The notes beneath the pieces were generated by a model that saw nothing but the letters and a program-made list of their open reading frames with translations, was not told the DNA's origin and ran no database searches. The position numbers and the translations under genes were made by a program. DNA of 64,000 nucleotides. Origin: Candidatus Latescibacterota bacterium. GTDB lineage: Bacteria > Latescibacterota > UBA2968 > GCA-2709665. Positions 1-64,000 of this stretch are shown piece by piece (position 1 is the first letter of the stretch; each line of letters starts with the position of its first letter). The stretch lies in assembly GCA_965219455.1 (NCBI GenBank), contig OZ244744.1, forward strand, positions 1,056,001-1,120,000, read 5' to 3'.

Positions 1-2
1 GC

Positions 3-626
3 GGGCCGGGTTTCCTCTGGAACAAAAACGCCGAAAGGATTCCAGCGCATTGGCGGGTGACGCTCTCCGACTTCTCGCCAGGAATGGTCAGGGCCGCTAG
101 ACAGAGTCTATCGAGTTTCGACGCGTCCTTCGACTTCGTCGTGTTCGACGTCCAGGCGATCCCGTACATTGACAGCGAATTCGACGTTGTCATCGCGAAT
201 CACATGCTATATCACGTGCCGGACCGCGAGAAAGCGTACTCCGAGATCCGACGGGTGCTGAAACCCGGTGGATTTCTACACGCGGCTGCAAATGGGAAGG
301 ACGACAAGAGAAATATCTCCGAACTCGGGCCCAGGGTGAATCGGAATGCATTCCCTGACAAGGAGGAAAATTCCGACTGGTTCAACCTCGAAAGCGGCGG
401 GAAGGAACTTGAAGCATGGTTTTCCGACGTGAATGTACAGAAGTACGAAGACGCGCTATGCATCACGGAATCCGCGCCATTGGTCGCTTATTTCGCGTCG
501 TTTAAACGCCTCAGCGCTGGGGAGTTGTGCGAACTGCGGAAAATCGCGGACCGGGAGATCGCCGGCAAGGGCGCGATCCGTATCGTGAAACGACCGGGTC
601 TGTTCGTCGCCAGGAAGCGATCATGA
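3..626 (+). CDS. Class I SAM-dependent methyltransferase (5' end outside window)
   Basis: Frame is open from the window edge (GPGFLWNKNAERIPAHWRVTLSDFSPGM), followed by the Methyltransf_11-like motifs FDVVIANHMLYHVPD and RVLKPGG. Confidence 0.85.
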   Translation, partial: GPGFLWNKNAERIPAHWRVTLSDFSPGMVRAARQSLSSFDASFDFVVFDVQAIPYIDSEFDVVIANHMLYHVPDREKAYSEIRRVLKPGGFLHAAANGKDDKRNISELGPRVNRNAFPDKEENSDWFNLESGGKELEAWFSDVNVQKYEDALCITESAPLVAYFASFKRLSAGELCELRKIADREIAGKGAIRIVKRPGLFVARKRS

Positions 627-661
627 TTGCGCGAGCGGAGGGCGTCCGCTTCGACCTTGAA

Positions 662-851
662 AGGGTGGAGCAGACATTCCTGTCTGCTCACATACATCAA
701 GCCGAAACCTCGGAATCCTGTTTCAGGGCACGCCACGACTCACAGCTGTCTCCCCCGCTGGAAAAAGGGCGGCGCTATCTATCGGATCACCTTGTCTGCA
801 TTCAGGCAGAAAGACGATGAGAAGGGCAGACAGGAATGTCTGCCCCACCTT
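662..851 (+). repeat. REP-ended non-autonomous element (REPIN/MITE-like), copy 1
   Basis: Inverted ends GGTGGAGCAGACATTCCTGTCTGC (664-687) and GCAGACAGGAATGTCTGCCCCACC (826-849). The interior is homologous to 7619-7869. Confidence 0.8.
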
Positions 852-912
852 CGCATACGATCCGACAACAAAGGGCGCGTATCAAGGGGACGAGAGTAGG
901 GGGAGGAAAGCT

Positions 913-1722
913 ATGATCTACCACCTCAAGATCACCCTGATGAAAATTGAGCCGCCGATATGGAGACGTGTTGCCGTAGACGGCGAGTGCTCCCTGGGCG
1001 ACCTCCATTTGATACTTCAAATCGTAATGGGGTGGACCAACTCTCATCTGCACGAGTTTCGCATCGCAGACTCCCGCTACAGCGTGTGCGATCCGACGCT
1101 TTACGATTGGGGCGAGGACACGCTGGATGAAGAAGCATATACCGTGGAACAGGTTGTTCCATTCACCGGCGTCGAGTTTCTCTACGAATACGATCTTGGA
1201 GACAGTTGGGAACACCTGGTGAAAGTGAAAGCAATCAGTGAGCCATTACCCAGTGTATTTTATCCCACCTGTCTGGCGGGTGAGCGTTCGTGCCCACCTG
1301 AGGACGTGGGCGGAAACTCGGGATATGCGGAGTTCCTGGAGACCCTGGCGGACAACGATCACCCGGAACACGCCACGAATCTTGTGTGGATTGGCGGTAA
1401 TTTCGATCCCGAATACTTCCCTATCGATCTTGTCAATCGGTACCTGTCCCAATTTGGAAGCGGCGAATTCTTCAATCTCGTGCCTGGTGTTACCTATACG
1501 CGCAGGCAAGGACAATATCTGGCCTTTATCCATTACTACACCAGGGTAAACGGCATTCCGCCGGCCCAGGCCGATATTCAGCGCTACTTCGGCGTTACAG
1601 CTCCGTCCGTAAACAGCATGCTCAAGAGATTGGAAGCGCTGGGCTTCATCTCAAGGGTTGCACGTCGTCCGCGCTCCATCAGGCTTCTCCTGGACCAGGC
1701 GGACCTTCCGGAACTGGAATAG
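913..1722 (+). CDS. Plasmid pRiA4b ORF-3 family protein fused to a C-terminal LexA/MarR-like winged HTH
   Basis: Motifs IYHLKITL..PPIWRR, GWTNSHLHEF, YEYDLGDSWEH and CPPEDVGG. C-terminal YTRRQGQYLAFI...SVNSMLKRLE..GFI. GGGAGG RBS before ATG 913. Confidence 0.85.
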   Translation: MIYHLKITLMKIEPPIWRRVAVDGECSLGDLHLILQIVMGWTNSHLHEFRIADSRYSVCDPTLYDWGEDTLDEEAYTVEQVVPFTGVEFLYEYDLGDSWEHLVKVKAISEPLPSVFYPTCLAGERSCPPEDVGGNSGYAEFLETLADNDHPEHATNLVWIGGNFDPEYFPIDLVNRYLSQFGSGEFFNLVPGVTYTRRQGQYLAFIHYYTRVNGIPPAQADIQRYFGVTAPSVNSMLKRLEALGFISRVARRPRSIRLLLDQADLPELE

Positions 1723-1813
1723 AACGCTGGTGGTTGAAACATGAAGGGCCAATCCCTTAGCCCGAAGCCGCCCGGCCCCGCAACGCCTTTGCATAGTGTG
1801 CCCGGGATCGCAA

Positions 1814-1850
1814 CCCCTCTCCAGGCCCCTCCCCGACACGGGGAGGGAAG
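1814..1850 (+). repeat. CCCTCTCC...GGGGAGGG-type extragenic palindrome
   Basis: CCCTCCCCG ACA CGGGGAGGG hairpin; a related unit is inserted at ~7770-7812. Confidence 0.55.
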
Positions 1851-1862
1851 GTATAATTATCG

Positions 1863-2678
1863 ATGACGACTTTAAACAAGAAAGACGTCGAAGCCTTCCG
1901 GGAACTGGGATACCACGTAGCGCGCGGCGTATTTGGCCGGGATGAGATTACGCGTCTGCGCGAGGGCTACGACTATATCCTTGAACTGGCAGCGCGGAGG
2001 GATCTTCCGGATGAAATTCTCAAAGGCAGGCGGAACGATGTGCACGTTCACCTGCAAACCCCCGGACCGATGGCAGGGCCGAACGCCGTCCGGTACCTTC
2101 GCAAGGTCCAGTGGCCCGCTCTGATTCATCCGGCGTTCGAGGAGATCCGCAACAGTCCGAAGTTTCCAGCTCTGCTGGACCCGTTGATCGGAACGTCGTT
2201 AAAGCAGTTTATCAATCAGATCAACTTCAAGATGCCGGGCGGGAAGATCGAATTTCCGTGGCACCAGGACGTTCGTCCCACGCCCGCGTTTCGCGATCAG
2301 GTCAGCAACTACGTGCAGACTATTGTCGTGGTGGACGAGGCCAACGTAGCCAACGGGTGTCTGCACGTCGTCCCAGGGAGCCACAAGCTGGGCAACTTGA
2401 AAGCGAAACGGTACGCGAAAGGTGGCGTCGAAGCGCTGGTAGACGTTTCCTGTGCCGTGGCCTGCGAGGCCATGCCGGGAGACGTGCTGATGTTTACTTC
2501 ATACACGGTTCACGGCTCGTCGCCGAATGCGACGGACCGGCCGCGGCGGTCGTACATCAACGGATTCGTCCGGGCATCCTCGTGCGACGTGGGGAGATGG
2601 GCGTTTCTGGACGGGAGGCCCGTTCCCATTACGAGCGACTACGACTACCACGAGATACGGTTTAGCCTTGATTCGTAA
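1863..2678 (+). CDS. Phytanoyl-CoA dioxygenase (PhyH) family Fe(II)/2-oxoglutarate dioxygenase
   Basis: Motifs PWHQD, NGCLHVVPGSH, GDVLMF...HGSSPN and the following RRS. Confidence 0.9.
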   Translation: MTTLNKKDVEAFRELGYHVARGVFGRDEITRLREGYDYILELAARRDLPDEILKGRRNDVHVHLQTPGPMAGPNAVRYLRKVQWPALIHPAFEEIRNSPKFPALLDPLIGTSLKQFINQINFKMPGGKIEFPWHQDVRPTPAFRDQVSNYVQTIVVVDEANVANGCLHVVPGSHKLGNLKAKRYAKGGVEALVDVSCAVACEAMPGDVLMFTSYTVHGSSPNATDRPRRSYINGFVRASSCDVGRWAFLDGRPVPITSDYDYHEIRFSLDS

Positions 2679-2679
2679 T

Positions 2680-2937
2680 TAGTGTTGTTGAATTTCGGCG
2701 TATTGAAAACGAAGCAGAAATTCAAATAAGTCCATAATTTTCAATAGGAAAAGGCCTTCCATTTTGGTATGTTGGGAAGCGACAAACGACCCATTTCAAC
2801 CAAAACGAAAGGCCACGTACAGTGAGACGAAAGAAAGCGGATTTGCGGGCGCGTGTCAATTTCAATTTGAAGATGGAATTGATGGGTGAAGGCCTCACTT
2901 CCTATGGGGGTTTGGAACTGTTGATGCGATATTTGCA
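2680..2937 (+). mobile_element. Truncated, diverged 5' fragment of an IS1380-family element
   Basis: Aligns with the reverse complement of ~5667-5922 (shared TTTTCAATAGGAAAAGGCCTTCCATTTTGGTAT...GTGAGACGAAAGAAAGCGGATTTGC). Encodes MRRKKADLRARVNFNLKMELMGEGLTSYGGLELLMRYL and then breaks off. No terminal IR. Confidence 0.85.
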
Positions 2938-3568
2938 CCCCGACACGCGCGAGTGCGGGCCACACCGGCGACGAGGCGGACGCGCCAGTGACGGTCCGCC
3001 CGTGCGGGAGAAATCTCGTGCATGACAGTCAGGTGTGTATACTAAAACGGAAAAAGTAGATAAAAACGTAAGTATTACTAATTTATATGAGAATATACAT
3101 TAATAACTATCTGGCGGATCCCGCGCTTTACCCATATATTCCGAGTCATACGAAAAGGCGCTGTCGTTCAACGTTTATGGCTTAACCCGACATTCAGAAG
3201 GAAACCGTCGGTTCCCAGACCGGCCCCAGTCGAGAATCGATGGTTCTCGGGAAAGAAGCCGGGCGGCGATACGGTGTGTCGTTCCGCGTGTTGAGCCCGG
3301 GTGCGCCGGCATCTTGCCCGCGCAGGTCGGGGGCCTCCGTACGTTTCTGCGGCGCGTCGGCTACGGATTTCTGTCGAATTGAGGCTAGTGCTCAAGAAAC
3401 ACAATTCGTAAGCAGAGATCCACGAATAAGCGCCTGATAAATCTCCGTTCACCGAGGCCGCAGACGGCAGACCAATCAGCAGGGATGTAAGTTGGAAACC
3501 CTCGACTCAACTCTCGGCACAAAGCAGACTCAAGACCCACTTGGGAATTTAGTACATCGAGAAAAACC

Positions 3569-4383
3569 ATGATACCGTCATGCATTACAAGCGAGCACTT
3601 GGTCGAAGCGATTTGTCGTATCAGGCGTGAGGGTGTTCCACCGCGTAGGAAGGGGCGGTATTACTGCCTGGTTAAGGATGGCTGTCATTACCCGCCGAAG
3701 TACACCGTTGCATTGGCTCATCAGATAGCAACGGGTCGGTTTCTCCCTTCGTACGAATTCTCTGGCGGCGGTGAGTCCAATGGCTTTCTGAGTAAACGTG
3801 GCTTCGAAATAGCTGATTGCAATTGCGGAGGTGGTTATCGCGCCAAGACTCTCACTCGGCGTGCTAATCGAACCAGAAAGAGGAAGTTCGTGATACAGCA
3901 AGAACGTCACTCTGAGCATTGTCCTGACTGTAAGGCGCGGGTCCGCGAGCTTCTCGTACGAATCTACGGAAAATGCCTGGCGAACCACAGGTTTGACTGG
4001 CCAACTCATCTTTCCTCATACGCCGGAACGCAGATCTACTCGACACTGCGGGAACTCGCAGCAATTCTAGAGAAATACCGTGGCTTTGCCCTTAAGGATT
4101 TCGTGAAAACCGAAACGCTGGCCGCGTGCGACTTTTGGTTACCCGACCCCGGATTTATCCTGGAGTTCGATGAGCGACAACACTTCACGACGCCGCGAAA
4201 ACTGAACCTTCACGCGTACCCGGACGACCTGGCCTTGGGTTTTTCCGGAAAGCAATGGATCTCACACTGTGAACGCCACGATGCAAAGGACAACGATCCC
4301 CCATTTCGTGACGAACAACGGGCATGGTATGACGCATTGCGGGATCTCGTGCCGTCGATAGAGGGACTTCAGCCGACAGTTAG
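3569..4383 (+). pseudogene. 5' part of IS-interrupted gene: type IV restriction-like head domain plus Vsr/DUF559-like PD-(D/E)xK nuclease domain
   Basis: Motifs YPPKY...FSGG..SN.FL...GF, HCPDC and CDFWLPDPGFILEFDERQH. The apparent stop at 4399 lies inside the IS terminal repeat. Confidence 0.75.
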
Positions 4384-5936
4384 CCTCAATGTGAAATAAA
4401 TCAGGCGGCTTTCTGTAGTGCGTTGCAGATTTTGCGGTATTGTTTTTCGGTGTGCTTGTTGCGTTGGAGGCGCAGGGTAAGACACCCTTCGGGTCGTACG
4501 AGGTATCCGGCTCGGTTGATGAGCTCGAACCGGAGAGTACGTATGGATTTGAGCGGCCATCGGTTGGTATTTTTCAAGGTGCGATTGCGTTTTGTGAGTC
4601 CGGTTTCGATTTGGAAGTTGACCAGGAGGTTGTGCGCGAGAATGACGAACTGTTGCCAGGCACTATTGGCGTGGTAATCGTGTGTGGGGATGGTATCGAA
4701 GCTGAGTCCGGTCTTGAGTTCGCCGATGGCTTTCTCGTGCACGCCACGGCCTGACATGAAGCGGTAGAGCGCGCGCAACTTGAAGGGTAGATTGGTAGCC
4801 ACCGCACTGTATTCGAAGGTGCCGTCATCGGGATCGAACAGGTCCAGCTGGTAGTTCTTGCGGGTTTGATGCATCACGCGTTTTCGAAAGATGGCAATGT
4901 TGAGCGTGCGTTCCCACTTTTTGACCGTCAGCGTTGACGTGAAGCCGTCGACGCCCTTCTCGACGCGCTGCCAGTGGCTGCATTGAAGGATTTTGTGCTG
5001 TAAGTCCAGGCCTTGCCAGAAGGGCACCTTGATGGCATACGAGGCCTTGTTCTTGATGAGCGTGTTCACCACATCCTTATTGAAAAAGGCGCCATCCATG
5101 CGGAATCGCAGGGTGTAGGCGTGTCCCAAGGTCTCTTTGATCTGTGAAAACACGTCCTTTAGAAACCCGATGGAGGCACTGCCATCATTGACGTTGCCTG
5201 CCCGGTTGTGCACGCCCAGAAAATGACCGCTGTCGGCCAGGTAGGCGGTGATCGGATAGTAACTGGGGACTTTGCGATGATGCGGATTATACCCGCGGCG
5301 GGCACCGCCGACGCGTTTTCCGGTGCACAAGACGGTGCCGTCCACGTCGATCGTCAATTTTCGGGCGCGCAACAGGTTGATCTTATGGGCAACCACGTCG
5401 GCGTTGAGGGCTTTCAAGGCGTTGAGACCCTTGTCGGAAAACCGTCTCAGAAACGTACTCACGCTGCGGGGGGTCGGTAGATCCGTCAGACCGCAAAACC
5501 GCTGCAGCAGGGGATCTCCTTTCAAAAAATCCAGATGCCGCAACCGACGGCCGCCTACCCACAGCAAACCCAACAGAACACGGCACAGGCTCACCACACC
5601 GAAATCGCCGCCAAAGCCCACACTGCCCAGGTGACGGCGCAATTGCCTGTTCCAATGCACGTTTCGCAAATATCGCATCAACAGTTCCAAACCCGCATTC
5701 GAGGTGAGGCCTTCACCGGTGAATTCCATCTTCAAATTGTCGTTGACACGCACGTGCAAATCCGCTTTCTTTCGTCTCACTGTACGTGGCCTTTCGTTTT
5801 GGGTTAAAAGGGTCGTTTGTCGCTTCCCAATATACCAAAATGGAAGGCCTTTTCCTATTGAAAAATATAGACTTATTCGCATTTACGCTTAGTCTTCAAT
5901 ACCCCGGAATTCATCAACATTATTTTCACATTGAGG
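4384..5936 (-). mobile_element. IS1380-family insertion sequence, 1553 bp
   Basis: Terminal IRs CCTCAATGTGAAATAA (4384-4399) and TTATTTTCACATTGAGG (5920-5936). Target duplication TTAG at 4380-4383 and 5937-5940. Confidence 0.93.
4401..5780 (-). CDS. IS1380-family DDE transposase
   Basis: Motifs LTSNAGL, TIDVDGT, GYNPHHRKVPSYYP, FRMDGAF, RGVHEKAIGELK and AHNL. The GTG start at 5780 matches the start of the remnant copy at 2822. Confidence 0.92.
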   Translation of the reverse strand: MRRKKADLHVRVNDNLKMEFTGEGLTSNAGLELLMRYLRNVHWNRQLRRHLGSVGFGGDFGVVSLCRVLLGLLWVGGRRLRHLDFLKGDPLLQRFCGLTDLPTPRSVSTFLRRFSDKGLNALKALNADVVAHKINLLRARKLTIDVDGTVLCTGKRVGGARRGYNPHHRKVPSYYPITAYLADSGHFLGVHNRAGNVNDGSASIGFLKDVFSQIKETLGHAYTLRFRMDGAFFNKDVVNTLIKNKASYAIKVPFWQGLDLQHKILQCSHWQRVEKGVDGFTSTLTVKKWERTLNIAIFRKRVMHQTRKNYQLDLFDPDDGTFEYSAVATNLPFKLRALYRFMSGRGVHEKAIGELKTGLSFDTIPTHDYHANSAWQQFVILAHNLLVNFQIETGLTKRNRTLKNTNRWPLKSIRTLRFELINRAGYLVRPEGCLTLRLQRNKHTEKQYRKICNALQKAA

Positions 5937-5940
5937 TTAG

Positions 5941-7441
5941 ACTGTACGCCCGCGATATGGTCTGGTGCTTGCTTGACCCGGCCAGCAACAACGACCGGCA
6001 GCGATTCTCCGCCATTATCGGCCATTGCATGTCAGGTGGGAAGCGCGTCACGACTGGTCAATCGATGGCTAAAAGACATAACTCCGCTGCTCGAACGACT
6101 TCTGTACTGCGAGCGGCACTCGTGTTTCCTCGGGTAAACCATAGGGCGCTACTCGGAATCGTACCTCTTGGAGATAATGCCCAGAAGCCCGTCATACCCA
6201 CCCACGCATCCTTTGCAGGCGAAAGCGTAGACTTCGTTCTTTTTCCGGAAGGCTACATTCGCTCGTCCGACGTAAAACGCATCAAGTCTCTAATGGAACT
6301 CGCGGCGGACCTGGATGCGCCTTTGCTGGTCGGCGCGACCGACCATAGTGACGATTCGATCGGACGCACCCGCCAGATCCTTTTACGTATAGATCCTGAT
6401 GAAACAGTGTCACGTTTGTACACGAAACACTCCACAGAAAAGACCGTCGCCTTTGAATTTCAGGATTGGGAACCTCGCGTCGCACTTCCAACCTTCGAAC
6501 TGGTCGGCGTTCGGGCCGGTGCGACCATTTGCCACGACCAATATCTGGGTATGCTCCCCCGTTTTCTCGCTAGACGCGGCGCCCGGATATGGCTTAATCC
6601 AAGTTATGACAACGTCGTTGACATCAAATGGGCATCAATCCTTCGTCTAAGAGCGGTAGAAAATCGTTTCTTCTCTTTATGTACGCTGCACGACAGTAGG
6701 CAACGGCGTGCCCCAACTCACCCGTTTGCGTTTTCTCCCGATGGAAGAGAGCTCTCATCAAGGCAAGCGGGTATCAGGAAGTCGCGGCCGCTTTCTGAGT
6801 GCAAAGAGTCAGATTCAATCTATGTCGTGGAACTCGACATGCGGCTGCCTGAAGGAGGATTAGATTGGAATCGGGTTCCACGAGCAGATAACCTCTCGAC
6901 ATCAAGACCAAAGAAACCCCCTAACCCGAATGCAAAACAGCCTATCCGTGTTGGAATAGTCGACGAACAACCGGCTGTGTTAAGTCGATCTGGATGGCGC
7001 GCCGTTGAGGAGCCCGGGTGTGACGTGGAGACCGATCACGGCTCTGTATACGTGGGTGTTGTGCAAAATGAACAGATGCTCGATGCAGCCGAGTGTTTTC
7101 GCGTTATGGATCGAGCGAAACAGGCAAACTGTAAACCAATTATTTGGACTGTGTGGGGCGAACTTCCAGCGGATTCAGCGCGTCTCGCAACGCTGATGTT
7201 GGGCAGAACAATTGAATGCTGTGCGCCAATCCTGATTTCGGACCGTAACCGCATTCATGAACTGGTCGAGCTTTCCAATAGAAATAAAGTTCGCACTCGG
7301 AGGACGATTGAAGCATCAGGGGAAGCAATTGTGGACGTTGGATATGCGTGGGGTCTGGAAAGTGCCTTTAAGATGGTTTCCAAGCATCTCATTGGGACCA
7401 TGAAACACACGGCATTGGATCGATATAGAACGCTTACTTAA
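5941..7441 (+). pseudogene. 3' part of IS-interrupted gene: end of nuclease domain, carbon-nitrogen hydrolase (nitrilase) domain and unknown C-terminal domain
   Basis: Nitrilase E-K-C triad motifs FVLFPEGY, YTKHS, TICHD and RAVEN. In frame with 3569-4383 once the IS is removed. Confidence 0.8.
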
Positions 7442-7618
7442 CCTGAATAAGTCATTGAGAAGGTAGTTCCCCTACCCAAGTCATTGTATTATGGTGACGC
7501 AAGTAATGTTATAACAATGAGTTGAGATCAAACTACCGTGGACGTTCAAGATAATTATGACAGGGTCTATCTTGCAAGTCAATGCGGCAAGAATGTGAAA
7601 GGCGCCTTCGACGACTGG

Positions 7619-7869
7619 AAGGTGGAGCGGACATCCTTGTCTGCTCACATACATCAAACCGGAACCTCGGAATCCTGTGTCCGGACACACCACGACTCGC
7701 CGCCATCTCCTCCACTGGAAAAAGGACGGCGCAATCTATCGGATCACTTCTGTCTGCATTGCGGCAGAAGGACCTCTCCCCCCGGCCCCCTCTCCTGCGA
7801 GGAGAGGGGGAGTCGAACGAAGCGTTGCGTAAACACGAGAAGGGCAGACAGGAATGTCTGCCCCACCTT
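7619..7869 (+). repeat. REP-ended non-autonomous element, copy 2, with a nested second palindrome
   Basis: Same ends and interior as 662-851, plus an extra ~65 bp containing CCCCCTCTCCT GCG AGGAGAGGGGG. Confidence 0.8.
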
Positions 7870-8000
7870 CACACCCGCATCCTCAACGGCTCGACAAGCC
7901 TTTATGCTGGGGTGGCATTGATTGATTGGCGAACAAAGCAGCTAAACGTGACAATTGCGTGTATTAATCAGGCTTACCATCTCAGAAAACGGGCAGATCC

Positions 8001-8768
8001 ATGAAACCGAAAGATGAAAAAATGGATGGCCATGATTTGGGTCGTTTGACCCGGCGGCTGGAGGCGCTGAATTTCGAGGATGTGGAGATGGAGACGGCCG
8101 GATTCGTAGACGAATTTCCCATCTATTGTATCCGGTTGGGCGGTGACCCGCGCGGCAGGAAACGGGTGCTTCTCTCCGGCGGCGTCCACGGGGACGAACC
8201 GGCGGGGCCGGAGGCGGCTCTCGCCTTTCTGGAGCGGAACCCGGTGGATCTGCTCCGGCACTTTACGTTTCTCATTCTGCCGTGCGTCAATCCCTACGGA
8301 TACGTCCACAACAGGAGGGAAAACCGGGAGGGTGAAGATATCAACCGGTCTTTCTCGGAGGCCGGCGTTCGCGAGGGGGAAATTGCCAGGCGGATATTGA
8401 AGGGAAAGCGGTTCGACCTGTACGTGGACTTCCACGAAGACTGGGAAGCCACCGGATTCTATCTGTACGAGGGCCGACGCGATGAACGGTGGGCCGGTCC
8501 GGAAATCGTCCGCGAAGTCGAGAAGGTGGGCGCCATTGATCCCGACGGGGAAGAGGAAGAGAACGACCTCCCCGTCTCAAGGGGCGTCTACAAGGTCTCG
8601 CCGTCGTGGGGCACCGGCGGGATCGTCCCCTACGTATATCATTACCACGCGGATCACGTGCTCATCTTCGAGACGCCCACGGCATGGCCGATGGCACAGC
8701 GAACGGCTGCTCATCTCGCAGGCCTGGATACCGTTCTAAATTGGACCCTCGACAATCACGCCTGCTGA
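8001..8768 (+). CDS. M14 family metallocarboxypeptidase / succinylglutamate desuccinylase-like protein
   Basis: Zn-peptidase motifs GGVHGDEPAG, PCVNPYG, DINRSF, DFHED and FETP. Confidence 0.88.
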   Translation: MKPKDEKMDGHDLGRLTRRLEALNFEDVEMETAGFVDEFPIYCIRLGGDPRGRKRVLLSGGVHGDEPAGPEAALAFLERNPVDLLRHFTFLILPCVNPYGYVHNRRENREGEDINRSFSEAGVREGEIARRILKGKRFDLYVDFHEDWEATGFYLYEGRRDERWAGPEIVREVEKVGAIDPDGEEEENDLPVSRGVYKVSPSWGTGGIVPYVYHYHADHVLIFETPTAWPMAQRTAAHLAGLDTVLNWTLDNHAC

Positions 8769-8801
8769 TGCCGATCCCATGTATCTGTCCATGACTACCT
8801 C

Positions 8802-9521
8802 ATGACCAACCGTACACCCAGTTGGATCTTCTTCGATTGCTTCAATACGCTTCTGGACGACTTCGATGAAACCGGAGATGAGTCCGGCTTGAGCTCGATT
8901 GTCGACCTGCCGGTCCGGGAGGGTTACTTTGCCGCTCCCCGCGACTTCGTGAATGCGTATTCGCGTTGGCGGAGGCACCGATTGTCCGGCAACGACTCGA
9001 GGGAGGTCGAGCTTAAAGACCGACTGTCGGAGGTGCTTGCGGCTACCGAAAAGACCGTTGGAAATCCCGTTCACGGGCTCGTACAGGAAATGGTGGAAGC
9101 ATTCGAAAGGTCTTATCCGAAGCAGGTCCGGCCAACGCCAGGGGTCGAGGCGATGCTGGCGTCGTGGCGCGGTAACGTTCGAATGGGCGTCGTGTCGAAT
9201 TTCTACCTTTCAGGGTGGCCGGAACAACTGCTCGCCGACCACGGATTGTCGGACAACTTCGAGTTTGTCGTGGACAGCGCCAGATTGGGGTTCAGAAAGC
9301 CGGGCGCCGAAATCTATCGTGAGAGCCTCAGCCGCGCCGGGCTTTCCGCTGAACGCGCCGGTGACGTCCTGTTCATCGGGGATAGTCTTCAAAACGATGT
9401 CCTGGCCCCAAGATCGCTGGGCATAGCCGCCATATATTTCGATCGTTCGCGCGACCGGCCGATGGCGGGCCGGCAAACGTGGACGGACTCGATCACCCAC
9501 TGGGACGAGTTCCGGCCGTGA
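8802..9521 (+). CDS. HAD-superfamily hydrolase
   Basis: Motif I FFDCFNTL, motif II VVSN, RKP, and motif IV FIGDSLQND. Confidence 0.85.
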   Translation: MTNRTPSWIFFDCFNTLLDDFDETGDESGLSSIVDLPVREGYFAAPRDFVNAYSRWRRHRLSGNDSREVELKDRLSEVLAATEKTVGNPVHGLVQEMVEAFERSYPKQVRPTPGVEAMLASWRGNVRMGVVSNFYLSGWPEQLLADHGLSDNFEFVVDSARLGFRKPGAEIYRESLSRAGLSAERAGDVLFIGDSLQNDVLAPRSLGIAAIYFDRSRDRPMAGRQTWTDSITHWDEFRP

Positions 9522-9537
9522 CGATACCCTTCGCCGG

Positions 9538-9556
9538 CCCTTCGACAGGCTCAGGG
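9538..9556 (+). repeat. CCCTTCGACAGGCTCAGGG-type extragenic repeat
   Basis: An inverted relative GTTGAGCTTGTCGAAAC sits at 14116-14132 and a degenerate copy at ~14158-14175. Confidence 0.5.
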
Positions 9557-9742
9557 AGCGTCTCAGGGCAGAGCTTCGTGGCCACAGGTTTCATGTGCCG
9601 GTTCAGGGATGCATTGGAAATCGCATTCCGATGTCTTGCGCATGGAGTGGCTGTTCACTATATTGGTGAACGGATGTTCCCCCGACCACCGCGGCCCAAA
9701 CGTCTCATCCCGGCGTCGACAGACTCCGTATGAGGAACGCAC

Positions 9743-12700
9743 ATGCCCTTGGAAAGCTTCCATCCCGTTGTCCGGCAGTGGTTTAATCAGAATTTCAACG
9801 ACCCGTCCGAAATTCAGTCTCTGGCCTGGCCTGAAATCCTGAATAGAAGAAATGTCCTGCTGTCCGCGCCGACGGGATCCGGGAAAACGCTCGCGGCATT
9901 TATGGCAGTCCTGAACGACCTGTTCGAGCGCCGTCTCGACGGCACGCTGGAGGACCGGACCCAGGTCGTCTATGTATCGCCCCTGAAGGCGCTCAGCAAC
10001 GATATCCATCGCAACCTGCAGGTCCCGCTCAAGGGCATAAAGGCGCTCCTGGAACAGAACGGTTACCCAAACGCGGACGTACGGGCGATGGTCCGGACCG
10101 GTGACACACCGGGCTCCGAACGGACAAAGATGGTACGGACGCCCCCCCACATCCTGGTGACCACACCGGAATCTCTCTACCTTCTCCTGACAAGCAACGG
10201 CGGACGGGAAATGCTGAGCAGCGCGGGCACGTTAATCGTGGATGAGATCCACGCCGTCGCCGGTAACAAACGCGGCGCCCACCTGTCCATTTCAATGGAG
10301 CGACTGGCGCGCCTCAGCCGGAACCCGGTCCACCGGATCGGTATCTCCGCCACCCAGAAGCCCATTGAGCGGATGGCGCATTTTCTCACCGGAACCGCAG
10401 AACCCTGCAAGATCCTCAACATCGGTCATCGGCGTGAGTTGGAACTGGACATCGAGTTGCCGGAATCGCCGCTCACGGCAGTGATGGCCAATGAAGTCTG
10501 GGAAGAGATCCATCAATCCCTGGAACGTACCATCACCGAACATCAGACCACCCTGATATTCGTACCCACGCGCTCCATGGCCGAACGCCTTTCGCATCAT
10601 CTGTCCGACCGGCTGGGGCCCGAAGTCGTCTCCGCCCACCACGGGAGCATGTCCCGCGAAAAACGCCTGGACGCGGAGACGAGGCTCAAGGCCGGCGCCC
10701 TGAGTGCCCTGGTGGCCACCGGATCTCTCGAACTGGGCATCGACGTGGGATCCATCGATCTGGTTGTTCAAATCGGATCCCCCAAGGCCATCGCCACGCT
10801 GCTTCAGCGCGTTGGCCGTTCCGGCCACACCCTCGAGGGAACCCCGAGCGGGAAGCTGTATCCGCTCACCAAAGATGAATTGGTCGAAGCCGTGGCGCTG
10901 CTGGACAGTGTCCGCAGGGGCGAACTGGACAAACTTCCCTTTCCCGAGAAACCGCTGGACGTGCTCGCCCAGCAGATCGTGGCTGAGGTCGCGAGTGAGG
11001 ACAGCACGTCGGAAGCGCTCTACGACCTCGTCCGAAAATCGTCCATCTATCAAAATCTAAGCATTGAAGAATTCAACGGCGTCGTCCAGATGCTGGTGGA
11101 GGGATTCACATTCAGGCGGGGTACGCGGCGGTCCTACCTCCACTTCAATCCGGTCACGCGGACACTGAGGGCCAAAAAAGGCGCCCGTCTCAACGCGATC
11201 GTCTCGGGAGGAACCATCCCCGACCAGTTCGACTATGACGTGCGCCTGGAACCATCCGGCGTTCAGATCGGCTCCGTGCACGAAGATTTCGCCGTCGAGA
11301 GCCTTCCTGGCGACATTTTTCAGCTGGGCACCGCTTCGTGGCGAATCCTCAAGGTGGAAACCGGAAAGGTGCGCGTCGAAGACGCCGACGGCCTTCCCCC
11401 CACAATGCCGTTCTGGATCGGCGAAGCCCCCGGCAGATCCGCGGAACTCTCAACGTCGGTCTCCCGTGTCCGCGAAGAAGTGGCTGCGAGAATAAACATC
11501 GATGAACTGGACGACAACGGATCCGGAGAATGGAAAACGGATGCCGCCGCCTGGCTGACGGACGAGGTCGGCGCAAGCGCGGAGGCGGCCGATCAGGTGG
11601 TCACGTACCTGGCTGCCACAAAGGCATCTCTGGACCTGGTACCGTCGCAGAAGCACATCGTTCTTGAGCGTTTCTTCGACGAGGTGGGCGACCAGCACCT
11701 CGTCATCCATTCGGTCTTCGGAAACCGGTTGAACCGGGCGTGGGGGCTCGCCCTTCGAAAACGATTCTGCCGAAAGTTCAACTTCGAACTCCAGGCGGCG
11801 GCGAACGAAGAGAGCCTGGTGCTCTCCCTCGGGCCCACGCACAGTTTCCCTCTTGAGGAAGTGGTCGGCTATCTGAACGACCGGACGGTTCGCGAGGTTC
11901 TCGTACAGGCCCTGCTGGATGCGCCGATGTTCCAGGCGCGGTGGCGCTGGAACGCCTGCACGGCGCTGGCTGTGCTCCGGCGCCGGGGCGGAGAACGCGT
12001 TCCGCCTCAGATCCAGCGTTCCGATGCCGAGGACCTGCTGGCCCTGATATTCCCTGACCAGCTCGCCTGCCTGGAAAACATCCCGGGCGACCGCGAGGTG
12101 CCTGACCATCCCCTCGTATACCAGACCGTTCACGACTGCCTCCACGAGGCGATGGACGTGGATGCCCTGGAAAGTCTCCTTCACCGGATTCACACAGGGG
12201 AAGTCGAAGTGTCGGCTCGTGATCTCCGTGAACCTTCCCCCATGTCCGAGAGCATTCTCAACGCGCGGCCGTATGCGTTCCTGGATGACGCGCCACTTGA
12301 GGAAAGGCGGGTACAGGCCGTCAGAACACGCAGGCGGCTCGAACCCGCGGACGCCAGGAAGCTGGGCAAGCTGGAGCAAGGTGCGATCGATGCGGTGAAG
12401 GAGGAGGCCTGGCCAGCGGTTACGGACGCGGATGAATTGTATGACGTTCTGGTGATGCACGGGTTCCTGACCGACGCGGAAATTGTGGAAAGCGGCGATG
12501 GAACGTGGCGCCCGCTCCTGGCGTCGCTCGTGGAATCGGGTCAGGCGGTACCCGTCGACCCGAGGGACGGACCGAAACTCTGGATCGCCGTGGAGAGGAT
12601 TCCGCAATTCGAGGTTCTGTACGGTGAAGCCGTCGGACGCTGCGCAACGGCAGTGCAGGACTCCTTCCGGGCATTTTCATCTGAAGACCCGGGACAGGTA

Positions 12701-14074
12701 CTCGCGGACGTGGTCAGGGGAAGGATAGAGCTGCTGGGGCCCACAACCGCGTCCCGAATCGCAAGGGATATGGGCCTTTCCACGCAGCGGATCGACCAGG
12801 CGCTTCACGCACTGGAATCCGAGGGCTTCGCGATCAGAGGCCACTTCTCCCCGGACCTGCCCTCCGACGCCGAAACGGAATGGTGCGAGCGCCGCCTGCT
12901 GGCGCGAATCCACAGGTATACCCTCGAAAAGCTGCGCCGGGCAATCAAACCCATCTCCTCGTCGGACTACGTGCGGTTTCTTCTCCGTTGGCACAGCCTC
13001 ACCGAGGGCACCCGGAAAGAAGGCCCCGAAGCGCTTCAGGAGGTTCTGGATCAACTCGACGGATTTTCCTGTCCAGCCATCGCGTGGGAGAGCGACGTCC
13101 TACCTTCGCGCGTCAAGGACTACGACCATTTATGGCTGGATACCTGTTGTTTATCGGGGAAAACCATGTGGGGCCGTTATCTCAGGACACAAAGCGTCAG
13201 GGCGGGAAATACCCCTATCCGCACCACGCCGATCACCCTGGTCAATCGGACCACCTTCGCGGCCTGGCCGTTCCGCCCTGCGGAGTCTGGCGCGCCGGTC
13301 CTGACCCCGTCCGCGCAAACGGTACTCGAGTGTCTGAAAGCCGGCGGTGCGCTGTTTTACCACGACATCTTCGCCAGGTCGAAAATGCTCAGGAGTGAAA
13401 TCGAGAGCGCCATCGCCGAATTGGTGGCGGCAGGATTGCTCACGTGCGATAGCTTTGCGGGGTTGCGGGCGCTTCTGATTCCGGAGAAATTCAAGGTGCG
13501 GTCCCGGCGGAATCGGGGGCCGGTCTTCGGCATGGAGCAGGCCGGCCGGTGGTCCCTGATCGAACCCGACTTCGAAGATCAGGCCGATATCGAACAATGC
13601 GCACGAATACTGCTGAAACGTTACGGTGTTGTCTTCAGACGGGTACTGGCCAGAGAGAACGGCATACCGCCCTGGCGCGATCTGGTACGGGTCTTGCGGC
13701 GGATGGAGGACCGAGGCGAGGTCCGGGGAGGCCGATTCGTGGAGAGATGGGGAGAGCAGTACGCACTTCCAGAGGCGATTACCGTCATCCGGTCCCTGAA
13801 ACGGGAGAAGAGACGGGGCGAACTCGTATCGGTCAGCGCCTGCGATCCGGTCAACCTGGTCGGTGTCGTCACACCGGGCCGGCGCATCCCGGCGATTCCC
13901 GGCAACCGGATCCTCTTTCGCGACGGGGAACCCGTCGCCCGGTACGAAGGTAAATCGGTTCATTTCGAGAAGAAGCTCGACGCGGAAATGGCCTGGACGC
14001 TGGAGAAAAGCCTGATACGAAAGCACGTTCCGCCCAAGCTCAGGGAATACCTGGGGAAAATCGTACTTCCGTAA
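9743..14074 (+). CDS. lhr: Lhr-family ATP-dependent DEAD/DEAH-box helicase
   Basis: Motifs APTGSGKT, YVSPLKAL, TTPESL, DEIH, SAT, HHGS, LELGID and QRVGRSGH. 1443 aa, with the C-terminal LLKRYGVV..RGGRFV domain. Confidence 0.93.
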   Translation: MPLESFHPVVRQWFNQNFNDPSEIQSLAWPEILNRRNVLLSAPTGSGKTLAAFMAVLNDLFERRLDGTLEDRTQVVYVSPLKALSNDIHRNLQVPLKGIKALLEQNGYPNADVRAMVRTGDTPGSERTKMVRTPPHILVTTPESLYLLLTSNGGREMLSSAGTLIVDEIHAVAGNKRGAHLSISMERLARLSRNPVHRIGISATQKPIERMAHFLTGTAEPCKILNIGHRRELELDIELPESPLTAVMANEVWEEIHQSLERTITEHQTTLIFVPTRSMAERLSHHLSDRLGPEVVSAHHGSMSREKRLDAETRLKAGALSALVATGSLELGIDVGSIDLVVQIGSPKAIATLLQRVGRSGHTLEGTPSGKLYPLTKDELVEAVALLDSVRRGELDKLPFPEKPLDVLAQQIVAEVASEDSTSEALYDLVRKSSIYQNLSIEEFNGVVQMLVEGFTFRRGTRRSYLHFNPVTRTLRAKKGARLNAIVSGGTIPDQFDYDVRLEPSGVQIGSVHEDFAVESLPGDIFQLGTASWRILKVETGKVRVEDADGLPPTMPFWIGEAPGRSAELSTSVSRVREEVAARINIDELDDNGSGEWKTDAAAWLTDEVGASAEAADQVVTYLAATKASLDLVPSQKHIVLERFFDEVGDQHLVIHSVFGNRLNRAWGLALRKRFCRKFNFELQAAANEESLVLSLGPTHSFPLEEVVGYLNDRTVREVLVQALLDAPMFQARWRWNACTALAVLRRRGGERVPPQIQRSDAEDLLALIFPDQLACLENIPGDREVPDHPLVYQTVHDCLHEAMDVDALESLLHRIHTGEVEVSARDLREPSPMSESILNARPYAFLDDAPLEERRVQAVRTRRRLEPADARKLGKLEQGAIDAVKEEAWPAVTDADELYDVLVMHGFLTDAEIVESGDGTWRPLLASLVESGQAVPVDPRDGPKLWIAVERIPQFEVLYGEAVGRCATAVQDSFRAFSSEDPGQVLADVVRGRIELLGPTTASRIARDMGLSTQRIDQALHALESEGFAIRGHFSPDLPSDAETEWCERRLLARIHRYTLEKLRRAIKPISSSDYVRFLLRWHSLTEGTRKEGPEALQEVLDQLDGFSCPAIAWESDVLPSRVKDYDHLWLDTCCLSGKTMWGRYLRTQSVRAGNTPIRTTPITLVNRTTFAAWPFRPAESGAPVLTPSAQTVLECLKAGGALFYHDIFARSKMLRSEIESAIAELVAAGLLTCDSFAGLRALLIPEKFKVRSRRNRGPVFGMEQAGRWSLIEPDFEDQADIEQCARILLKRYGVVFRRVLARENGIPPWRDLVRVLRRMEDRGEVRGGRFVERWGEQYALPEAITVIRSLKREKRRGELVSVSACDPVNLVGVVTPGRRIPAIPGNRILFRDGEPVARYEGKSVHFEKKLDAEMAWTLEKSLIRKHVPPKLREYLGKIVLP

Positions 14075-14375
14075 ACCTCCTCGCGTGCGTTGCCTGCGCT
14101 GCCTGTGCTGCTTGCGTTGAGCTTGTCGAAACGACCTTGTCAAAACGCGCACGCAGACCTTCGGCAGGCCGCAGGCGACTTGCGATCCGTGCGACTCGCC
14201 GGCCGAATTCCGGTCGTCAATTTCCAGGTCGGAACGCGGGCAGTTCAATTCACTTCCCAATTCTCCCCGTAAACCCGATTGACGGTCCTTGAATTATCGA
14301 TTTCTTCGGGCAGAAAAAGATAAATTCCTTATATTAGGGAAAATAACTGTAGCAATTTGCGACACTGGCGAATAG

Positions 14376-14951
14376 ATGGGAGATCTTCACATGGCGATGG
14401 CGGAATTCGCTCGTCTACAGAGCTGTGTCAGACCAGCCACGGAGCGCGAGTTACACGAGCGCGCCGAACGCAACCGCGAATGGAACACCCTTATCGAGGA
14501 GGGGGTCTGCCATACCTGCCAGTATATTGCCCGGGGTGAAGCCACGTCGAACGGTAACGACGAATTGCTGCTCGACGACGAGCGATGTTTCGCGATTCTC
14601 GAGCGATATCCGCGCGGTCTGGGTCACACGATCGTGATCGCCAAACCACACGTCCCGGATATCGCCGGGCTGTCGGACGGGTTCGGCAGTGAGTTGATGA
14701 CGACTATGCTCCGGCTGACCCGGGCGCTGAAGGCGGTTACCGGCTGCGAAAAAGTCTATCAGGTCACCATGTGTTCCGGAAAGGTGTCCCACCTGCACTT
14801 TCAGTTGTTACCGAGACTCCCCGGCGAACAGATCGGCGGCGGCGTCTTTTCGAGCACCCGCCAGTATCTGGCTTCGGCGGAACCCCTGGCGGGTGCCATC
14901 AGAACGGCACTTGCCTGCGCGCCGGGCACGGACGGCGGGCGTGGCGCCTGA
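14376..14951 (+). CDS. HIT-family nucleotide hydrolase/transferase
   Basis: Motifs CHTC, GHTIVIAKPH and VSHLHFQLLPR. The start may be 14391. Confidence 0.8.
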   Translation: MGDLHMAMAEFARLQSCVRPATERELHERAERNREWNTLIEEGVCHTCQYIARGEATSNGNDELLLDDERCFAILERYPRGLGHTIVIAKPHVPDIAGLSDGFGSELMTTMLRLTRALKAVTGCEKVYQVTMCSGKVSHLHFQLLPRLPGEQIGGGVFSSTRQYLASAEPLAGAIRTALACAPGTDGGRGA

Positions 14952-15110
14952 ACCACCTGGCGAAGTGACGGCATATTTTCTCGAAAAAACACGTGCTGCG
15001 GACTCCCTCCGGATGCCGAGCCAATTCATATACTGCAAGGTATCCCCGTTAACTTCCGTCCGCCATACTCAAACCCGAAATTCCAACTTTCAAACGTAAG
15101 GAGAGAGTTT

Positions 15111-17993
15111 ATGACATCCGCAAGAACGCTCCTGACCCTGCTGCTCTGCTTCGTCGCACCCGCCTTCGCGCAGGGAACGGGCTCCATTAAGGGACAAATC
15201 ACCGGTGCGGAGGGCGATGCTCTGTACGGCGCCAACGTCATTGTCCAGAGCGCTGCTCTACAGGCTCCCATCAAGGTCGTCTCCGGCGTGAACGGCATGT
15301 ACGAGGCCGCAGGTTTGTCGGACGGCGTCTATGAAGTCTCCGTTTCTTTCGTCGGATACGAGACCGCGACCCGGAGCAACGTCCGGATATCCGACGGCGG
15401 CGGGATCGACCTCGACTTCAGTCTGGACGTCGAGGTTCTTTATGGAGACCAGATCATCGTTTCCGCGTCCCGCCGGCGGGAAAAAGTCCTGGACGCGCCG
15501 GCCTCGGTCGCGGTCGTTGAATCCGACGCCGTGCAGGCTCAGCGCGGTTTGAGCGCCGCGGATTACATCGTGGGGCTTGCGGGCGTGGACAACGCCCAGA
15601 CCGGCCTCGTCCAGGCCAACACCGTCACGCGCGGCTTCAACAACGTGTTCTCCGGAACACTGCTTACACTGGTGGACAACCGGATTACGCGCGTGCCTTC
15701 CCTGCGGTTCAACGCCCATCACTTCATTCCCGTTACAAACCACGACATCGAACGCGTCGAAGTCGTCCTGGGTCCCGGGTCGGCCCTTTACGGGCCAAAC
15801 AGCGCAAATGGCGTGATGCACATCATCACCCGGTCGCCCTTCGGCTCCGAAGGCACGTCTGTCAGCGTCATGGGCGGCGAACGCGACCTGCGAAAACTCT
15901 CCTTCCGGCACGCCGCCTCAACCGAAAAGGTCGGCGTCAAACTGTCCGGCCAGTACTTTTCCGGAACGGACTGGGAATACGAAGACCCGGAGGAGGTGCG
16001 GCTGCGCGGCAGGAATCCCAGAGACTACGATGTGAGCCGCATCAGCGGGGAACTGCGACTCGACGTTCGTCCAACCGAGGATCTCACGGGGATCCTTTCC
16101 GCCGGCTTTGCGCGGATCAACAGTATCGAAATGACGGGTATCGGCGGAGGTCAGGCAGACGGATGGGCCAATTACTCCCTCCAGGGTCGCCTGCTTTTCA
16201 AGGACATATTCATTCAGGCCTTTCACAACGGCAGCAACGCCGGGGATACCAAACTCCTGCGGACAAACGCGCTCATCGTGGACAAGTCCTCCTTTACGGT
16301 CCTGCAGGCCCAGCATAGCTTTAGCCTGGAAGACCGTAACCTGATTACCTACGGGATCGACGCCCTGTTCACGCGCCCGAATACAGGTGGTACCATCACC
16401 GGTTCCAATGAAACCCGCGACGATATCAACGAACTCGGGGTCTACGTGCAGGGCGAGAGCACCCTTAACGAGTATCTGACGCTGGTAGCGGCCGCCCGGT
16501 ACGACGACCACAACCACGTTGACGAGCGGGTCTTCTCGCCAAGGGCCGCCGTCGTTCTCAAACCCAATCCGTTGCAGACCGTCCGGTTCACCTACAACCG
16601 GGCGTTCGGCACGCCTTCCACAAACAACCTCTTCCTGGACGTCGCCCAGGCCAGGGACGCCTTCGGTACGGGTCGCGCCTTTCAACCGGTCCTGGGATTC
16701 AGCCCGAGCTTCGATATCCGCGCACAGGGAACCGAGGATGGATTCACCTTCAGCAGGGATGCCAGCGGCGTTCCTTATTTCCGTTCGCCCTTCGCTCAGG
16801 TTATCGGCCTGTCGCCTTCACACCAGATCGGGATGAACGACGCACGTTTCAGCAACGTGATGTGGGGTATCGGGCGAAGCGCCGTGATGGCTGCGGCGCT
16901 GCCATCACTAAAGGCGAAGGCAACGGAACTGATGACCGCACTACTCACGGCCGCCGGGGTCCCCCCGGAACAGATTCCGGCCATGGCGGCCCAGCGGGTG
17001 GAGGGGCTCGCGGTCGCTTTTCAGAATATCATTCCGCAGACCCTTCCAGGCCTGAGGAACACGCTCCGGGTTCTGAACCCCTCGACTGCAGCCTTCGACC
17101 CGGTTGCGGACCTGGGAGCGTCGACCGTACGGGACATCGACAAAATCAGACCCACGATTACGGAAACCTATGAAGTGGGTTACAAGGGCATCTTTGTGAA
17201 CCGTTTCGTGCTTGCGGCCGATGTCTACCGTACCCGCACCCACGACTTTGTCGGTCCACTGCGCGTGGAAACGCCCAACGTATTCCTGGATCCAGCCGCT
17301 CTTTCTACTTCACTGTCCGCCGCTATCGCGCAGGCCCTTCAACACCCGTCCGCGGCCGCACTGGCCGGGGCGCTTGCGTTTCTGGATTCTCCTGGAGAGG
17401 GCGGCAACGGCAACAACACCCCCGTAGACGAACTCACGCGTCTCTTTGTGGCAGGCACGGATAACAACGGCGCTGCATTCATCCCCTTCGGCACCGTGTC
17501 GCCCTTGCAATCCTCCGATCCAAACGCGATCATGTTGACCTACCGCAACTTCGGCGACGTCGACTTTTACGGCGTGGACGTCAGCGTCGCCTACTACGCG
17601 GATGACACGTGGACGTTTTCGGGCAGCTATTCACACGTCAACAAGGACCTGTTCAAGAATCTGGGCGGTATCGCGGACATCGCGCTCAATGCCCCGCGCA
17701 ACAAATTCACGCTCGGCGCGACCGCCAAAATGCAGGATTCCGGGGTCCGGTTCGGGTTTCGCCTCCGTGGCCGTAGCGGGTTCCCGATGAACTCGGGTGT
17801 CTACATCGGCAACGTCAATTCCTCCCTGGTCTTCGACGCGAACGTGAGGTACGAACTGCCGTCCATGGTTACGGATGGAACCGTCGCGCTCAAAGTGAAC
17901 GCATCCAACATGTTCAACCAGAAACACCGTGAATTCGTCGGAGCCCCCGAAATCGGTCGGCTCTTATCCGTCGGCCTGACGGCGGATTTCTAG
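15111..17993 (+). CDS. TonB-dependent receptor with N-terminal carboxypeptidase-regulatory-like domain
   Basis: Signal peptide, plug motifs VSASRRREKVLDAPASV and IERVEVVLGPGSALYG, terminal Phe, and AGGAG RBS. Confidence 0.93.
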   Translation: MTSARTLLTLLLCFVAPAFAQGTGSIKGQITGAEGDALYGANVIVQSAALQAPIKVVSGVNGMYEAAGLSDGVYEVSVSFVGYETATRSNVRISDGGGIDLDFSLDVEVLYGDQIIVSASRRREKVLDAPASVAVVESDAVQAQRGLSAADYIVGLAGVDNAQTGLVQANTVTRGFNNVFSGTLLTLVDNRITRVPSLRFNAHHFIPVTNHDIERVEVVLGPGSALYGPNSANGVMHIITRSPFGSEGTSVSVMGGERDLRKLSFRHAASTEKVGVKLSGQYFSGTDWEYEDPEEVRLRGRNPRDYDVSRISGELRLDVRPTEDLTGILSAGFARINSIEMTGIGGGQADGWANYSLQGRLLFKDIFIQAFHNGSNAGDTKLLRTNALIVDKSSFTVLQAQHSFSLEDRNLITYGIDALFTRPNTGGTITGSNETRDDINELGVYVQGESTLNEYLTLVAAARYDDHNHVDERVFSPRAAVVLKPNPLQTVRFTYNRAFGTPSTNNLFLDVAQARDAFGTGRAFQPVLGFSPSFDIRAQGTEDGFTFSRDASGVPYFRSPFAQVIGLSPSHQIGMNDARFSNVMWGIGRSAVMAAALPSLKAKATELMTALLTAAGVPPEQIPAMAAQRVEGLAVAFQNIIPQTLPGLRNTLRVLNPSTAAFDPVADLGASTVRDIDKIRPTITETYEVGYKGIFVNRFVLAADVYRTRTHDFVGPLRVETPNVFLDPAALSTSLSAAIAQALQHPSAAALAGALAFLDSPGEGGNGNNTPVDELTRLFVAGTDNNGAAFIPFGTVSPLQSSDPNAIMLTYRNFGDVDFYGVDVSVAYYADDTWTFSGSYSHVNKDLFKNLGGIADIALNAPRNKFTLGATAKMQDSGVRFGFRLRGRSGFPMNSGVYIGNVNSSLVFDANVRYELPSMVTDGTVALKVNASNMFNQKHREFVGAPEIGRLLSVGLTADF

Positions 17994-18083
17994 TACTCAG
18001 GCAAAGACAGCGATCAGCAGGTAGCTCAACGGCGGTTTGTGCTACGGATCGGCGATGTCAACCAGCGATATCCGCGCCATTTC

Positions 18084-18110
18084 AGGGGCAACCACAAGGG
18101 TTGCCCCTAC
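18084..18110. repeat. GTAG-family REP
   Basis: AGGGGCAACC ACAAG GGTTGCCCCTAC palindrome. Confidence 0.75.
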
Positions 18111-18152
18111 AACTTCCATGGCAGCCCGGGGAACACGTCGAATAGACTAAAC

Positions 18153-19427
18153 TTGAATAAAATTGACAAAAAAGCCGTCGCGTCATGGGCAATGTACGAC
18201 TTTGCCAACTCCGCCTTCACCACCCTCGTGGTTACCTTTGTCTATTCCACTTACTTTGTAAAATCCCTCGCGCCGGACGAAATCATCGGCACCACCCTGT
18301 GGTCCAGAGGCGTCACGTTTTCCGCCATCGCCGTGGCGCTGTTCTCACCCCTTACCGGCGCCATTGCGGACCGCGGCGGGTTCCGGAAGGGTTTCCTCCT
18401 TTTCTCTACGATCATCGCGGTCATTGCCACCACCGGCCTGTACACCGCATTACCGGGCCAGGTCGTCAAGGCCCTGCTCTGGTTTGTCGTGGCGAACTTC
18501 GCCTTTGAAATGGGAAACGTCTTCTACAACGCCTTTCTGCCGGACATCGCGCCGCGGAAATACATTGGCCGCATTTCCGGGTACGGGTGGGGGCTGGGCT
18601 ACATAGGCGGTCTGCTGGCGATGGGCATCGCCATGATTGGATTTGTCAGCCCGGAAACGCCGTGGTTCGGTATCACAAGAGATGCCGGCGCGAATATCCG
18701 GGCAACCAATCTGCTCGTCGCCGTCTGGTTCACGGTTTTCAGCGTCCCCATCTTCCTCTGGGTTCAAGAAAAAAAATCCCGCGCGACCCGAACGCGCGGG
18801 ATCCTGTCGGCCTCCTATCGCCAACTCGCCAGGACGTTTCGGGAGGCCGGTCAATATCGGGAAATTATCAAGTTGCTTATCGCCCGTCTCGTCTACAATG
18901 ACGGACTCATCACCATATTCGCCTTCGGCGGCATTTACGCGGCAGGCACGTTCGGTTTCACGTTCAACGAAATCATGGTCTTCGGCATCGTCCTGAACGT
19001 CTCCGCGGGAACCGGAGCATTTGCGCTGGGCTTCCTCGACGACCGCTTGGGCGGTAAACGCACCATTCAGATCAGCCTCCTCTTTCTCCTCGTGGCGACG
19101 TTGATGGCCGTCTTCACCCACAGCAATACCGTCTTCTGGATTTCCGGCATCATGGCAGGGTTTTTTGCCGGGCCGAACCAGTCGGCCAGCCGGTCGCTCC
19201 TGGGTCGATTTGTCCCGCCGGAAAAGGAGAACGAGTTTTTCGGGCTATTCGCCTTTTCAGGCAAAGCCACGGCCTTTATTGGCCCTCTTGCCCTGGGCGA
19301 ACTCACCCGCGCCTTTCAGTCCCAAAGGGTCGGCATCTCGATCGTGGCGGTGCTGTTCGTCGTGGGTAGTCTGATTCTACGACGGGTTGACGAAAGAGAA
19401 GGCGTACGCGCCGCCGGGCGGCCCTAG
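18153..19427 (+). CDS. MFS transporter, UMF1/ATG22-like family
   Basis: Motifs SWAMYDFANSAF, GAIADR, FYNAFLP, GRISGYGWGLGYIGG and QSASRS. TTG 18153 is preferred as start because the longer ORF runs through a REP. Confidence 0.88.
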   Translation: MNKIDKKAVASWAMYDFANSAFTTLVVTFVYSTYFVKSLAPDEIIGTTLWSRGVTFSAIAVALFSPLTGAIADRGGFRKGFLLFSTIIAVIATTGLYTALPGQVVKALLWFVVANFAFEMGNVFYNAFLPDIAPRKYIGRISGYGWGLGYIGGLLAMGIAMIGFVSPETPWFGITRDAGANIRATNLLVAVWFTVFSVPIFLWVQEKKSRATRTRGILSASYRQLARTFREAGQYREIIKLLIARLVYNDGLITIFAFGGIYAAGTFGFTFNEIMVFGIVLNVSAGTGAFALGFLDDRLGGKRTIQISLLFLLVATLMAVFTHSNTVFWISGIMAGFFAGPNQSASRSLLGRFVPPEKENEFFGLFAFSGKATAFIGPLALGELTRAFQSQRVGISIVAVLFVVGSLILRRVDEREGVRAAGRP

Positions 19428-19491
19428 AAAGGACGCCTTTCTGGGGAGGATTCAGAGGGCGTGGATCGAATTCCTTGCAGACAACAGCAAT

Positions 19492-19519
19492 GTAGGGGCA
19501 ACCCATGCGTTGCCCCTAC
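19492..19519. repeat. GTAG-family REP
   Basis: GTAGGGGCAAC CCATGC GTTGCCCCTAC palindrome. Confidence 0.8.
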
Positions 19520-19661
19520 GGCACCACCCGCGTCCAACGCCCGCTTCATTGAGAAACCGGCGGGTGATTGCGTCGTACAGCTGCGACTGATGAATCAACC
19601 GTTCCTCTTCCTCCTTGCTGCGTCCCATCGTGTATCTCGCGTCGCTTGTCTGCTCGTCCAT
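19520..19661 (-). pseudogene. N-terminal remnant of a SAM-dependent methyltransferase, truncated at a REP
   Basis: GGAGG RBS. YTMGRSKEEEERLIHQSQLYDAITRRFLNEAGVG resembles the segment that normally precedes the G.RVLDVG motif; the similarity ends at the REP. Confidence 0.6.
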
Positions 19662-20601
19662 CGGTTTCCTCCAAAGCAGGGCTTTTGGGGACCCGAAACC
19701 TGTCGTCAGGAAGTTCTACGTAGTCGACTTCCAGTGGCTGGTTGATCCGTTGCTTCAGTTCCAACAGGTCGGGCCGGCCTTCCGGTATATCCTTGATCAT
19801 TTCGCCATCCGGATAAATCGTTGCGGTGGTCGTCTTTCTCATGAACCCCTTCTTCGACGTCCCACGGACAATCTGGAGACCGTCGTTTGAAATAGCCATT
19901 CGAGAGCGTGTAAGTCGTCCATCGCCGATTATTTGAAAGATAAGGCCCAGCAAGCCCGACGTCGGGCGCCCCGTAAGCCCCGTAATCTTGTCGCAAGCGA
20001 TCCAATCTCCAAAATCGAGCAACCGATAGGCCATCTCCCGCCCGTTGGTAACCTTGAGATTGGGTGTTGAGAGCGTATCCAGGTACGAGTACCGATCCGG
20101 CTTTCCCGGCCGGTCCTCCCACCAGATCCGCACATTCAATGCGAATTGAGGCGCCGGCCCGTCGATTACCTTCCGGATCACCCGATCCATTCGGTATTCC
20201 ACGTCCATATGCTGTTCGTATTCGCGTGACAGCCGCGCGTACAGGGGCATTTCACTTTCCGTGCGTCCCGCCACCTCCATAAACGCCCGAAACCAGTCCG
20301 CACAGTTGATAAACAGCGGCGGCCCCATGGGATCGCGCTGTTCCGCACGCCGGGCAAGATAGAGCAACGCTTCCCATTGGAAACGGGCGCCGTTCGTCGT
20401 CGTGGTCGGGTCGTAATCTCCAACGTTGCGCATCGCCTCCAGTATTTCCTTCCGGGTGACCTCCTGATACGCCGGACCTGCGGCGTCTGCCTCCCGGCAC
20501 TTCGATTGATTTGGCGAAAATAGACAGACGAGGGCAGTTGCTAAACTCAATCCCCAAATGTACAGGCAGTTTGACATATCACTGATGTTTTTACGTGACA
20601 A
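19546..20601 (-). CDS. Hypothetical exported protein
   Basis: 351-aa ORF with protein-like composition and a hydrophobic N-terminus. No family recognised. Its 3' end overlaps the methyltransferase remnant. Confidence 0.7.
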   Translation of the reverse strand: MSRKNISDMSNCLYIWGLSLATALVCLFSPNQSKCREADAAGPAYQEVTRKEILEAMRNVGDYDPTTTTNGARFQWEALLYLARRAEQRDPMGPPLFINCADWFRAFMEVAGRTESEMPLYARLSREYEQHMDVEYRMDRVIRKVIDGPAPQFALNVRIWWEDRPGKPDRYSYLDTLSTPNLKVTNGREMAYRLLDFGDWIACDKITGLTGRPTSGLLGLIFQIIGDGRLTRSRMAISNDGLQIVRGTSKKGFMRKTTTATIYPDGEMIKDIPEGRPDLLELKQRINQPLEVDYVELPDDRFRVPKSPALEETDGRADKRREIHDGTQQGGRGTVDSSVAAVRRNHPPVSQ

Positions 20602-21206
20602 TGTGTAAAGGGACTCGCACCGGCATCGGCGATGAGTCCCTCCGGACCGGCGACGGTCTCGCGGTGTTCAGCCGCCAATTCGCTCAGAGGTGCCCTGGCA
20701 CGGAAATTCTGCACCAGCCAGCATGCGCTGCCTCCGACAACGAGTCCGACAATCAATGCGACTGTCCATTCGATCGGCCGTACCTCCAGTCTGCGCCATC
20801 CAGGTCTTCAATTTTTGAATATAAGGGGCGTCACGGGGCTTGTCAAGGCGCGGCGGGGTTTCCGGACGCCGTCCCTGCGCCGGGCGCGTGGGATGGGTAC
20901 CCACGGGTCGTCACCGTGCAAAACCCATTGACAGACCGCCGCCGCCGCCGCAAATTGTCGTGATGCATCGACGAATCCGGCGGGTACATCGGTTCCGGGG
21001 CCGGTCCGTTCACATTGACCAACGGATATTTCCCGTATGAAGAATACCAGGGGCTACATCGGCGACGCGACGAAATTGAACGCGGCGAGGGCCCGCATTT
21101 CGTGTCCGGGCATCGTCACGGACGCTTCCTGCGTTCCGGGGGACATCGAGCGTGTGCGGTAAACCGAGTTTCTTAGAGGAGAGATTGTCGTGACAGGGAC
21201 GAGAAT

Positions 21207-22148
21207 ATGGAACTTGTGAGATATCCCGACAGCCGGATTGAGGTACTTGACGACCGCTTCGCAAAGTACAAACTCGCGAACGCCGCCGTCGAAATGCTCT
21301 GGACCGGCGGGCGGTGGCTCGAAGGGCCAGTATGGTTTGGAGACGGCCGCTATCTGCTCTTCAGCGACATCCCCAACAACCGCATCCTCAAGTGGGAAGA
21401 AGAGACGGGAGACGTCTCGGTCTTCCGCAAGCCATCGAACAATACCAACGGCAATACCCGCGACCTCCAGGGACGGCTGGTTTCGTGCGAACACGACACG
21501 CGCCGCGTCACCCGGACGGAATACGACGGTTCGATCACGGTACTGATGGACCGGTTCGAGGGCAGGCCGTTGAATGCGCCGAACGACGTCGTGGTGAAGT
21601 CGGATGGATCGATCTGGTTCACGGACCCGGGTTACGGCATTCTGATGAACTACGAGGGGCACCGGGCCGAATTCGAAAACGCCGCCAACGTGTACCGTCT
21701 CGATCCGGACACCGGAGAAGCCACCGTGGTCGCGGCAGACTTCCAGCGCCCCAACGGCCTCTGCTTCAGCCCGGACGAGTCGCTGCTCTACATTGTCGAC
21801 ACCGGACGCTCCGACGGCCCCGAATATCCCACCCACATCCGCGTTTTCGACGTCGACGGCGACCGGATCGCGAATGGCCGCGTCTTCGTCAACATGGAAC
21901 CCGCCTCGTCGGACGGGATCCGCACCGACGCGGATGGCAACCTGTGGGCGGGGGCCTGCTGGGCGGGCGAGGGCTACGACGGCGTGCACTGTTTCGCACC
22001 GGACGGCACCCTCATCGGCAAGATCCACCTCCCGGCGCCCTGCGCGAACCTCTGCTTCGGCGGCGCGAAAAAGAACAGGCTGTTCATGACCTGCTCCCAG
22101 TCACTGTTTTCGGTCTACGTGGAGACAGTCGGGGCTCAGGTGCCGTGA
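21207..22148 (+). CDS. SMP-30/gluconolactonase/LRE family protein
   Basis: Motifs WLEGPVW, FSDIP, NAPNDVVV, WFTDP, PNGLCFSPD and DGIRTD. Confidence 0.93.
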   Translation: MELVRYPDSRIEVLDDRFAKYKLANAAVEMLWTGGRWLEGPVWFGDGRYLLFSDIPNNRILKWEEETGDVSVFRKPSNNTNGNTRDLQGRLVSCEHDTRRVTRTEYDGSITVLMDRFEGRPLNAPNDVVVKSDGSIWFTDPGYGILMNYEGHRAEFENAANVYRLDPDTGEATVVAADFQRPNGLCFSPDESLLYIVDTGRSDGPEYPTHIRVFDVDGDRIANGRVFVNMEPASSDGIRTDADGNLWAGACWAGEGYDGVHCFAPDGTLIGKIHLPAPCANLCFGGAKKNRLFMTCSQSLFSVYVETVGAQVP

Positions 22149-22240
22149 GGCGCGGGGATCGAGCAACCGAAAAAGGAGAGGGGAAATCAGCGAGGGATTG
22201 GAGAAGAGATAAAGCTAATCAGAACGGGAACCGGGAAAAA

Positions 22241-22277
22241 ACAGGAGCCGTCCAGGAAGGAACAGGACGGTTCTTGT
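22241..22277 (+). terminator. Possible terminator hairpin between convergent genes
   Basis: 13-bp stem ACAGGAGCCGTCC / GGACGGTTCTTGT with two G-U pairs, flanked by A/T-rich sequence. Confidence 0.4.
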
Positions 22278-22467
22278 ATATATATAAGTTCATTGTAAGA
22301 GCTTATCGACTCCGATCGAGATACTTCCGCCCGCCCGGTACTGTTTGTCGGATTCTTAAATGCACCCGCTTTACATTCTCGTGTTTGCTGGCCATCGGTT
22401 CTGCTTTCGGCGTACCAAGTCGCCGACTCAGTTTGGCCTTTTTCTTTCGATCCATCGTTCCTGCTTT

Positions 22468-23061
22468 TCAGGGCTTTAGCGACATCCTAAATGCAACTGG
22501 ATCGTACCAGAAACAACCCACACACGTCCCTCGATACTGACTATTGCCTTTAACGTGCGGAACGGGATAGCCTAAAGTTGTCGCATCGAAGCGAATATTG
22601 GTTTCTGCGCACCTCTTACAGTGCTGTCTTTTTGCGTAATTCGCTGCCTTGGATAACGGCTGAAAATCCTTAGGATCTTGCGACTGGACATAGCCAACGG
22701 TCGGATCGTCATACCGTCCATCCTTGTGGTCAATTTCCACGTCCTTGGATGTTCCCAAGACAACGCATTTCTGCCCAAGATAGTAATTCCTCACTGACGC
22801 AGCCACTGAGCGTTGCTTGGGATTCTTGTTAAATCCCTGCAATTGAACGTGCGTTATCCTATTGCCTTTCCCTTCCTTAAAGCGCGCGATATTGTATTGT
22901 TTACCAAGTGAACCATCAGATCTGGCCCAGTCTGCTCCGTTGCCAAAGACCAGCGACGAATATTTACCAGAGAACTCGTCTACGCCGACTTTCCTGGTAA
23001 ACCCATCTTCATCAATTCCGCTGGCAAGCTCAACAAACAAGTCTGCTTTGGTGCGCCTCAT
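22468..23061 (-). CDS. NlaIII/IceA-like HNH type II restriction endonuclease
   Basis: Motifs GNGADWAR, CVVLG, EIDHKDGR, DFQPLSKAAN..KRQHCKRC and CVGCFWYDP are co-linear with NlaIII/IceA1 as recalled. Lies next to a DNA methyltransferase. Confidence 0.82.
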   Translation of the reverse strand: MRRTKADLFVELASGIDEDGFTRKVGVDEFSGKYSSLVFGNGADWARSDGSLGKQYNIARFKEGKGNRITHVQLQGFNKNPKQRSVAASVRNYYLGQKCVVLGTSKDVEIDHKDGRYDDPTVGYVQSQDPKDFQPLSKAANYAKRQHCKRCAETNIRFDATTLGYPVPHVKGNSQYRGTCVGCFWYDPVAFRMSLKP

Positions 23062-23752
23062 TGACTCTTTCTTTTGCAATTTGGACATAATTCCTATCGG
23101 CATCGCATCCGTTAAAACATCTCGAAAGACTCAATGCAGCTAAAGCCGTGGTCCCTGATCCGAGGAACGGATCAACTACCAAATCGCCTTCATTGCTGTG
23201 CTTCTCGATTAGTTCCTTAAACAGCGACATTGGTTTTTGTGTTGGGTGATGCCGTTTTCCATTGTTAGGAATGGGATAGTGGTAAATCCCATTGTCATAT
23301 TCACTATGAAAGGTGGGTTTTCCTGACCTGACACCCGAAATTGCAATCTCTCTGCTATTGGTTAAGTAGTTGCGCTTGCTATTGAGCGGAACAGGATTCT
23401 TTTTAACCCATTCAATGAAACGCAATTGCTTAAATCCTGCACTGCTCATGCTGTCAGCCAGATAGCTCAACTTCCACAAATCGTAAAAAATGATTGCTGT
23501 CCCACCGCGCCGGAGTACACGCAATGCTTGTTCGGCCAAGGCGTCCAAGTCAATCGCGGCGTGGTCCCATGCTCCGAAATCCATAGTCACCGCAAACCGC
23601 TCGACACTCTTAGGCCCAACGTGCTTAAATCCAGTTTGACGGCTTATAGTATAGGGAGGATCGGTCAGGATCAGATCGACACTCTGATCCTCTAACTCCG
23701 ACAAGAACCGGGTGAAGTCCGAAGTCTTTATTGTACAGCTTCCATTTTGCAT
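23030..23752 (-). CDS. Beta-class N4/N6 DNA methyltransferase
   Basis: DLILTDPPY (motif IV) precedes HPTQKP and DPFLGSGTT (motif I). Confidence 0.93.
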   Translation of the reverse strand: MQNGSCTIKTSDFTRFLSELEDQSVDLILTDPPYTISRQTGFKHVGPKSVERFAVTMDFGAWDHAAIDLDALAEQALRVLRRGGTAIIFYDLWKLSYLADSMSSAGFKQLRFIEWVKKNPVPLNSKRNYLTNSREIAISGVRSGKPTFHSEYDNGIYHYPIPNNGKRHHPTQKPMSLFKELIEKHSNEGDLVVDPFLGSGTTALAALSLSRCFNGCDADRNYVQIAKERVNEAHQSRLVC

Positions 23753-24102
23753 GGCTAACGCGGGTAAGGTGATTGAAAGGACTTCAGGCGTTATGCGGAA
23801 GGCTGCAAATAAGGCGGGTTATGACCTGACCCGGAGGAAGGAGAGGCGGGTGTGGGGAGACACGAGCAGGCCGCTGAATTTAAGGATTGTATATAACACT
23901 CAAAATATACCCCAATCTTGAAATTTTCGCAACGATTTTATAATTCGTTGAGGCCCACTAAACTCGTCAATTTTCATATAGTTTTGTAAAGTTCAGGTGC
24001 TCTGCCATTCGATTTCCTGGAAAAGCATCGAAACAGCCGTCAGTAAAAAATGGATAGCCGGTCATCTTCTGTTTTCAGACAGGTCCAATCTTCAGCTCGA
24101 AA

Positions 24103-25734
24103 TCACCGCTTGGTTGAGAAGAACACGATCTGCCCGCCCTGGACGAGGTCGTATTGTTTGATGGGGCCATCGCGGACGCTGTGGGCCTGGACGTTTCCAA
24201 CCAGCAGCACCTCGCCGGGTGCGGTGGCGAAGAGCCGTGTGACGTCCAGCACGCCCGAGGATTCCCAGTCTCCCAGGTCGGTCGGGTCTGAATCCGTCTG
24301 CCCGGGAGGCAGCGCGGAGCGGTCAATCACGGCAATCCGCACAAGTTTCCCGGTGGCGGGGTTCAGTTCCCACACGGACGCCTCGATACCGCTCTTTTTA
24401 CCGAACGTCGTTTTCCGGGTGGACCGGTCCTCCTGAACGTAGATCATCCCGTTTTCGGCCCAGTCCAGGTTGTCCGGGTTGCGCAATCCCATGTCCGGAT
24501 GCGTGAATTGCCCGTCGCCGGCATCGTCGCCATCGTAGACGATCCGGATCGTCGCGGTCATCGCGCCAATGTCCGCGTCGATGATATAGGTCGCGCCCCA
24601 GTCGTCCGAGGGATACGCCGCGCCGTGCCCGGTTGAGGCCATTACCGCCTGCGTGCCACGCTCGGGGTTGGTGGCCACGTCCTCCGGGCGCGAGAAGCGG
24701 AACCCGCCCACGGCGTCGACCCATTCGTCCTGTCTGGCCTGTGTCGCAAATCCCAGTTCGTCGTACCCGGACCGGCCGGCCCTTTCCGGAGCGTGGATGT
24801 CAATCTTGACGAACATGCCGGCGCGGCTCGTTCCCGTCCCGTTCCAATCCTCAGGTGACCTGTCGCCGTTGTTCGCGACCCAGACGAACATATCGCCCCC
24901 TGTCAGGCCGTTGCGCTCGAGGAAGCCGCCCGTCCCTTTCCGTCCAACGTAAAGGTACAGCGGTGCGCCCCGCCGGTCGTCACCTAGCAGAACGGCCACT
25001 TTGTCGCTGTCGCCCGTGTCCAGCAGGGTCACGTTCTCCCACGTGCCGCGCCCCAGCCACGGCAGTGCGTAAATGGTACGGCGGTGAATGTCCAGCGCAT
25101 GCGTCAGGCCGTCCCTGACCTCTTCGCCGCAGAAATAAACGTCGTCCGCAAGCCCATACTCTCCCGCGGTGTAGAGGTTACTGGAGCAGAAGCGATCGTA
25201 ACCGTCCTTCTCGCTTCCCTCGATTTTTCCCTCGTGGATCTGAGTCGGGTCCGTGACCTCTCGGCCGGCCTTGTCCACCGCCCTGTCGTAGGCCAGACCC
25301 GCATCCATGACTATCCTGGTGTCGGCATCCACGTCCAAATAGCTAACCCGCGCGCCCGTCATTTCCGTACGGTTACCGAGCCTGTACGCGTACCCGTCCT
25401 CCGCATCCAGCTCATGGTTGACGAAGAATCGGACCACGCCAGGCCGGATTTCCATGGCGCCGATCCCGTCCAGGATGCCAGGCGGACGGTACCCGTCCAC
25501 CTCTTCCCCCACCGTAAACAGCGGCGTCACGCGCCATCCGCTTCGGCCCGTCATCATCGCTCGCGAGGACGTTGCAAATCCAGTCACAGCGGAAATCGAG
25601 TCTATTGCGATGGCCGAAGCGATCTGTGGGCTTTCCTGCGCCCAGGGACTCGCAAACCTCAACCCGTGCTCTGCGACGAGCAAAAGCATCGCGCAGGTCG
25701 ACAAGACAAACAAAAGATGATTTCGCACCTTCAA
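24103..25734 (-). CDS. PhoX-like (DUF839) alkaline phosphatase
   Basis: Motifs PPGILDG, FVNHE, RFCS, GRGTWEN, FSRPED, NPDN, QED, WESSG and QAHS. Hydrophobic N-terminal signal. Confidence 0.82.
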   Translation of the reverse strand: MKVRNHLLFVLSTCAMLLLVAEHGLRFASPWAQESPQIASAIAIDSISAVTGFATSSRAMMTGRSGWRVTPLFTVGEEVDGYRPPGILDGIGAMEIRPGVVRFFVNHELDAEDGYAYRLGNRTEMTGARVSYLDVDADTRIVMDAGLAYDRAVDKAGREVTDPTQIHEGKIEGSEKDGYDRFCSSNLYTAGEYGLADDVYFCGEEVRDGLTHALDIHRRTIYALPWLGRGTWENVTLLDTGDSDKVAVLLGDDRRGAPLYLYVGRKGTGGFLERNGLTGGDMFVWVANNGDRSPEDWNGTGTSRAGMFVKIDIHAPERAGRSGYDELGFATQARQDEWVDAVGGFRFSRPEDVATNPERGTQAVMASTGHGAAYPSDDWGATYIIDADIGAMTATIRIVYDGDDAGDGQFTHPDMGLRNPDNLDWAENGMIYVQEDRSTRKTTFGKKSGIEASVWELNPATGKLVRIAVIDRSALPPGQTDSDPTDLGDWESSGVLDVTRLFATAPGEVLLVGNVQAHSVRDGPIKQYDLVQGGQIVFFSTKR

Positions 25735-26249
25735 CTCCTTTTCTCATCGTGACGGCAACGACCCGTATGACCGCAGGCCTATTCCCCGATTCACAGGTTC
25801 AGAACCTGGTCGATGACCTCACCCAGACGCTGCAGACGGGTTAATTCGGGCGTGAGGGCTTTCGCTATTTTGCCCTGCTGGAACGGAACATGGCGTTTGA
25901 TGGTCTGATAGGACCTGGGGGACAGGGTAAATCCCTTCCATTCGGAGATCTGGCGACCCGGGTTAATGCGGGTGTCGGGCTCGATGCGGCACGAATTCAG
26001 CGGCCGAATATCGGAGACTTCGCCGATACCGGCGGTGACGACGCGAAGTTGTACGGCCGCATCGTGAAGGGTGCGAAGGAAGGAATCCGAAGTAACAAAA
26101 AACATGGGCCGATCGATATTTAGAATCGGCCCGAGCACGTTGAGGGTTGCAACACTATACAACTTATGCCGCCGCTGTTACATCGCTATTGGGACAGAGG
26201 CGCGTATGGATCGGAACTCCGCTGAAGATCGGGCGAAGCCGACCACCGG

Positions 26250-26534
26250 TTAACGACGGCGCCTGGGTCGGTTACCGCCCGTCCTGCGCTTTTTGACCCC
26301 TTCGACGGGCGGGGGCAATCGGTGCAGCCACACGATGCGCCCGCGATTCAAATCGTAAGGCGAGGTCTCGATCGTCACGCGGTCGCCCACCAGAACCCGG
26401 ATGTTGAACCGGCGCATCTTGCCCGACGTGTAACCCAGAATCTGATGCCCGCCCTCCACTTCCACCATATACTGCCCGTCGGGAAGCGTATCCGCGACGG
26501 TTCCTTCAAGTGAGACCTTTTCCTCTTTTGCCAT
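26250..26534 (-). CDS. infA: Translation initiation factor IF-1
   Basis: MAKEEKVSLEGTV...SGKMRRFNIRVLVGDRV.IE.SPYDLNRGRI, with GGAGG RBS and a basic C-terminal extension. Confidence 0.9.
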   Translation of the reverse strand: MAKEEKVSLEGTVADTLPDGQYMVEVEGGHQILGYTSGKMRRFNIRVLVGDRVTIETSPYDLNRGRIVWLHRLPPPVEGVKKRRTGGNRPRRRR

Positions 26535-26606
26535 GCCACCTCCAGCATCGAATTAGGGGACCATTTTCAGGTCGAAGGTTCAATGTATGACAATGGGCAG
26601 CCGGTG

Positions 26607-27089
26607 TCAAGCGGCATCTTCCGCACAGGCAACCGCCATTGCCAGCGCCTGCTCGGCAATCCGTTCGCGAATCGTGCTCCGGCCGCCTTCAAACGCAAAG
26701 CGTTCGCATCGAGAACCCTCCGGCGTCCACAGCGCGATATACGCGGTCCCCAACGGCTTGGCCGACCGTCCGCGAATCGGCCCGGCGATGCCCGTCTCGG
26801 CCAGCGCCAGCGTTGAATGGCCCGCCCTGCCCACGGCTTCGGCCATGGCGACGGCTACCTCCTCACTCACGGTCCCACAGCTCTCCAGCAGAGATTCGGA
26901 TATCCCCAGCGCCTGGATTTTGGCCTTCGCACTGTAAGCCACCACACCACGCTCGAAATAGGCCGAACTCCCGGGCACGCTCACGATCCGGGCGCAGATC
27001 AACCCGCCCGTCGTGGTCTCCGCCACCGAAAGGGTCCAACCCCGCTCGACCAGCAATCGACCCAATCGCGCTTCGAGAGATTCAGCCAC
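26607..27089 (-). CDS. pncC: CinA C-terminal domain protein / NMN deamidase PncC-like
   Basis: Motifs LSVAETTTGGLI, PGSSAYF, VSEEVAVAMAE and TGIAGP. Confidence 0.82.
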   Translation of the reverse strand: MAESLEARLGRLLVERGWTLSVAETTTGGLICARIVSVPGSSAYFERGVVAYSAKAKIQALGISESLLESCGTVSEEVAVAMAEAVGRAGHSTLALAETGIAGPIRGRSAKPLGTAYIALWTPEGSRCERFAFEGGRSTIRERIAEQALAMAVACAEDAA

Positions 27090-27285
27090 AGAGACCGGAC
27101 CCCCGTTTCATGCCTTCATAAAACCCGCACGAGGATGCACGTTACGGGAACGCGGGTTGCGATGAGATGCACAATGCTTGCGTGACACCGAAGAGACACT
27201 CTCAACGACGGACGGTCGTGCCGATCGGCCTCCGCACGCTTAACGGCGACAAATCCAACACCCTTCTATCCTGTCGTTCCCCGGG

Positions 27286-28725
27286 CTAATACGGTCTTCT
27301 GCCGAAGGGATCATTAGCCCGTAATTCCGCCTCAGGCGTCGGCTCATACGTGGTGGGAAGTAACGCGCCATCGCGTACCGCTTGATCGCCGCGCACTTCG
27401 AGGAGTTTAATCAAGCGGTTTCTCCATTCGACCACCCGGTCTTCATCTCGCGCCAGGTTATTCACCTCGTTCGGATCTTCCTTCAGGTCGAAAAGATACT
27501 CGCAGCCACCCAGCCGGAACCACATATACTTGTACCGCCCGTCCGTCAGGCAGTGGTGGCGCCGCTTCTCCCCACCGATTTCTCCGTGAAATATCCGATC
27601 TTCAACCGGATCGCCGCCTCCCAGCACCGGCAGCAGCGACACCCCGTCCGCCCGGTCGGACACGCGGCCCCCCGCAGCCGACACCAGCGTGGGCAGTACG
27701 TCCACCAGCGATACCGGCTTCCCGTACCGTTGCGCCGGAATCGCTCCCTCCCATCCCCTCGGCGCCCGGAGAATCAGCGGCACGCGACCGGAACCTTCGA
27801 AAAAATGGGATTTGAAGAAAAGCCCGTGGTCCCCCATCATATCCCCGTGGTCCGAGGTGAAGATCACCAGTGTATTGTCCCACAACCCCTTCCAGCGGAG
27901 GACGGCTAAAAACCGCCCGATCTGATGGTCGATGTGGGTAATCTGCCCGAAGTAGTGCTGCCGCGCACGGGCGATCCTCGCGGGCGACATGCGGTCCCAA
28001 TCGTAGCGCAGGGGCGCCTCCCGAAGTTCCGGGGGAAGAAAATCCTCGTCGGGGGTCCGTATGGGTGGCGGCACGTCTTCGGGATCGTACCAGGCGTCGT
28101 ACGGCGCGGGCGGATCGTACTGCGAATGCGGCCGGCTGAAAGACATCCACAAAAAAAATGGACAGGTGGGATCCCGCCTGTCCAGAAACTCGATACACTC
28201 GTTTGCCGTCCACGTATTCACATGATGCGTCTCGGGCACGACCGACCTTCGGGAGAACACGTCGTTGTTGCCGATGCTCGTGGCCCGCTCCAGGCCCGCG
28301 TAGGGCGTTTTGTTCAACCACAGGTGATAATCGTCGCCCTCACGGTACCGGCCCGACTCGTTGATGATTGTATTGTCGAACCCCAGCCGCGCCCTCTGGG
28401 GGCTGAAATGCGCCTTGCCGATCAGCTGTGTCTGATAACCCAGGCCGCCCAGAATCCTGGGCAGGGTATCGGTCTGGCCGAGCGCGCTGCTGGAATTGGT
28501 GAAGAATCCGGTGTTGTACGGCGACTGCCCCGTCATCATCACCATGCGCGCGGGCACGCACACCGGACAGGGCGAATACGCCCTGGGAAAATAGACGCCC
28601 TCGTTCGCAAGCTGGTCGAGATGCGGCGTCTCCAGAATGGGATGCCCGTCTATACCGGTGCAGTCGCCCCTGTGCTGGTCCGTGGTAATAAAGACGAGAT
28701 TCGGTCGCTCGAGAGATTCGGCCAT
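27286..28725 (-). CDS. Cys-type sulfatase
   Basis: Motifs RPNLVFITTDQHR, CVPAR (CxPxR), GKAH, TSDHG and YLFDLKEDPNE. Start placed at ATG 28725. Confidence 0.92.
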   Translation of the reverse strand: MAESLERPNLVFITTDQHRGDCTGIDGHPILETPHLDQLANEGVYFPRAYSPCPVCVPARMVMMTGQSPYNTGFFTNSSSALGQTDTLPRILGGLGYQTQLIGKAHFSPQRARLGFDNTIINESGRYREGDDYHLWLNKTPYAGLERATSIGNNDVFSRRSVVPETHHVNTWTANECIEFLDRRDPTCPFFLWMSFSRPHSQYDPPAPYDAWYDPEDVPPPIRTPDEDFLPPELREAPLRYDWDRMSPARIARARQHYFGQITHIDHQIGRFLAVLRWKGLWDNTLVIFTSDHGDMMGDHGLFFKSHFFEGSGRVPLILRAPRGWEGAIPAQRYGKPVSLVDVLPTLVSAAGGRVSDRADGVSLLPVLGGGDPVEDRIFHGEIGGEKRRHHCLTDGRYKYMWFRLGGCEYLFDLKEDPNEVNNLARDEDRVVEWRNRLIKLLEVRGDQAVRDGALLPTTYEPTPEAELRANDPFGRRPY

Positions 28726-28771
28726 CCGGCTGTCCCGTACCTTCCGCGAGGCGGCGCCCTGCGTCTGTGGT

Positions 28772-29968
28772 TTACTCGACCTCCACGTTCGGCGGATGCG
28801 CAAAGTCGTGATAGCGTTCCGCGATCTGGCCTTCGGCCGCGTCTCCTTTATGCACGAAAAATCTGTAATGGCCTGTCAGGGACTCGCCGGGCGGAAGCAC
28901 GTGGTTCCCCCGACGTTCCGGGTCGCCGTGAAAATGCGAATGACCGAAGGGATTGGCCGTCATCAAGCCGTAGTTGCGCACGTGCCAGTAGGTGGGATGC
29001 CGAAAACTTTCGGGATGGTCCATAATGGCCACACCCACGCGGTTGCCGTTCACGGGCCCGGTATAGTGGCACCAGGCCGCTCGTTTGCCCCAGGTCTCGT
29101 CCTCGTTGGCGCCCCCGATTGCGTTTTCGATCTTTCCGCCCTCGCCGGACCGCACTTCCATCGATTCGGCAACGCGAATGGACGCCAGGCCGCCTTCTTT
29201 CGTGTCGCCGAACAGAAGGTCGATCTTCGGCGCGGTCAGCGTGAGGTGCAGGTCAAAAATTCGCACGTCCGACCCGGTACGGTGGAACGTCCACTCCGCC
29301 CGTTCCTCGCAGATCACATTCGACCCGTGCTCGCCTCGCCAGGCCTCAGCACCCTCCCAGTTGCTGATCGACACGATCCGGCCGTAGATCGGGCCGCTTT
29401 CGATGCCCTCGAATCGCTGGTGCCGGGTCCACGCGTGCCCCTCTCCCTCCCCCCAGTTGTTCCATCCATTCACGTGGCCATGCGAAATCCAGATGGAGCG
29501 GTGGTGGTGATGGTCGCCCTCCCCGGGCTTAATCAGCCGGCGCGTGATTCCATCGCCGTACGGTCCGATCACAGGGTAGAGGTGCGGTCTCACCAGGTCT
29601 TTCCCGAAGCAATAGCTCGTAAAATAGGCGCCGTCGATCCGCACCTGGATCCTGTTGTCGGCTTCCGACAACTCGACCCCGTCACCGGGCGCAGCCTGTC
29701 CCCCGAAGTGCAGTTCATAGAATGCCGTCTCACCCGCCGGTAGATCTTCCACAATCCAGCCGACCCGCACCCCGTCCTCCTCTCGATGCACCTGACAGGG
29801 GGTTTCTCCGTCCTGGCCGACCAGTGTTCCCGTCCTTTCCCGGGGCCTTAGCCGATCCAGAAGATCGAAAATATGTTGCATCCTGCCCGGCCTTTTCACG
29901 AACACCGAGACCGGACAGCCGATTCGCCGGTGGGGCCCGGCCTGAACCTTCAGTTTGAAATCCGCCAC
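28772..29968 (-). CDS. PmoA-like (DUF6807) family protein
   Basis: Motifs RPHLYPV, DHHHHRSIW, GDTKEGG, WGKRAAWC and WHVRNYGLMTANPF. Confidence 0.8.
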   Translation of the reverse strand: MADFKLKVQAGPHRRIGCPVSVFVKRPGRMQHIFDLLDRLRPRERTGTLVGQDGETPCQVHREEDGVRVGWIVEDLPAGETAFYELHFGGQAAPGDGVELSEADNRIQVRIDGAYFTSYCFGKDLVRPHLYPVIGPYGDGITRRLIKPGEGDHHHHRSIWISHGHVNGWNNWGEGEGHAWTRHQRFEGIESGPIYGRIVSISNWEGAEAWRGEHGSNVICEERAEWTFHRTGSDVRIFDLHLTLTAPKIDLLFGDTKEGGLASIRVAESMEVRSGEGGKIENAIGGANEDETWGKRAAWCHYTGPVNGNRVGVAIMDHPESFRHPTYWHVRNYGLMTANPFGHSHFHGDPERRGNHVLPPGESLTGHYRFFVHKGDAAEGQIAERYHDFAHPPNVEVE

Positions 29969-30231
29969 ATAGTCCTCCCTGAAAAGCGTAAGACGTCAGA
30001 CGTGAGAAGGAAGACGGAAAAGCATGTCGTTTTCTCCCTCCTTACTCCTTGCATATAAAATAAGCTCCTGGAGGTCTGCCCAGACATTCAATACATCTCA
30101 AAGGCGTAAGTGCAGGACGTTAAATTTAAAAAAGTCACAATAAGGATTCGGTCTTCTCACTTCTCCCGTCTTTCCACTTTCTTCTCACCGCCTTTAATAA
30201 TCAATCATCCGTCGATGTCAAGCGGAATCGC

Positions 30232-30260
30232 TTGACGGAGGGCGGCCGAACCACTATCTT
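30232..30260 (+). promoter_or_regulatory. Sigma70-type promoter of the thiamine operon
   Basis: TTGACG-N17-TATCTT immediately upstream of the TPP aptamer. Confidence 0.7.
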
Positions 30261-30263
30261 AAC

Positions 30264-30343
30264 CTTGCAGGGGTGCTCGCCCGCCGAGCTGAGAACATAC
30301 CCTTTGAACCTGATCCGGATTATGCCGGCGCAGGGAGTCCAAG
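30264..30343 (+). ncRNA. TPP riboswitch aptamer
   Basis: GGGGTGC...GCTGAGA...ACCCTTTGAACCTGATCCGGATTATGCCGGCGCAGGGA, upstream of thi genes. Confidence 0.96.
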
Positions 30344-30355
30344 AACCGCACCCCA

Positions 30356-30392
30356 GCCGCTTTTCGACCTGATCGAGGGCGGCGGCTTTTTT
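30356..30392 (+). terminator. Intrinsic terminator (riboswitch expression platform)
   Basis: GCCGCTTTTCGA CCTGA TCGAGGGCGGC stem followed by GGCTTTTTT. Confidence 0.75.
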
Positions 30393-30405
30393 AGGACTGT
30401 GTCAG

Positions 30406-31542
30406 GTGCCATCGGACCGGATCATTATCATCGGCGCGGGCATTATCGGGCTCGGCATCGGCTGGCGACTGGCCAGGGCGGGGCGGGACGTCCTGATTTT
30501 CGATAGAGACCGCGCGGGTCAGGCCGCAAGCCGGGCCTCAGCCGGTATGCTCACGCCCCTGGCGGAGGTGCGTCACGAAGAAGAAGCGCTCCTGCGCCTT
30601 GGCCTGAAGAGTCTCCGTCGCTTCCCCGATTTTGTCGCTGAGCTCGAATCCGACAGTGGTTTGTCAGTCGCCTATCGCCCGGACGGCGTCCTTCTGGTCG
30701 GCGTCACCCGCGATGACATTGAATACCTCCGTTTCCGCTATGGCTATCAGCAGGACCTGGGCCTGCCCGTCGAGTGGCTTAACGGAGCCGAAGCGCGCGC
30801 GCGGGAGCCTCATCTTTCGCCTCAGATCGGCGCCGCGGTCTGGTGCCCGGGAGACCATCAGGTGGACAATCGCCTGCTGGTGGAAGCCCTGCGGCGGGCA
30901 TTTCTCAAGGCCGGCGGATCCCTCAGGGAATCCACGCCGGTCGAGACCCTCGACATCGCTCGGAACCGGGTCCACGGCGTCATAGCCGAGGACAAGACTT
31001 ATCCGGCGGAGACGGTCATCCTGGCCGCCGGCTGCTGGTCCCGCCTCATCCCGGGCCTTCCCGACGCCGCCAAACCCCCTGTCCGCCCCGTGCGGGGCCA
31101 GATCCTCCGCCTGCAAATGACCGACGACTGCACGCTGAAAACCATCGTATGGTACAACCGCACCGCATCATCGGCGGTCGCCTACCTGTGTCCAAAAGAC
31201 GGCGGGCGCCTGGTGTTGGGGGCCACTTCCGAAGAAATGGGTTTCAATGGGAGCCTGACGGCGGGCGGCGTATTCGAACTCCTGCGCGCCGCCTGGGAGG
31301 TCGTTCCCGGAATCTACGACCTGCCGATCATCGAAACCGCCGCCGGTCTTCGCCCGGGCAGCCGGGACGACGCGCCCATCCTCGGGAAAACCTCCGTCGA
31401 CGGCCTCATTATGGCCACGGGCCACTACCGCAAGGGCATCCTGCTCGCTCCCATCACCGCCGATGCCCTTGCCGAACTCATACTCACGGGCCACACGCCG
31501 GAAGAAATCCGACCCTTCGGCATCGACCGCTTCGTCGCCTGA
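30406..31542 (+). CDS. thiO: Glycine oxidase ThiO
   Basis: Motifs IIGAGIIG, ASRASAGML, PVRGQ, GLRPGS and GHYRKGILLAP; operon context. Confidence 0.93.
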   Translation: MPSDRIIIIGAGIIGLGIGWRLARAGRDVLIFDRDRAGQAASRASAGMLTPLAEVRHEEEALLRLGLKSLRRFPDFVAELESDSGLSVAYRPDGVLLVGVTRDDIEYLRFRYGYQQDLGLPVEWLNGAEARAREPHLSPQIGAAVWCPGDHQVDNRLLVEALRRAFLKAGGSLRESTPVETLDIARNRVHGVIAEDKTYPAETVILAAGCWSRLIPGLPDAAKPPVRPVRGQILRLQMTDDCTLKTIVWYNRTASSAVAYLCPKDGGRLVLGATSEEMGFNGSLTAGGVFELLRAAWEVVPGIYDLPIIETAAGLRPGSRDDAPILGKTSVDGLIMATGHYRKGILLAPITADALAELILTGHTPEEIRPFGIDRFVA

Positions 31543-31553
31543 AACATAACACC

Positions 31554-31760
31554 ATGCAGATTACTTTGAACGGGGAAAACAGAACGGTCGACAACGGCAT
31601 CTCCATCCGGGATCTGCTGATCGACCTTTCGCACGACCCGGGCCGCAGGGGCATCGCGGTTGCCGTCAACGCCGAAATCGTATCCGGAGCGGAGTGGTCG
31701 ACAACCCGGCTGGAAAACGGGGACAGGGTGGACATCATCGCAGCGGTACAGGGCGGATAG
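31554..31760 (+). CDS. thiS: Sulfur carrier protein ThiS
   Basis: MQITLNGE...IAVAVN...[13 protein letters not shown] with terminal GG. Confidence 0.95.
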
Positions 31761-31885
31761 TTTTCTGCCGCCCGCACCGCGAAGCGCGCGGCGCGGTGAG
31801 CGACGTCATTCCATTGTCGTACAGGCCGCAGGGGCATCCGCTTCCGGCGGTCCCTATGTCCGAACCATTTCCAGAGAGGGGAAAT

Positions 31886-32665
31886 ATGTCTGATGGTCTG
31901 ACCATTGCAGGCGCGACGTACAGTTCCCGTCTCATCATCGGGACGGCCCGTTATCCCAATATGCAGATTATGCTGAACGCCATCCGCGCCAGCGGCGCGG
32001 ACATTGTCACCGTCGGCATCCGTCGAATCAACCTGGAGGATCCCTCCGGCGAGAGCCTGATCGATCTGATCGACCGTGAGAGATATACGCTGCTGCCCAA
32101 CACCGCCGGATGTTTCACCGCCCGTGACGCCGTGCTCACGGCCAGGCTCGCGCGCGAAGCCCTTGAAACCGACCTGATCAAGCTGGAGGTCATCGGCGAC
32201 GAGAACACCCTCTTCCCTGACGTCGCGGGCCTGCTGGAAGCGGCGGACGAACTGATTCGGGACGGCTTTACAGTGTTGCCCTACTGCAACGACGACCCCG
32301 TAACGTGCAAGAAACTGGAAGACGCCGGCTGCGCCGCGGTCATGCCGCTCGGCGCGCCCATCGGCTCCGGAATGGGCATTCGCAATCCCTACAATCTCCG
32401 CATTATCCTGGACACTGTCGACCTCCCCGTTATCGTCGACGCGGGCGTGGGCACCGCCTCCGATGCCGCTGTCGCGATGGAACTCGGCTGCGACGGCGTG
32501 ATGCTGAACACGGCCGTGGCCGGCGCCCGCCACCCCGTACGAATGGCCGAAGCCATGGGGCAGGCCGTCCGTGCGGGCCGCCTCGCGTACGAGGCCGGGC
32601 GCATCCCGCAAAAGCTCTACGCCACGGCATCCACGCCCACAGAGGGCGCAGTCCGCCATGAATGA
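31886..32665 (+). CDS. thiG: Thiazole synthase ThiG
   Basis: Motifs [33 protein letters not shown] and VDAGVG. Confidence 0.96.
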
Positions 32666-33323
32666 GGCAGCGCGCGAACTGAAGTTGCCGCCCCTTTATT
32701 TGATCGCGGACCGCGCGACGTGTGCGCCCCGCCCCCTGGAGGACGTGCTCGCGGAGGCGCTGGACGCCGGCGTCCGCCTCGTCCAGCTGAGGGAAAAGGA
32801 ACTCGAAATCCACCCGCTCCGTCAACTGGCGGCGCGTCTCCAGCGCCGGGTCGAGCATTACGACGCGCGCCTGCTCGTTAACACGCATGCGGGGCTTGCA
32901 CGCGATATCGGCGCGGCGGGCGTCCACCTTCCCGCATCAGGACCCGCCCCATCGAGAATTCGACAACAATTCGGAAACCACCTGCTCATCGGCCGTTCAA
33001 CCCACAACAGAAAGGAATGCGGGGAGGCCTGCGGCGCGGATTTTCTCACGTTCAGCCCGATCCATCGTCCGGGCTCGAAACCCGGATACGGTCCCGGCGC
33101 GGGACCCAGGGCCCTTCACCGCGCCACGGGATACTCATCCCTTCCTGTCTACGCACTGGGCGGCATCACGCCCGGACGGGTTTCCGCGTGCAAAGGAAAT
33201 GGCGCCGCGGGCGTTGCCGTTATGTCGGGTATCCTCGCCGCTGAAAACGTCACAGCCGCCGTCAGGGCCTATCTCAAGGCCTGGTCTTCCACACCCGAAT
33301 CCGTTTGTCCGCAGCCCACATGA
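32658..33323 (+). CDS. tenI: ThiE-like protein, probably thiazole tautomerase TenI
   Basis: Motifs VQLREKE, GVHL, STH and YALGGI. Has VNT instead of the ThiE VND motif and lacks the GQDD motif found in the second paralog. Confidence 0.6.
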
Positions 33324-34117
33324 AACAGGTCCTCTCCATTGCCGGTTCCGATTCCGGCGGGGGCGCCGGCATCCAGGCCGACCTCAAATCCTTTCACGCC
33401 AACGGCGTTTACGGCCTGTCGGTCATCACAGCGGTTACCGCCCAGAACACGAGGGAGGTCAGGAGGTCGTTCGACCTGCCCGTGGATCTTATCGAAGCCC
33501 AGATCGACGCGATATTCGATGACTTCGACGTTTCCGCGGTGAAGACCGGCATGCTCTCATCCGGGCAAACGGTCAACGTCGTCGCCGCGAAACTCGCCGA
33601 ACACCAGGTTTCCAATCTGGTGGTGGACCCGGTCATGGTCTCCTCAAGCGGCTTCGACCTGCTTGAACCGGAAGCCGCCGCGAGCGTAAAACAGCACCTC
33701 CTGCCCCTGGCCTCGCTCGTCACGCCCAACCTGCGCGAGGCTCAGGTATTGGCAGGAATGCCCGTCGAAACCCTGGAACATGCGAAGGCGGCGGCGCGTA
33801 TCATCTTCGATGCGGGCCCCGGGGCCGTGCTGGTTAAAGGCGGGCACCTGTTCGATCCCCATGCCGCGGTGGACGTGCTCTTTGACGGATCCCAGGAAAC
33901 CGTTTTTTCCGGCGAACGAATTCCTCACCGGAACACGCACGGCACGGGTTGTACCCTCTCGGCCGCCATCGCGGCAAACCTCGCCAGGGGCCAGGGCCTC
34001 GTATCGGCCGTTGAAAATGCGAAAACGTACGTCACCGAAGCCATTCGCCACGGTCTCTCCATCGGCCGCGGCCACGGCCCCACCCATCATTTCTTCTTCC
34101 TGGACGGCGACAAATGA
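33320..34117 (+). CDS. thiD: Hydroxymethylpyrimidine/phosphomethylpyrimidine kinase ThiD
   Basis: Motifs IAGSDSGGGAGIQADLK, VDPVM, TPN, KGGH and HGTGCT. Confidence 0.96.
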   Translation: MKQVLSIAGSDSGGGAGIQADLKSFHANGVYGLSVITAVTAQNTREVRRSFDLPVDLIEAQIDAIFDDFDVSAVKTGMLSSGQTVNVVAAKLAEHQVSNLVVDPVMVSSSGFDLLEPEAAASVKQHLLPLASLVTPNLREAQVLAGMPVETLEHAKAAARIIFDAGPGAVLVKGGHLFDPHAAVDVLFDGSQETVFSGERIPHRNTHGTGCTLSAAIAANLARGQGLVSAVENAKTYVTEAIRHGLSIGRGHGPTHHFFFLDGDK

Positions 34118-34794
34118 AGAAAATCGGCGCCCTCCACATTCTTACGGACACCGATTTACAGACCCGATACACCCACGCCGATCTGGCCAGGCTGGCAGTC
34201 GCGGGCGGCGCCGACACCGTGCAATACCGACAGAAAACCGGCCACACGCGCGATATGATCGAATCCGCTCGAGCCATGCGGGACATCTGCGTCAGTTCGG
34301 GCGTTTCCCTCGTTGTCAACGATAGAGTCGACGTCGCCCTCGCCGCCGAAGCCGACGGCGTACACCTCGGCCAGGACGACTTTCCGGTTGCACTTGCCAG
34401 AAATCTTCTCGGCGCGGATCGGATTGTCGGCGTGTCCGCCGGGAATCCGGACGAAGCCCGGCGTGGCATCGCGGAGGGCGCGGATTACGTGGGATTCGGG
34501 CCCATCTTTCCAACCGGCTCGAAGAGCGACGCTGGCGACGCGCAGGGGCTGGAAAAGCTGGCCGATTTCGCCCGCGCCGTCCGGGCGCCCGTGATTGCCA
34601 TCGGCGGTATCGGCGCAGGAAACGCGGCCGGCGTGGTGACGTCCGGGGCCCACGGCATCGCCGTTATATCAGCCGTCTGCTGCCAGGCCGACCCCGAAGC
34701 CGCCACCCGAAAACTGAGCGACCTCATCCAGGCCGCTCAACCGCTCGCTCATGACCGCCAATATCTACAATCTACCGGCCCGCCTCGGGAATGA
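34114..34794 (+). CDS. thiE: Thiamine-phosphate synthase ThiE
   Basis: Motifs QYRQK, VNDRVD, GVHLGQDD, GPIFPTGSK and AIGGI. Confidence 0.93.
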   Translation: MKKIGALHILTDTDLQTRYTHADLARLAVAGGADTVQYRQKTGHTRDMIESARAMRDICVSSGVSLVVNDRVDVALAAEADGVHLGQDDFPVALARNLLGADRIVGVSAGNPDEARRGIAEGADYVGFGPIFPTGSKSDAGDAQGLEKLADFARAVRAPVIAIGGIGAGNAAGVVTSGAHGIAVISAVCCQADPEAATRKLSDLIQAAQPLAHDRQYLQSTGPPRE

Positions 34795-34868
34795 AGAGCA
34801 GTTCACCCGCCTCATTCCGGACCGGGGTGTGCTCATCGAACGCATCGTCTCCACCGGACAGGCCACCG
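34751..34868 (+). pseudogene. N-terminal remnant of a small cupin-family gene
   Basis: NIYNLPARLGNEEQFTRLIPDRGVLIERIVSTGQAT resembles the IERIVS.GQ cupin family. The expected WYDQ..EWV part is absent. Confidence 0.55.
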
Positions 34869-34897
34869 GGGGCATCGGAAGGATCGGCGTTTTCTCG

Positions 34898-34926
34898 TTG
34901 ACATCCCGTTTTTGCCGGTCTATCTT
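34898..34926 (+). promoter_or_regulatory. Sigma70-type promoter
   Basis: TTGACA-N17-TATCTT; the -10 hexamer is identical to that of the thi promoter. Confidence 0.7.
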
Positions 34927-34932
34927 ATCCCG

Positions 34933-35049
34933 CAAGCCATTGCCCAGGCACCAGAGGTAGCCAACCTTTAGCGGCACCTGAGAATCGTGCAATCGATCTT
35001 CAGCCCGCAAATACCACTACCTTGGGGCCTCTGGTAATGGCCTTTTTTT
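34933..35049 (+). ncRNA. Putative stand-alone structured small RNA (6S-like rod)
   Basis: Promoter upstream, T7 run at the 3' end, long end-to-end pairing with a central bubble, and no + strand gene downstream. Confidence 0.55.
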
Positions 35050-35097
35050 GTGCGGTTCCGCAATCTGTCATCCCTCGAAAGTGAGCCGAAGGCAACG

Positions 35098-38000
35098 TTA
35101 CCGCACTGCTCTGTGGGCCGATCGCATCACCTCGAACCGATCGCCCGCATTCAGGTCGCACACCAGAAACCGGTCTCCCACCTTCAACGCGGAACCATAG
35201 CGCGGATCCTGGAACCGGAAACAGTTGATCGTACCGGTCGCCGGATCGTCGACGCCTATCGCGCTCGTGAAAGTCCGTTCTTCCGGACCGAGAATATCGG
35301 GCCCCGCCGTCTCGATAGACCCTATGGCTTTGCCTTCCGAGTGGATCGCCTTTCCGTCGAACAGTCCACCCGGGCAGGCTTCCAGCTTGGTCATGCAGGT
35401 GTCGGTCGCGAACAACCCTCTCTCCCGGTCCACGTATCGCACCACGCCCTCGGACAGATTCAGCGACATGTTCAACCGGACCCGGTGCCGGTTTCCATCC
35501 ATCGACTCAACGGAGATGACCTCACAGCTGGAATTACAGATATAGGCCGGATTCCTGAAAACGATCACATCCCCGTTCACAATCTCGTCCCCGGAATCCA
35601 GGGCCACAACGACTGACCGATCTTCCGGATCGACGGCATCCACGCGGCCGGCCGGTAACGCCGCGCCTTCAAGGACCTCGTCTCCAAATCGCAACCGGAC
35701 CCCCTGTAACACATGGAGGTCGCACCCTCCGGACTCATACACGGTAATCCTCGCCACCTCCGCGTCGAACGCCACGGGAATCCCGTCGATCTCCGCTGTA
35801 CAGACCGAACCCTTATCCAACCTGCGGAACACGTAATCGGTTCGTCCATCCAGGCATACCTTCACGCCGATGCCGCCGGAGACGGTCAATGCTTCCACCG
35901 ACCTCACGAACGGACGGCCCTGGTACGGCTCCAGCACGCCTGCGAAAAGCGTCTCGTCTTCGTCGCTCGAATGTTTGACCGCCACGCACGCATCCCAGGG
36001 ACTCTGTCCGAAAAACCCGTATCCCTCGCCCTTCCCGTGGATGATCTCCCGGTTGCGATCTCCCAGCATCGTCAGCCGAATGCCCGTATTCTCCTCATCC
36101 CCCACCCGCCACGTGGCAGACCACAACCCGTCACAGAACGTCCGGCCGACATCTTTGATAAATCCCAATCCGGGTGAGGTCCCGAATGCGACGTCCTCAC
36201 CCGCGGCCGTGCCTCGAGCCTGTCGCACCGTCTCAGTCCCCGCTGGAAATTCCATCCTGAAGTCCTCGCCGTCATCCCCGCTCAAACTCCGGAACATATA
36301 GTCGTGCGTCGCTCCGCCGCGCACGCGGAAGAGGTCAACCACGTACGCGTCGGAACCGGGCGCATCCACCATCACCAGCGTCCGTTCGTACACCTCCGCG
36401 CATCCCGGATACGCCCTTTTTCCGGATGCGCAGACGGCCTGCATTCCGGGCGTCCGCCCGTAGAACCGCAGGCTGCCCGTGGCGAGTTCCTGAGCTTGCC
36501 CGTCGATGCAAACGGTCGCATGGCTGGCGGTGTGCTTCTCCCAACCGTCCACTTTCTTGTGTGTAAACGTCGTTGGATACCCCAGATCGCACGCCAGGTC
36601 GTACCCGAACGTGATAAGGTTGATCGACAGTTTGTCCCGGTGACCGTGCCCGCCGCTGCCCTTTCCGTAATTCAATACCAGGTGCTTCCGTGACGCAATA
36701 TCGTCTCCAGTCCTCAGGATAGCCACGCCGGAATCGTGAAAGAGCGCCGTCCGCGGCACATATTTCTCGGTTTCACCGCGAACCGGATCCGCGTGAAACA
36801 AGAGGTTGGCGTCGGCGTAACGCGCTCTGACCCGGTCCACGTTCCCTTCCGAAAGCGCAAGCAGACGCTTGCGATACCCGGCGTCCCCGGTGTGGATATA
36901 TGCCAGTTCTTCAACATCGCAGTTCGCAAGCGGATCCAGCACCTTCATCCTGGAATCGCCGCCGCCCGTATCGCCGATTGCGGGAATCCGGCCATCGCAG
37001 TAGATGTTGCGGGCGAATTCTATGGACTCCCGGATTCTAAGGCGGGAATCCCGGATCCGGTCCGCGTCCTTCATCGAAAACAGGCGGTCCAGAATCGTCC
37101 GTGTAATTGAACTCACTGTGTAACCGGGTGCATCGTACCACCACTTTCCATCCCGGAACGTGTTGTTGGTCAGATTCACCGCCAACCCGCACCGCCCTTC
37201 GATGGCCTCTTCAACCAGTTCTTCATTGGCAAGCAGGTCGCCCAGCGCCCAGAGCACCAACCCCTCCCGGATGATATAGTCACCCGTCTGGATCGCCATG
37301 GCCCGGTGCAGCCACTCGTACATATATCCGAACAGATTGTGCCGAATATTGTACCGGATGTCCTCCGAATCTAATCGCCCGTCCCCGTTGTAGTCACAGT
37401 CTCCCTTCGACCTGAAGAATGCCAGGAGCGCTTCGTCTTGCAACATTGAGTCCATTACCAGGTCACAGGCCGTCATACAGTTGTAAATCGGCATCTCCTC
37501 CCAACTCACCTGCACCAGATATCCCCGCGTCAGAGGACGTTGCTCGTCCACCGTTCCATTGTAGAACCGGTAGACCTCCGCCAGCCGGTTCAGCATGACA
37601 CCCGCTCTGTGCGCGTACCGCTCGTCTCCTGTAATTGCGTAGGCGCGGGACAACTGTACTACGGCCGTGTCGCCGGTATAGGCATCAGGAGACGCGATTG
37701 TCAACTCGTAAGGATGAAAAAACAACTTTGAGAGTGCGTAATACCGCCACGCGGAATTGAAGTGGTAGATCGTACCGGGGTTGGCGAACCCCTCCGGCGC
37801 GGTCCATCCGTCGTCGTCGTCCCACACCTCCACCGGCTCTCCAGTTGCCGGATTGTGAACAACCGCCCCGTTGTACCACCACTCCCTTCCGATCACGCAT
37901 TGCCACCGGTAATCCAGCGCCGTATTCGTCCGCATGCATTTGCGACCTCCGCCGTGGATCGGACAGCCCCGCTCGTAACTGGGCGATATCGCTCGCGGAT

Positions 38001-38742
38001 TCTGCGTGGGTATCATCCCGTAGATGAACTCATCGTCCTTGTCCAGCCACCATGAGGCGTCCTTCAGAATTTTCTCCGCATGAATCCCGCCCCACGCCGT
38101 CGAAGCCCGGTTCCGCCGCGCCCGCGCGATTTCGTCCGCTCCCACCGGCCCCACCGACTGGCGTTCACCGGGCGACCGATCGATGCGGTCCAACACCTCC
38201 CGCGTGATCTCCTTCCGTGCCGCTTGAAAATTGTGCTCCCATTCCTCCCGCAGTGCATCCCTGATTTTCAGAAAATCCACCGCCGGACCTTCCGCAAACG
38301 AGCCGTATACCTCAAATTGCGCGACATGCATCCGTCCCGGCGTTGATTCCGGGCCTCCGTCCGCGTTCTGCCATATCCGTACCGCCTCGACCTGCACGGG
38401 ATCGAAAACCAGCAGAGTCTTGAACTCGGGTTCCGGGATGTCCCGCGCCACGATGGCAACCCACGCACCGTCAACCCGGCCCTGAACTTCGACCCTGCGG
38501 GAGGACTCGGGCAAACGTCCCTTCCCCCAGTAAATCTCCACCCGGTCAACCCGGGCGAGGCTCGGAAACACAACCGCCGCCCACTGCGGCAGTCGTTCCG
38601 ACGCCGAGGCCCAGGCCGTATCGCTCGTGGAGGGGTCTTCAGTCGGCCTGACACCATCGTTGATCCTGGATGCGTGGTGGTTGTACGAAATGCTGCTCAC
38701 GTACGGCCGGCTGCCATTCCTGTACAATGCCAGATTTAACAT
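35098..38742 (-). CDS. Large heparinase II/III-like protein with N-terminal discoidin/CBM-like domain
   Basis: N-terminal NLAL...INDG...TAWAS; alpha/alpha-toroid-like middle; C-terminal motifs GHGHRDKL, DLGY, HTASHATVCIDG and YVVDLFRV. Confidence 0.8.
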   Translation of the reverse strand: MLNLALYRNGSRPYVSSISYNHHASRINDGVRPTEDPSTSDTAWASASERLPQWAAVVFPSLARVDRVEIYWGKGRLPESSRRVEVQGRVDGAWVAIVARDIPEPEFKTLLVFDPVQVEAVRIWQNADGGPESTPGRMHVAQFEVYGSFAEGPAVDFLKIRDALREEWEHNFQAARKEITREVLDRIDRSPGERQSVGPVGADEIARARRNRASTAWGGIHAEKILKDASWWLDKDDEFIYGMIPTQNPRAISPSYERGCPIHGGGRKCMRTNTALDYRWQCVIGREWWYNGAVVHNPATGEPVEVWDDDDGWTAPEGFANPGTIYHFNSAWRYYALSKLFFHPYELTIASPDAYTGDTAVVQLSRAYAITGDERYAHRAGVMLNRLAEVYRFYNGTVDEQRPLTRGYLVQVSWEEMPIYNCMTACDLVMDSMLQDEALLAFFRSKGDCDYNGDGRLDSEDIRYNIRHNLFGYMYEWLHRAMAIQTGDYIIREGLVLWALGDLLANEELVEEAIEGRCGLAVNLTNNTFRDGKWWYDAPGYTVSSITRTILDRLFSMKDADRIRDSRLRIRESIEFARNIYCDGRIPAIGDTGGGDSRMKVLDPLANCDVEELAYIHTGDAGYRKRLLALSEGNVDRVRARYADANLLFHADPVRGETEKYVPRTALFHDSGVAILRTGDDIASRKHLVLNYGKGSGGHGHRDKLSINLITFGYDLACDLGYPTTFTHKKVDGWEKHTASHATVCIDGQAQELATGSLRFYGRTPGMQAVCASGKRAYPGCAEVYERTLVMVDAPGSDAYVVDLFRVRGGATHDYMFRSLSGDDGEDFRMEFPAGTETVRQARGTAAGEDVAFGTSPGLGFIKDVGRTFCDGLWSATWRVGDEENTGIRLTMLGDRNREIIHGKGEGYGFFGQSPWDACVAVKHSSDEDETLFAGVLEPYQGRPFVRSVEALTVSGGIGVKVCLDGRTDYVFRRLDKGSVCTAEIDGIPVAFDAEVARITVYESGGCDLHVLQGVRLRFGDEVLEGAALPAGRVDAVDPEDRSVVVALDSGDEIVNGDVIVFRNPAYICNSSCEVISVESMDGNRHRVRLNMSLNLSEGVVRYVDRERGLFATDTCMTKLEACPGGLFDGKAIHSEGKAIGSIETAGPDILGPEERTFTSAIGVDDPATGTINCFRFQDPRYGSALKVGDRFLVCDLNAGDRFEVMRSAHRAVR

Positions 38743-39217
38743 ATCTTACCTCCTGAAGATAGGTCAGGGGTCCTGCGAAAAATTCGGCCTGATTGAATGA
38801 AATCGATCGGCAAGCGTCGAATCCGCCTCCACGACTCGGGGCGGGATCCAACAGGGAGTTTATGCGCGCCACTCGATCCTATCTATTTACCCCGATCTTC
38901 TTACCCCGAAAAAGCGAGATATCGAAACGGTCCGACCTTAAATCGCAAGAAAGTGGAATCCAGGGCAAGTTTTGTACCATTGGACAAGCCTTCAGACTTG
39001 ACATTACAGATATTTTTACGTGATTCTATCCCTGATGAATATATCGGGCTTCGTTTCTCCCAAATGCAAGGGATTTTATTTTGTGGCCTGCTCATCGCCC
39101 ACTCACGTTTCGTCCTTCAAGCTCGCCACGCCCGCGCTACAATGCGCGTTATCGAATCCATTGAAGGTCTCGCTGTCTGCGTCCTCGATCCGGTCGCTTC
39201 CGTCCTGCCCGCGTCCA

Positions 39218-41440
39218 ATGCCAGGAATGCACTCTGGCGCGGCAGTTGTCCGAAGCGTGTTACTATTGTGTTTCGTTCTCGCAATGTTCAGCACGCCACC
39301 TTCGTCTGCAAACCAGAGGCCCCGAGTCGCGGTCGTGCTGAGTGGGGGAGGCGCGCGAGGTGGGGTACATATTGGCGTATTGCGCGTGCTCGAGCGCGAA
39401 GGCATACCCATCGATTTGATCGTGGGCGCGAGTTATGGCGCTTTGGTGGGAGGATTGTATGCTGCCGGATATTCTGTTGATGATCTCGAACGCATTGTTG
39501 TAGAAACAGATTGGTGGGAAATGACCAGCAACAGCCCTGACCGCCGTCTGTTGAATTTGCATCGCAAACCAATAGTCGATCGTCAGATGCTTGCATTGCG
39601 CCTCGATAAATTGGATCTGAAATTGCCTTTCGGGATGTTTGCCGGAAAAAAAATCCAGCATTTTCTCTATCAATTGACAATAGGCGCAACCTACCGGGCG
39701 CGAAACGATTTCGATCGCCTTCCAACGCCTTTTCGCGCAATTGCAACAGATATTGTAGCTGGCGAACAGGTCGTTCTAAAAGACGGCTCGCTCGGCGCGG
39801 CAATCAGAGCGAGTATTTCTATCCCCGGGGTATTTGTGCCTGTGAGTACAGGACAAACCCTTCTTGTGGATGGCGGCATTGTCAACAATCTGCCTGTAGA
39901 CGTCGCATTGGACGCCGGCGCTGATCTGGTTATTGCCGTGGATTGTGCCACCCCTTTGCGCACTCAAATGCACGAATTCGAAAATTTTATCGACGTCATC
40001 GATCAGGCTGTCAGTTTTCGAATCGAAGAAAAGAAAATGGTAAATCGAAAACTTGCCCATGTGTTGATGGTGCCCGATTTAAAAGGATTTGATAGCGGCG
40101 ATTTTAATCGCTCACATACAGTGATCCCGATTGGTGAAGAAGAAGCCGAAAAACATCTGGATGCGATCCGGAAAGCGCTGCAAGAGCTCGGCATTTCAAA
40201 ACGCGCTGGAAAGTCAAGAACGTCGATATTGCCGGATGATTTCGACTTTAGAACCTGGGCCGATATACCATCGGATATTGTCATCGACCGGGTGCGGATT
40301 GAGGGTTTGGAGCGCTACACAAGGGGCATTTCCATTGCAAGGTTGGAAAAGTTCATTAATAAGCCGACATCGTTTCGAGAACTGGAAGGTGAATCCGGCC
40401 GGTTATATGCGACGGGATTATTTCAAACGGTCGATTACCAGGTTATCTATCATGAAGACTATACCGAAGTGGTTTTTCAGGTGCTTGAAAACCCCCCAAG
40501 TGAATTGAAAATGGGACTTCGTTACGACAACGATTTTGGGGTTTCGGCACTGGCCGAGCTTGCACACCAAAATGTCTATGGCCGTGTAGTAGAGTTTTAT
40601 TTGCGCGGTTTATTGGGCTCTACCATGAAGTTTGGTGAATTGGATTTGGTTTTTCGCTCATTCAAGGGGCTGAGTCTTCTCGGGGAGATTCACGGCTGGA
40701 AACAAGAACGGGTGGCATATTATGAAGGAGAACCCCAGCAAACGTATTACGAGAGGCGTCTTCGCGGGCGATTGGGCATGCAGATTCTGTCCCATAGCTG
40801 GGGAGGTATCAACCTGGGGTATCAACTTGAGCATATGCTCATTCGCGATGAGCGCCAGGAATATGAGTCCGACTATCTACCCGCCCTTTGGCTATCTGCA
40901 GGTATCGACACGCGAGACGATGTGTTTGTGCCAAGACAAGGCTTCTATTTTAAAACGCAGGCAAAATGGGTCCATCGGACATTTTCACACAAGCAGGTGC
41001 AGACACGGCTCGCGTACTTCGCCAGCCCCCATCCGCAGCTGAGTGTGGGCTTCTGGTCTCACGGAGGCTACGTGACACAGCCCGCACCGATTGATGAAAA
41101 CTTCCTGCTGGGTGGTGCAGGACACTTGAGCAGCGCAGCATTGCGCGTTGTCGGTCTCCGGCGAGACGAACTTTCAGCTTTCAGGTTCGTATCGGCGCGC
41201 ATTTCTATTTGGAGCCACCTGAGATTCTGGGAATCCATACAGCGCAGCGCTATTGGCGTTTTCTATCAGGGCGGGCGGTACTATTTTCCTGCCTATACGG
41301 ATCAGCCATATACCAACATTCATGGTTTTGGTATCGGGGGTTATATCAACACGAAGATTTTTGGCCCCATTCGCATTGATATTGTGAGCACGAAAAAAAG
41401 GGATGTCCAGGTTTATACCGCAATCGGATTTGCGTTTTAA
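39218..41440 (+). CDS. Patatin-POTRA-Omp85 barrel protein (PlpD/type Vd-like), paralog 1
   Basis: Motifs VLSGGGARG, GASYG and VDGG; a POTRA-like segment; DTRDD barrel motif; terminal IGFAF. Start uncertain. Confidence 0.88.
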   Translation: MPGMHSGAAVVRSVLLLCFVLAMFSTPPSSANQRPRVAVVLSGGGARGGVHIGVLRVLEREGIPIDLIVGASYGALVGGLYAAGYSVDDLERIVVETDWWEMTSNSPDRRLLNLHRKPIVDRQMLALRLDKLDLKLPFGMFAGKKIQHFLYQLTIGATYRARNDFDRLPTPFRAIATDIVAGEQVVLKDGSLGAAIRASISIPGVFVPVSTGQTLLVDGGIVNNLPVDVALDAGADLVIAVDCATPLRTQMHEFENFIDVIDQAVSFRIEEKKMVNRKLAHVLMVPDLKGFDSGDFNRSHTVIPIGEEEAEKHLDAIRKALQELGISKRAGKSRTSILPDDFDFRTWADIPSDIVIDRVRIEGLERYTRGISIARLEKFINKPTSFRELEGESGRLYATGLFQTVDYQVIYHEDYTEVVFQVLENPPSELKMGLRYDNDFGVSALAELAHQNVYGRVVEFYLRGLLGSTMKFGELDLVFRSFKGLSLLGEIHGWKQERVAYYEGEPQQTYYERRLRGRLGMQILSHSWGGINLGYQLEHMLIRDERQEYESDYLPALWLSAGIDTRDDVFVPRQGFYFKTQAKWVHRTFSHKQVQTRLAYFASPHPQLSVGFWSHGGYVTQPAPIDENFLLGGAGHLSSAALRVVGLRRDELSAFRFVSARISIWSHLRFWESIQRSAIGVFYQGGRYYFPAYTDQPYTNIHGFGIGGYINTKIFGPIRIDIVSTKKRDVQVYTAIGFAF

Positions 41441-41556
41441 CGTATTGGAGATTCCGGGCTTATCGGTCCTCAGACCCCGACGCGCTGAATCATTCAGGTT
41501 GTTTTTCCGATGGGTTACCCAGAAGGCGGTGGAATCCATCTAATGCAGGGAACCAG

Positions 41557-43806
41557 ATGACGGACGAAAAATTCCACCCGAAAAAACGCGTGAGGGTTCA
41601 GCGCCCATTCGTCCGGAGCGTGTTACTATTGTGTTTCGGTCTTGCCGTGTTCAGCACGCTACCTTCGTCTGCGAATCAGAGGCCCCGTGTCGCGGTCGTG
41701 CTGAGTGGGGGCGGCGCACGCGGAGGGGCGCATATCGGCGTGCTGCGCGTACTCGAGCGCGAAGGCGTACCTATAGACATGATTGTGGGGGTGAGTTACG
41801 GCGCCCTGGTCGGGGGATTGTACGCCGCGGGATTTTCCGTTGACGATCTCGAACGCGTCATTCTGGAGACAGACTGGTGGGAGATTACCAGCAACAGCCC
41901 CGACCGCCGTCTGTCCAACATGAATCGCAAACCAATGGCCGACCGTCAGATGTTCGCGTTGCACCTTGAGGAATTGAAACTGAAATTGCCTTATGGCATT
42001 TTTGCCGGACAAAAGATCCATCAGTTCCTCAATCAACTGACCATTGGCGCAACCTTTAGGGCGCGCAACGACTTCGATCAACTACCAACGCCTTTTCGGT
42101 CAATCGCAACCGACATTCTGTCCGGAGAACAGGTCGTGATCGATAGCGGCTCGCTCGGCGCCGCGATCAGGGCCAGTATTTCCGTTCCAGGGGTATTCGC
42201 GCCGCTGAGTACGGAAAATACCCATCTCGTGGATGGCGGCATCGTCAATAACCTGCCGGTGGACGTCGCATTGGACGCAGGCGCCGATTTTGTCATTGCC
42301 GTAGACTGCGCCACGCCCCTGCGTACATTAAAAGAGGAAATTCAGGATATTATCGACGTCATCGACCAGGCCGTCAGTTTTCGGATAGAAGAAAGAAAGA
42401 TCGCAAACCGGAAACGCTCCCACGTGTTGATATTGCCCGAACTGCACAACTTCGATGGAAGCGATTTCAATCGGTCGTATACCCTGATTCCGATTGGTGA
42501 AAAGGCAACTGAAAAGGAATTGGACACGATCTGGACGGCATTGCAGACGCTTGGAGTACCAAGAAGCGTCGGAAAATCAAGAACGTCCAGATTGCCGGAA
42601 GCGTTCGATATCAATACGTGGGTGGATATACCACCGGACGTGGTAATCGACCGGGTTCGGATAGAGGGTGTACAGCGTTATTCCGAGGCCCTGTTCAAGG
42701 TACGGCTGGAAAAGTTCGTCAACAGGCCGATATCCTTCAAGGAACTCGAACGCGAGTGCGGCCGTCTGCATGCGACCGGATTGTTTCAGACGGTCGATTT
42801 CCACGTCTACTATCATGAAGGCGAGACCGAATTGGTCTTTCACGTGCTCGAAAACCCCCCAAGCGAGTTGAAAGTGGGGATTCATTACAACAACGATTAC
42901 CGGGTCTCGGTGCTGGGCGAGATTGCGCACCAAAGTACACTTGGCCGCATATCGGAACTCCATATTCGCGGACTGCTAGGCAATTTGAATTTTGCTGAAC
43001 TGGTCATGATTTTCCGGACCTCCGGGCGTCTCGGTCTGCTGGGGGAGGTCCAGGCCTGGAACCAGGATCGTTTGTATTTTCGAAATCGGCAGCGTGAGGG
43101 TGGGTACGAAGAACGGCGTTTTCGCTCGCGACTTGGATTGCAGGCACTGTTCCACAGCTGGGGTAGTTTCCAGGCAGGGTACCAGGTGGAGCACGCCCGT
43201 ATCCGCTATGCGGCCCGTTCAATAGGCGATGCATCCGAATTCCTGCCCGGCTTATGGTTATCCGCAGGGATTGACACACGAGACGACTCGATGGTGCCAA
43301 CGCAGGGCGTCTATTTTCAGACACGCGCAAAATGGATTCACCGGACGTTTTCACATAAGCAGATTCAAACCCAACTCGAGTTCTTCGCCAGTCCCCGTTC
43401 GCAATGGAGTGTGGGCTTCTCGTCCATCGGAGGCTACGTGACACAGCCAGCTCCTGTATTCGAATTCTTCCCATTGGGCGGCGCGGGACATTTCAGCAGC
43501 GCGGCATTGCCGGTCGTCGGACTCAAGCGGGATGAACTGCGGGTTGCCAGGTTCGCATCGGTAGGCATATCGCTATGGAGACAGGTTAAATTCTGGGAGT
43601 CGGTGCCGCGCAGTGGTATCGGGATTTTCTATCAGGGCGGACTATATGATATGAGTTCAAATCCGAAGCAGGATTATACACCTATCCACGGCTTCGGAGT
43701 TGGGGGCTATATCAACACGACGCTATTGGGACCCATTCGCGTTGAAATTGTGAGCACCCAGAAGAAGGATATCAAGATTAACGCCTCAATCGGTTTCGGA
43801 TTCTAA
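41557..43806 (+). CDS. Patatin-POTRA-Omp85 barrel protein, paralog 2
   Basis: Motifs VLSGGGARG, GVSYG and VDGG; terminal IGFGF. Co-linear with paralog 1. Confidence 0.88.
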   Translation: MTDEKFHPKKRVRVQRPFVRSVLLLCFGLAVFSTLPSSANQRPRVAVVLSGGGARGGAHIGVLRVLEREGVPIDMIVGVSYGALVGGLYAAGFSVDDLERVILETDWWEITSNSPDRRLSNMNRKPMADRQMFALHLEELKLKLPYGIFAGQKIHQFLNQLTIGATFRARNDFDQLPTPFRSIATDILSGEQVVIDSGSLGAAIRASISVPGVFAPLSTENTHLVDGGIVNNLPVDVALDAGADFVIAVDCATPLRTLKEEIQDIIDVIDQAVSFRIEERKIANRKRSHVLILPELHNFDGSDFNRSYTLIPIGEKATEKELDTIWTALQTLGVPRSVGKSRTSRLPEAFDINTWVDIPPDVVIDRVRIEGVQRYSEALFKVRLEKFVNRPISFKELERECGRLHATGLFQTVDFHVYYHEGETELVFHVLENPPSELKVGIHYNNDYRVSVLGEIAHQSTLGRISELHIRGLLGNLNFAELVMIFRTSGRLGLLGEVQAWNQDRLYFRNRQREGGYEERRFRSRLGLQALFHSWGSFQAGYQVEHARIRYAARSIGDASEFLPGLWLSAGIDTRDDSMVPTQGVYFQTRAKWIHRTFSHKQIQTQLEFFASPRSQWSVGFSSIGGYVTQPAPVFEFFPLGGAGHFSSAALPVVGLKRDELRVARFASVGISLWRQVKFWESVPRSGIGIFYQGGLYDMSSNPKQDYTPIHGFGVGGYINTTLLGPIRVEIVSTQKKDIKINASIGFGF

Positions 43807-44105
43807 CCTTGATTCGACATTTTTCGGGGACGTTAAGTCGCATATACGCAAGTGAATAAAGGCGATTTGACGTCGGATTTCCAGGATACTTAAGGTCACT
43901 GAACGTAAACGGGAAAAACATCCCTTTGGACGACCTTTACGCCCCGTTTCGGAAGGTTTCGTCGCGGTGCCGCGTTGCTGTTTCTTTCGAATTGAAGCTA
44001 ATGTCCAGGGTTATTCCTGGTTGCGGCGCGTTGAAGTGCTGCAGAATCGAATTTAACCGGACAGCGTCAGGTTGTCCGAATCAACCTGAATCACAAAGGA
44101 CAAGA

Positions 44106-46826
44106 ATGTCATTCACCAGGTGGAACCCCCTTTTTTTCATGCTCGTGCTCGCTTTTTCCGTTCCCGCAGAATCCGCCTCTCAGAAGGATTCACCGGCTCC
44201 AGGGTCCAGGATTCATCGATCCGTTCCTCCGCCTGGAGCAAAAACCCATAAGGTGATTCCAGGTGAGAGATTTCGCGCAGACGGATTCAAACGCTGGTTC
44301 TACGGCGACAATTACCGTGATCTCTGGAATACCCCCGTCGAGGTCGCGGTTCTTGACCTGGACAGCGTGGGAGGCGGACTTACGCCCCTTCGCACCGGCG
44401 GATTCGGACAATCCATTTCTCTTCACTTTACAGGCAAAAACGGCCGTCGTTATACAGTGCGTTCGCTGGACAAAGATGCCACCAGGAGGGTCCCCGACGG
44501 AATCGCGGATACGTTCGTAGGCGACGTCCTTCAGGATCTGATCTGCGCGATGCTTCCGACGGGCGCGCTCGTAGTCGATCCGCTGATGAAGGCCGCAGGC
44601 ATCCTCCATTCCAGGCATACGCTCGTCGTCATTCCGGACGACCCCAGGCTTGGGGAATTCCGTGGAGCGTTTGCCGGTCTGATTGGCATGCTGCAGGAAC
44701 ACCCTTCCGAAGGACCGGACGATACGCCCGGCTTCGCAGGTTCCCGGAAGGTCAGCGGCACGGAGAAGGTGATGAAAACCCTGGAAAAAAGCCCGTGTAA
44801 CCGCGTGGATGCCCGCGCCTTTCTGAAAGCGAGACTGATGGATTTCCTCATCAACGACAAGGACCGCCATCACGGGCAGTGGAGATGGGCGCGGTTCCCC
44901 GACGGCGATTGCCATACATGGCTCCCGATACCGGAGGATCGCGATCAGGCATTTATCCATTTCGAAGGGCTTGCCATGGCAATGGCAAGACGACAATTCC
45001 CCATACAGATCCAGTTTCAGAGGACGTATCCCAGTTTAGTCGGTCTCACGCTGACCGGGTGGGAAATAGACCGCGAATTCCTGGTCGAACTCGACAGGGC
45101 TGCGTGGGATTCGGTAGTAACGTCCTTTTGCGCGAGTCTGACCGACCGGGTTATCGACGACGCCGTGAGAGAGTTGCCGCCTCCGTATTACAAGAGGGTT
45201 GGAAAGACCCTGGCCGAAGCCCTCAAATCGAGGCGGAACGCTTTACCGGAGTTTGCCGCCAGTTACTATGAATTGATTTTACACGAGGCCGAAATATGGG
45301 CAACCGACAAAGACGAATACGTCCAGTGTGAGCACCGTCCGAACGGCGATCTCAGAGTCCGAATTGGCCTGATGGAGGGCGTTGGTGGTGAAAGGAAGAC
45401 GCCTTATTTCCAAAGGACGTTTCATCCCGAAGAAACCAGGGAAGTCAGAATACACCTCCGGGGAGGAGAAGACCGCGCCGAAATATCGGGAACGAAAGGG
45501 CGGATTGTCGTTCGCATCGATGGCGGGGGCGGAGATGACACGCTCACGAACTCATCCGTCGCCGGCGCCTCCAAGACGAGGTTTTATGATTCACGTGGAT
45601 CGAACCGGTTCGTCAAGGGCAACGGAGCGAGGATCGACGAGCGTCCTTACCAGCGGCCACATGGATCGCATACGCCGAATGCCAGGTACGCACTGGATTG
45701 GGGAAAGCGCACTGCGAATCTCCCGATTTTTATGATAAATCCGGACCTGCACGTGTACGCGGGAGTGCAGCATATCCGGCAGTATTACGGCTATCGGAAA
45801 GACCCGTTCTCTTCACAACACGATTTTACCGTCGGTCTTGCAGCACTCGACGGTCCCAAAAGCGTCAAGCCGTTTGTTTCCTATATGGGAAACTTTCGCC
45901 AGCCGGTGCGCTCCTTCGATGCCAGGGTCCACGTTGGGTACTCCGGGATCCAGCTGCTCAGATTCAACGGTTTCGGAAACAACACGGAGATTTCGCAACC
46001 GAAGTCCTATTACAAGTTGGAGCAGGGACTCCTCGTTTTCGCACCGGCGCTCGGGTTCCGGGCAAAAGACCATGAAGAAAACGTTCCGAGCGTTGGTATC
46101 GAGTCGCTTCGCTCGAAATTAAACGTTGACTTTGGGCCGATCATAAAGTATTCAAATGTACCGCTCAGTTCCAACAAGGGGAAGTACGTCGGTTCGCTCG
46201 ATCAACCCATGTACGGTACGGGTTCCTTCACTCAGGCAGGCGCACAGGCGGAAGTCATCTGCGATATGCGTGACAATCCGTTGTACTCCACTCAGGGGAT
46301 CTGGGTCAGGGTGGGCGGCGCCGTATACCCTGGGTTCGGGACTGTGGAATCGACATTCGGAAACATAGATCTGGTAGCCAGTACTTACCTGACCGGGCGT
46401 ATGCCGACGAACCCGACACTTGCTCTTCGAGCGGGAGGCAAGAAGGTATGGGGGACTTTCCCCTTCTACGAAAGCGCCTTTCTGGGCGGTCCCGGTGCGC
46501 TTGGCGCCGGCATTTCCAGAGGCAACCTGCGCGGCTTCCGGAAAAACCGGTTCGCCGGAGACGCTTCCCTGTATGGAAATTCGGAGCTTCGGCTGGTTCT
46601 CACAAAAATTGAACTGTTCGTGGAGGGAGAGCTGGGGCTGTTCGGCACCGCGGACGCCGGAAGGGTGTTTTATGACGGAGATCCTGCAAGTGCCGACAGA
46701 TGGCACACCAGTATCGGGGGTGGATTCTGGCTGTCCTTCCTCCAGCGCAGGCACACCTTGAGCGCGGCTGTCGTAAAAGGCGACGATCTGACGGGAGTAT
46801 ATCTGCGCGGCGGTTTCATGTTCTAA
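44106..46826 (+). CDS. Omp85/BamA-TamA family barrel protein with N-terminal atypical kinase-like domain, paralog 1
   Basis: Signal peptide; motifs GGFGQS, DFLINDKDRHHGQW and PEDRDQAF; barrel motif LRGFRKNRFAG; terminal GFMF. AAGGA RBS. Confidence 0.82.
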   Translation: MSFTRWNPLFFMLVLAFSVPAESASQKDSPAPGSRIHRSVPPPGAKTHKVIPGERFRADGFKRWFYGDNYRDLWNTPVEVAVLDLDSVGGGLTPLRTGGFGQSISLHFTGKNGRRYTVRSLDKDATRRVPDGIADTFVGDVLQDLICAMLPTGALVVDPLMKAAGILHSRHTLVVIPDDPRLGEFRGAFAGLIGMLQEHPSEGPDDTPGFAGSRKVSGTEKVMKTLEKSPCNRVDARAFLKARLMDFLINDKDRHHGQWRWARFPDGDCHTWLPIPEDRDQAFIHFEGLAMAMARRQFPIQIQFQRTYPSLVGLTLTGWEIDREFLVELDRAAWDSVVTSFCASLTDRVIDDAVRELPPPYYKRVGKTLAEALKSRRNALPEFAASYYELILHEAEIWATDKDEYVQCEHRPNGDLRVRIGLMEGVGGERKTPYFQRTFHPEETREVRIHLRGGEDRAEISGTKGRIVVRIDGGGGDDTLTNSSVAGASKTRFYDSRGSNRFVKGNGARIDERPYQRPHGSHTPNARYALDWGKRTANLPIFMINPDLHVYAGVQHIRQYYGYRKDPFSSQHDFTVGLAALDGPKSVKPFVSYMGNFRQPVRSFDARVHVGYSGIQLLRFNGFGNNTEISQPKSYYKLEQGLLVFAPALGFRAKDHEENVPSVGIESLRSKLNVDFGPIIKYSNVPLSSNKGKYVGSLDQPMYGTGSFTQAGAQAEVICDMRDNPLYSTQGIWVRVGGAVYPGFGTVESTFGNIDLVASTYLTGRMPTNPTLALRAGGKKVWGTFPFYESAFLGGPGALGAGISRGNLRGFRKNRFAGDASLYGNSELRLVLTKIELFVEGELGLFGTADAGRVFYDGDPASADRWHTSIGGGFWLSFLQRRHTLSAAVVKGDDLTGVYLRGGFMF

Positions 46827-47161
46827 GAGCCTGCCGGAGATCCGCAGTTCTGCCCTTATGCCGTTGTAACTTTACCAGTCTATATTCACTGAGAATAGTG
46901 GGTATTGTCTTCATGCGGTTCCTCCCGGTCCGTCAAGGAACTACCGGACAGGATCCGATTTCTTGTTCACAACGACTCAACCTTAATTCGTCTTATTTCG
47001 GCGAAGTCACGCTATACCTTATATATTGACGTGGCAGTGAAAGACCTCCCCGGATCTCAGTTAACGGGGGTCAACCGGACTTGCGGTCTGACTTATCGCA
47101 GAAATGCATTCATCTGTCCAGTTTCCCGTTGTCAAAGCCACCAAGTAGCCGAAGGGCAATA

Positions 47162-49864
47162 ATGGGTTTATCCAAATGGGGTTTCCTTGCATTCCTGGGG
47201 TTTGCTCTATCTGTTCCGGCAGAATCCACGCCTCAGAAGGATTCACCGGCTCCAGGGCACAGAATTCACCGGTCGATTCCGCCGCCTGGCGCGAAGACCC
47301 ATTTGGTGATTCCTGGTGAGAGATTCCGCGCCGGTTGGTTCCAACGCTGGTTTTACGGCAGCGATTACCGGGATCTCTGGACTACCCCTATCGAGATTGT
47401 GGTCCTCGACCTGGACAGTATTGGAGGTGGCTTGACGCCGCTTCGCACCGGCGGCGCAGGACAATCTATATCTCTGCATTTTAGAGGGCAAGACGGACGC
47501 CGATATACGGTTCGGTCGTTGGATAAAGACCCTACCAAGAGGATATGGGACGAACTCAGGGATACGATCGTGGAGGACGTCCTGCAGGACTTGATCAGTG
47601 CGCTTCTACCCACCGGAGCGCTTGTTGTGGACCCGCTGATGGAAGCCACGGGTATTCTGCACGCGAAGCATACGCTCGTCGTAATCCCCAACGACACCAG
47701 ACTCATGGAGTTCCAAGGGGAGTTTGCTGGCTTAGTAGGACTGCTGCAGGAACACCCTTCCGAAGGGCCCGACGATACGCCCGGTTTTGCCCATTCCCGG
47801 AAGATCAGTGGAACGAAAAAGCTGCGGAAACACCTTGAAAAAGGCCCGTGCAACCGCGTCGATGCACGTGCCTATCTGAAAGCGAGGCTGTTGGATCTTC
47901 TCATCAACGACAAGGACCGTCACTACGATCAGTGGAGGTGGGCGCGGTTTCCCGATGGCGGCTGCTATACCTGGCTTCCAATACCCGAGGACCGGGACCA
48001 GGCATTTATCGACTTGGACGGATTTGCTATGGCATTGGTGCGTAGAGCACACCCCAGGCAAATCGAGTTCGACGACAAATATCCAAGTCTGGTAGGCCTA
48101 TCGACTACCGGCTGGGAAATGGATCGCGAGTTCCTGGTCGAACTCAATTGGACTGCATGGGATTCGGTAATAGCGGAGTTTCGCGGGGACTTGCCGGATT
48201 CGGTCATGGAGAATGCGGTTCGGAAGCTCCCGCAACCGTATTACGAGATCGTTGGAGAATCTCTTGCACAGGCGCTTAAAGCGAGGCGGGACGCATTGCC
48301 TGGATTCGCCCTGAGATACTATAAGTTGATCACCCGAGAAGCCGAAATCCAGGCGACTGATCGGGACGAATACGTCCTGTGTGAGCATCTTCCGAGCGGT
48401 GACCTCGCGGTACGCATTGGCCTAACGGAGGGCGACGAGAGAGAACGGCAGACGGCCTATTTCCGGCGGACCTTCCGCGCCCAGGAAACCAGTGAGGTCC
48501 GAATATACCTGCGTGGAGGAGACGATCAATCGGAGATAGTGGGGAGCGGGGGACGGATTGCCGTTCGCATCGATGGCGGCGGCGGGAACGACTCGTTTAC
48601 AAACGAATCCCGGGCTGGTACTTCAAAGACCCGGTTTTATGATTATCGTGGAAAAAATCGGTTCAGTAAAGGCAGTGGTGCGAAAATCGACGAGCGACCC
48701 TACACACGTCCTCCCGCACGACGCCTTACCGCGCGGTATGCACTCGACTGGGGCATGCAATCAATTACGTTCCCCATTGTCATGGCGGGACCGGACCTGG
48801 GCGTTTTCGTGCGAATGCTCCATAGCCGGCAGTATTTCGGCTATCGAAAAACTCCTTTCTCTTCGCAACTTTTTTTTAACGTGGGGCTGGCGAGAAACAA
48901 CAATCTTCTGCCCTTTGTTTCCTTTACCGGGAACTTCCGCCAACTGTTTCACGACGTCGACATGAAGGTCGACTTCAAGTACTCCGGAATCCAGACGATC
49001 CGGTTCAATGGATTCGGCAACGGAACAGAACTTCGGAATCCATCCTCCTTCTACAATTTACGGCAGAAGCATGTCGTATTTGCACCGGCCATCGAGTTTC
49101 GAACGGATCTGCACAAAGATAACAGGCACGGTGGGATAGCACCGGTTCGCTCGAAACTGAACGTTGGCCTGGGGCCGATCGTCAAGTATTCAAACACACC
49201 TCTGGATACCAATAGGGAGACCTACATAGGTTCGCTCAATCTCCCGCAATACGGTACGGGTTCCTTCGGCCAGGCAGGCGTCCAGGGTGAAATCAGGTTC
49301 GACACGCGTGATAATCCGGGGTTCGCCACCCGGGGATTCCTGGTCAGTGTTTCTGGCGCCGTCTACCCGGGAGTCTGGAACGTGGAATCGGCCTTTGGTA
49401 GAACAAACGGAGCAGCACACATTTACATGACGGCTCGAATGCCGACTGACCCGACCCTTGCCCTAAGAGCCGGTGGCAAGAAGGTGTGGGGACATTTTCC
49501 CTTCCACGAAAGCGCCTTCCTTGGCGGTCCCGGCTTTGCCGGCGGTGGCGCGCACAGTGGCAATTTACGCGGTTTCCGGAAAAACCGGTTCGCCGGAGAT
49601 ACGTCGTTGTATGGAAACTCCGAGCTACGGTTGGTTCTGGCCAAAATCAGGATCCTGGTACCAGGAGAGTTCGGCCTGTTCGGGATGGTGGATACAGGCC
49701 GGGTTTTCTATGACGGAGACCCGCACAATGGGAACACATGGCATACCAGCCTGGGTGGCGGAATATGGTTGTCATTCCTCAGGCGACGGCAGACCTTGAG
49801 CGTCGCAATCGTGAATGGAGACGATTTGACGGGAGTATATCTGCGCTCTGGTTTTTTGTTCTAA
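47162..49864 (+). CDS. Omp85/BamA-TamA family barrel protein with N-terminal atypical kinase-like domain, paralog 2
   Basis: Signal peptide; motifs GGAGQS, DLLINDKDRHYDQW, PEDRDQAF and LRGFRKNRFAG; terminal GFLF. Confidence 0.82.
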   Translation: MGLSKWGFLAFLGFALSVPAESTPQKDSPAPGHRIHRSIPPPGAKTHLVIPGERFRAGWFQRWFYGSDYRDLWTTPIEIVVLDLDSIGGGLTPLRTGGAGQSISLHFRGQDGRRYTVRSLDKDPTKRIWDELRDTIVEDVLQDLISALLPTGALVVDPLMEATGILHAKHTLVVIPNDTRLMEFQGEFAGLVGLLQEHPSEGPDDTPGFAHSRKISGTKKLRKHLEKGPCNRVDARAYLKARLLDLLINDKDRHYDQWRWARFPDGGCYTWLPIPEDRDQAFIDLDGFAMALVRRAHPRQIEFDDKYPSLVGLSTTGWEMDREFLVELNWTAWDSVIAEFRGDLPDSVMENAVRKLPQPYYEIVGESLAQALKARRDALPGFALRYYKLITREAEIQATDRDEYVLCEHLPSGDLAVRIGLTEGDERERQTAYFRRTFRAQETSEVRIYLRGGDDQSEIVGSGGRIAVRIDGGGGNDSFTNESRAGTSKTRFYDYRGKNRFSKGSGAKIDERPYTRPPARRLTARYALDWGMQSITFPIVMAGPDLGVFVRMLHSRQYFGYRKTPFSSQLFFNVGLARNNNLLPFVSFTGNFRQLFHDVDMKVDFKYSGIQTIRFNGFGNGTELRNPSSFYNLRQKHVVFAPAIEFRTDLHKDNRHGGIAPVRSKLNVGLGPIVKYSNTPLDTNRETYIGSLNLPQYGTGSFGQAGVQGEIRFDTRDNPGFATRGFLVSVSGAVYPGVWNVESAFGRTNGAAHIYMTARMPTDPTLALRAGGKKVWGHFPFHESAFLGGPGFAGGGAHSGNLRGFRKNRFAGDTSLYGNSELRLVLAKIRILVPGEFGLFGMVDTGRVFYDGDPHNGNTWHTSLGGGIWLSFLRRRQTLSVAIVNGDDLTGVYLRSGFLF

Positions 49865-50158
49865 TGTCTCTCTCGGAAAAGTCGTTGACCAGTTTTTGAA
49901 ATGTCCTATGTTCTCTCATGCGCGCCTGGCGCACCCTTCAACAATTAAGGGCATCATGGGGAGAGCGACCTCGGAAGCCGAGCAATCGCGTAAATCTGTT
50001 TCCGGGCTATAACACCCGTAGCCCGTCAAAATGCCTTTACGTTCGTCTTCGTGAACACAGATGTCGCATTATTGACAGATTAAAACGCCACAGATTTTAC
50101 GAGAGCCGGACAGAATTCGGATTCTCCGTCAGGCTACTAGCCAGTCAAGGAGGATGCT

Positions 50159-51097
50159 GTGTCTAACAACATCATCGTACGTCTGCTCATCTATTATATC
50201 ACCTGGCTTGTGATTCTCAATGTGATCTTTCATGTTTTTCCCGAAATTCTCCATTACGTCGCCAAGGAGCGTGAACGCATATTCGTGGGAAAATCGCTCG
50301 GCTCGGGCGTCGACGCTGCGGTTCCACTGGGAAACATCAAGGAAGGGATAAACCGCCTTCTCGATCCGGCACATACGATTCCGGTTGTGGTCGCGCTGGT
50401 ACTGGCCTTCGGGGTTACCCTCCCGATTACCTGGGTATATGCCTGGACGCATTCGCCCAAGAAATACAGCCAATCCTTTTTACACACGCTGCTCGTGATG
50501 CCAGTCGCCATCGCGCTGGTTGTCTTTCTGGTTAAAGGCAGTCTTGCCCTTGCGTTCAGCCTGGCTGGCATCGTGGCCGCCGTCAGCTTTCGGATCTCGC
50601 TCAGAGCGACTATGGATGCCGTGTACATGTTTATGGTTATAGGGATCGGGCTGGCCGCCGGTACTCAGCTTACGACAGTGGCCTACATCGCATCGTTGGC
50701 TTTTGTCACCATAACGCTGGGCGTCTGGAAGACCAATTATGGAGCACAACCTCCTGTACTTTCCGGCTGGAGAATTGTCTCGCCGAGGAAATCGGTCGAA
50801 ACCTCCGAATCAGAGGATAATGCAGCCGGGAATTCCGTTGATTTCCGGATCGCCGTGCATGCAACGAACGTCAATGCAGCGCAAAAAGCAGCAGGCCCGA
50901 CCCTTGACTCCGATAGCATAAAGTGGAAGGTCGCAGATATGATCGAGAATGAAGATGGAACGGTCGTCGTTATGTATGATGTCTCTTCGAATCAATCCGT
51001 CGCTCTGCCCTCTCTGGTCCGGGATATTGAGAAGAGAGGAAAAAAGCGTATTAAAGGCGTCAAACTGACCGAAGGTGAGACAGATCAGAGTTTATAA
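50159..51097 (+). CDS. DUF4956 family membrane protein
   Basis: Motifs SLALAFSLAGIVAAVSFR and DAVYMFMVIGIGLAAG; several TM helices followed by a soluble C-terminal domain. Confidence 0.82.
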   Translation: MSNNIIVRLLIYYITWLVILNVIFHVFPEILHYVAKERERIFVGKSLGSGVDAAVPLGNIKEGINRLLDPAHTIPVVVALVLAFGVTLPITWVYAWTHSPKKYSQSFLHTLLVMPVAIALVVFLVKGSLALAFSLAGIVAAVSFRISLRATMDAVYMFMVIGIGLAAGTQLTTVAYIASLAFVTITLGVWKTNYGAQPPVLSGWRIVSPRKSVETSESEDNAAGNSVDFRIAVHATNVNAAQKAAGPTLDSDSIKWKVADMIENEDGTVVVMYDVSSNQSVALPSLVRDIEKRGKKRIKGVKLTEGETDQSL

Positions 51098-51178
51098 CCT
51101 GTAATCTAAAAGCCTCCAGTCAACAGGGAAAATCATGCAGGCAGGAACTGACGGGAATTGATAACGGTATAATTGTAA

Positions 51179-52147
51179 ATGAAGAACTTTAGAGAAAAAT
51201 ACACGCAGGACTACCCTGGTCTCGGCTTTCTTCTCTACATGCTGACGATGGGATCAGGAACGGCCGCAACCGCGGAATTCACTGGAGATGCCTTAAACGC
51301 AAATCCGGAAACTTCAGGTGTCCTCCCTTCCGCGGACACAATGACGGCATCCAAAAGGAAGATATCCCTCGAAAGCTATACCCTGGATCCGGAGACCGCG
51401 ACGCACTGGAAGCTTCCCAGGGATCTCGAGGAGATCTCCGGTCTGGCAATGACCGGAGACGAACGACTCCTGGCGCACAACGATGAGAGAGCGATCATTT
51501 TCGAGATCGATTATCTGCAAGGGTCAATCGTAAAGGCATTCCAACTGGCGGATATGAATCACCCGGTTGCCGGTGATTTCGAGGGCATTGCCGCGACTGA
51601 CGACGGGATCTTCCTGGTCACAAGTACGGGGCGGCTGTACGAGTTTCATGAGGGAATTGCCGGGGAGTCCGTTCTGTTTAACGTCTACACGACCGGGGTT
51701 GGCAGAGATTTCGAAATAGAGGGCCTGACGTATGACCGGGGCCTTCGCGTACTCCTGCTGATGTGCAAGGATGCTCGCAGCCTGGAAACGGAAGGGCAGC
51801 TGGCGATATACCAGTGGTCAGTTGACGAAAAACAGATGAAAGAAAATGGACGCATCCTGATACGAGTGAAAGAATTCGCCCGACACGTCAGTGGACGGAA
51901 ATTCCATCCTTCGGGAATCGAGCGGCATCCGGTTTCCGGGAATTATTTCGTCGTAGCTGGCCGTCAGGGGGCGATCGCCGAAATTACGCCGGCTGGACAG
52001 GTCGTTGCCGTCAGGAAGTTTCCCGCCAGGTGGCATCGTCAGGTTGAAGGTATTACCTTCGCTGCGGACGGCACGCTGATCGTTGCCGATGAAGGCGCGG
52101 GGAGGAAAGGCAGGCTGACCCTCTATCCGGTTTCGGACGGTTGGTAA
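51179..52147 (+). CDS. SdiA-regulated (YjiK-like) beta-propeller protein
   Basis: Repeating motifs LEEISGL, AHNDE, DFEGIA, EIEGL, PSGIE and QVEGITF...ADEG. Confidence 0.8.
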   Translation: MKNFREKYTQDYPGLGFLLYMLTMGSGTAATAEFTGDALNANPETSGVLPSADTMTASKRKISLESYTLDPETATHWKLPRDLEEISGLAMTGDERLLAHNDERAIIFEIDYLQGSIVKAFQLADMNHPVAGDFEGIAATDDGIFLVTSTGRLYEFHEGIAGESVLFNVYTTGVGRDFEIEGLTYDRGLRVLLLMCKDARSLETEGQLAIYQWSVDEKQMKENGRILIRVKEFARHVSGRKFHPSGIERHPVSGNYFVVAGRQGAIAEITPAGQVVAVRKFPARWHRQVEGITFAADGTLIVADEGAGRKGRLTLYPVSDGW

Positions 52148-52278
52148 TTGCAACACCTTTATGCGCAGGCATTCGGATCATCAAAAGAATCGGCTTCGCC
52201 TGCGTCCGTCAGTGGGCATAAAAAAAGGCCCCGATTCGATCTTCCCGGGCCCTTGTTTCATTACTGCGTGTCTCGCCA

Positions 52279-53370
52279 CTATGCGGATATCGGCCTGCGC
52301 TCCATAAACGACCTTGTGATGTCGATAATCAACCTGATATCCTCCCGCGCTTCGGACGCAGGCGTCCGGCAGGCGTCCTGCCCGACAATACATGAATGAA
52401 AGTGGCGCAGTTCGCGCACAAACGGGCTTTCCCACGCCACCGCCGGCCGACGGGTGGACGTCTCGCCCCGGACGTTCATTTCATACACAACAACCGTGGA
52501 CAGAATCCCCCTCGCGAAACCCGTCGGATAGGAAACCAGCACGCGCCGGTCGCCGCCGTACACTTCCAGCGTCTCCTTGAAGTCCCAGAGTTCCGGCAGG
52601 TCGACCCAGGACGCGACGCAACGTGCGCCGTTGCTGTACGACAGCACCGTCGAAATCGCCCGCCCTTCGTTCCACACCTCCGTGCTGATCACCGACTCCG
52701 GCATCCCCAGCATCACACGAAGACAGTACAAATCGTGGATCATGCTTCCCGAAAGCGTGAAGAATGCCCGAACCGCGTCTCCCGGCGCCTCACCGATCGC
52801 CTCAAGTACCGCCGCGGCCCTGGCTGCGTGCGTCTCCGCGACCTGTGCCGCCGGCAAATCGTCAAACCGCATGAGCCTGTATTGGCGCAGATGCAGCCGG
52901 TTGTCCGGGTGCAGATGATTCACCTGAACGAATCGAATATCCGACATCCCGTCCACCTCGGCTTTAGCGGTCTCGAACGCCGGATCGTACACTTTCATAT
53001 ACCCGGCCTGCGCGACCACGCCAGCCCGCTCGGCGGCCTGTGCGATCGTGTCCGCCTCTCTTAGGGAAAAACAGACCGGCTTTTCAATCAACACATGTTT
53101 GCCCGCGTCCATCGCGGCGACGGCCGCTTCGGTCTTCGGGTCTGAATGGCACAGGAGCACCGCCTCCACGTCGTCCGACCTGACAAGCCTGCGGAAATCC
53201 GTCACCGACGCCGGAACATGGAATGACTTCGCCGCCCAGTCAGCCAATCCGGGCGACAGATCGCATACGGTCGTGACCTCGAACTCCTCCCTCAACCCTG
53301 CCAGATTCGGCAGGTGCTGCACCTGCGCGATTGCGCCGCATCCCACCACCCCCAGCTTGACGGGTGCCAT
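52279..53370 (-). CDS. Gfo/Idh/MocA family oxidoreductase
   Basis: Motifs GVVGCGAIA, GKHVLIEKP and MIHD. Confidence 0.9.
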   Translation of the reverse strand: MAPVKLGVVGCGAIAQVQHLPNLAGLREEFEVTTVCDLSPGLADWAAKSFHVPASVTDFRRLVRSDDVEAVLLCHSDPKTEAAVAAMDAGKHVLIEKPVCFSLREADTIAQAAERAGVVAQAGYMKVYDPAFETAKAEVDGMSDIRFVQVNHLHPDNRLHLRQYRLMRFDDLPAAQVAETHAARAAAVLEAIGEAPGDAVRAFFTLSGSMIHDLYCLRVMLGMPESVISTEVWNEGRAISTVLSYSNGARCVASWVDLPELWDFKETLEVYGGDRRVLVSYPTGFARGILSTVVVYEMNVRGETSTRRPAVAWESPFVRELRHFHSCIVGQDACRTPASEAREDIRLIIDITRSFMERRPISA

Positions 53371-53441
53371 CTGATTCCTCTGTCTACGTGTTCTGGTTCG
53401 GGAGCCCGAAAGAGATCACGGCGAATCCAAATCACCGGTTC

Positions 53442-54074
53442 CTAAGCGGCCGGCATCCGTTCGATACGATCCGCCAGCGCGTTCCATCCGTCCGCGAGAT
53501 CGTACGCCTGTCTGAACACCTTGTATAGGGACCGCCACACCGCCTCCCTCGCTTCGACGGCGGCGTCCTTCCTGTCACCCTGAAGGCGATCCGCCGCGTC
53601 CTCCTGCACCCTCACCAGGGCCGCCGCGTCCTGCGCCAGGACACGAGCCCTCTCCAGGTTCCAGTTGACCAGCTCCCCGATCGACTGCGTGTCGTCCGGC
53701 TCCACGTCGTACGAACTCGAAGGCGCAAAGCGGGTCGGCATCCGCTCGCCACCCGCAGTCCTCCCGGTATGCGTGGGCTGGATGTGCGGGGTGACGGAAA
53801 GGTACATCGTCATCGGCTCATCCCCCACGGTCCGCACGGAGTGGATCTCATCCGCGAGAGCCACGCACAACTGCCCCGGGCCCACCTCCCGGGTTCCGCC
53901 GTTTATCCTGAATTCCGCCCGACCGGCCAGCACAAGAAAGATCTCGTGGCCCAGATCGTGGCTGTGCAACGACGCGGACTCGCCGGGCTGCATGCGCACG
54001 AACCGCGACCGGGTCTGGGGCGTGACGAGCATGTTGCACACATCCGTCCGATAATCATACACCTGAAAACTCAT
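53442..54074 (-). CDS. Cupin domain protein
   Basis: Cupin motifs LHSHDLGHEIFLVLAG and EIHSVR; helical C-terminus. Confidence 0.85.
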   Translation of the reverse strand: MSFQVYDYRTDVCNMLVTPQTRSRFVRMQPGESASLHSHDLGHEIFLVLAGRAEFRINGGTREVGPGQLCVALADEIHSVRTVGDEPMTMYLSVTPHIQPTHTGRTAGGERMPTRFAPSSSYDVEPDDTQSIGELVNWNLERARVLAQDAAALVRVQEDAADRLQGDRKDAAVEAREAVWRSLYKVFRQAYDLADGWNALADRIERMPAA

Positions 54075-54098
54075 AGGATCCTCCTTGTCGACCCGGGT

Positions 54099-54386
54099 TT
54101 ATCCCACCGCTCGAAGTTTTCGGATTTCCTTGTCGGGTCGACTTTTGGCCAAGTCATGATTTCGTTGTAGATTTAACCATAACTCCGGCGTTGTTCCCAG
54201 AGCTTGAGCAAACAGCCAGGCGGTATTCGGGGTTACGCCTCTTTTGCCACGAATAATCTCGTTGACCCTCTGGAGCGGTACTTCGATATGCCTGGCGAAC
54301 GCCACCTGTGTTATTTCCAGGGGCTTTAGGAATTCTTCCAGAAGAACTTCCCCCGGATGGGTCGGAATTCGGTTTTCCGGCAGCAT
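54099..54386 (-). CDS. higA: HigA antitoxin
   Basis: Motifs THPGEVLLEEFL, RVNEIIRGKRGVT and WLNLQ. Confidence 0.93.
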   Translation of the reverse strand: MLPENRIPTHPGEVLLEEFLKPLEITQVAFARHIEVPLQRVNEIIRGKRGVTPNTAWLFAQALGTTPELWLNLQRNHDLAKSRPDKEIRKLRAVG

Positions 54387-54402
54387 TTTGCCTCCAGATT
54401 AA

Positions 54403-54693
54403 TTAGTGATAGTCAGTCAGCGATACCTGATTGGCGGAATTCTCAGACCATCGAAAGATTATTCGCCACTGATCATTGACACGGATCCCATGAAATCCCC
54501 GAAGACCACCCTTCAGAGCTTCCAAATGATTGCCAGGAGGAACCCTCAAGTCTTGCAGGCGATGTGCAGTTGCAAGAACATCCAATTTACGCAAAGCAAT
54601 ACGTGCTACATGCGGGGGAAAGCTGCGGACGCGTCTCGTTTTTCTGTTGTGGTACAAATCCTCAGTTGCGGAGTCTCCAAATGACTCGATCAT
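54403..54693 (-). CDS. higB: HigB (RelE/ParE superfamily) toxin
   Basis: Motifs MIESF.D, DLRVPPGNHLEALKG, IRVNDQWRIIF and terminal DYH; lies upstream of higA. Confidence 0.93.
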   Translation of the reverse strand: MIESFGDSATEDLYHNRKTRRVRSFPPHVARIALRKLDVLATAHRLQDLRVPPGNHLEALKGGLRGFHGIRVNDQWRIIFRWSENSANQVSLTDYH

Positions 54694-54710
54694 GAATTCT
54701 TCTTGCTTTC

Positions 54711-54740
54711 ATTTTAATGATTTCACGGTAATCGTGTAAA
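54711..54740 (-). promoter_or_regulatory. Probable higBA promoter with overlapping palindromic operator
   Basis: Minus strand TTTACA-N18-TAAAAT, containing the inverted repeat CACG ATTAC CGTG. Confidence 0.5.
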
Positions 54741-54873
54741 TATAGCCAGTTCCGCTTGACACATCAATACAAAATTCGTGCCAGTTTGCGTTTTTTAATT
54801 GAGGTGGACGAAACACCGGATGGCTTTGTCTGAGTTGCTCTCTAACCCGATGCTTGTCCGTTTTCGCACGGAC

Positions 54874-55893
54874 TTACCTGCATCTCTCCCCACCGATGGT
54901 CCCGTCTTCCAGCATTGTCAACAGGGCCGAATCCTCCACGTCCAGGGGCAGGCCCACCCTCCCCCGGCGCCGGCTGGATTCATAGGTAGCAAAAATCAGT
55001 TCCGTCGCCTGCAATGCCTTCTGGCCGCTCAACACCGGTTCGCGCCCCGTCTTGACGCAATCCACAAGATCCAGCACCGAGAGCACGCTTGGATTTACCT
55101 GGGGCCCCGGCAGGTCCGGGACCTCCCAGCCGGAGCCGGAGCGCATGATCCGGATCGGGGGCTTGTCACGCCCGCCGCCCACTTCGATAATTCCCTCCGT
55201 CCCAATCAGCCGGTTCGACACGCCGTGCAGTTCGGCGTCACCGGTTGTCAGCAACCCCTCCAGGCCGTTCCGCCAGCGAATCCAGGACAACCCGCCTGCC
55301 TCCACTTCCACGCCGAATATTTCCCGTTTTTCCGACGCGTCGATCTGCCCGAGCACCCACTCCGCGGGTTCGTCGTTATTGTAAAAGAAAAACATGTCGA
55401 ACCAGTGCGTTCCCCAATCGAGCAAATTGGGACACGCCCCCTCCACCCGGAAAAGCTTCCCGATCGAGCCGTCATTCGCAAGCGCCTTCGCCTTAATGAA
55501 AGGCGCCTCGAAGCGCCGCTGGTGGCAGAACGTAATGACGACGTCGCGGTCGACGCACGCCTGGTACATCGCTTTTGCATCGCCCCACGTGGGGGCCATC
55601 GGTTTCTCCGAGTGGATGGCCCGCGCGCCGCTCCCGGCCGCCGCCGTGACCATTTCCCGATGCATTCCGATCCAGGTACATACGCTGACGAAATCGAGAT
55701 CCTCCCGTACCAGCATCTGCCGGTAGTCATCATAGGACCGTACAACGTCGAACTGCTCCGCCAGGTTCTGTCTGGCCCCTTCCATCGGATCCGCGCACGC
55801 CACGATTTCAACCTCGGGCGACGCGGCATAACCCTGCGCGTGCGCGCGCCCCCTGCCTCCGCAGCCGATGATACCCGCCTTGAACCTCGCCAT
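54874..55893 (-). CDS. Gfo/Idh/MocA family oxidoreductase
   Basis: Motifs GIIGCGGRG, SEKPMA, HQRRF and DWGTH. Confidence 0.9.
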   Translation of the reverse strand: MARFKAGIIGCGGRGRAHAQGYAASPEVEIVACADPMEGARQNLAEQFDVVRSYDDYRQMLVREDLDFVSVCTWIGMHREMVTAAAGSGARAIHSEKPMAPTWGDAKAMYQACVDRDVVITFCHQRRFEAPFIKAKALANDGSIGKLFRVEGACPNLLDWGTHWFDMFFFYNNDEPAEWVLGQIDASEKREIFGVEVEAGGLSWIRWRNGLEGLLTTGDAELHGVSNRLIGTEGIIEVGGGRDKPPIRIMRSGSGWEVPDLPGPQVNPSVLSVLDLVDCVKTGREPVLSGQKALQATELIFATYESSRRRGRVGLPLDVEDSALLTMLEDGTIGGERCR

Positions 55894-56078
55894 AGACCCT
55901 TCGGCCCTCCTGTTCCGATTCAGCCTGCGATATCCGTTCCGGAATCTTCAACAAACCAGGAACCGGGGTATAACCCCGCGACGTTTCGCTCTCATTCCCC
56001 TCCTGATATCGAACAACGCCGCGTCATTCGACACGGCGTGCTCGGCGATACTGAACTCATCTGGGGCAATCCGTCCAT

Positions 56079-56576
56079 TTATGCGGCAGCCCGTTTCCTA
56101 CCATTTTTTCCAGCCATTCGCTTCGCGGCCTCCTGCACGGCCTCCACGATTTTCGTATACCCCGTGCACCGGCAGAGATTGCCGGCCAGCGCCCGCCGGA
56201 TCTCCTCCTCAGTCGGCGCCGCGGTCTTCTGCAGAAGCCCATAGGACGAGACAATGAACCCTGGCGTACAAAAACCACACTGCAGCCCTCCCAAGCCCAC
56301 CATGGCCTCCTGAACCGGATGCAGAGCGTCAACGTCCGCGATGCCTTCCACCGTTGTAATTTCCCGGCCGGAGGCAGCGACAGCCAGCACCAGGCAGGAC
56401 GTCACGGGCTCACCGTCGAGCAGTACCGTACAGGCGCCGCAGTCGCCCGTTGAACATCCCTCCTTGGTGCCGGTCAGCCCCAGGCGATCCCTCAGCACGG
56501 CCAGCAGCGTCTTGCGCGGCTCCACGGACAATTCATTCAAGGTTCCGTTTACGTTCAACCCGATCTCGTGGTTCAT
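56079..56576 (-). CDS. Xanthine dehydrogenase family 2Fe-2S small subunit (CoxS-like)
   Basis: Motifs GCSTGDCGACT, QCGFCTPG and NLCRCTGY. Confidence 0.93.
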   Translation of the reverse strand: MNHEIGLNVNGTLNELSVEPRKTLLAVLRDRLGLTGTKEGCSTGDCGACTVLLDGEPVTSCLVLAVAASGREITTVEGIADVDALHPVQEAMVGLGGLQCGFCTPGFIVSSYGLLQKTAAPTEEEIRRALAGNLCRCTGYTKIVEAVQEAAKRMAGKNGRKRAAA

Positions 56577-57469
56577 GCCGCCCTCCTTTTCGATCCCGAC
56601 CGGTGCTGCGTATTCCCGAACGCCGCCGCAACCATCCGCCCGGTCAGTACCCGCACCATCTCCCGTCTGAACTCTGCCGAGCCCCGAACGTCGCTGATCG
56701 GTCTCGCCTCCGCCGCCGCCACGCCCGCCGCCTCCGCGATGACTTCGTCCGTAAGCCGCTGCCCCCTCAGTACGCGTTCCGCGGCCCTTGCTCGCAGGGG
56801 CGTCGGCGCTACGGCGCCCAGCACGATGTGCGCGTCCTGGCAGACGTGAGTACGCAGCGCCAGCGTAACCGCGGCGCCCACGCCCACCATCGCGATATCC
56901 ATCGCGCCCCGGGGCGTATGCCGGGCATAGGCCGATCCGGTTCTCGGGGACGGCACGGGCGCTTGAATGGCGATGACGAACTCGCCGGATTTAAGCGTGG
57001 TCCGACCGGGGCCGGTCATAAAATTCTCCACCAGCATTGACCGCTGTCCGTTCGGACCAGCGATCTTTACCCTGGCGCCGTGGACGATCAATCCCGGCGC
57101 GGTATCCGCGGAGGGGGCCGCATTGCAGATATTGCCCACGATTGTAGCGAGGTTCCGGATCTGGAAGGAGCCCACCACCCGGGCGCCCTCGGCAAGACCC
57201 GTGTAATCCATCTGCGCGGCCGGCATGAGTTCAACCTGGCGCATGGTCACGGCCGCCCCGATCGTGAGTCCGGTTTCCCTGTCGAAGCGCAGTTCATTTG
57301 CACCGGGAATACGCCGGACGTCCACCAGTGTATCGGGGGTTCGCGCCCGTTCCTTCATCTGCACAAGCAGGTCGGTGCCTCCGGCCAGCACCTTCGCCTG
57401 AGGATAGGCCTGCAGCACCTCCGCCGTTTCCCGAACGGTTCCAGGCGCGAAATATTCGAATCGATTCAC
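56573..57469 (-). CDS. Xanthine dehydrogenase family FAD subunit (CoxM-like)
   Basis: Motifs LAGGTDL, IRNLATIVGN, APSAD and PISDVRGS. Confidence 0.93.
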   Translation of the reverse strand: MNRFEYFAPGTVRETAEVLQAYPQAKVLAGGTDLLVQMKERARTPDTLVDVRRIPGANELRFDRETGLTIGAAVTMRQVELMPAAQMDYTGLAEGARVVGSFQIRNLATIVGNICNAAPSADTAPGLIVHGARVKIAGPNGQRSMLVENFMTGPGRTTLKSGEFVIAIQAPVPSPRTGSAYARHTPRGAMDIAMVGVGAAVTLALRTHVCQDAHIVLGAVAPTPLRARAAERVLRGQRLTDEVIAEAAGVAAAEARPISDVRGSAEFRREMVRVLTGRMVAAAFGNTQHRSGSKRRAA

Positions 57470-57490
57470 AACCTCGACCTCCCTTGCTAA

Positions 57491-59677
57491 TCAATTGTCC
57501 ATTGCCGATAGTGCCGCTACGACCCGCTCCGGGGTCATGGGCAGTTCCCTGACCCTTGCACCCACCGCGTCGTAGATCGCGTTGGCAACCGCAGCGCCCC
57601 CTGGAATGATTGGCGGCTCCCCCACGCCCTTACCCCCGTATGGCCCGTGCTCGCAGGGATCCTCGACCATAACGGTCTTGATATTCGGCACGTCCAGCGC
57701 CGTCGGGATCGCGTAATCCAGCAGGTTGGGATTCAGCATCCTGCCCTGATCGTCATACCGGTAGCCCTCCATCAGGCCGAAACCGATCGACTGGATGGCG
57801 CCACCCTGCATCTGGCCTTCCACCAGCAGGGGATTGAGCGCCCTGCCCACGTCCTGTCCGGCCACCAGATCGATCAGCCGCACCTTCCCCGTGCCCCGAT
57901 CGACTTCCACCGTAGCGACGTTTACCGAATACGAGGGATAGGTGGGTACGCTGCTCAGCACACACCGACCGTTTACGGCGCCATTGGACTCGATCGCCAC
58001 GCCCGCCAACTCGCCGAGGCCGACGGCATGTTCCGGCGAACCGACGATCTGCACCCGTTCATCCGCGATGACCAGGTCGTCCACTGCGGCTTCCAGTTTT
58101 TCCGCGGCCATACGCAACAACTGCTCTCTTGCCTCGCGGGCGGCCTCGCGCGCGGCCGTTCCAGCCGAATAAGCCGCCTTGCTACCCGCGCTCAACGACG
58201 CGTAGGGCACCGTGTCCGTATCCCCGAGCCGAACCGTCACCTTCTCGACCGGCACGCCCAGTTCCTCGGCCACGACCTGCGCCATCACCGTATGCAGTCC
58301 CGTGATGTCCACCTGGCCGGTCACCACGGCCACGGATCCGTCAGCGGACATTGTCACGAACGCGTTGGTCGGACCGGACGCGTTGTGCCAATCCCCCACG
58401 GCGATTCCCATACCCTGGTTGGGTTTCAGTTCGCGGCGGCCCCATCCCGCGGCTTCGGCGGACTTTCGGATGGTGTCTTTCAGCCAGTCGTGCTGTATCA
58501 GTGGCTGATCGCCTTTGCCCAACCCGTTTTTCAAACGGATCTCCACCGGGTCGATTTCCAGCTTCCGGGCCAGCATGTCCAGGTTGGATTCCCTGGCAAG
58601 CGCCGTTTGCGGGCCACCGGGGGCCCGGTACGCGCCCGGCCCCGGCTTGTTGGTGCGCACGGCCATACCTTCCAGCCTGACATTCGGAATCTTGTAGGGC
58701 CCCAGCAGCCGGTTCGCCGCCCCGCCGCTGCCCAGAAAACCGCCGTCCCACACGATTCGCCCTTCAACGGCCGTCAGGGTCCCGTCTTTTCGCGCACCCG
58801 TCTTCAACCGTACCCAGCATCCCGGCCCCGGGCGGCTGTCGCGAAAATCCTCCCCGCGGTTGATCGTCACCTTCACCGGTCGGCCCGTGCGCATCGCCAG
58901 CAGGGCCGTATGCGCTTCAATATTCAGGCGATTCTTCCCGCCGAAACTGCCACCGGTTTCGGTCATAATCACGCGCACGCGCCCCTCGGGCAGGTTCAGC
59001 GCCTCCGCGAGGCCTTCCCTCTTGGTGAAACTGCCCTGCCCCGCCGCCCAGACAGTCAGCCGTCCATCCGCCTCCACGCGCGCCGTGGCCGCATTCGGTT
59101 CCATGTAGGTCTGATTGAAAAAAGGAACCTGATATTCCGCCTCGACAATCGCGTCCGCGTCCGCAAAGCCTCGCTCGACGTCCCCCTCCTCCAGCACATT
59201 GTAGGCCGTCACGTTCCGCAATCTGCGGCCGTCCGAATCCCTCACGTCCTCTGTGGGCGCCCCCAGGACGGCCTCCGGAGCATCCGGATCCATGGCGTCC
59301 ACAGGATCCACAACCGCGGGCAATACTTCATAGTCCACGTCGATCAACGCAAGGGCGTCGTCTGCGATATCCGGATCCACAGCCGCCACGGCCGCCACCT
59401 TCTGCCCCTGGTAACAGACCTCTTCGGATTCGAAAATCGACAGGTCCGGCACGTCCCGGCCGCACACCACGTCGACCACCCCGGGCAGCTTCTTGGCTCG
59501 GGAGGTATCGATCTTCCGAATGCGCGCGTGACCGTGCGGGCTGCGCAGGATGCGGCCGTATAACATGCCAGGAAGCTGGATATCGTCGGCATACTGAATC
59601 CGCCCCGTCACGATATCCGGCCCGTTCAGCCTGGCCACCCGTTTCCCTACGGATTTCAACTCGCCTGGCGCTTGCAT
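57491..59677 (-). CDS. Xanthine dehydrogenase family molybdopterin-binding large subunit
   Basis: Motifs LRSPHGHA, GGSFGGK, AYRAPG, EGQMQGG, NLLDY and GKGVGE. Confidence 0.92.
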   Translation of the reverse strand: MQAPGELKSVGKRVARLNGPDIVTGRIQYADDIQLPGMLYGRILRSPHGHARIRKIDTSRAKKLPGVVDVVCGRDVPDLSIFESEEVCYQGQKVAAVAAVDPDIADDALALIDVDYEVLPAVVDPVDAMDPDAPEAVLGAPTEDVRDSDGRRLRNVTAYNVLEEGDVERGFADADAIVEAEYQVPFFNQTYMEPNAATARVEADGRLTVWAAGQGSFTKREGLAEALNLPEGRVRVIMTETGGSFGGKNRLNIEAHTALLAMRTGRPVKVTINRGEDFRDSRPGPGCWVRLKTGARKDGTLTAVEGRIVWDGGFLGSGGAANRLLGPYKIPNVRLEGMAVRTNKPGPGAYRAPGGPQTALARESNLDMLARKLEIDPVEIRLKNGLGKGDQPLIQHDWLKDTIRKSAEAAGWGRRELKPNQGMGIAVGDWHNASGPTNAFVTMSADGSVAVVTGQVDITGLHTVMAQVVAEELGVPVEKVTVRLGDTDTVPYASLSAGSKAAYSAGTAAREAAREAREQLLRMAAEKLEAAVDDLVIADERVQIVGSPEHAVGLGELAGVAIESNGAVNGRCVLSSVPTYPSYSVNVATVEVDRGTGKVRLIDLVAGQDVGRALNPLLVEGQMQGGAIQSIGFGLMEGYRYDDQGRMLNPNLLDYAIPTALDVPNIKTVMVEDPCEHGPYGGKGVGEPPIIPGGAAVANAIYDAVGARVRELPMTPERVVAALSAMDN

Positions 59678-59873
59678 TTCCTGCCCTCCTCATTTTCGAT
59701 TGCGGCGCTGAAAATCGTCAAAAAACGTCTACAAAGTTAATTCCCGCAGGACAAAAGTCAATGAACAAACATCTGCCAGGGGAAAGGGCAAATGAAGTGT
59801 GACAAGATGCACGGTTGCGCTCCGGGCCTATGAGGTCATCTTACTTTCATCTTATTGTTTTTTATTTTTTTAC

Positions 59874-60452
59874 GTCCTTTTTCTTTCTCGCCAAAGAAAA
59901 AGGACCAAAAAGAACGGCGCCGCTCAAACGCCGCGGGGCCCGGGGACAAACTTGAAGGGCCACAAGGCGGGCGGTTCGCGAACCGCCCCTACAATATCCG
60001 GGCATCCGCGAATTGATATCGCCAAGCCGTAACGCTAACCGGTCCTGGCTGAATACTGATTGCCAATTGCTGCTCGCATTCAAGGATCCAGGCAAATTTC
60101 GTACGCGCTGCCATTCCAGAGCGAGATCAAAGCAGAGCGCGCGGTTCCGTCCCGCACCGAGGATCATTGTTCTTTTGTCGCTGGCAGGGCAGATATTCCG
60201 GTGCGTCCCGTGAGGTAATTCGCGCTGTGCATATGGCAGGCCCCGCGCCCAGCGGCGACTTTTGGTTCCTTTTGGTCGCTTCAAAAGGAACTCGCCGAAG
60301 GCAGGGAATCTAGGGAGATGTGGATTTTGAATCTCGTTTTGGCCATTAGCTGACCGCTGACTGCTGTTGGTTGAATGACGCACGGTATCCGTAGGGGCGA
60401 CAGGCCAGTCGCCCCTACAAAATCCGGGCATCCGTGAATTGATATCGCCAAG
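59874..60452. repeat. Composite intergenic repeat region (hairpin-ended element plus two GTAG REP units with a shared tail)
   Basis: 13-bp hairpin 59874-59905; 10-bp hairpin 60265-60291; REPs at 59969-59992 and 60391-60418; 42-bp direct repeat at 59985-60026 and 60411-60452. Confidence 0.7.
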
Positions 60453-60484
60453 GTGTATCGAGGTCCGGTAGGCGCAGGGTCGTC

Positions 60485-60520
60485 TTCTACCGTCTACCGT
60501 CTACCGTCTACCGTCTCACC
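60485..60520. repeat. Heptamer tandem repeat (CTACCGT)n
   Basis: TCTACCGTCTACCGTCTACCGTCTACCGTCTCACC directly after the glcB stop codon. Confidence 0.7.
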
Positions 60521-62687
60521 GTCCTTTCACTTGCCGCCGCCGCTGGTGCAGCACGCGTTCGGTATAGCCGTTCGGCTCGGCCGTACCCTCGAAAACCAGG
60601 TCCAGCGCGGCCTGAAAAGCGACGCTTCGCTCGAAGTCGGGCGCCATGTTCCGATAGTCCGGATCCCCGCTGTTCTGCCCGTCTACCATTCCGGCCATTT
60701 TCTCGAACGCCGCCCGCACCTGTGCTTCGCTCACGATCCCGTGACGCAGCCAGTTGGCAATATGCTGGCTGGAAATCCGCAATGTCGCCCGGTCTTCCAT
60801 CAATCCCACGTCGTTGATATCCGGCACCTTCGAGCAGCCCACGCCCTCGTCCACCCACCGCACCACGTAACCCAGAATACCCTGCGCATTGTTGATCAGT
60901 TCGCGCTGTATCTCGTCCGCCGTCAACTCCCGGTCCAGCAACGGCGGCGTCAGAATTTCGTCCAGGCTCGCCCGCTCCCGCCGGGCAAGTTCCGCCTGCC
61001 TGGCCGCCACGTCCACCCGATGATAGTGCATCGCGTGCAGAACCGCCGCCGTGGGGGACGGCACCCACGCCGTACTCGCCCCCGCCTGGGGGTGTCCGAT
61101 CTTGGTCTCCACCATTTCGCGCATCTCGTCCGGCATCGTCCACATCCCCTTCCCGATCTGCCCCCGTCCGCTGAAACCGGTCTCCACTCCCACGTCCACG
61201 TTCCAGTCCTCGTACGCCGCAAGCCAGGGCTGCGCCCTGATATCCGCCTTCGGAAACATCGGGCCGGCTTCCATGCTCGTGTGGATTTCGTCGCCGGTCC
61301 GGTCCAGAAAGCCGGTATTGATAAACACCACCCGCTCCCTCGCCTCGCGGATCGCCGCTTTCAGATTCACCGTGGTCCTTCGCTCTTCATCCATAATGCC
61401 GATCTTGACGGTATTTCGCTCCAGTCCGAGGGCCGCTTCCACGCGCTCGAACAGATCGATCGTGGCTGCGACCTCCTCGGAGCCATGCAGTTTGGGCTTC
61501 ACAATGTAAATGCTGCCCGTGCGGCTGTTGACGAATCTGCCCTGTCGCTTCAGATCGTGTTTGGCCGCGAGCACGGTAACCATCGCGTCCAGAAACCCCT
61601 CGGGAATCTCCTCCCCGCCGCTGGTGGTCACACAGTCCGTGTACATGTGGATACCCACGTTTCGCACCAGCAGGAGACTGCGTCCCGGCAGGTTCAGGGT
61701 CTCTCCTTCCGGCGCCGTAAACTCCAGGTCCGGATTCAGCCGCCGCGTCACGTCACGCCCGCCCTTCTCAAAGGTCGTCTCCAGCGTGCCCTTCATGATG
61801 CCGTTCCAATTTCCGTATACACTCGCCTTATCCTCGGCGTCGACGGCCGACACCGAGTCTTCGCAATCCTGAATCGTCGTCACCGCCGCCTCCAGCAACA
61901 CATCCTTAACACCGGCAGGATGGACGGCGCCCACCGGATGGTTCCGGTCGATCCGGATCTCGATATGAAGTCCGTTGTTCACCAGCAACACAGCCATGAG
62001 TTCGCCATCCTCCACGCGATATCCGCCCAACTGCCCGGGATTCGCCAGGCCGACCACCCCGCCCCCCTGTAACGTCGCAACGAGTCGCCTGACCCCGTCC
62101 ACGTCCTCCAGCGCAAAGCGCGTCACCTCCGAATATCGACCGGAGGTCAAGCCCGCCACGTCGTCCAGAAACGCCTCGGCCGCCGCAACCACCCTCGCCC
62201 CCCGGGCCGGGTTGTAGGCTTCCCCCTTCTCGGCGCCGGGTTCCTCGGGAATCACGTCCGTTCCGTAAAGGGCGTCGTAAAGACTGCCCCAACGCGCGTT
62301 GGCCGCGTTCAGCGCATACCGGGCATTGTCCACAGGCACCACCAGTTGGGGGCCGGCCACTGCCGCGATCTCCGGATCCACGTGGGCCGTGGTCACTTCA
62401 ATATGGTCCCCCTCAGGCGCCAGGTAGCCAATTTCCGTCAGGAACGCGCGGTAATCCTCCCGGTTGATGGACCGGCCCTTCCGCGCCCGGTACCACCGGT
62501 CCATCTTCTCCTGCATATCGTCCCGCTTTTCCAGCAATTCCCGATTCCCGGGACCCAGATCCCGGACGATCTCCCCCAGCGCCATCCAGAATGTATCCGG
62601 ATCCACCGCCGTACCCGGGGCAATCTCATCTTTGATCAGATTGTACAGAATCTCGTCCACCCTCAAGCCGCCAATCTCAACCGCCAT
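60516..62687 (-). CDS. glcB: Malate synthase G
   Basis: Motifs [51 protein letters not shown] and [12 protein letters not shown]; 723 aa. Confidence 0.97.
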
Positions 62688-62811
62688 CGTTTCACTCCTT
62701 TTCTCATAGTATACGGGGTTCCGCCGTCAAGATAATCAGAACGAAAGGGCGGCACAACAGGAAGCCCCGCCCCGGCTTTCGGGTGAACCTCTTACGTTCC
62801 GCGCCGCCGGC

Positions 62812-63999
62812 TCAGCGCCGGGATTTCAACCGAAGCGCCAATTCGCGCGTTCTTCGCTTGTATCCTTCCACCCCGTCCTGAGAATACGTCAGGTCCCCTG
62901 CGGGATCGACTTCCCCGGAATCGCTGGCGTGCAGATCCTGCAACCGCCCCTTCACCGCGACCGTATCCATCAGCACGCGCATCAGCGCGCCCAGATGTCT
63001 CTCGTCCCGTCGGGCAAGGTGCAGGGTCGCGTTCGGAATCCCGCGTGCGGAAAAGTCCCGTGCCGTGCCGAGGTACGACGCCGACTGCGCCTGGCTCATC
63101 CGAAGCCCCCCGAACGCGTCAACCTCGCCTCCTGTCTCCGTTCCTTCCGGAATATGCAGATCGCGCCCAAGGTCCTCCCAATGCACGAACAGAACGGCCC
63201 GGTCCGAACGACCGCCGACAATCCCGTTCAGGACGGAATGGTTGCCGGCGGGTCCGATTGCAGGAACGACGTGGAGACCGCCTCCGCGCTCCTGAAGCGA
63301 CTCGTCGTAAAGCTGCTGGAACCAGTCTCCCGGGCGGCGATTGTCCGCGTAATTGTAGAACACCAGCGCCTGCTTCCCGCCGCACCGCTCCTGGAGATGC
63401 AGCCAACGGGCGAGGCGATAGGCGATGTTTCGCCCGTCCTGCCAGGGCAGGCCCCACCGCACGTCCGCCCAACGTGCCCCGTCCAGCATTTCCCGTACGC
63501 GCGTTCCGGGGGACGTCCCCGTGCCGGCTGTCATCGCCAGAAAGAACGTCCCCACGGGCGAAAACGCCGAAAACCTGCCTCCCACACCCTCCGGCACGGG
63601 CAACAGCGCATCGCCGTAGAAGGCCCTCTGCCTGTGCAATTCATAGAGCGCGCTTCGAGCGTCCGGTCCGGTTGTGGCTACAATGTAGCTACGCCAGTCT
63701 TTCGTGCTGAGAGGCGTGTACCGCGACAACCAGTCCCGCACGACCATCAACGCACTGACGGTTTCGCCCGTGCGCCCGGATTTGCTGATCACGTTAAACA
63801 GGCTCCGGTCCAGTATCCCGCGCCGGGTCAGCATGTCCAGCAGAGCCCGCAGCCGGCGGGGATCGAACGTATCCCCCGCGAAGTAGACTTCCGGCGCCTG
63901 GCCCCGTTCATCCGCGGACAGGAGGTTGTGGTACGCGGGATTGAGCACGTCGTGAAAAACCCGTGCGCTCAGGTCGGACCCCCCGATACCGATCGTGAC
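62812..63999 (-). CDS. pgi: Glucose-6-phosphate isomerase-like protein (5' end outside window)
   Basis: Frame is open to the window edge with IGIGGS, then VISKSG.T.ET, VGGRFS, DESL, NHS and QDGVEGYK. Confidence 0.75.
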   Translation of the reverse strand, partial: VTIGIGGSDLSARVFHDVLNPAYHNLLSADERGQAPEVYFAGDTFDPRRLRALLDMLTRRGILDRSLFNVISKSGRTGETVSALMVVRDWLSRYTPLSTKDWRSYIVATTGPDARSALYELHRQRAFYGDALLPVPEGVGGRFSAFSPVGTFFLAMTAGTGTSPGTRVREMLDGARWADVRWGLPWQDGRNIAYRLARWLHLQERCGGKQALVFYNYADNRRPGDWFQQLYDESLQERGGGLHVVPAIGPAGNHSVLNGIVGGRSDRAVLFVHWEDLGRDLHIPEGTETGGEVDAFGGLRMSQAQSASYLGTARDFSARGIPNATLHLARRDERHLGALMRVLMDTVAVKGRLQDLHASDSGEVDPAGDLTYSQDGVEGYKRRTRELALRLKSRR

Positions 64000-64000
64000 C

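Follow-up and report, generated by a model that had tools for sequence, protein, structure and literature searches.

Across 13 kb of a Latescibacterota genome, six adjacent genes on one strand encode four proteins with an enzyme-like N-terminal domain followed by an Omp85 barrel, an inner-membrane protein and a beta-propeller. Do these genes form one cell-envelope system, and what would a kinase-like domain do on an outer-membrane barrel? We analyzed the locus within the window (the whole stretch of DNA under study, 64,000 nucleotides), within its genome, in a sample of 81 Latescibacterota genomes and in a linkage set of 79 related loci. The latter come from several phyla, many on short contigs, and carry the gene for the kinase-like domain fused to a barrel (the kinase-barrel gene). 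All six plus-strand ORFs that the first-pass annotation had placed here were found. The coordinates below correspond to their most likely ATG starts, taken from the translations.

39218..41440, plus strand: g1, predicted type Vd protein like PlpD, patatin phospholipase and Omp85 barrel in one chain, 740 aa counted from ATG
41557..43806, plus strand: g2, paralog of g1, 749 aa
44106..46826, plus strand: g3, predicted kinase-like domain, beta-sandwich and Omp85 barrel, 906 aa; signal peptide ~1-24
47162..49864, plus strand: g4, paralog of g3, 900 aa, every catalytic-type residue retained
50159..51097, plus strand: g5, inner-membrane DUF4956 protein, 312 aa
51179..52147, plus strand: g6, exported YjiK-like (SdiA-regulated/phytase-like) beta-propeller, 322 aa

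The cluster is flanked on both sides by unrelated minus-strand genes and has a G+C content of 0.51-0.56, compared with 0.59-0.65 in the flanks. Intergenic gaps are 299 bp (g2/g3), 335 bp (g3/g4) and 294 bp (g4/g5). RNA-library contigs, few, of low depth and subject to possible DNA in the library, map to g3, g4 and g6, which is a weak hint of expression; one such low-depth contig (51017-51211), with the same possibility of DNA, spans the g5-g6 junction. The sole RNA run containing part of the stretch is labeled as sponge metagenome. The same window contains a PhoX-like gene 14 kb upstream of the cluster.

Judging from sequence, g1 and g2 are patatin phospholipase autotransporters of the PlpD type (type Vd) arranged in tandem, an already known kind. 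Both match Pfam Patatin (E 4.9e-33 and 1.1e-32, respectively) and Omp85 (E 7.1e-8 and 8e-7), the barrel scoring above the Pfam cut-off, and the two proteins are 67% identical across 732 aa. The PlpD passenger (5fqu) is matched by residues 33-307 of g1 (E 2.2e-63). The g1/g2 alignment contains GGGARG, GASYG/GVSYG and VDGG, which we take to mark the oxyanion glycines and the Ser-Asp dyad of patatin. In g1 and g2, the BamA model TIGR03303 aligns at 355-643 and 460-701, a span that would include a POTRA-like part; no separate POTRA model matched them. In overall plan, a patatin passenger followed by an Omp85 barrel, the pair corresponds to PlpD (5fqu, 5fya), as the first-pass annotation had proposed.

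The next two proteins, g3 and g4, each with a signal peptide, are 67% identical across 906 aa and represent the only two kinase-barrel copies in the window's genome. The full-length AlphaFold2 model of g3 (pLDDT 88, pTM 0.87) comprises three parts.

44238..45281, plus strand: predicted protein-kinase-like domain of g3, residues ~45-392; model pLDDT 95
45285..45695, plus strand: all-beta linker (beta-sandwich) of g3, residues ~394-530; two conserved GGxD turns; not POTRA
45705..46826, plus strand: Omp85-type beta-barrel of g3, residues ~534-906; LRGF loop-6 motif

Several searches identify the C-terminal part as an Omp85 barrel. Pfam matches Omp85 alone, below its 24-bit cut-off, in both g3 (E 0.0012, 18.9 bits) and g4 (E 6.3e-5, 23.1 bits), and NCBIfam Omp85_fam matches them at E 3.3e-20 and 4e-21. 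Foldseek with the g3 AlphaFold model retrieved Sam50, BamA and TamA (E 1.6e-9 to 1e-8), the g3 family profile matched F. nucleatum BamA (2.4e-8), and DSSP outlines ~16 long strands in residues 534-902. The Omp85 loop-6 motif, (V/I)RG(F/Y), is present in both g3 and g4 as NLRGFRKNRFAGD; in the same region R809 and G810 are conserved in at least 90% of 80 relatives and R815 is invariant. The linker consists of strands only (DSSP of the model), with G453, G454, D456, G473, G474 and D478 near-invariant in 80 sequences, and its profile weakly matches designed Ig-like proteins (E 0.0015). A search of the first 646-665 aa of g3 and g4 gave no POTRA match at E <= 10, nor was there one in 50 relatives, and the g3 model, all-beta at residues 394-511, shows no beta-alpha-alpha-beta-beta unit.

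For the N-terminal domain, sequence libraries and predicted structure give different answers. Pfam yielded no match at E <= 10 in g3 or g4 and a match at E <= 1 in 0/50 relatives, and a PDB sequence/profile search with the g3 family found no kinase, the solid matches being to barrels only. The model of the g3 domain alone (pLDDT 95), on the other hand, has the two-lobed kinase fold according to both Foldseek and VIA-align. The best Foldseek match is CtkA (2.2e-6), followed by PI4KII-alpha (6.5e-5) and CotH (7.2e-5); HipA and Fam20C also matched, and of the 27 matches at E <= 0.001 those listed are for the most part kinases. VIA-align against 48,161 chains gave CotH 5jda (Z 14.0, rmsd 4.2, 247 residues aligned), PI4KII-alpha (Z 13.8) and CtkA (Z 13.0). 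The kinase label assigned to g3 and g4 in the first-pass annotation thus finds its backing in predicted structure.

Bacillus cereus CotH (5jd9/5jda), human PI4KII-alpha (4pla/4hnd) and H. pylori CtkA (3akj-3akl) share with g3 the fold (~215-260 residues aligned, Z 13-14) and the succession of elements, from glycine loop and basic residue through catalytic loop to metal-binding Asp, at an identity of just 8-12%. In g3 these elements are the Gly-rich loop G90/G91, R119/K123, D251-x-D253-R254-H255-x-x-Q258 and D278-x-D280; they follow the canonical order, their roles being assigned by position on the DSSP map rather than by superposition. All 80 aligned relatives keep G91, R119, K123, D251, R254, D278 and D280, and at least 90% keep D253, H255 and Q258. 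Unlike the three known kinases, g3 has the catalytic loop D-x-D-R-H-x-x-Q, and its domain is predicted to leave the cytoplasm and to be anchored at the outer membrane. We assign the N-terminal domain of g3 and g4, as modeled, to an atypical protein-kinase fold with high confidence. CotH, PI4KII-alpha and CtkA are tied, so any of the three may be the closest relative, and the substrate may be a protein or a lipid.

Two family models were not matched. The CotH family model (PF08757) gave no match at E <= 10 in g3 and g4 or at E <= 1 in 50 relatives. Hhalign of the g3 domain profile against 16 CotH domains was weak (E 0.0031, probability 10%); this weak alignment pairs D253..Q258 with CotH D..N, D278/D280 with the invariant CotH Asp and R376/R377 with the invariant CotH Arg. 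The catalytic loop of PI3/PI4-kinases is DRHxxN; that of g3 and g4 is DRHxxQ, and there was no Pfam match to that family either, the 50 relatives included.

Might the N-terminal domain be inactive and the whole protein serve as a scaffold, for example in outer-membrane biogenesis or tethering? A purely structural role would accord with the Omp85 hallmarks of the barrel and with the absence of a sequence-level kinase match (Pfam; 50 relatives). We consider it highly improbable, as neither the glycine loop nor the catalytic-type Asp, Lys and Arg vary across several phyla. Moreover, the kinase-barrel gene is missing from most families of the phylum (present in 20/81 genomes) and hence is no housekeeping assembly factor.

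In general plan, an enzyme at the N-terminus and then an Omp85 barrel, g3 and g4 follow PlpD, but in place of patatin and POTRA they have the kinase-like domain and the all-beta linker. By analogy with PlpD and CtkA, the barrel might move a kinase passenger to the surface or release it onto a host or neighbor. The shared domain order is joined here by the adjoining PlpD-like g1 and g2, by CtkA as the best Foldseek match and by the sponge label of the RNA run. However, a type Vd-like mode of action is very unlikely given that g3 and g4 have no POTRA domain (Pfam at E <= 10; model) and that the family is common in Gemmatimonadota and Ignavibacteria MAGs from soil and sediment. A role internal to the envelope is also favored by the conserved partner in the inner membrane and by linkage to PPK1 (see below).

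The two remaining proteins agree with the labels DUF4956 and YjiK-like propeller given to them in the first-pass annotation. g5 combines several hydrophobic helices with ~110 soluble residues at the C-terminus. It matches DUF4956 (PF16316; E 3e-9, 37.3 bits against a cut-off of 30.6) over model positions 8-107 of 169 only, and a genome search found it to be the only DUF4956 gene (39.8 bits). In Pfam, g6 scores 35.1 bits with Phytase-like and 31.3 bits with SdiA-regulated/YjiK (PF06977; cut-off 21), and its family, in which D133, F134, E135, E181, E290 and E305 are invariant, resembles E. coli YjiK (3qqz, PF06977) also in a profile match (E 5.8e-10). We know of no function assigned to YjiK and of no kinase-barrel gene beside it; homologs of g6, unlike YjiK, are tightly linked to such a gene.

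The kinase-barrel family is large (3087 representative clusters at 50% identity, E <= 1e-3), with carriers in Latescibacterota, Poribacteria, Acidobacteriota, KSB1, Gemmatimonadota, Ignavibacteria/Chlorobi and Bacteroidota. Its commonest partner is the propeller, found nearby in 36/79 loci (within ~1.3 kb in 35 of the 36) and absent within reach in 43/79, many contigs being short. DUF4956 is nearby in 27-28/79 loci, but in 0/28 of those from Ignavibacteria/Chlorobi/Bacteroidota; both partners are present in 8/8 loci of the window's closest clade. PPK1 lies within 10 kb in 19/79 loci and not nearby in 60/79. The chance expectation would be ~0.4% if PPK1 is taken as single-copy, as in the window's own genome, where it is located ~350 kb from the cluster. 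Other neighbors include HD-PycTM (14 loci), PAP2 (12), His_Phos_1 (7) and, in some loci, HAD. The kinase-barrel module thus appears tied to polyphosphate metabolism, as proposed earlier.

Patatin-Omp85 behaves differently: it adjoins the kinase-barrel gene in 1/79 loci (L004), yet stands directly upstream of it in 4/5 genomes of the window's bacterial family. It is therefore a lineage-specific neighbor outside the conserved core. This bears on the reading of the first-pass annotation, in which patatins, barrel-tethered kinases, DUF4956 and propeller jointly remodel outer-membrane phospholipid or (poly)phosphate as a single six-gene system, with DUF4956 as the putative handler of the phosphoryl donor. 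One strand throughout, one low-G+C block, the adjacency in the family and in L004, the lipid kinase PI4KII-alpha tying for best structural match and PAP2 lipid-phosphatase-type genes near the module in 12/79 loci would all suit such a system. Against this, besides the single patatin locus among 79, the pairs g2/g3, g3/g4 and g4/g5 are 299, 335 and 294 bp apart, and no RNA-library contig maps to g1 or g2, within sparse data that may simply have gaps. We regard a single six-gene system as unlikely. The 4/5 adjacency may leave room for a functional patatin-kinase tie limited to this lineage; we class it as neighborhood only.

The phylum-wide distribution places the other four genes in a broader context. 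Among the 81 genomes, 20 have the kinase-barrel gene, 37 DUF4956, 19 VTC and 26 CotH. Each DUF4956 genome (37/37) carries at least one of two genes, kinase-barrel in 19 and VTC in 19; a single one, G079, carries both, each adjoining its own DUF4956 copy. The distance between the kinase-barrel gene and DUF4956 is at most ~3 kb in 18/19 genomes. DUF4956 is present in 19/19 VTC genomes, 17 of which also have CotH; the three lie together on one contig in at least 12 genomes. G079 aside, the kinase-barrel genomes (19) gave neither a VTC nor a CotH match; the window's 5.84 Mb genome (100% completeness) has no match to VTC PF09359, and none anywhere to CotH PF08757.

That DUF4956 genes accompany VTC and CotH, part of the first-pass annotation, has been published for Gram-positive pel loci: in two reports, cotH, polyphosphate polymerase and DUF4956 genes are contiguous (Whitfield et al., 10.1101/768473 = PMC7112168; PMC12345266), and loss of CotH-like and DUF4956-type genes in S. 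intermedius lowers Pel levels and aggregation (PMC12345266). With the pel set as described there, the module shares DUF4956, an exported kinase of CotH-like fold (predicted) and a tie to a polyphosphate enzyme, and within the phylum one arrangement takes the place of the other from genome to genome. The idea that the kinase-barrel stands in for CotH fits this complementary distribution well. Unlike CotH of the pel set, the predicted kinase of g3/g4 is joined to an Omp85 barrel and is not matched by the CotH model of Pfam. The linked polymerase is PPK1 (19/79 related loci) rather than VTC, which the window's genome does not have, and the commonest partner is the YjiK-like propeller. The DUF4956 protein is also longer (312 aa compared with ~230), matching the first 100 model positions only. 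Complementary distribution together with the shared DUF4956 makes the module look like the equivalent, in cells with two membranes, of the CotH-VTC-DUF4956 set of Gram-positives.

The same evidence bears on phosphate scavenging or uptake as an explanation. There, the propeller would be a phytase-like phosphoesterase, the barrel would admit or bind phosphorylated polymers, the kinase-like domain would be a binding or pseudo-enzyme part, and PPK1 linkage would reflect shared phosphate-starvation control. The Phytase-like match of g6 (35.1 bits), the phosphatase-type neighbors in related loci (PAP2 12, His_Phos_1 7, some HAD) and the upstream PhoX-like gene would agree with it. However, invariance of the kinase-type catalytic residues in 80/80 relatives would be unusual for a pseudo-enzyme, and Omp85 barrels are not, to our knowledge, nutrient pores. 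In addition, the exact complementarity with VTC/CotH points to a role shared with a polyphosphate-making system, not to hydrolysis. We find scavenging quite unlikely.

We favor, with modest confidence, the view that the 13 kb comprises two units: the patatin pair (g1, g2) and a conserved envelope module (g3-g6), the counterpart of the CotH-VTC-DUF4956 set. The patatin unit travels with the module only in the window's bacterial family. The module itself is widely conserved and undescribed; our literature search found no paper describing the kinase-barrel family or module. Of the earlier interpretation, then, the kinase fold, the DUF4956-VTC-CotH background, the stand-in for CotH and the polyphosphate link survive; the single six-gene system does not. 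We infer that an exported CotH/PI4KII-like kinase domain, duplicated in g3 and g4, would be held at the outer membrane, on whichever side it may face, by its own C-terminal Omp85 barrel. It would transfer phosphoryl groups outside the cytoplasm onto an envelope protein, lipid or glycan. The propeller g6 may be its partner, binding the substrate or acting as an opposing phosphoesterase, and g5 may be the inner-membrane link to cytoplasmic phosphate/polyphosphate metabolism, served by PPK1 here and by VTC in the classical set.

We know of no ATP available in the periplasm, and the putative kinase activity therefore needs an unproven donor. A speculative and rather doubtful extension is that polyphosphate, not ATP, is the phosphoryl donor beyond the inner membrane. 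Made by PPK1 or VTC, it (or its energy) would be passed on by DUF4956, either through the inner membrane or along it. Tethered to the outer membrane, the CotH-like kinase would use it to phosphorylate, or add polyphosphate to, envelope targets, and the propeller would reverse or guide the reaction. If true, bacteria would have here a general way of coping with a periplasm devoid of ATP, one shared by the Gram-positive CotH-VTC-DUF4956 set.

Very few bacterial kinases are known to work outside the cytoplasm, and the periplasm is not known to contain ATP; here a large family puts a predicted, intact-looking kinase domain on an outer-membrane barrel. Testable roles follow for three families without a function, namely DUF4956, YjiK-like propellers and the new kinase-like domain. 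With cultivable carriers of the locus such as Rufibacter psychrotolerans (locus L080), the kinase-barrel module provides a concrete handle on whether polyphosphate drives cell-envelope phosphorylation.

The six envelope genes of the first-pass annotation are confirmed as a run of head-to-tail open reading frames on the + strand (39.0-52.1 kb). Given the most plausible ATG starts, the block (g1-g6) and the two unrelated genes flanking it are arranged as follows.

35098-38742, - strand: heparinase II/III-like protein gene (1214 aa, F5/8 type C domain), flanking
39218-41440, + strand: g1, patatin-Omp85
41557-43806, + strand: g2, patatin-Omp85
44106-46826, + strand: g3, kinase-barrel (kinase-like domain, all-beta linker, Omp85 barrel)
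47162-49864, + strand: g4, kinase-barrel
50159-51097, + strand: g5, DUF4956
51179-52147, + strand: g6, YjiK-like propeller
52279-53370, - strand: GFO/IDH/MocA oxidoreductase gene, flanking

Successive genes of the block are separated by 116, 299, 335, 294 and 81 bp, and its G+C content is 0.51-0.56 compared with 0.59-0.65 in the flanks. The host genome is a single 5.84 Mb contig. A repeat search returned nothing beyond the paralogous coding stretches of g1/g2 and g3/g4, whereas the promoter and terminator scan is uninformative on operon structure, since its counts were near shuffled expectation. One RNA-recorded run, labelled as a sponge metagenome, contains 5% of the sampled words, and its seven contigs of low depth (2-5) fall on g3 (two), g4, the g5-g6 junction (51017-51211) and g6. 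This cover is sparse and the uncovered parts, g1 and g2 included, are uninformative; it gives a weak hint that the g3-g6 unit is transcribed with g5 and g6 on a shared transcript, and DNA carry-over is a possible source of the same contigs.

Several other features of the window were recorded. Upstream of the cluster, on the - strand, are a PhoX-like alkaline phosphatase gene (24103-25734) and a sulfatase gene (27286-28803), which together with the heparinase gene look like functions for scavenging polysaccharide and phosphate. IceA-like endonuclease and N6/N4 DNA methylase genes (22468-23752, - strand) coincide with a G+C dip (0.486, 22-24 kb) and probably form a small acquired restriction-modification island. 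The first 6 kb contains remnants of mobile elements: a DDE transposase gene (4401-5882, - strand) and a gene whose product resembles pRiA4 ORF3 and has a LexA-type DNA-binding domain (817-1722).

To find out which genes accompany the kinase-barrel gene elsewhere, we scanned one genome per species. This yielded at least 595 confirmed loci, of which 79 were kept, from Latescibacterota, Poribacteria, Acidobacteriota, KSB1, Gemmatimonadota, Ignavibacteria/Chlorobi, Calditrichaceae and Bacteroidota. Neighbours were counted up to a distance of 10 kb from the kinase-barrel gene. Both tblastn and a clean profile detected the propeller in 36 of the 79 loci; in 35 of these it lies no more than about 1.3 kb away, and in 30 it shares the strand of the kinase-barrel gene. 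DUF4956 accompanies the gene in 27 (tblastn) to 28 (profile) loci, and a second kinase-barrel copy in 12. When the count is restricted to the 47 loci whose flanks extend at least 3 kb in each direction, the propeller occurs in 26 and DUF4956 in 22. The kinase-barrel, DUF4956 and propeller genes constitute a conserved three-part module. Like the CotH-VTC-DUF4956 set, this module includes DUF4956, and it appears to be connected with polyphosphate metabolism through PPK1. The latter first surfaced when all locus ORFs were clustered and the clusters named with Pfam; an independent tblastn search using the PPK1 of the window's own genome as the query placed it near the kinase-barrel gene in 19/79 loci. 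PPK1 often abuts the module (in one locus, L047, the order is PPK1-propeller-kinase-barrel). We estimate the chance of encountering it in a 20 kb neighbourhood at ~0.4%, if a single copy is typical; in the window's own genome it is single-copy and ~350 kb from the cluster. HD-PycTM membrane proteins (14 loci), PAP2 (12) and His_Phos_1 (7) also recur in the neighbourhood.

Neighbours of the kinase-barrel gene by clade (number of loci)
Window's closest clade: 8 loci; propeller 8; DUF4956 8; PPK1 1; HD-PycTM 0
Gemmatimonadota: 43 loci; propeller 13; DUF4956 20; PPK1 12; HD-PycTM 2
Ignavibacteria/Chlorobi/Bacteroidota: 28 loci; propeller 15; DUF4956 0; PPK1 6; HD-PycTM 12

DUF4956 was found in none of the 28 Ignavibacteria/Chlorobi/Bacteroidota loci. 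A protein with HD and PycTM domains occurs in 12 of them, often alongside PPK1 and His_Phos_1, and could be taking the place of DUF4956 (named HD-PycTM loci: L038, L043, L049, L055, L063, L072, L074, L075, L078 and L080). Ser/Thr-kinase-TPR and adenylate-cyclase-TPR proteins, some with TolB_N/FlgO-like parts, recur beside the module in Gemmatimonadota and Ignavibacteria (L014, L017, L030, L033, L034 and L037) and may be regulators. Identity to g3 is 56-69% in loci L003-L010 compared with about 40% in Gemmatimonadota. As the former carry the MAG labels Latescibacteria, Poribacteria, Acidobacteria, Vicinamibacteria and KSB1, these identities and the low G+C of the block suggest that the module spread horizontally among these lineages.

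The patatin pair belongs to a different category. In Pfam, g1 and g2 (67% identical) hit Patatin (E 4.9e-33 and 1.1e-32, respectively) and, above the cut-off, Omp85; the solved structure of the PlpD passenger (5fqu) is a match to g1 (E 2.2e-63). Both proteins also contain the glycine-rich, GxSxG and DGG motifs. They are therefore ordinary PlpD-type (type Vd) proteins, just as had been proposed. Across the related loci, however, a patatin-Omp85 gene is near the kinase-barrel gene in only one of 79 (L004, within 10 kb). In the window's own family it immediately precedes the kinase-barrel gene in 4/5 genomes, each gene being single-copy, so the six-gene block is a family-level arrangement in which both genes are duplicated here. 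The first-pass annotation had treated all six genes as one system and proposed gene neighbourhood as its check: the association of the kinase-barrel gene with the propeller and DUF4956 holds across phyla, whereas that with the patatins is confined to the family, and the six-gene block including them is not a conserved core.

We then analyzed how the kinase-like domain, DUF4956, VTC and CotH are distributed over 81 genomes of the phylum. The kinase-like domain is present in 20 genomes and, by family, in 5/6, 13/24 and 1/14 members of three families (f1, f2 and f3) and in no other family. DUF4956 was found in 37/81, VTC in 19/81 and CotH in 26/81 genomes. Each of the 19 genomes with VTC also has DUF4956, and 17 of them have CotH; the three genes are on one contig in at least 12, which bears out the expected association of DUF4956 with VTC and CotH. 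DUF4956 likewise accompanies the kinase-like domain in 19 of the 20 genomes that carry it; the remaining one, G013, has only a 234-residue fragment of the domain. In 18 genomes DUF4956 lies within about 3 kb of the kinase-barrel gene; in G047 its match is weak and falls on a separate contig, the assembly comprising 280 contigs. Both arrangements coexist in G079 alone, each accompanied by a DUF4956 copy of its own, and the other 19 kinase-domain genomes gave no VTC or CotH matches. Every DUF4956 genome has either the kinase domain or VTC, so the two sets cover all 37. The genomes are related and the counts represent non-independent events; nevertheless, the pattern is exact. Thus, in the phylum sample the kinase-barrel gene replaces VTC/CotH as the partner of DUF4956, as the idea of barrel-tethered kinases in place of CotH had anticipated. 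In 14 control genomes, DUF4956 and VTC occur in the same three, and CotH in those three and B. subtilis.

Beside Gram-positive pel operons, the genes cotH, polyphosphate polymerase, DUF4956 and DUF4832 are reported to be contiguous (Whitfield et al., 10.1101/768473, PMC7112168). In S. intermedius, deletion of the CotH-like and DUF4956-type genes is reported to reduce Pel and aggregation, and a role in phosphate metabolism is suggested (10.1101/2024.04.20.589940, PMC12345266). We found no description of a kinase-Omp85 fusion or of a g3-g6-type module in the non-subscription literature searched.

The kinase-barrel proteins g3 and g4 (67% identity) are the sole two copies in the genome. Contigs that jump from g3 to the corresponding point of g4 (45650-49570) occur in the RNA-library run as well as in three DNA runs, one junction joining 45901 to 48972 with 29 other letters between; they may represent a single or hybrid copy in related strains, or paralogues collapsed by assemblers. 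The family is large: 1398 of 8000 scored candidates from 90% clusters matched, all named either 'BamA/TamA family outer membrane protein' or 'hypothetical', and the 50% library gave 3087 representative clusters at E <= 1e-3, nearly all of 840-940 aa. An AlphaFold2 model of full-length g3, built from an 80-sequence alignment (pLDDT 88, pTM 0.87), consists of an N-terminal helix resembling a signal peptide, an alpha/beta domain (residues ~45-392), a unit made of beta-strands only (394-511) in which two GGxD turns are conserved, and a barrel (534-906). Foldseek matched the barrel to Sam50, BamA and TamA (E about 1e-9), and both proteins carry the conserved loop-6 LRGF motif. No POTRA domain is seen in the model. 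Within the linker (g3 residues 394-530, window 45285-45695), G453, G454 and D456 as well as G473, G474 and D478 are near-invariant; these turns may resemble calcium-binding beta-roll repeats. Relatives of 610-670 aa without the barrel span the whole N-terminal part (P0139, P0155, P0167, P0175, P0215 and P0218), and nameless Protein Atlas clusters of ~465-517 aa resemble the g3 N-domain. These may be barrel-less exported forms or else truncated gene calls.

Sequence searches assigned no family to the N-domain. For the first ~530 residues of g3/g4 there was no match in Pfam (E <= 10), in NCBIfam or, by phmmer, in the PDB; none of 50 relatives had an N-terminal Pfam match at E <= 1, and the family profile retrieved only BamA-type barrels from the PDB. 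As Foldseek with the full-length model also returned barrels only, the N-domain was folded alone (residues 30-400, pLDDT 95). The isolated domain matched CtkA (2.2e-6), PI4KII-alpha (6.5e-5) and CotH (7.2e-5), followed by HipA and Fam20C. VIA-align, a structure search independent of Foldseek (48,161 chains), placed B. cereus CotH on top (Z 14.0, rmsd 4.2, 247 aligned), tied with PI4KII-alpha (Z 13.8) and CtkA (Z 13.0); the CotH kinase structures are PDB 5jd9/5jda. G91, R119, K123, D251, R254, D278 and D280, all at canonical kinase positions, are invariant in 80/80 sequences, D253, H255 and Q258 are conserved in at least 90%, and the canonical residues are retained in both g3 and g4. A profile comparison with 16 CotH domains from genomes of the phylum is weak (E 0.0031, probability 10%), yet in it the catalytic loops coincide, as do the metal-binding Asp and an invariant C-terminal Arg. 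The 'kinase' label therefore stands at the level of fold and motifs, but not as a sequence-library match to CotH or any other named kinase family. The N-domain would be an active phosphotransferase. Its presumed site of action is extracytoplasmic: the periplasm if it adopts the default topology of Omp85 proteins, or the cell surface if it is threaded through in the manner of a type Vd passenger.

The sole DUF4956 gene of the genome, g5, scores above the cut-off (37.3 bits) over just the first 100 of 169 model positions; judging from its translation, it has additional hydrophobic helices at the N-terminus and ends in a soluble part. The S. intermedius DUF4956-type protein is described as an MgtC-like membrane domain with a cytoplasmic ACT domain (10.1101/2024.04.20.589940, PMC12345266). 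MgtC on 10% of the members of one DUF4956 cluster in the Protein Atlas agrees weakly with this description. The propeller, g6, matches the Pfam families Phytase-like and SdiA-regulated/YjiK, and its family profile (29 sequences) is similar to the solved E. coli YjiK (E 5.8e-10). Acidic residues D133, E135, E181, E290 and E305 are invariant in the family, many members of which have, as judged by eye, lipoprotein-like N-termini. Complex prediction for g3 residues 30-530 with propeller residues 62-322 scored 0.00, which gives no verdict and is evidence neither way.

Taken together, we propose that the exported kinase-like domain would transfer phosphoryl groups outside the cytoplasm, that DUF4956 would connect it to cytoplasmic phosphate or polyphosphate, and that the YjiK-like propeller would serve as its partner or antagonist. 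In the boldest reading, the phosphoryl donor would be polyphosphate rather than ATP.
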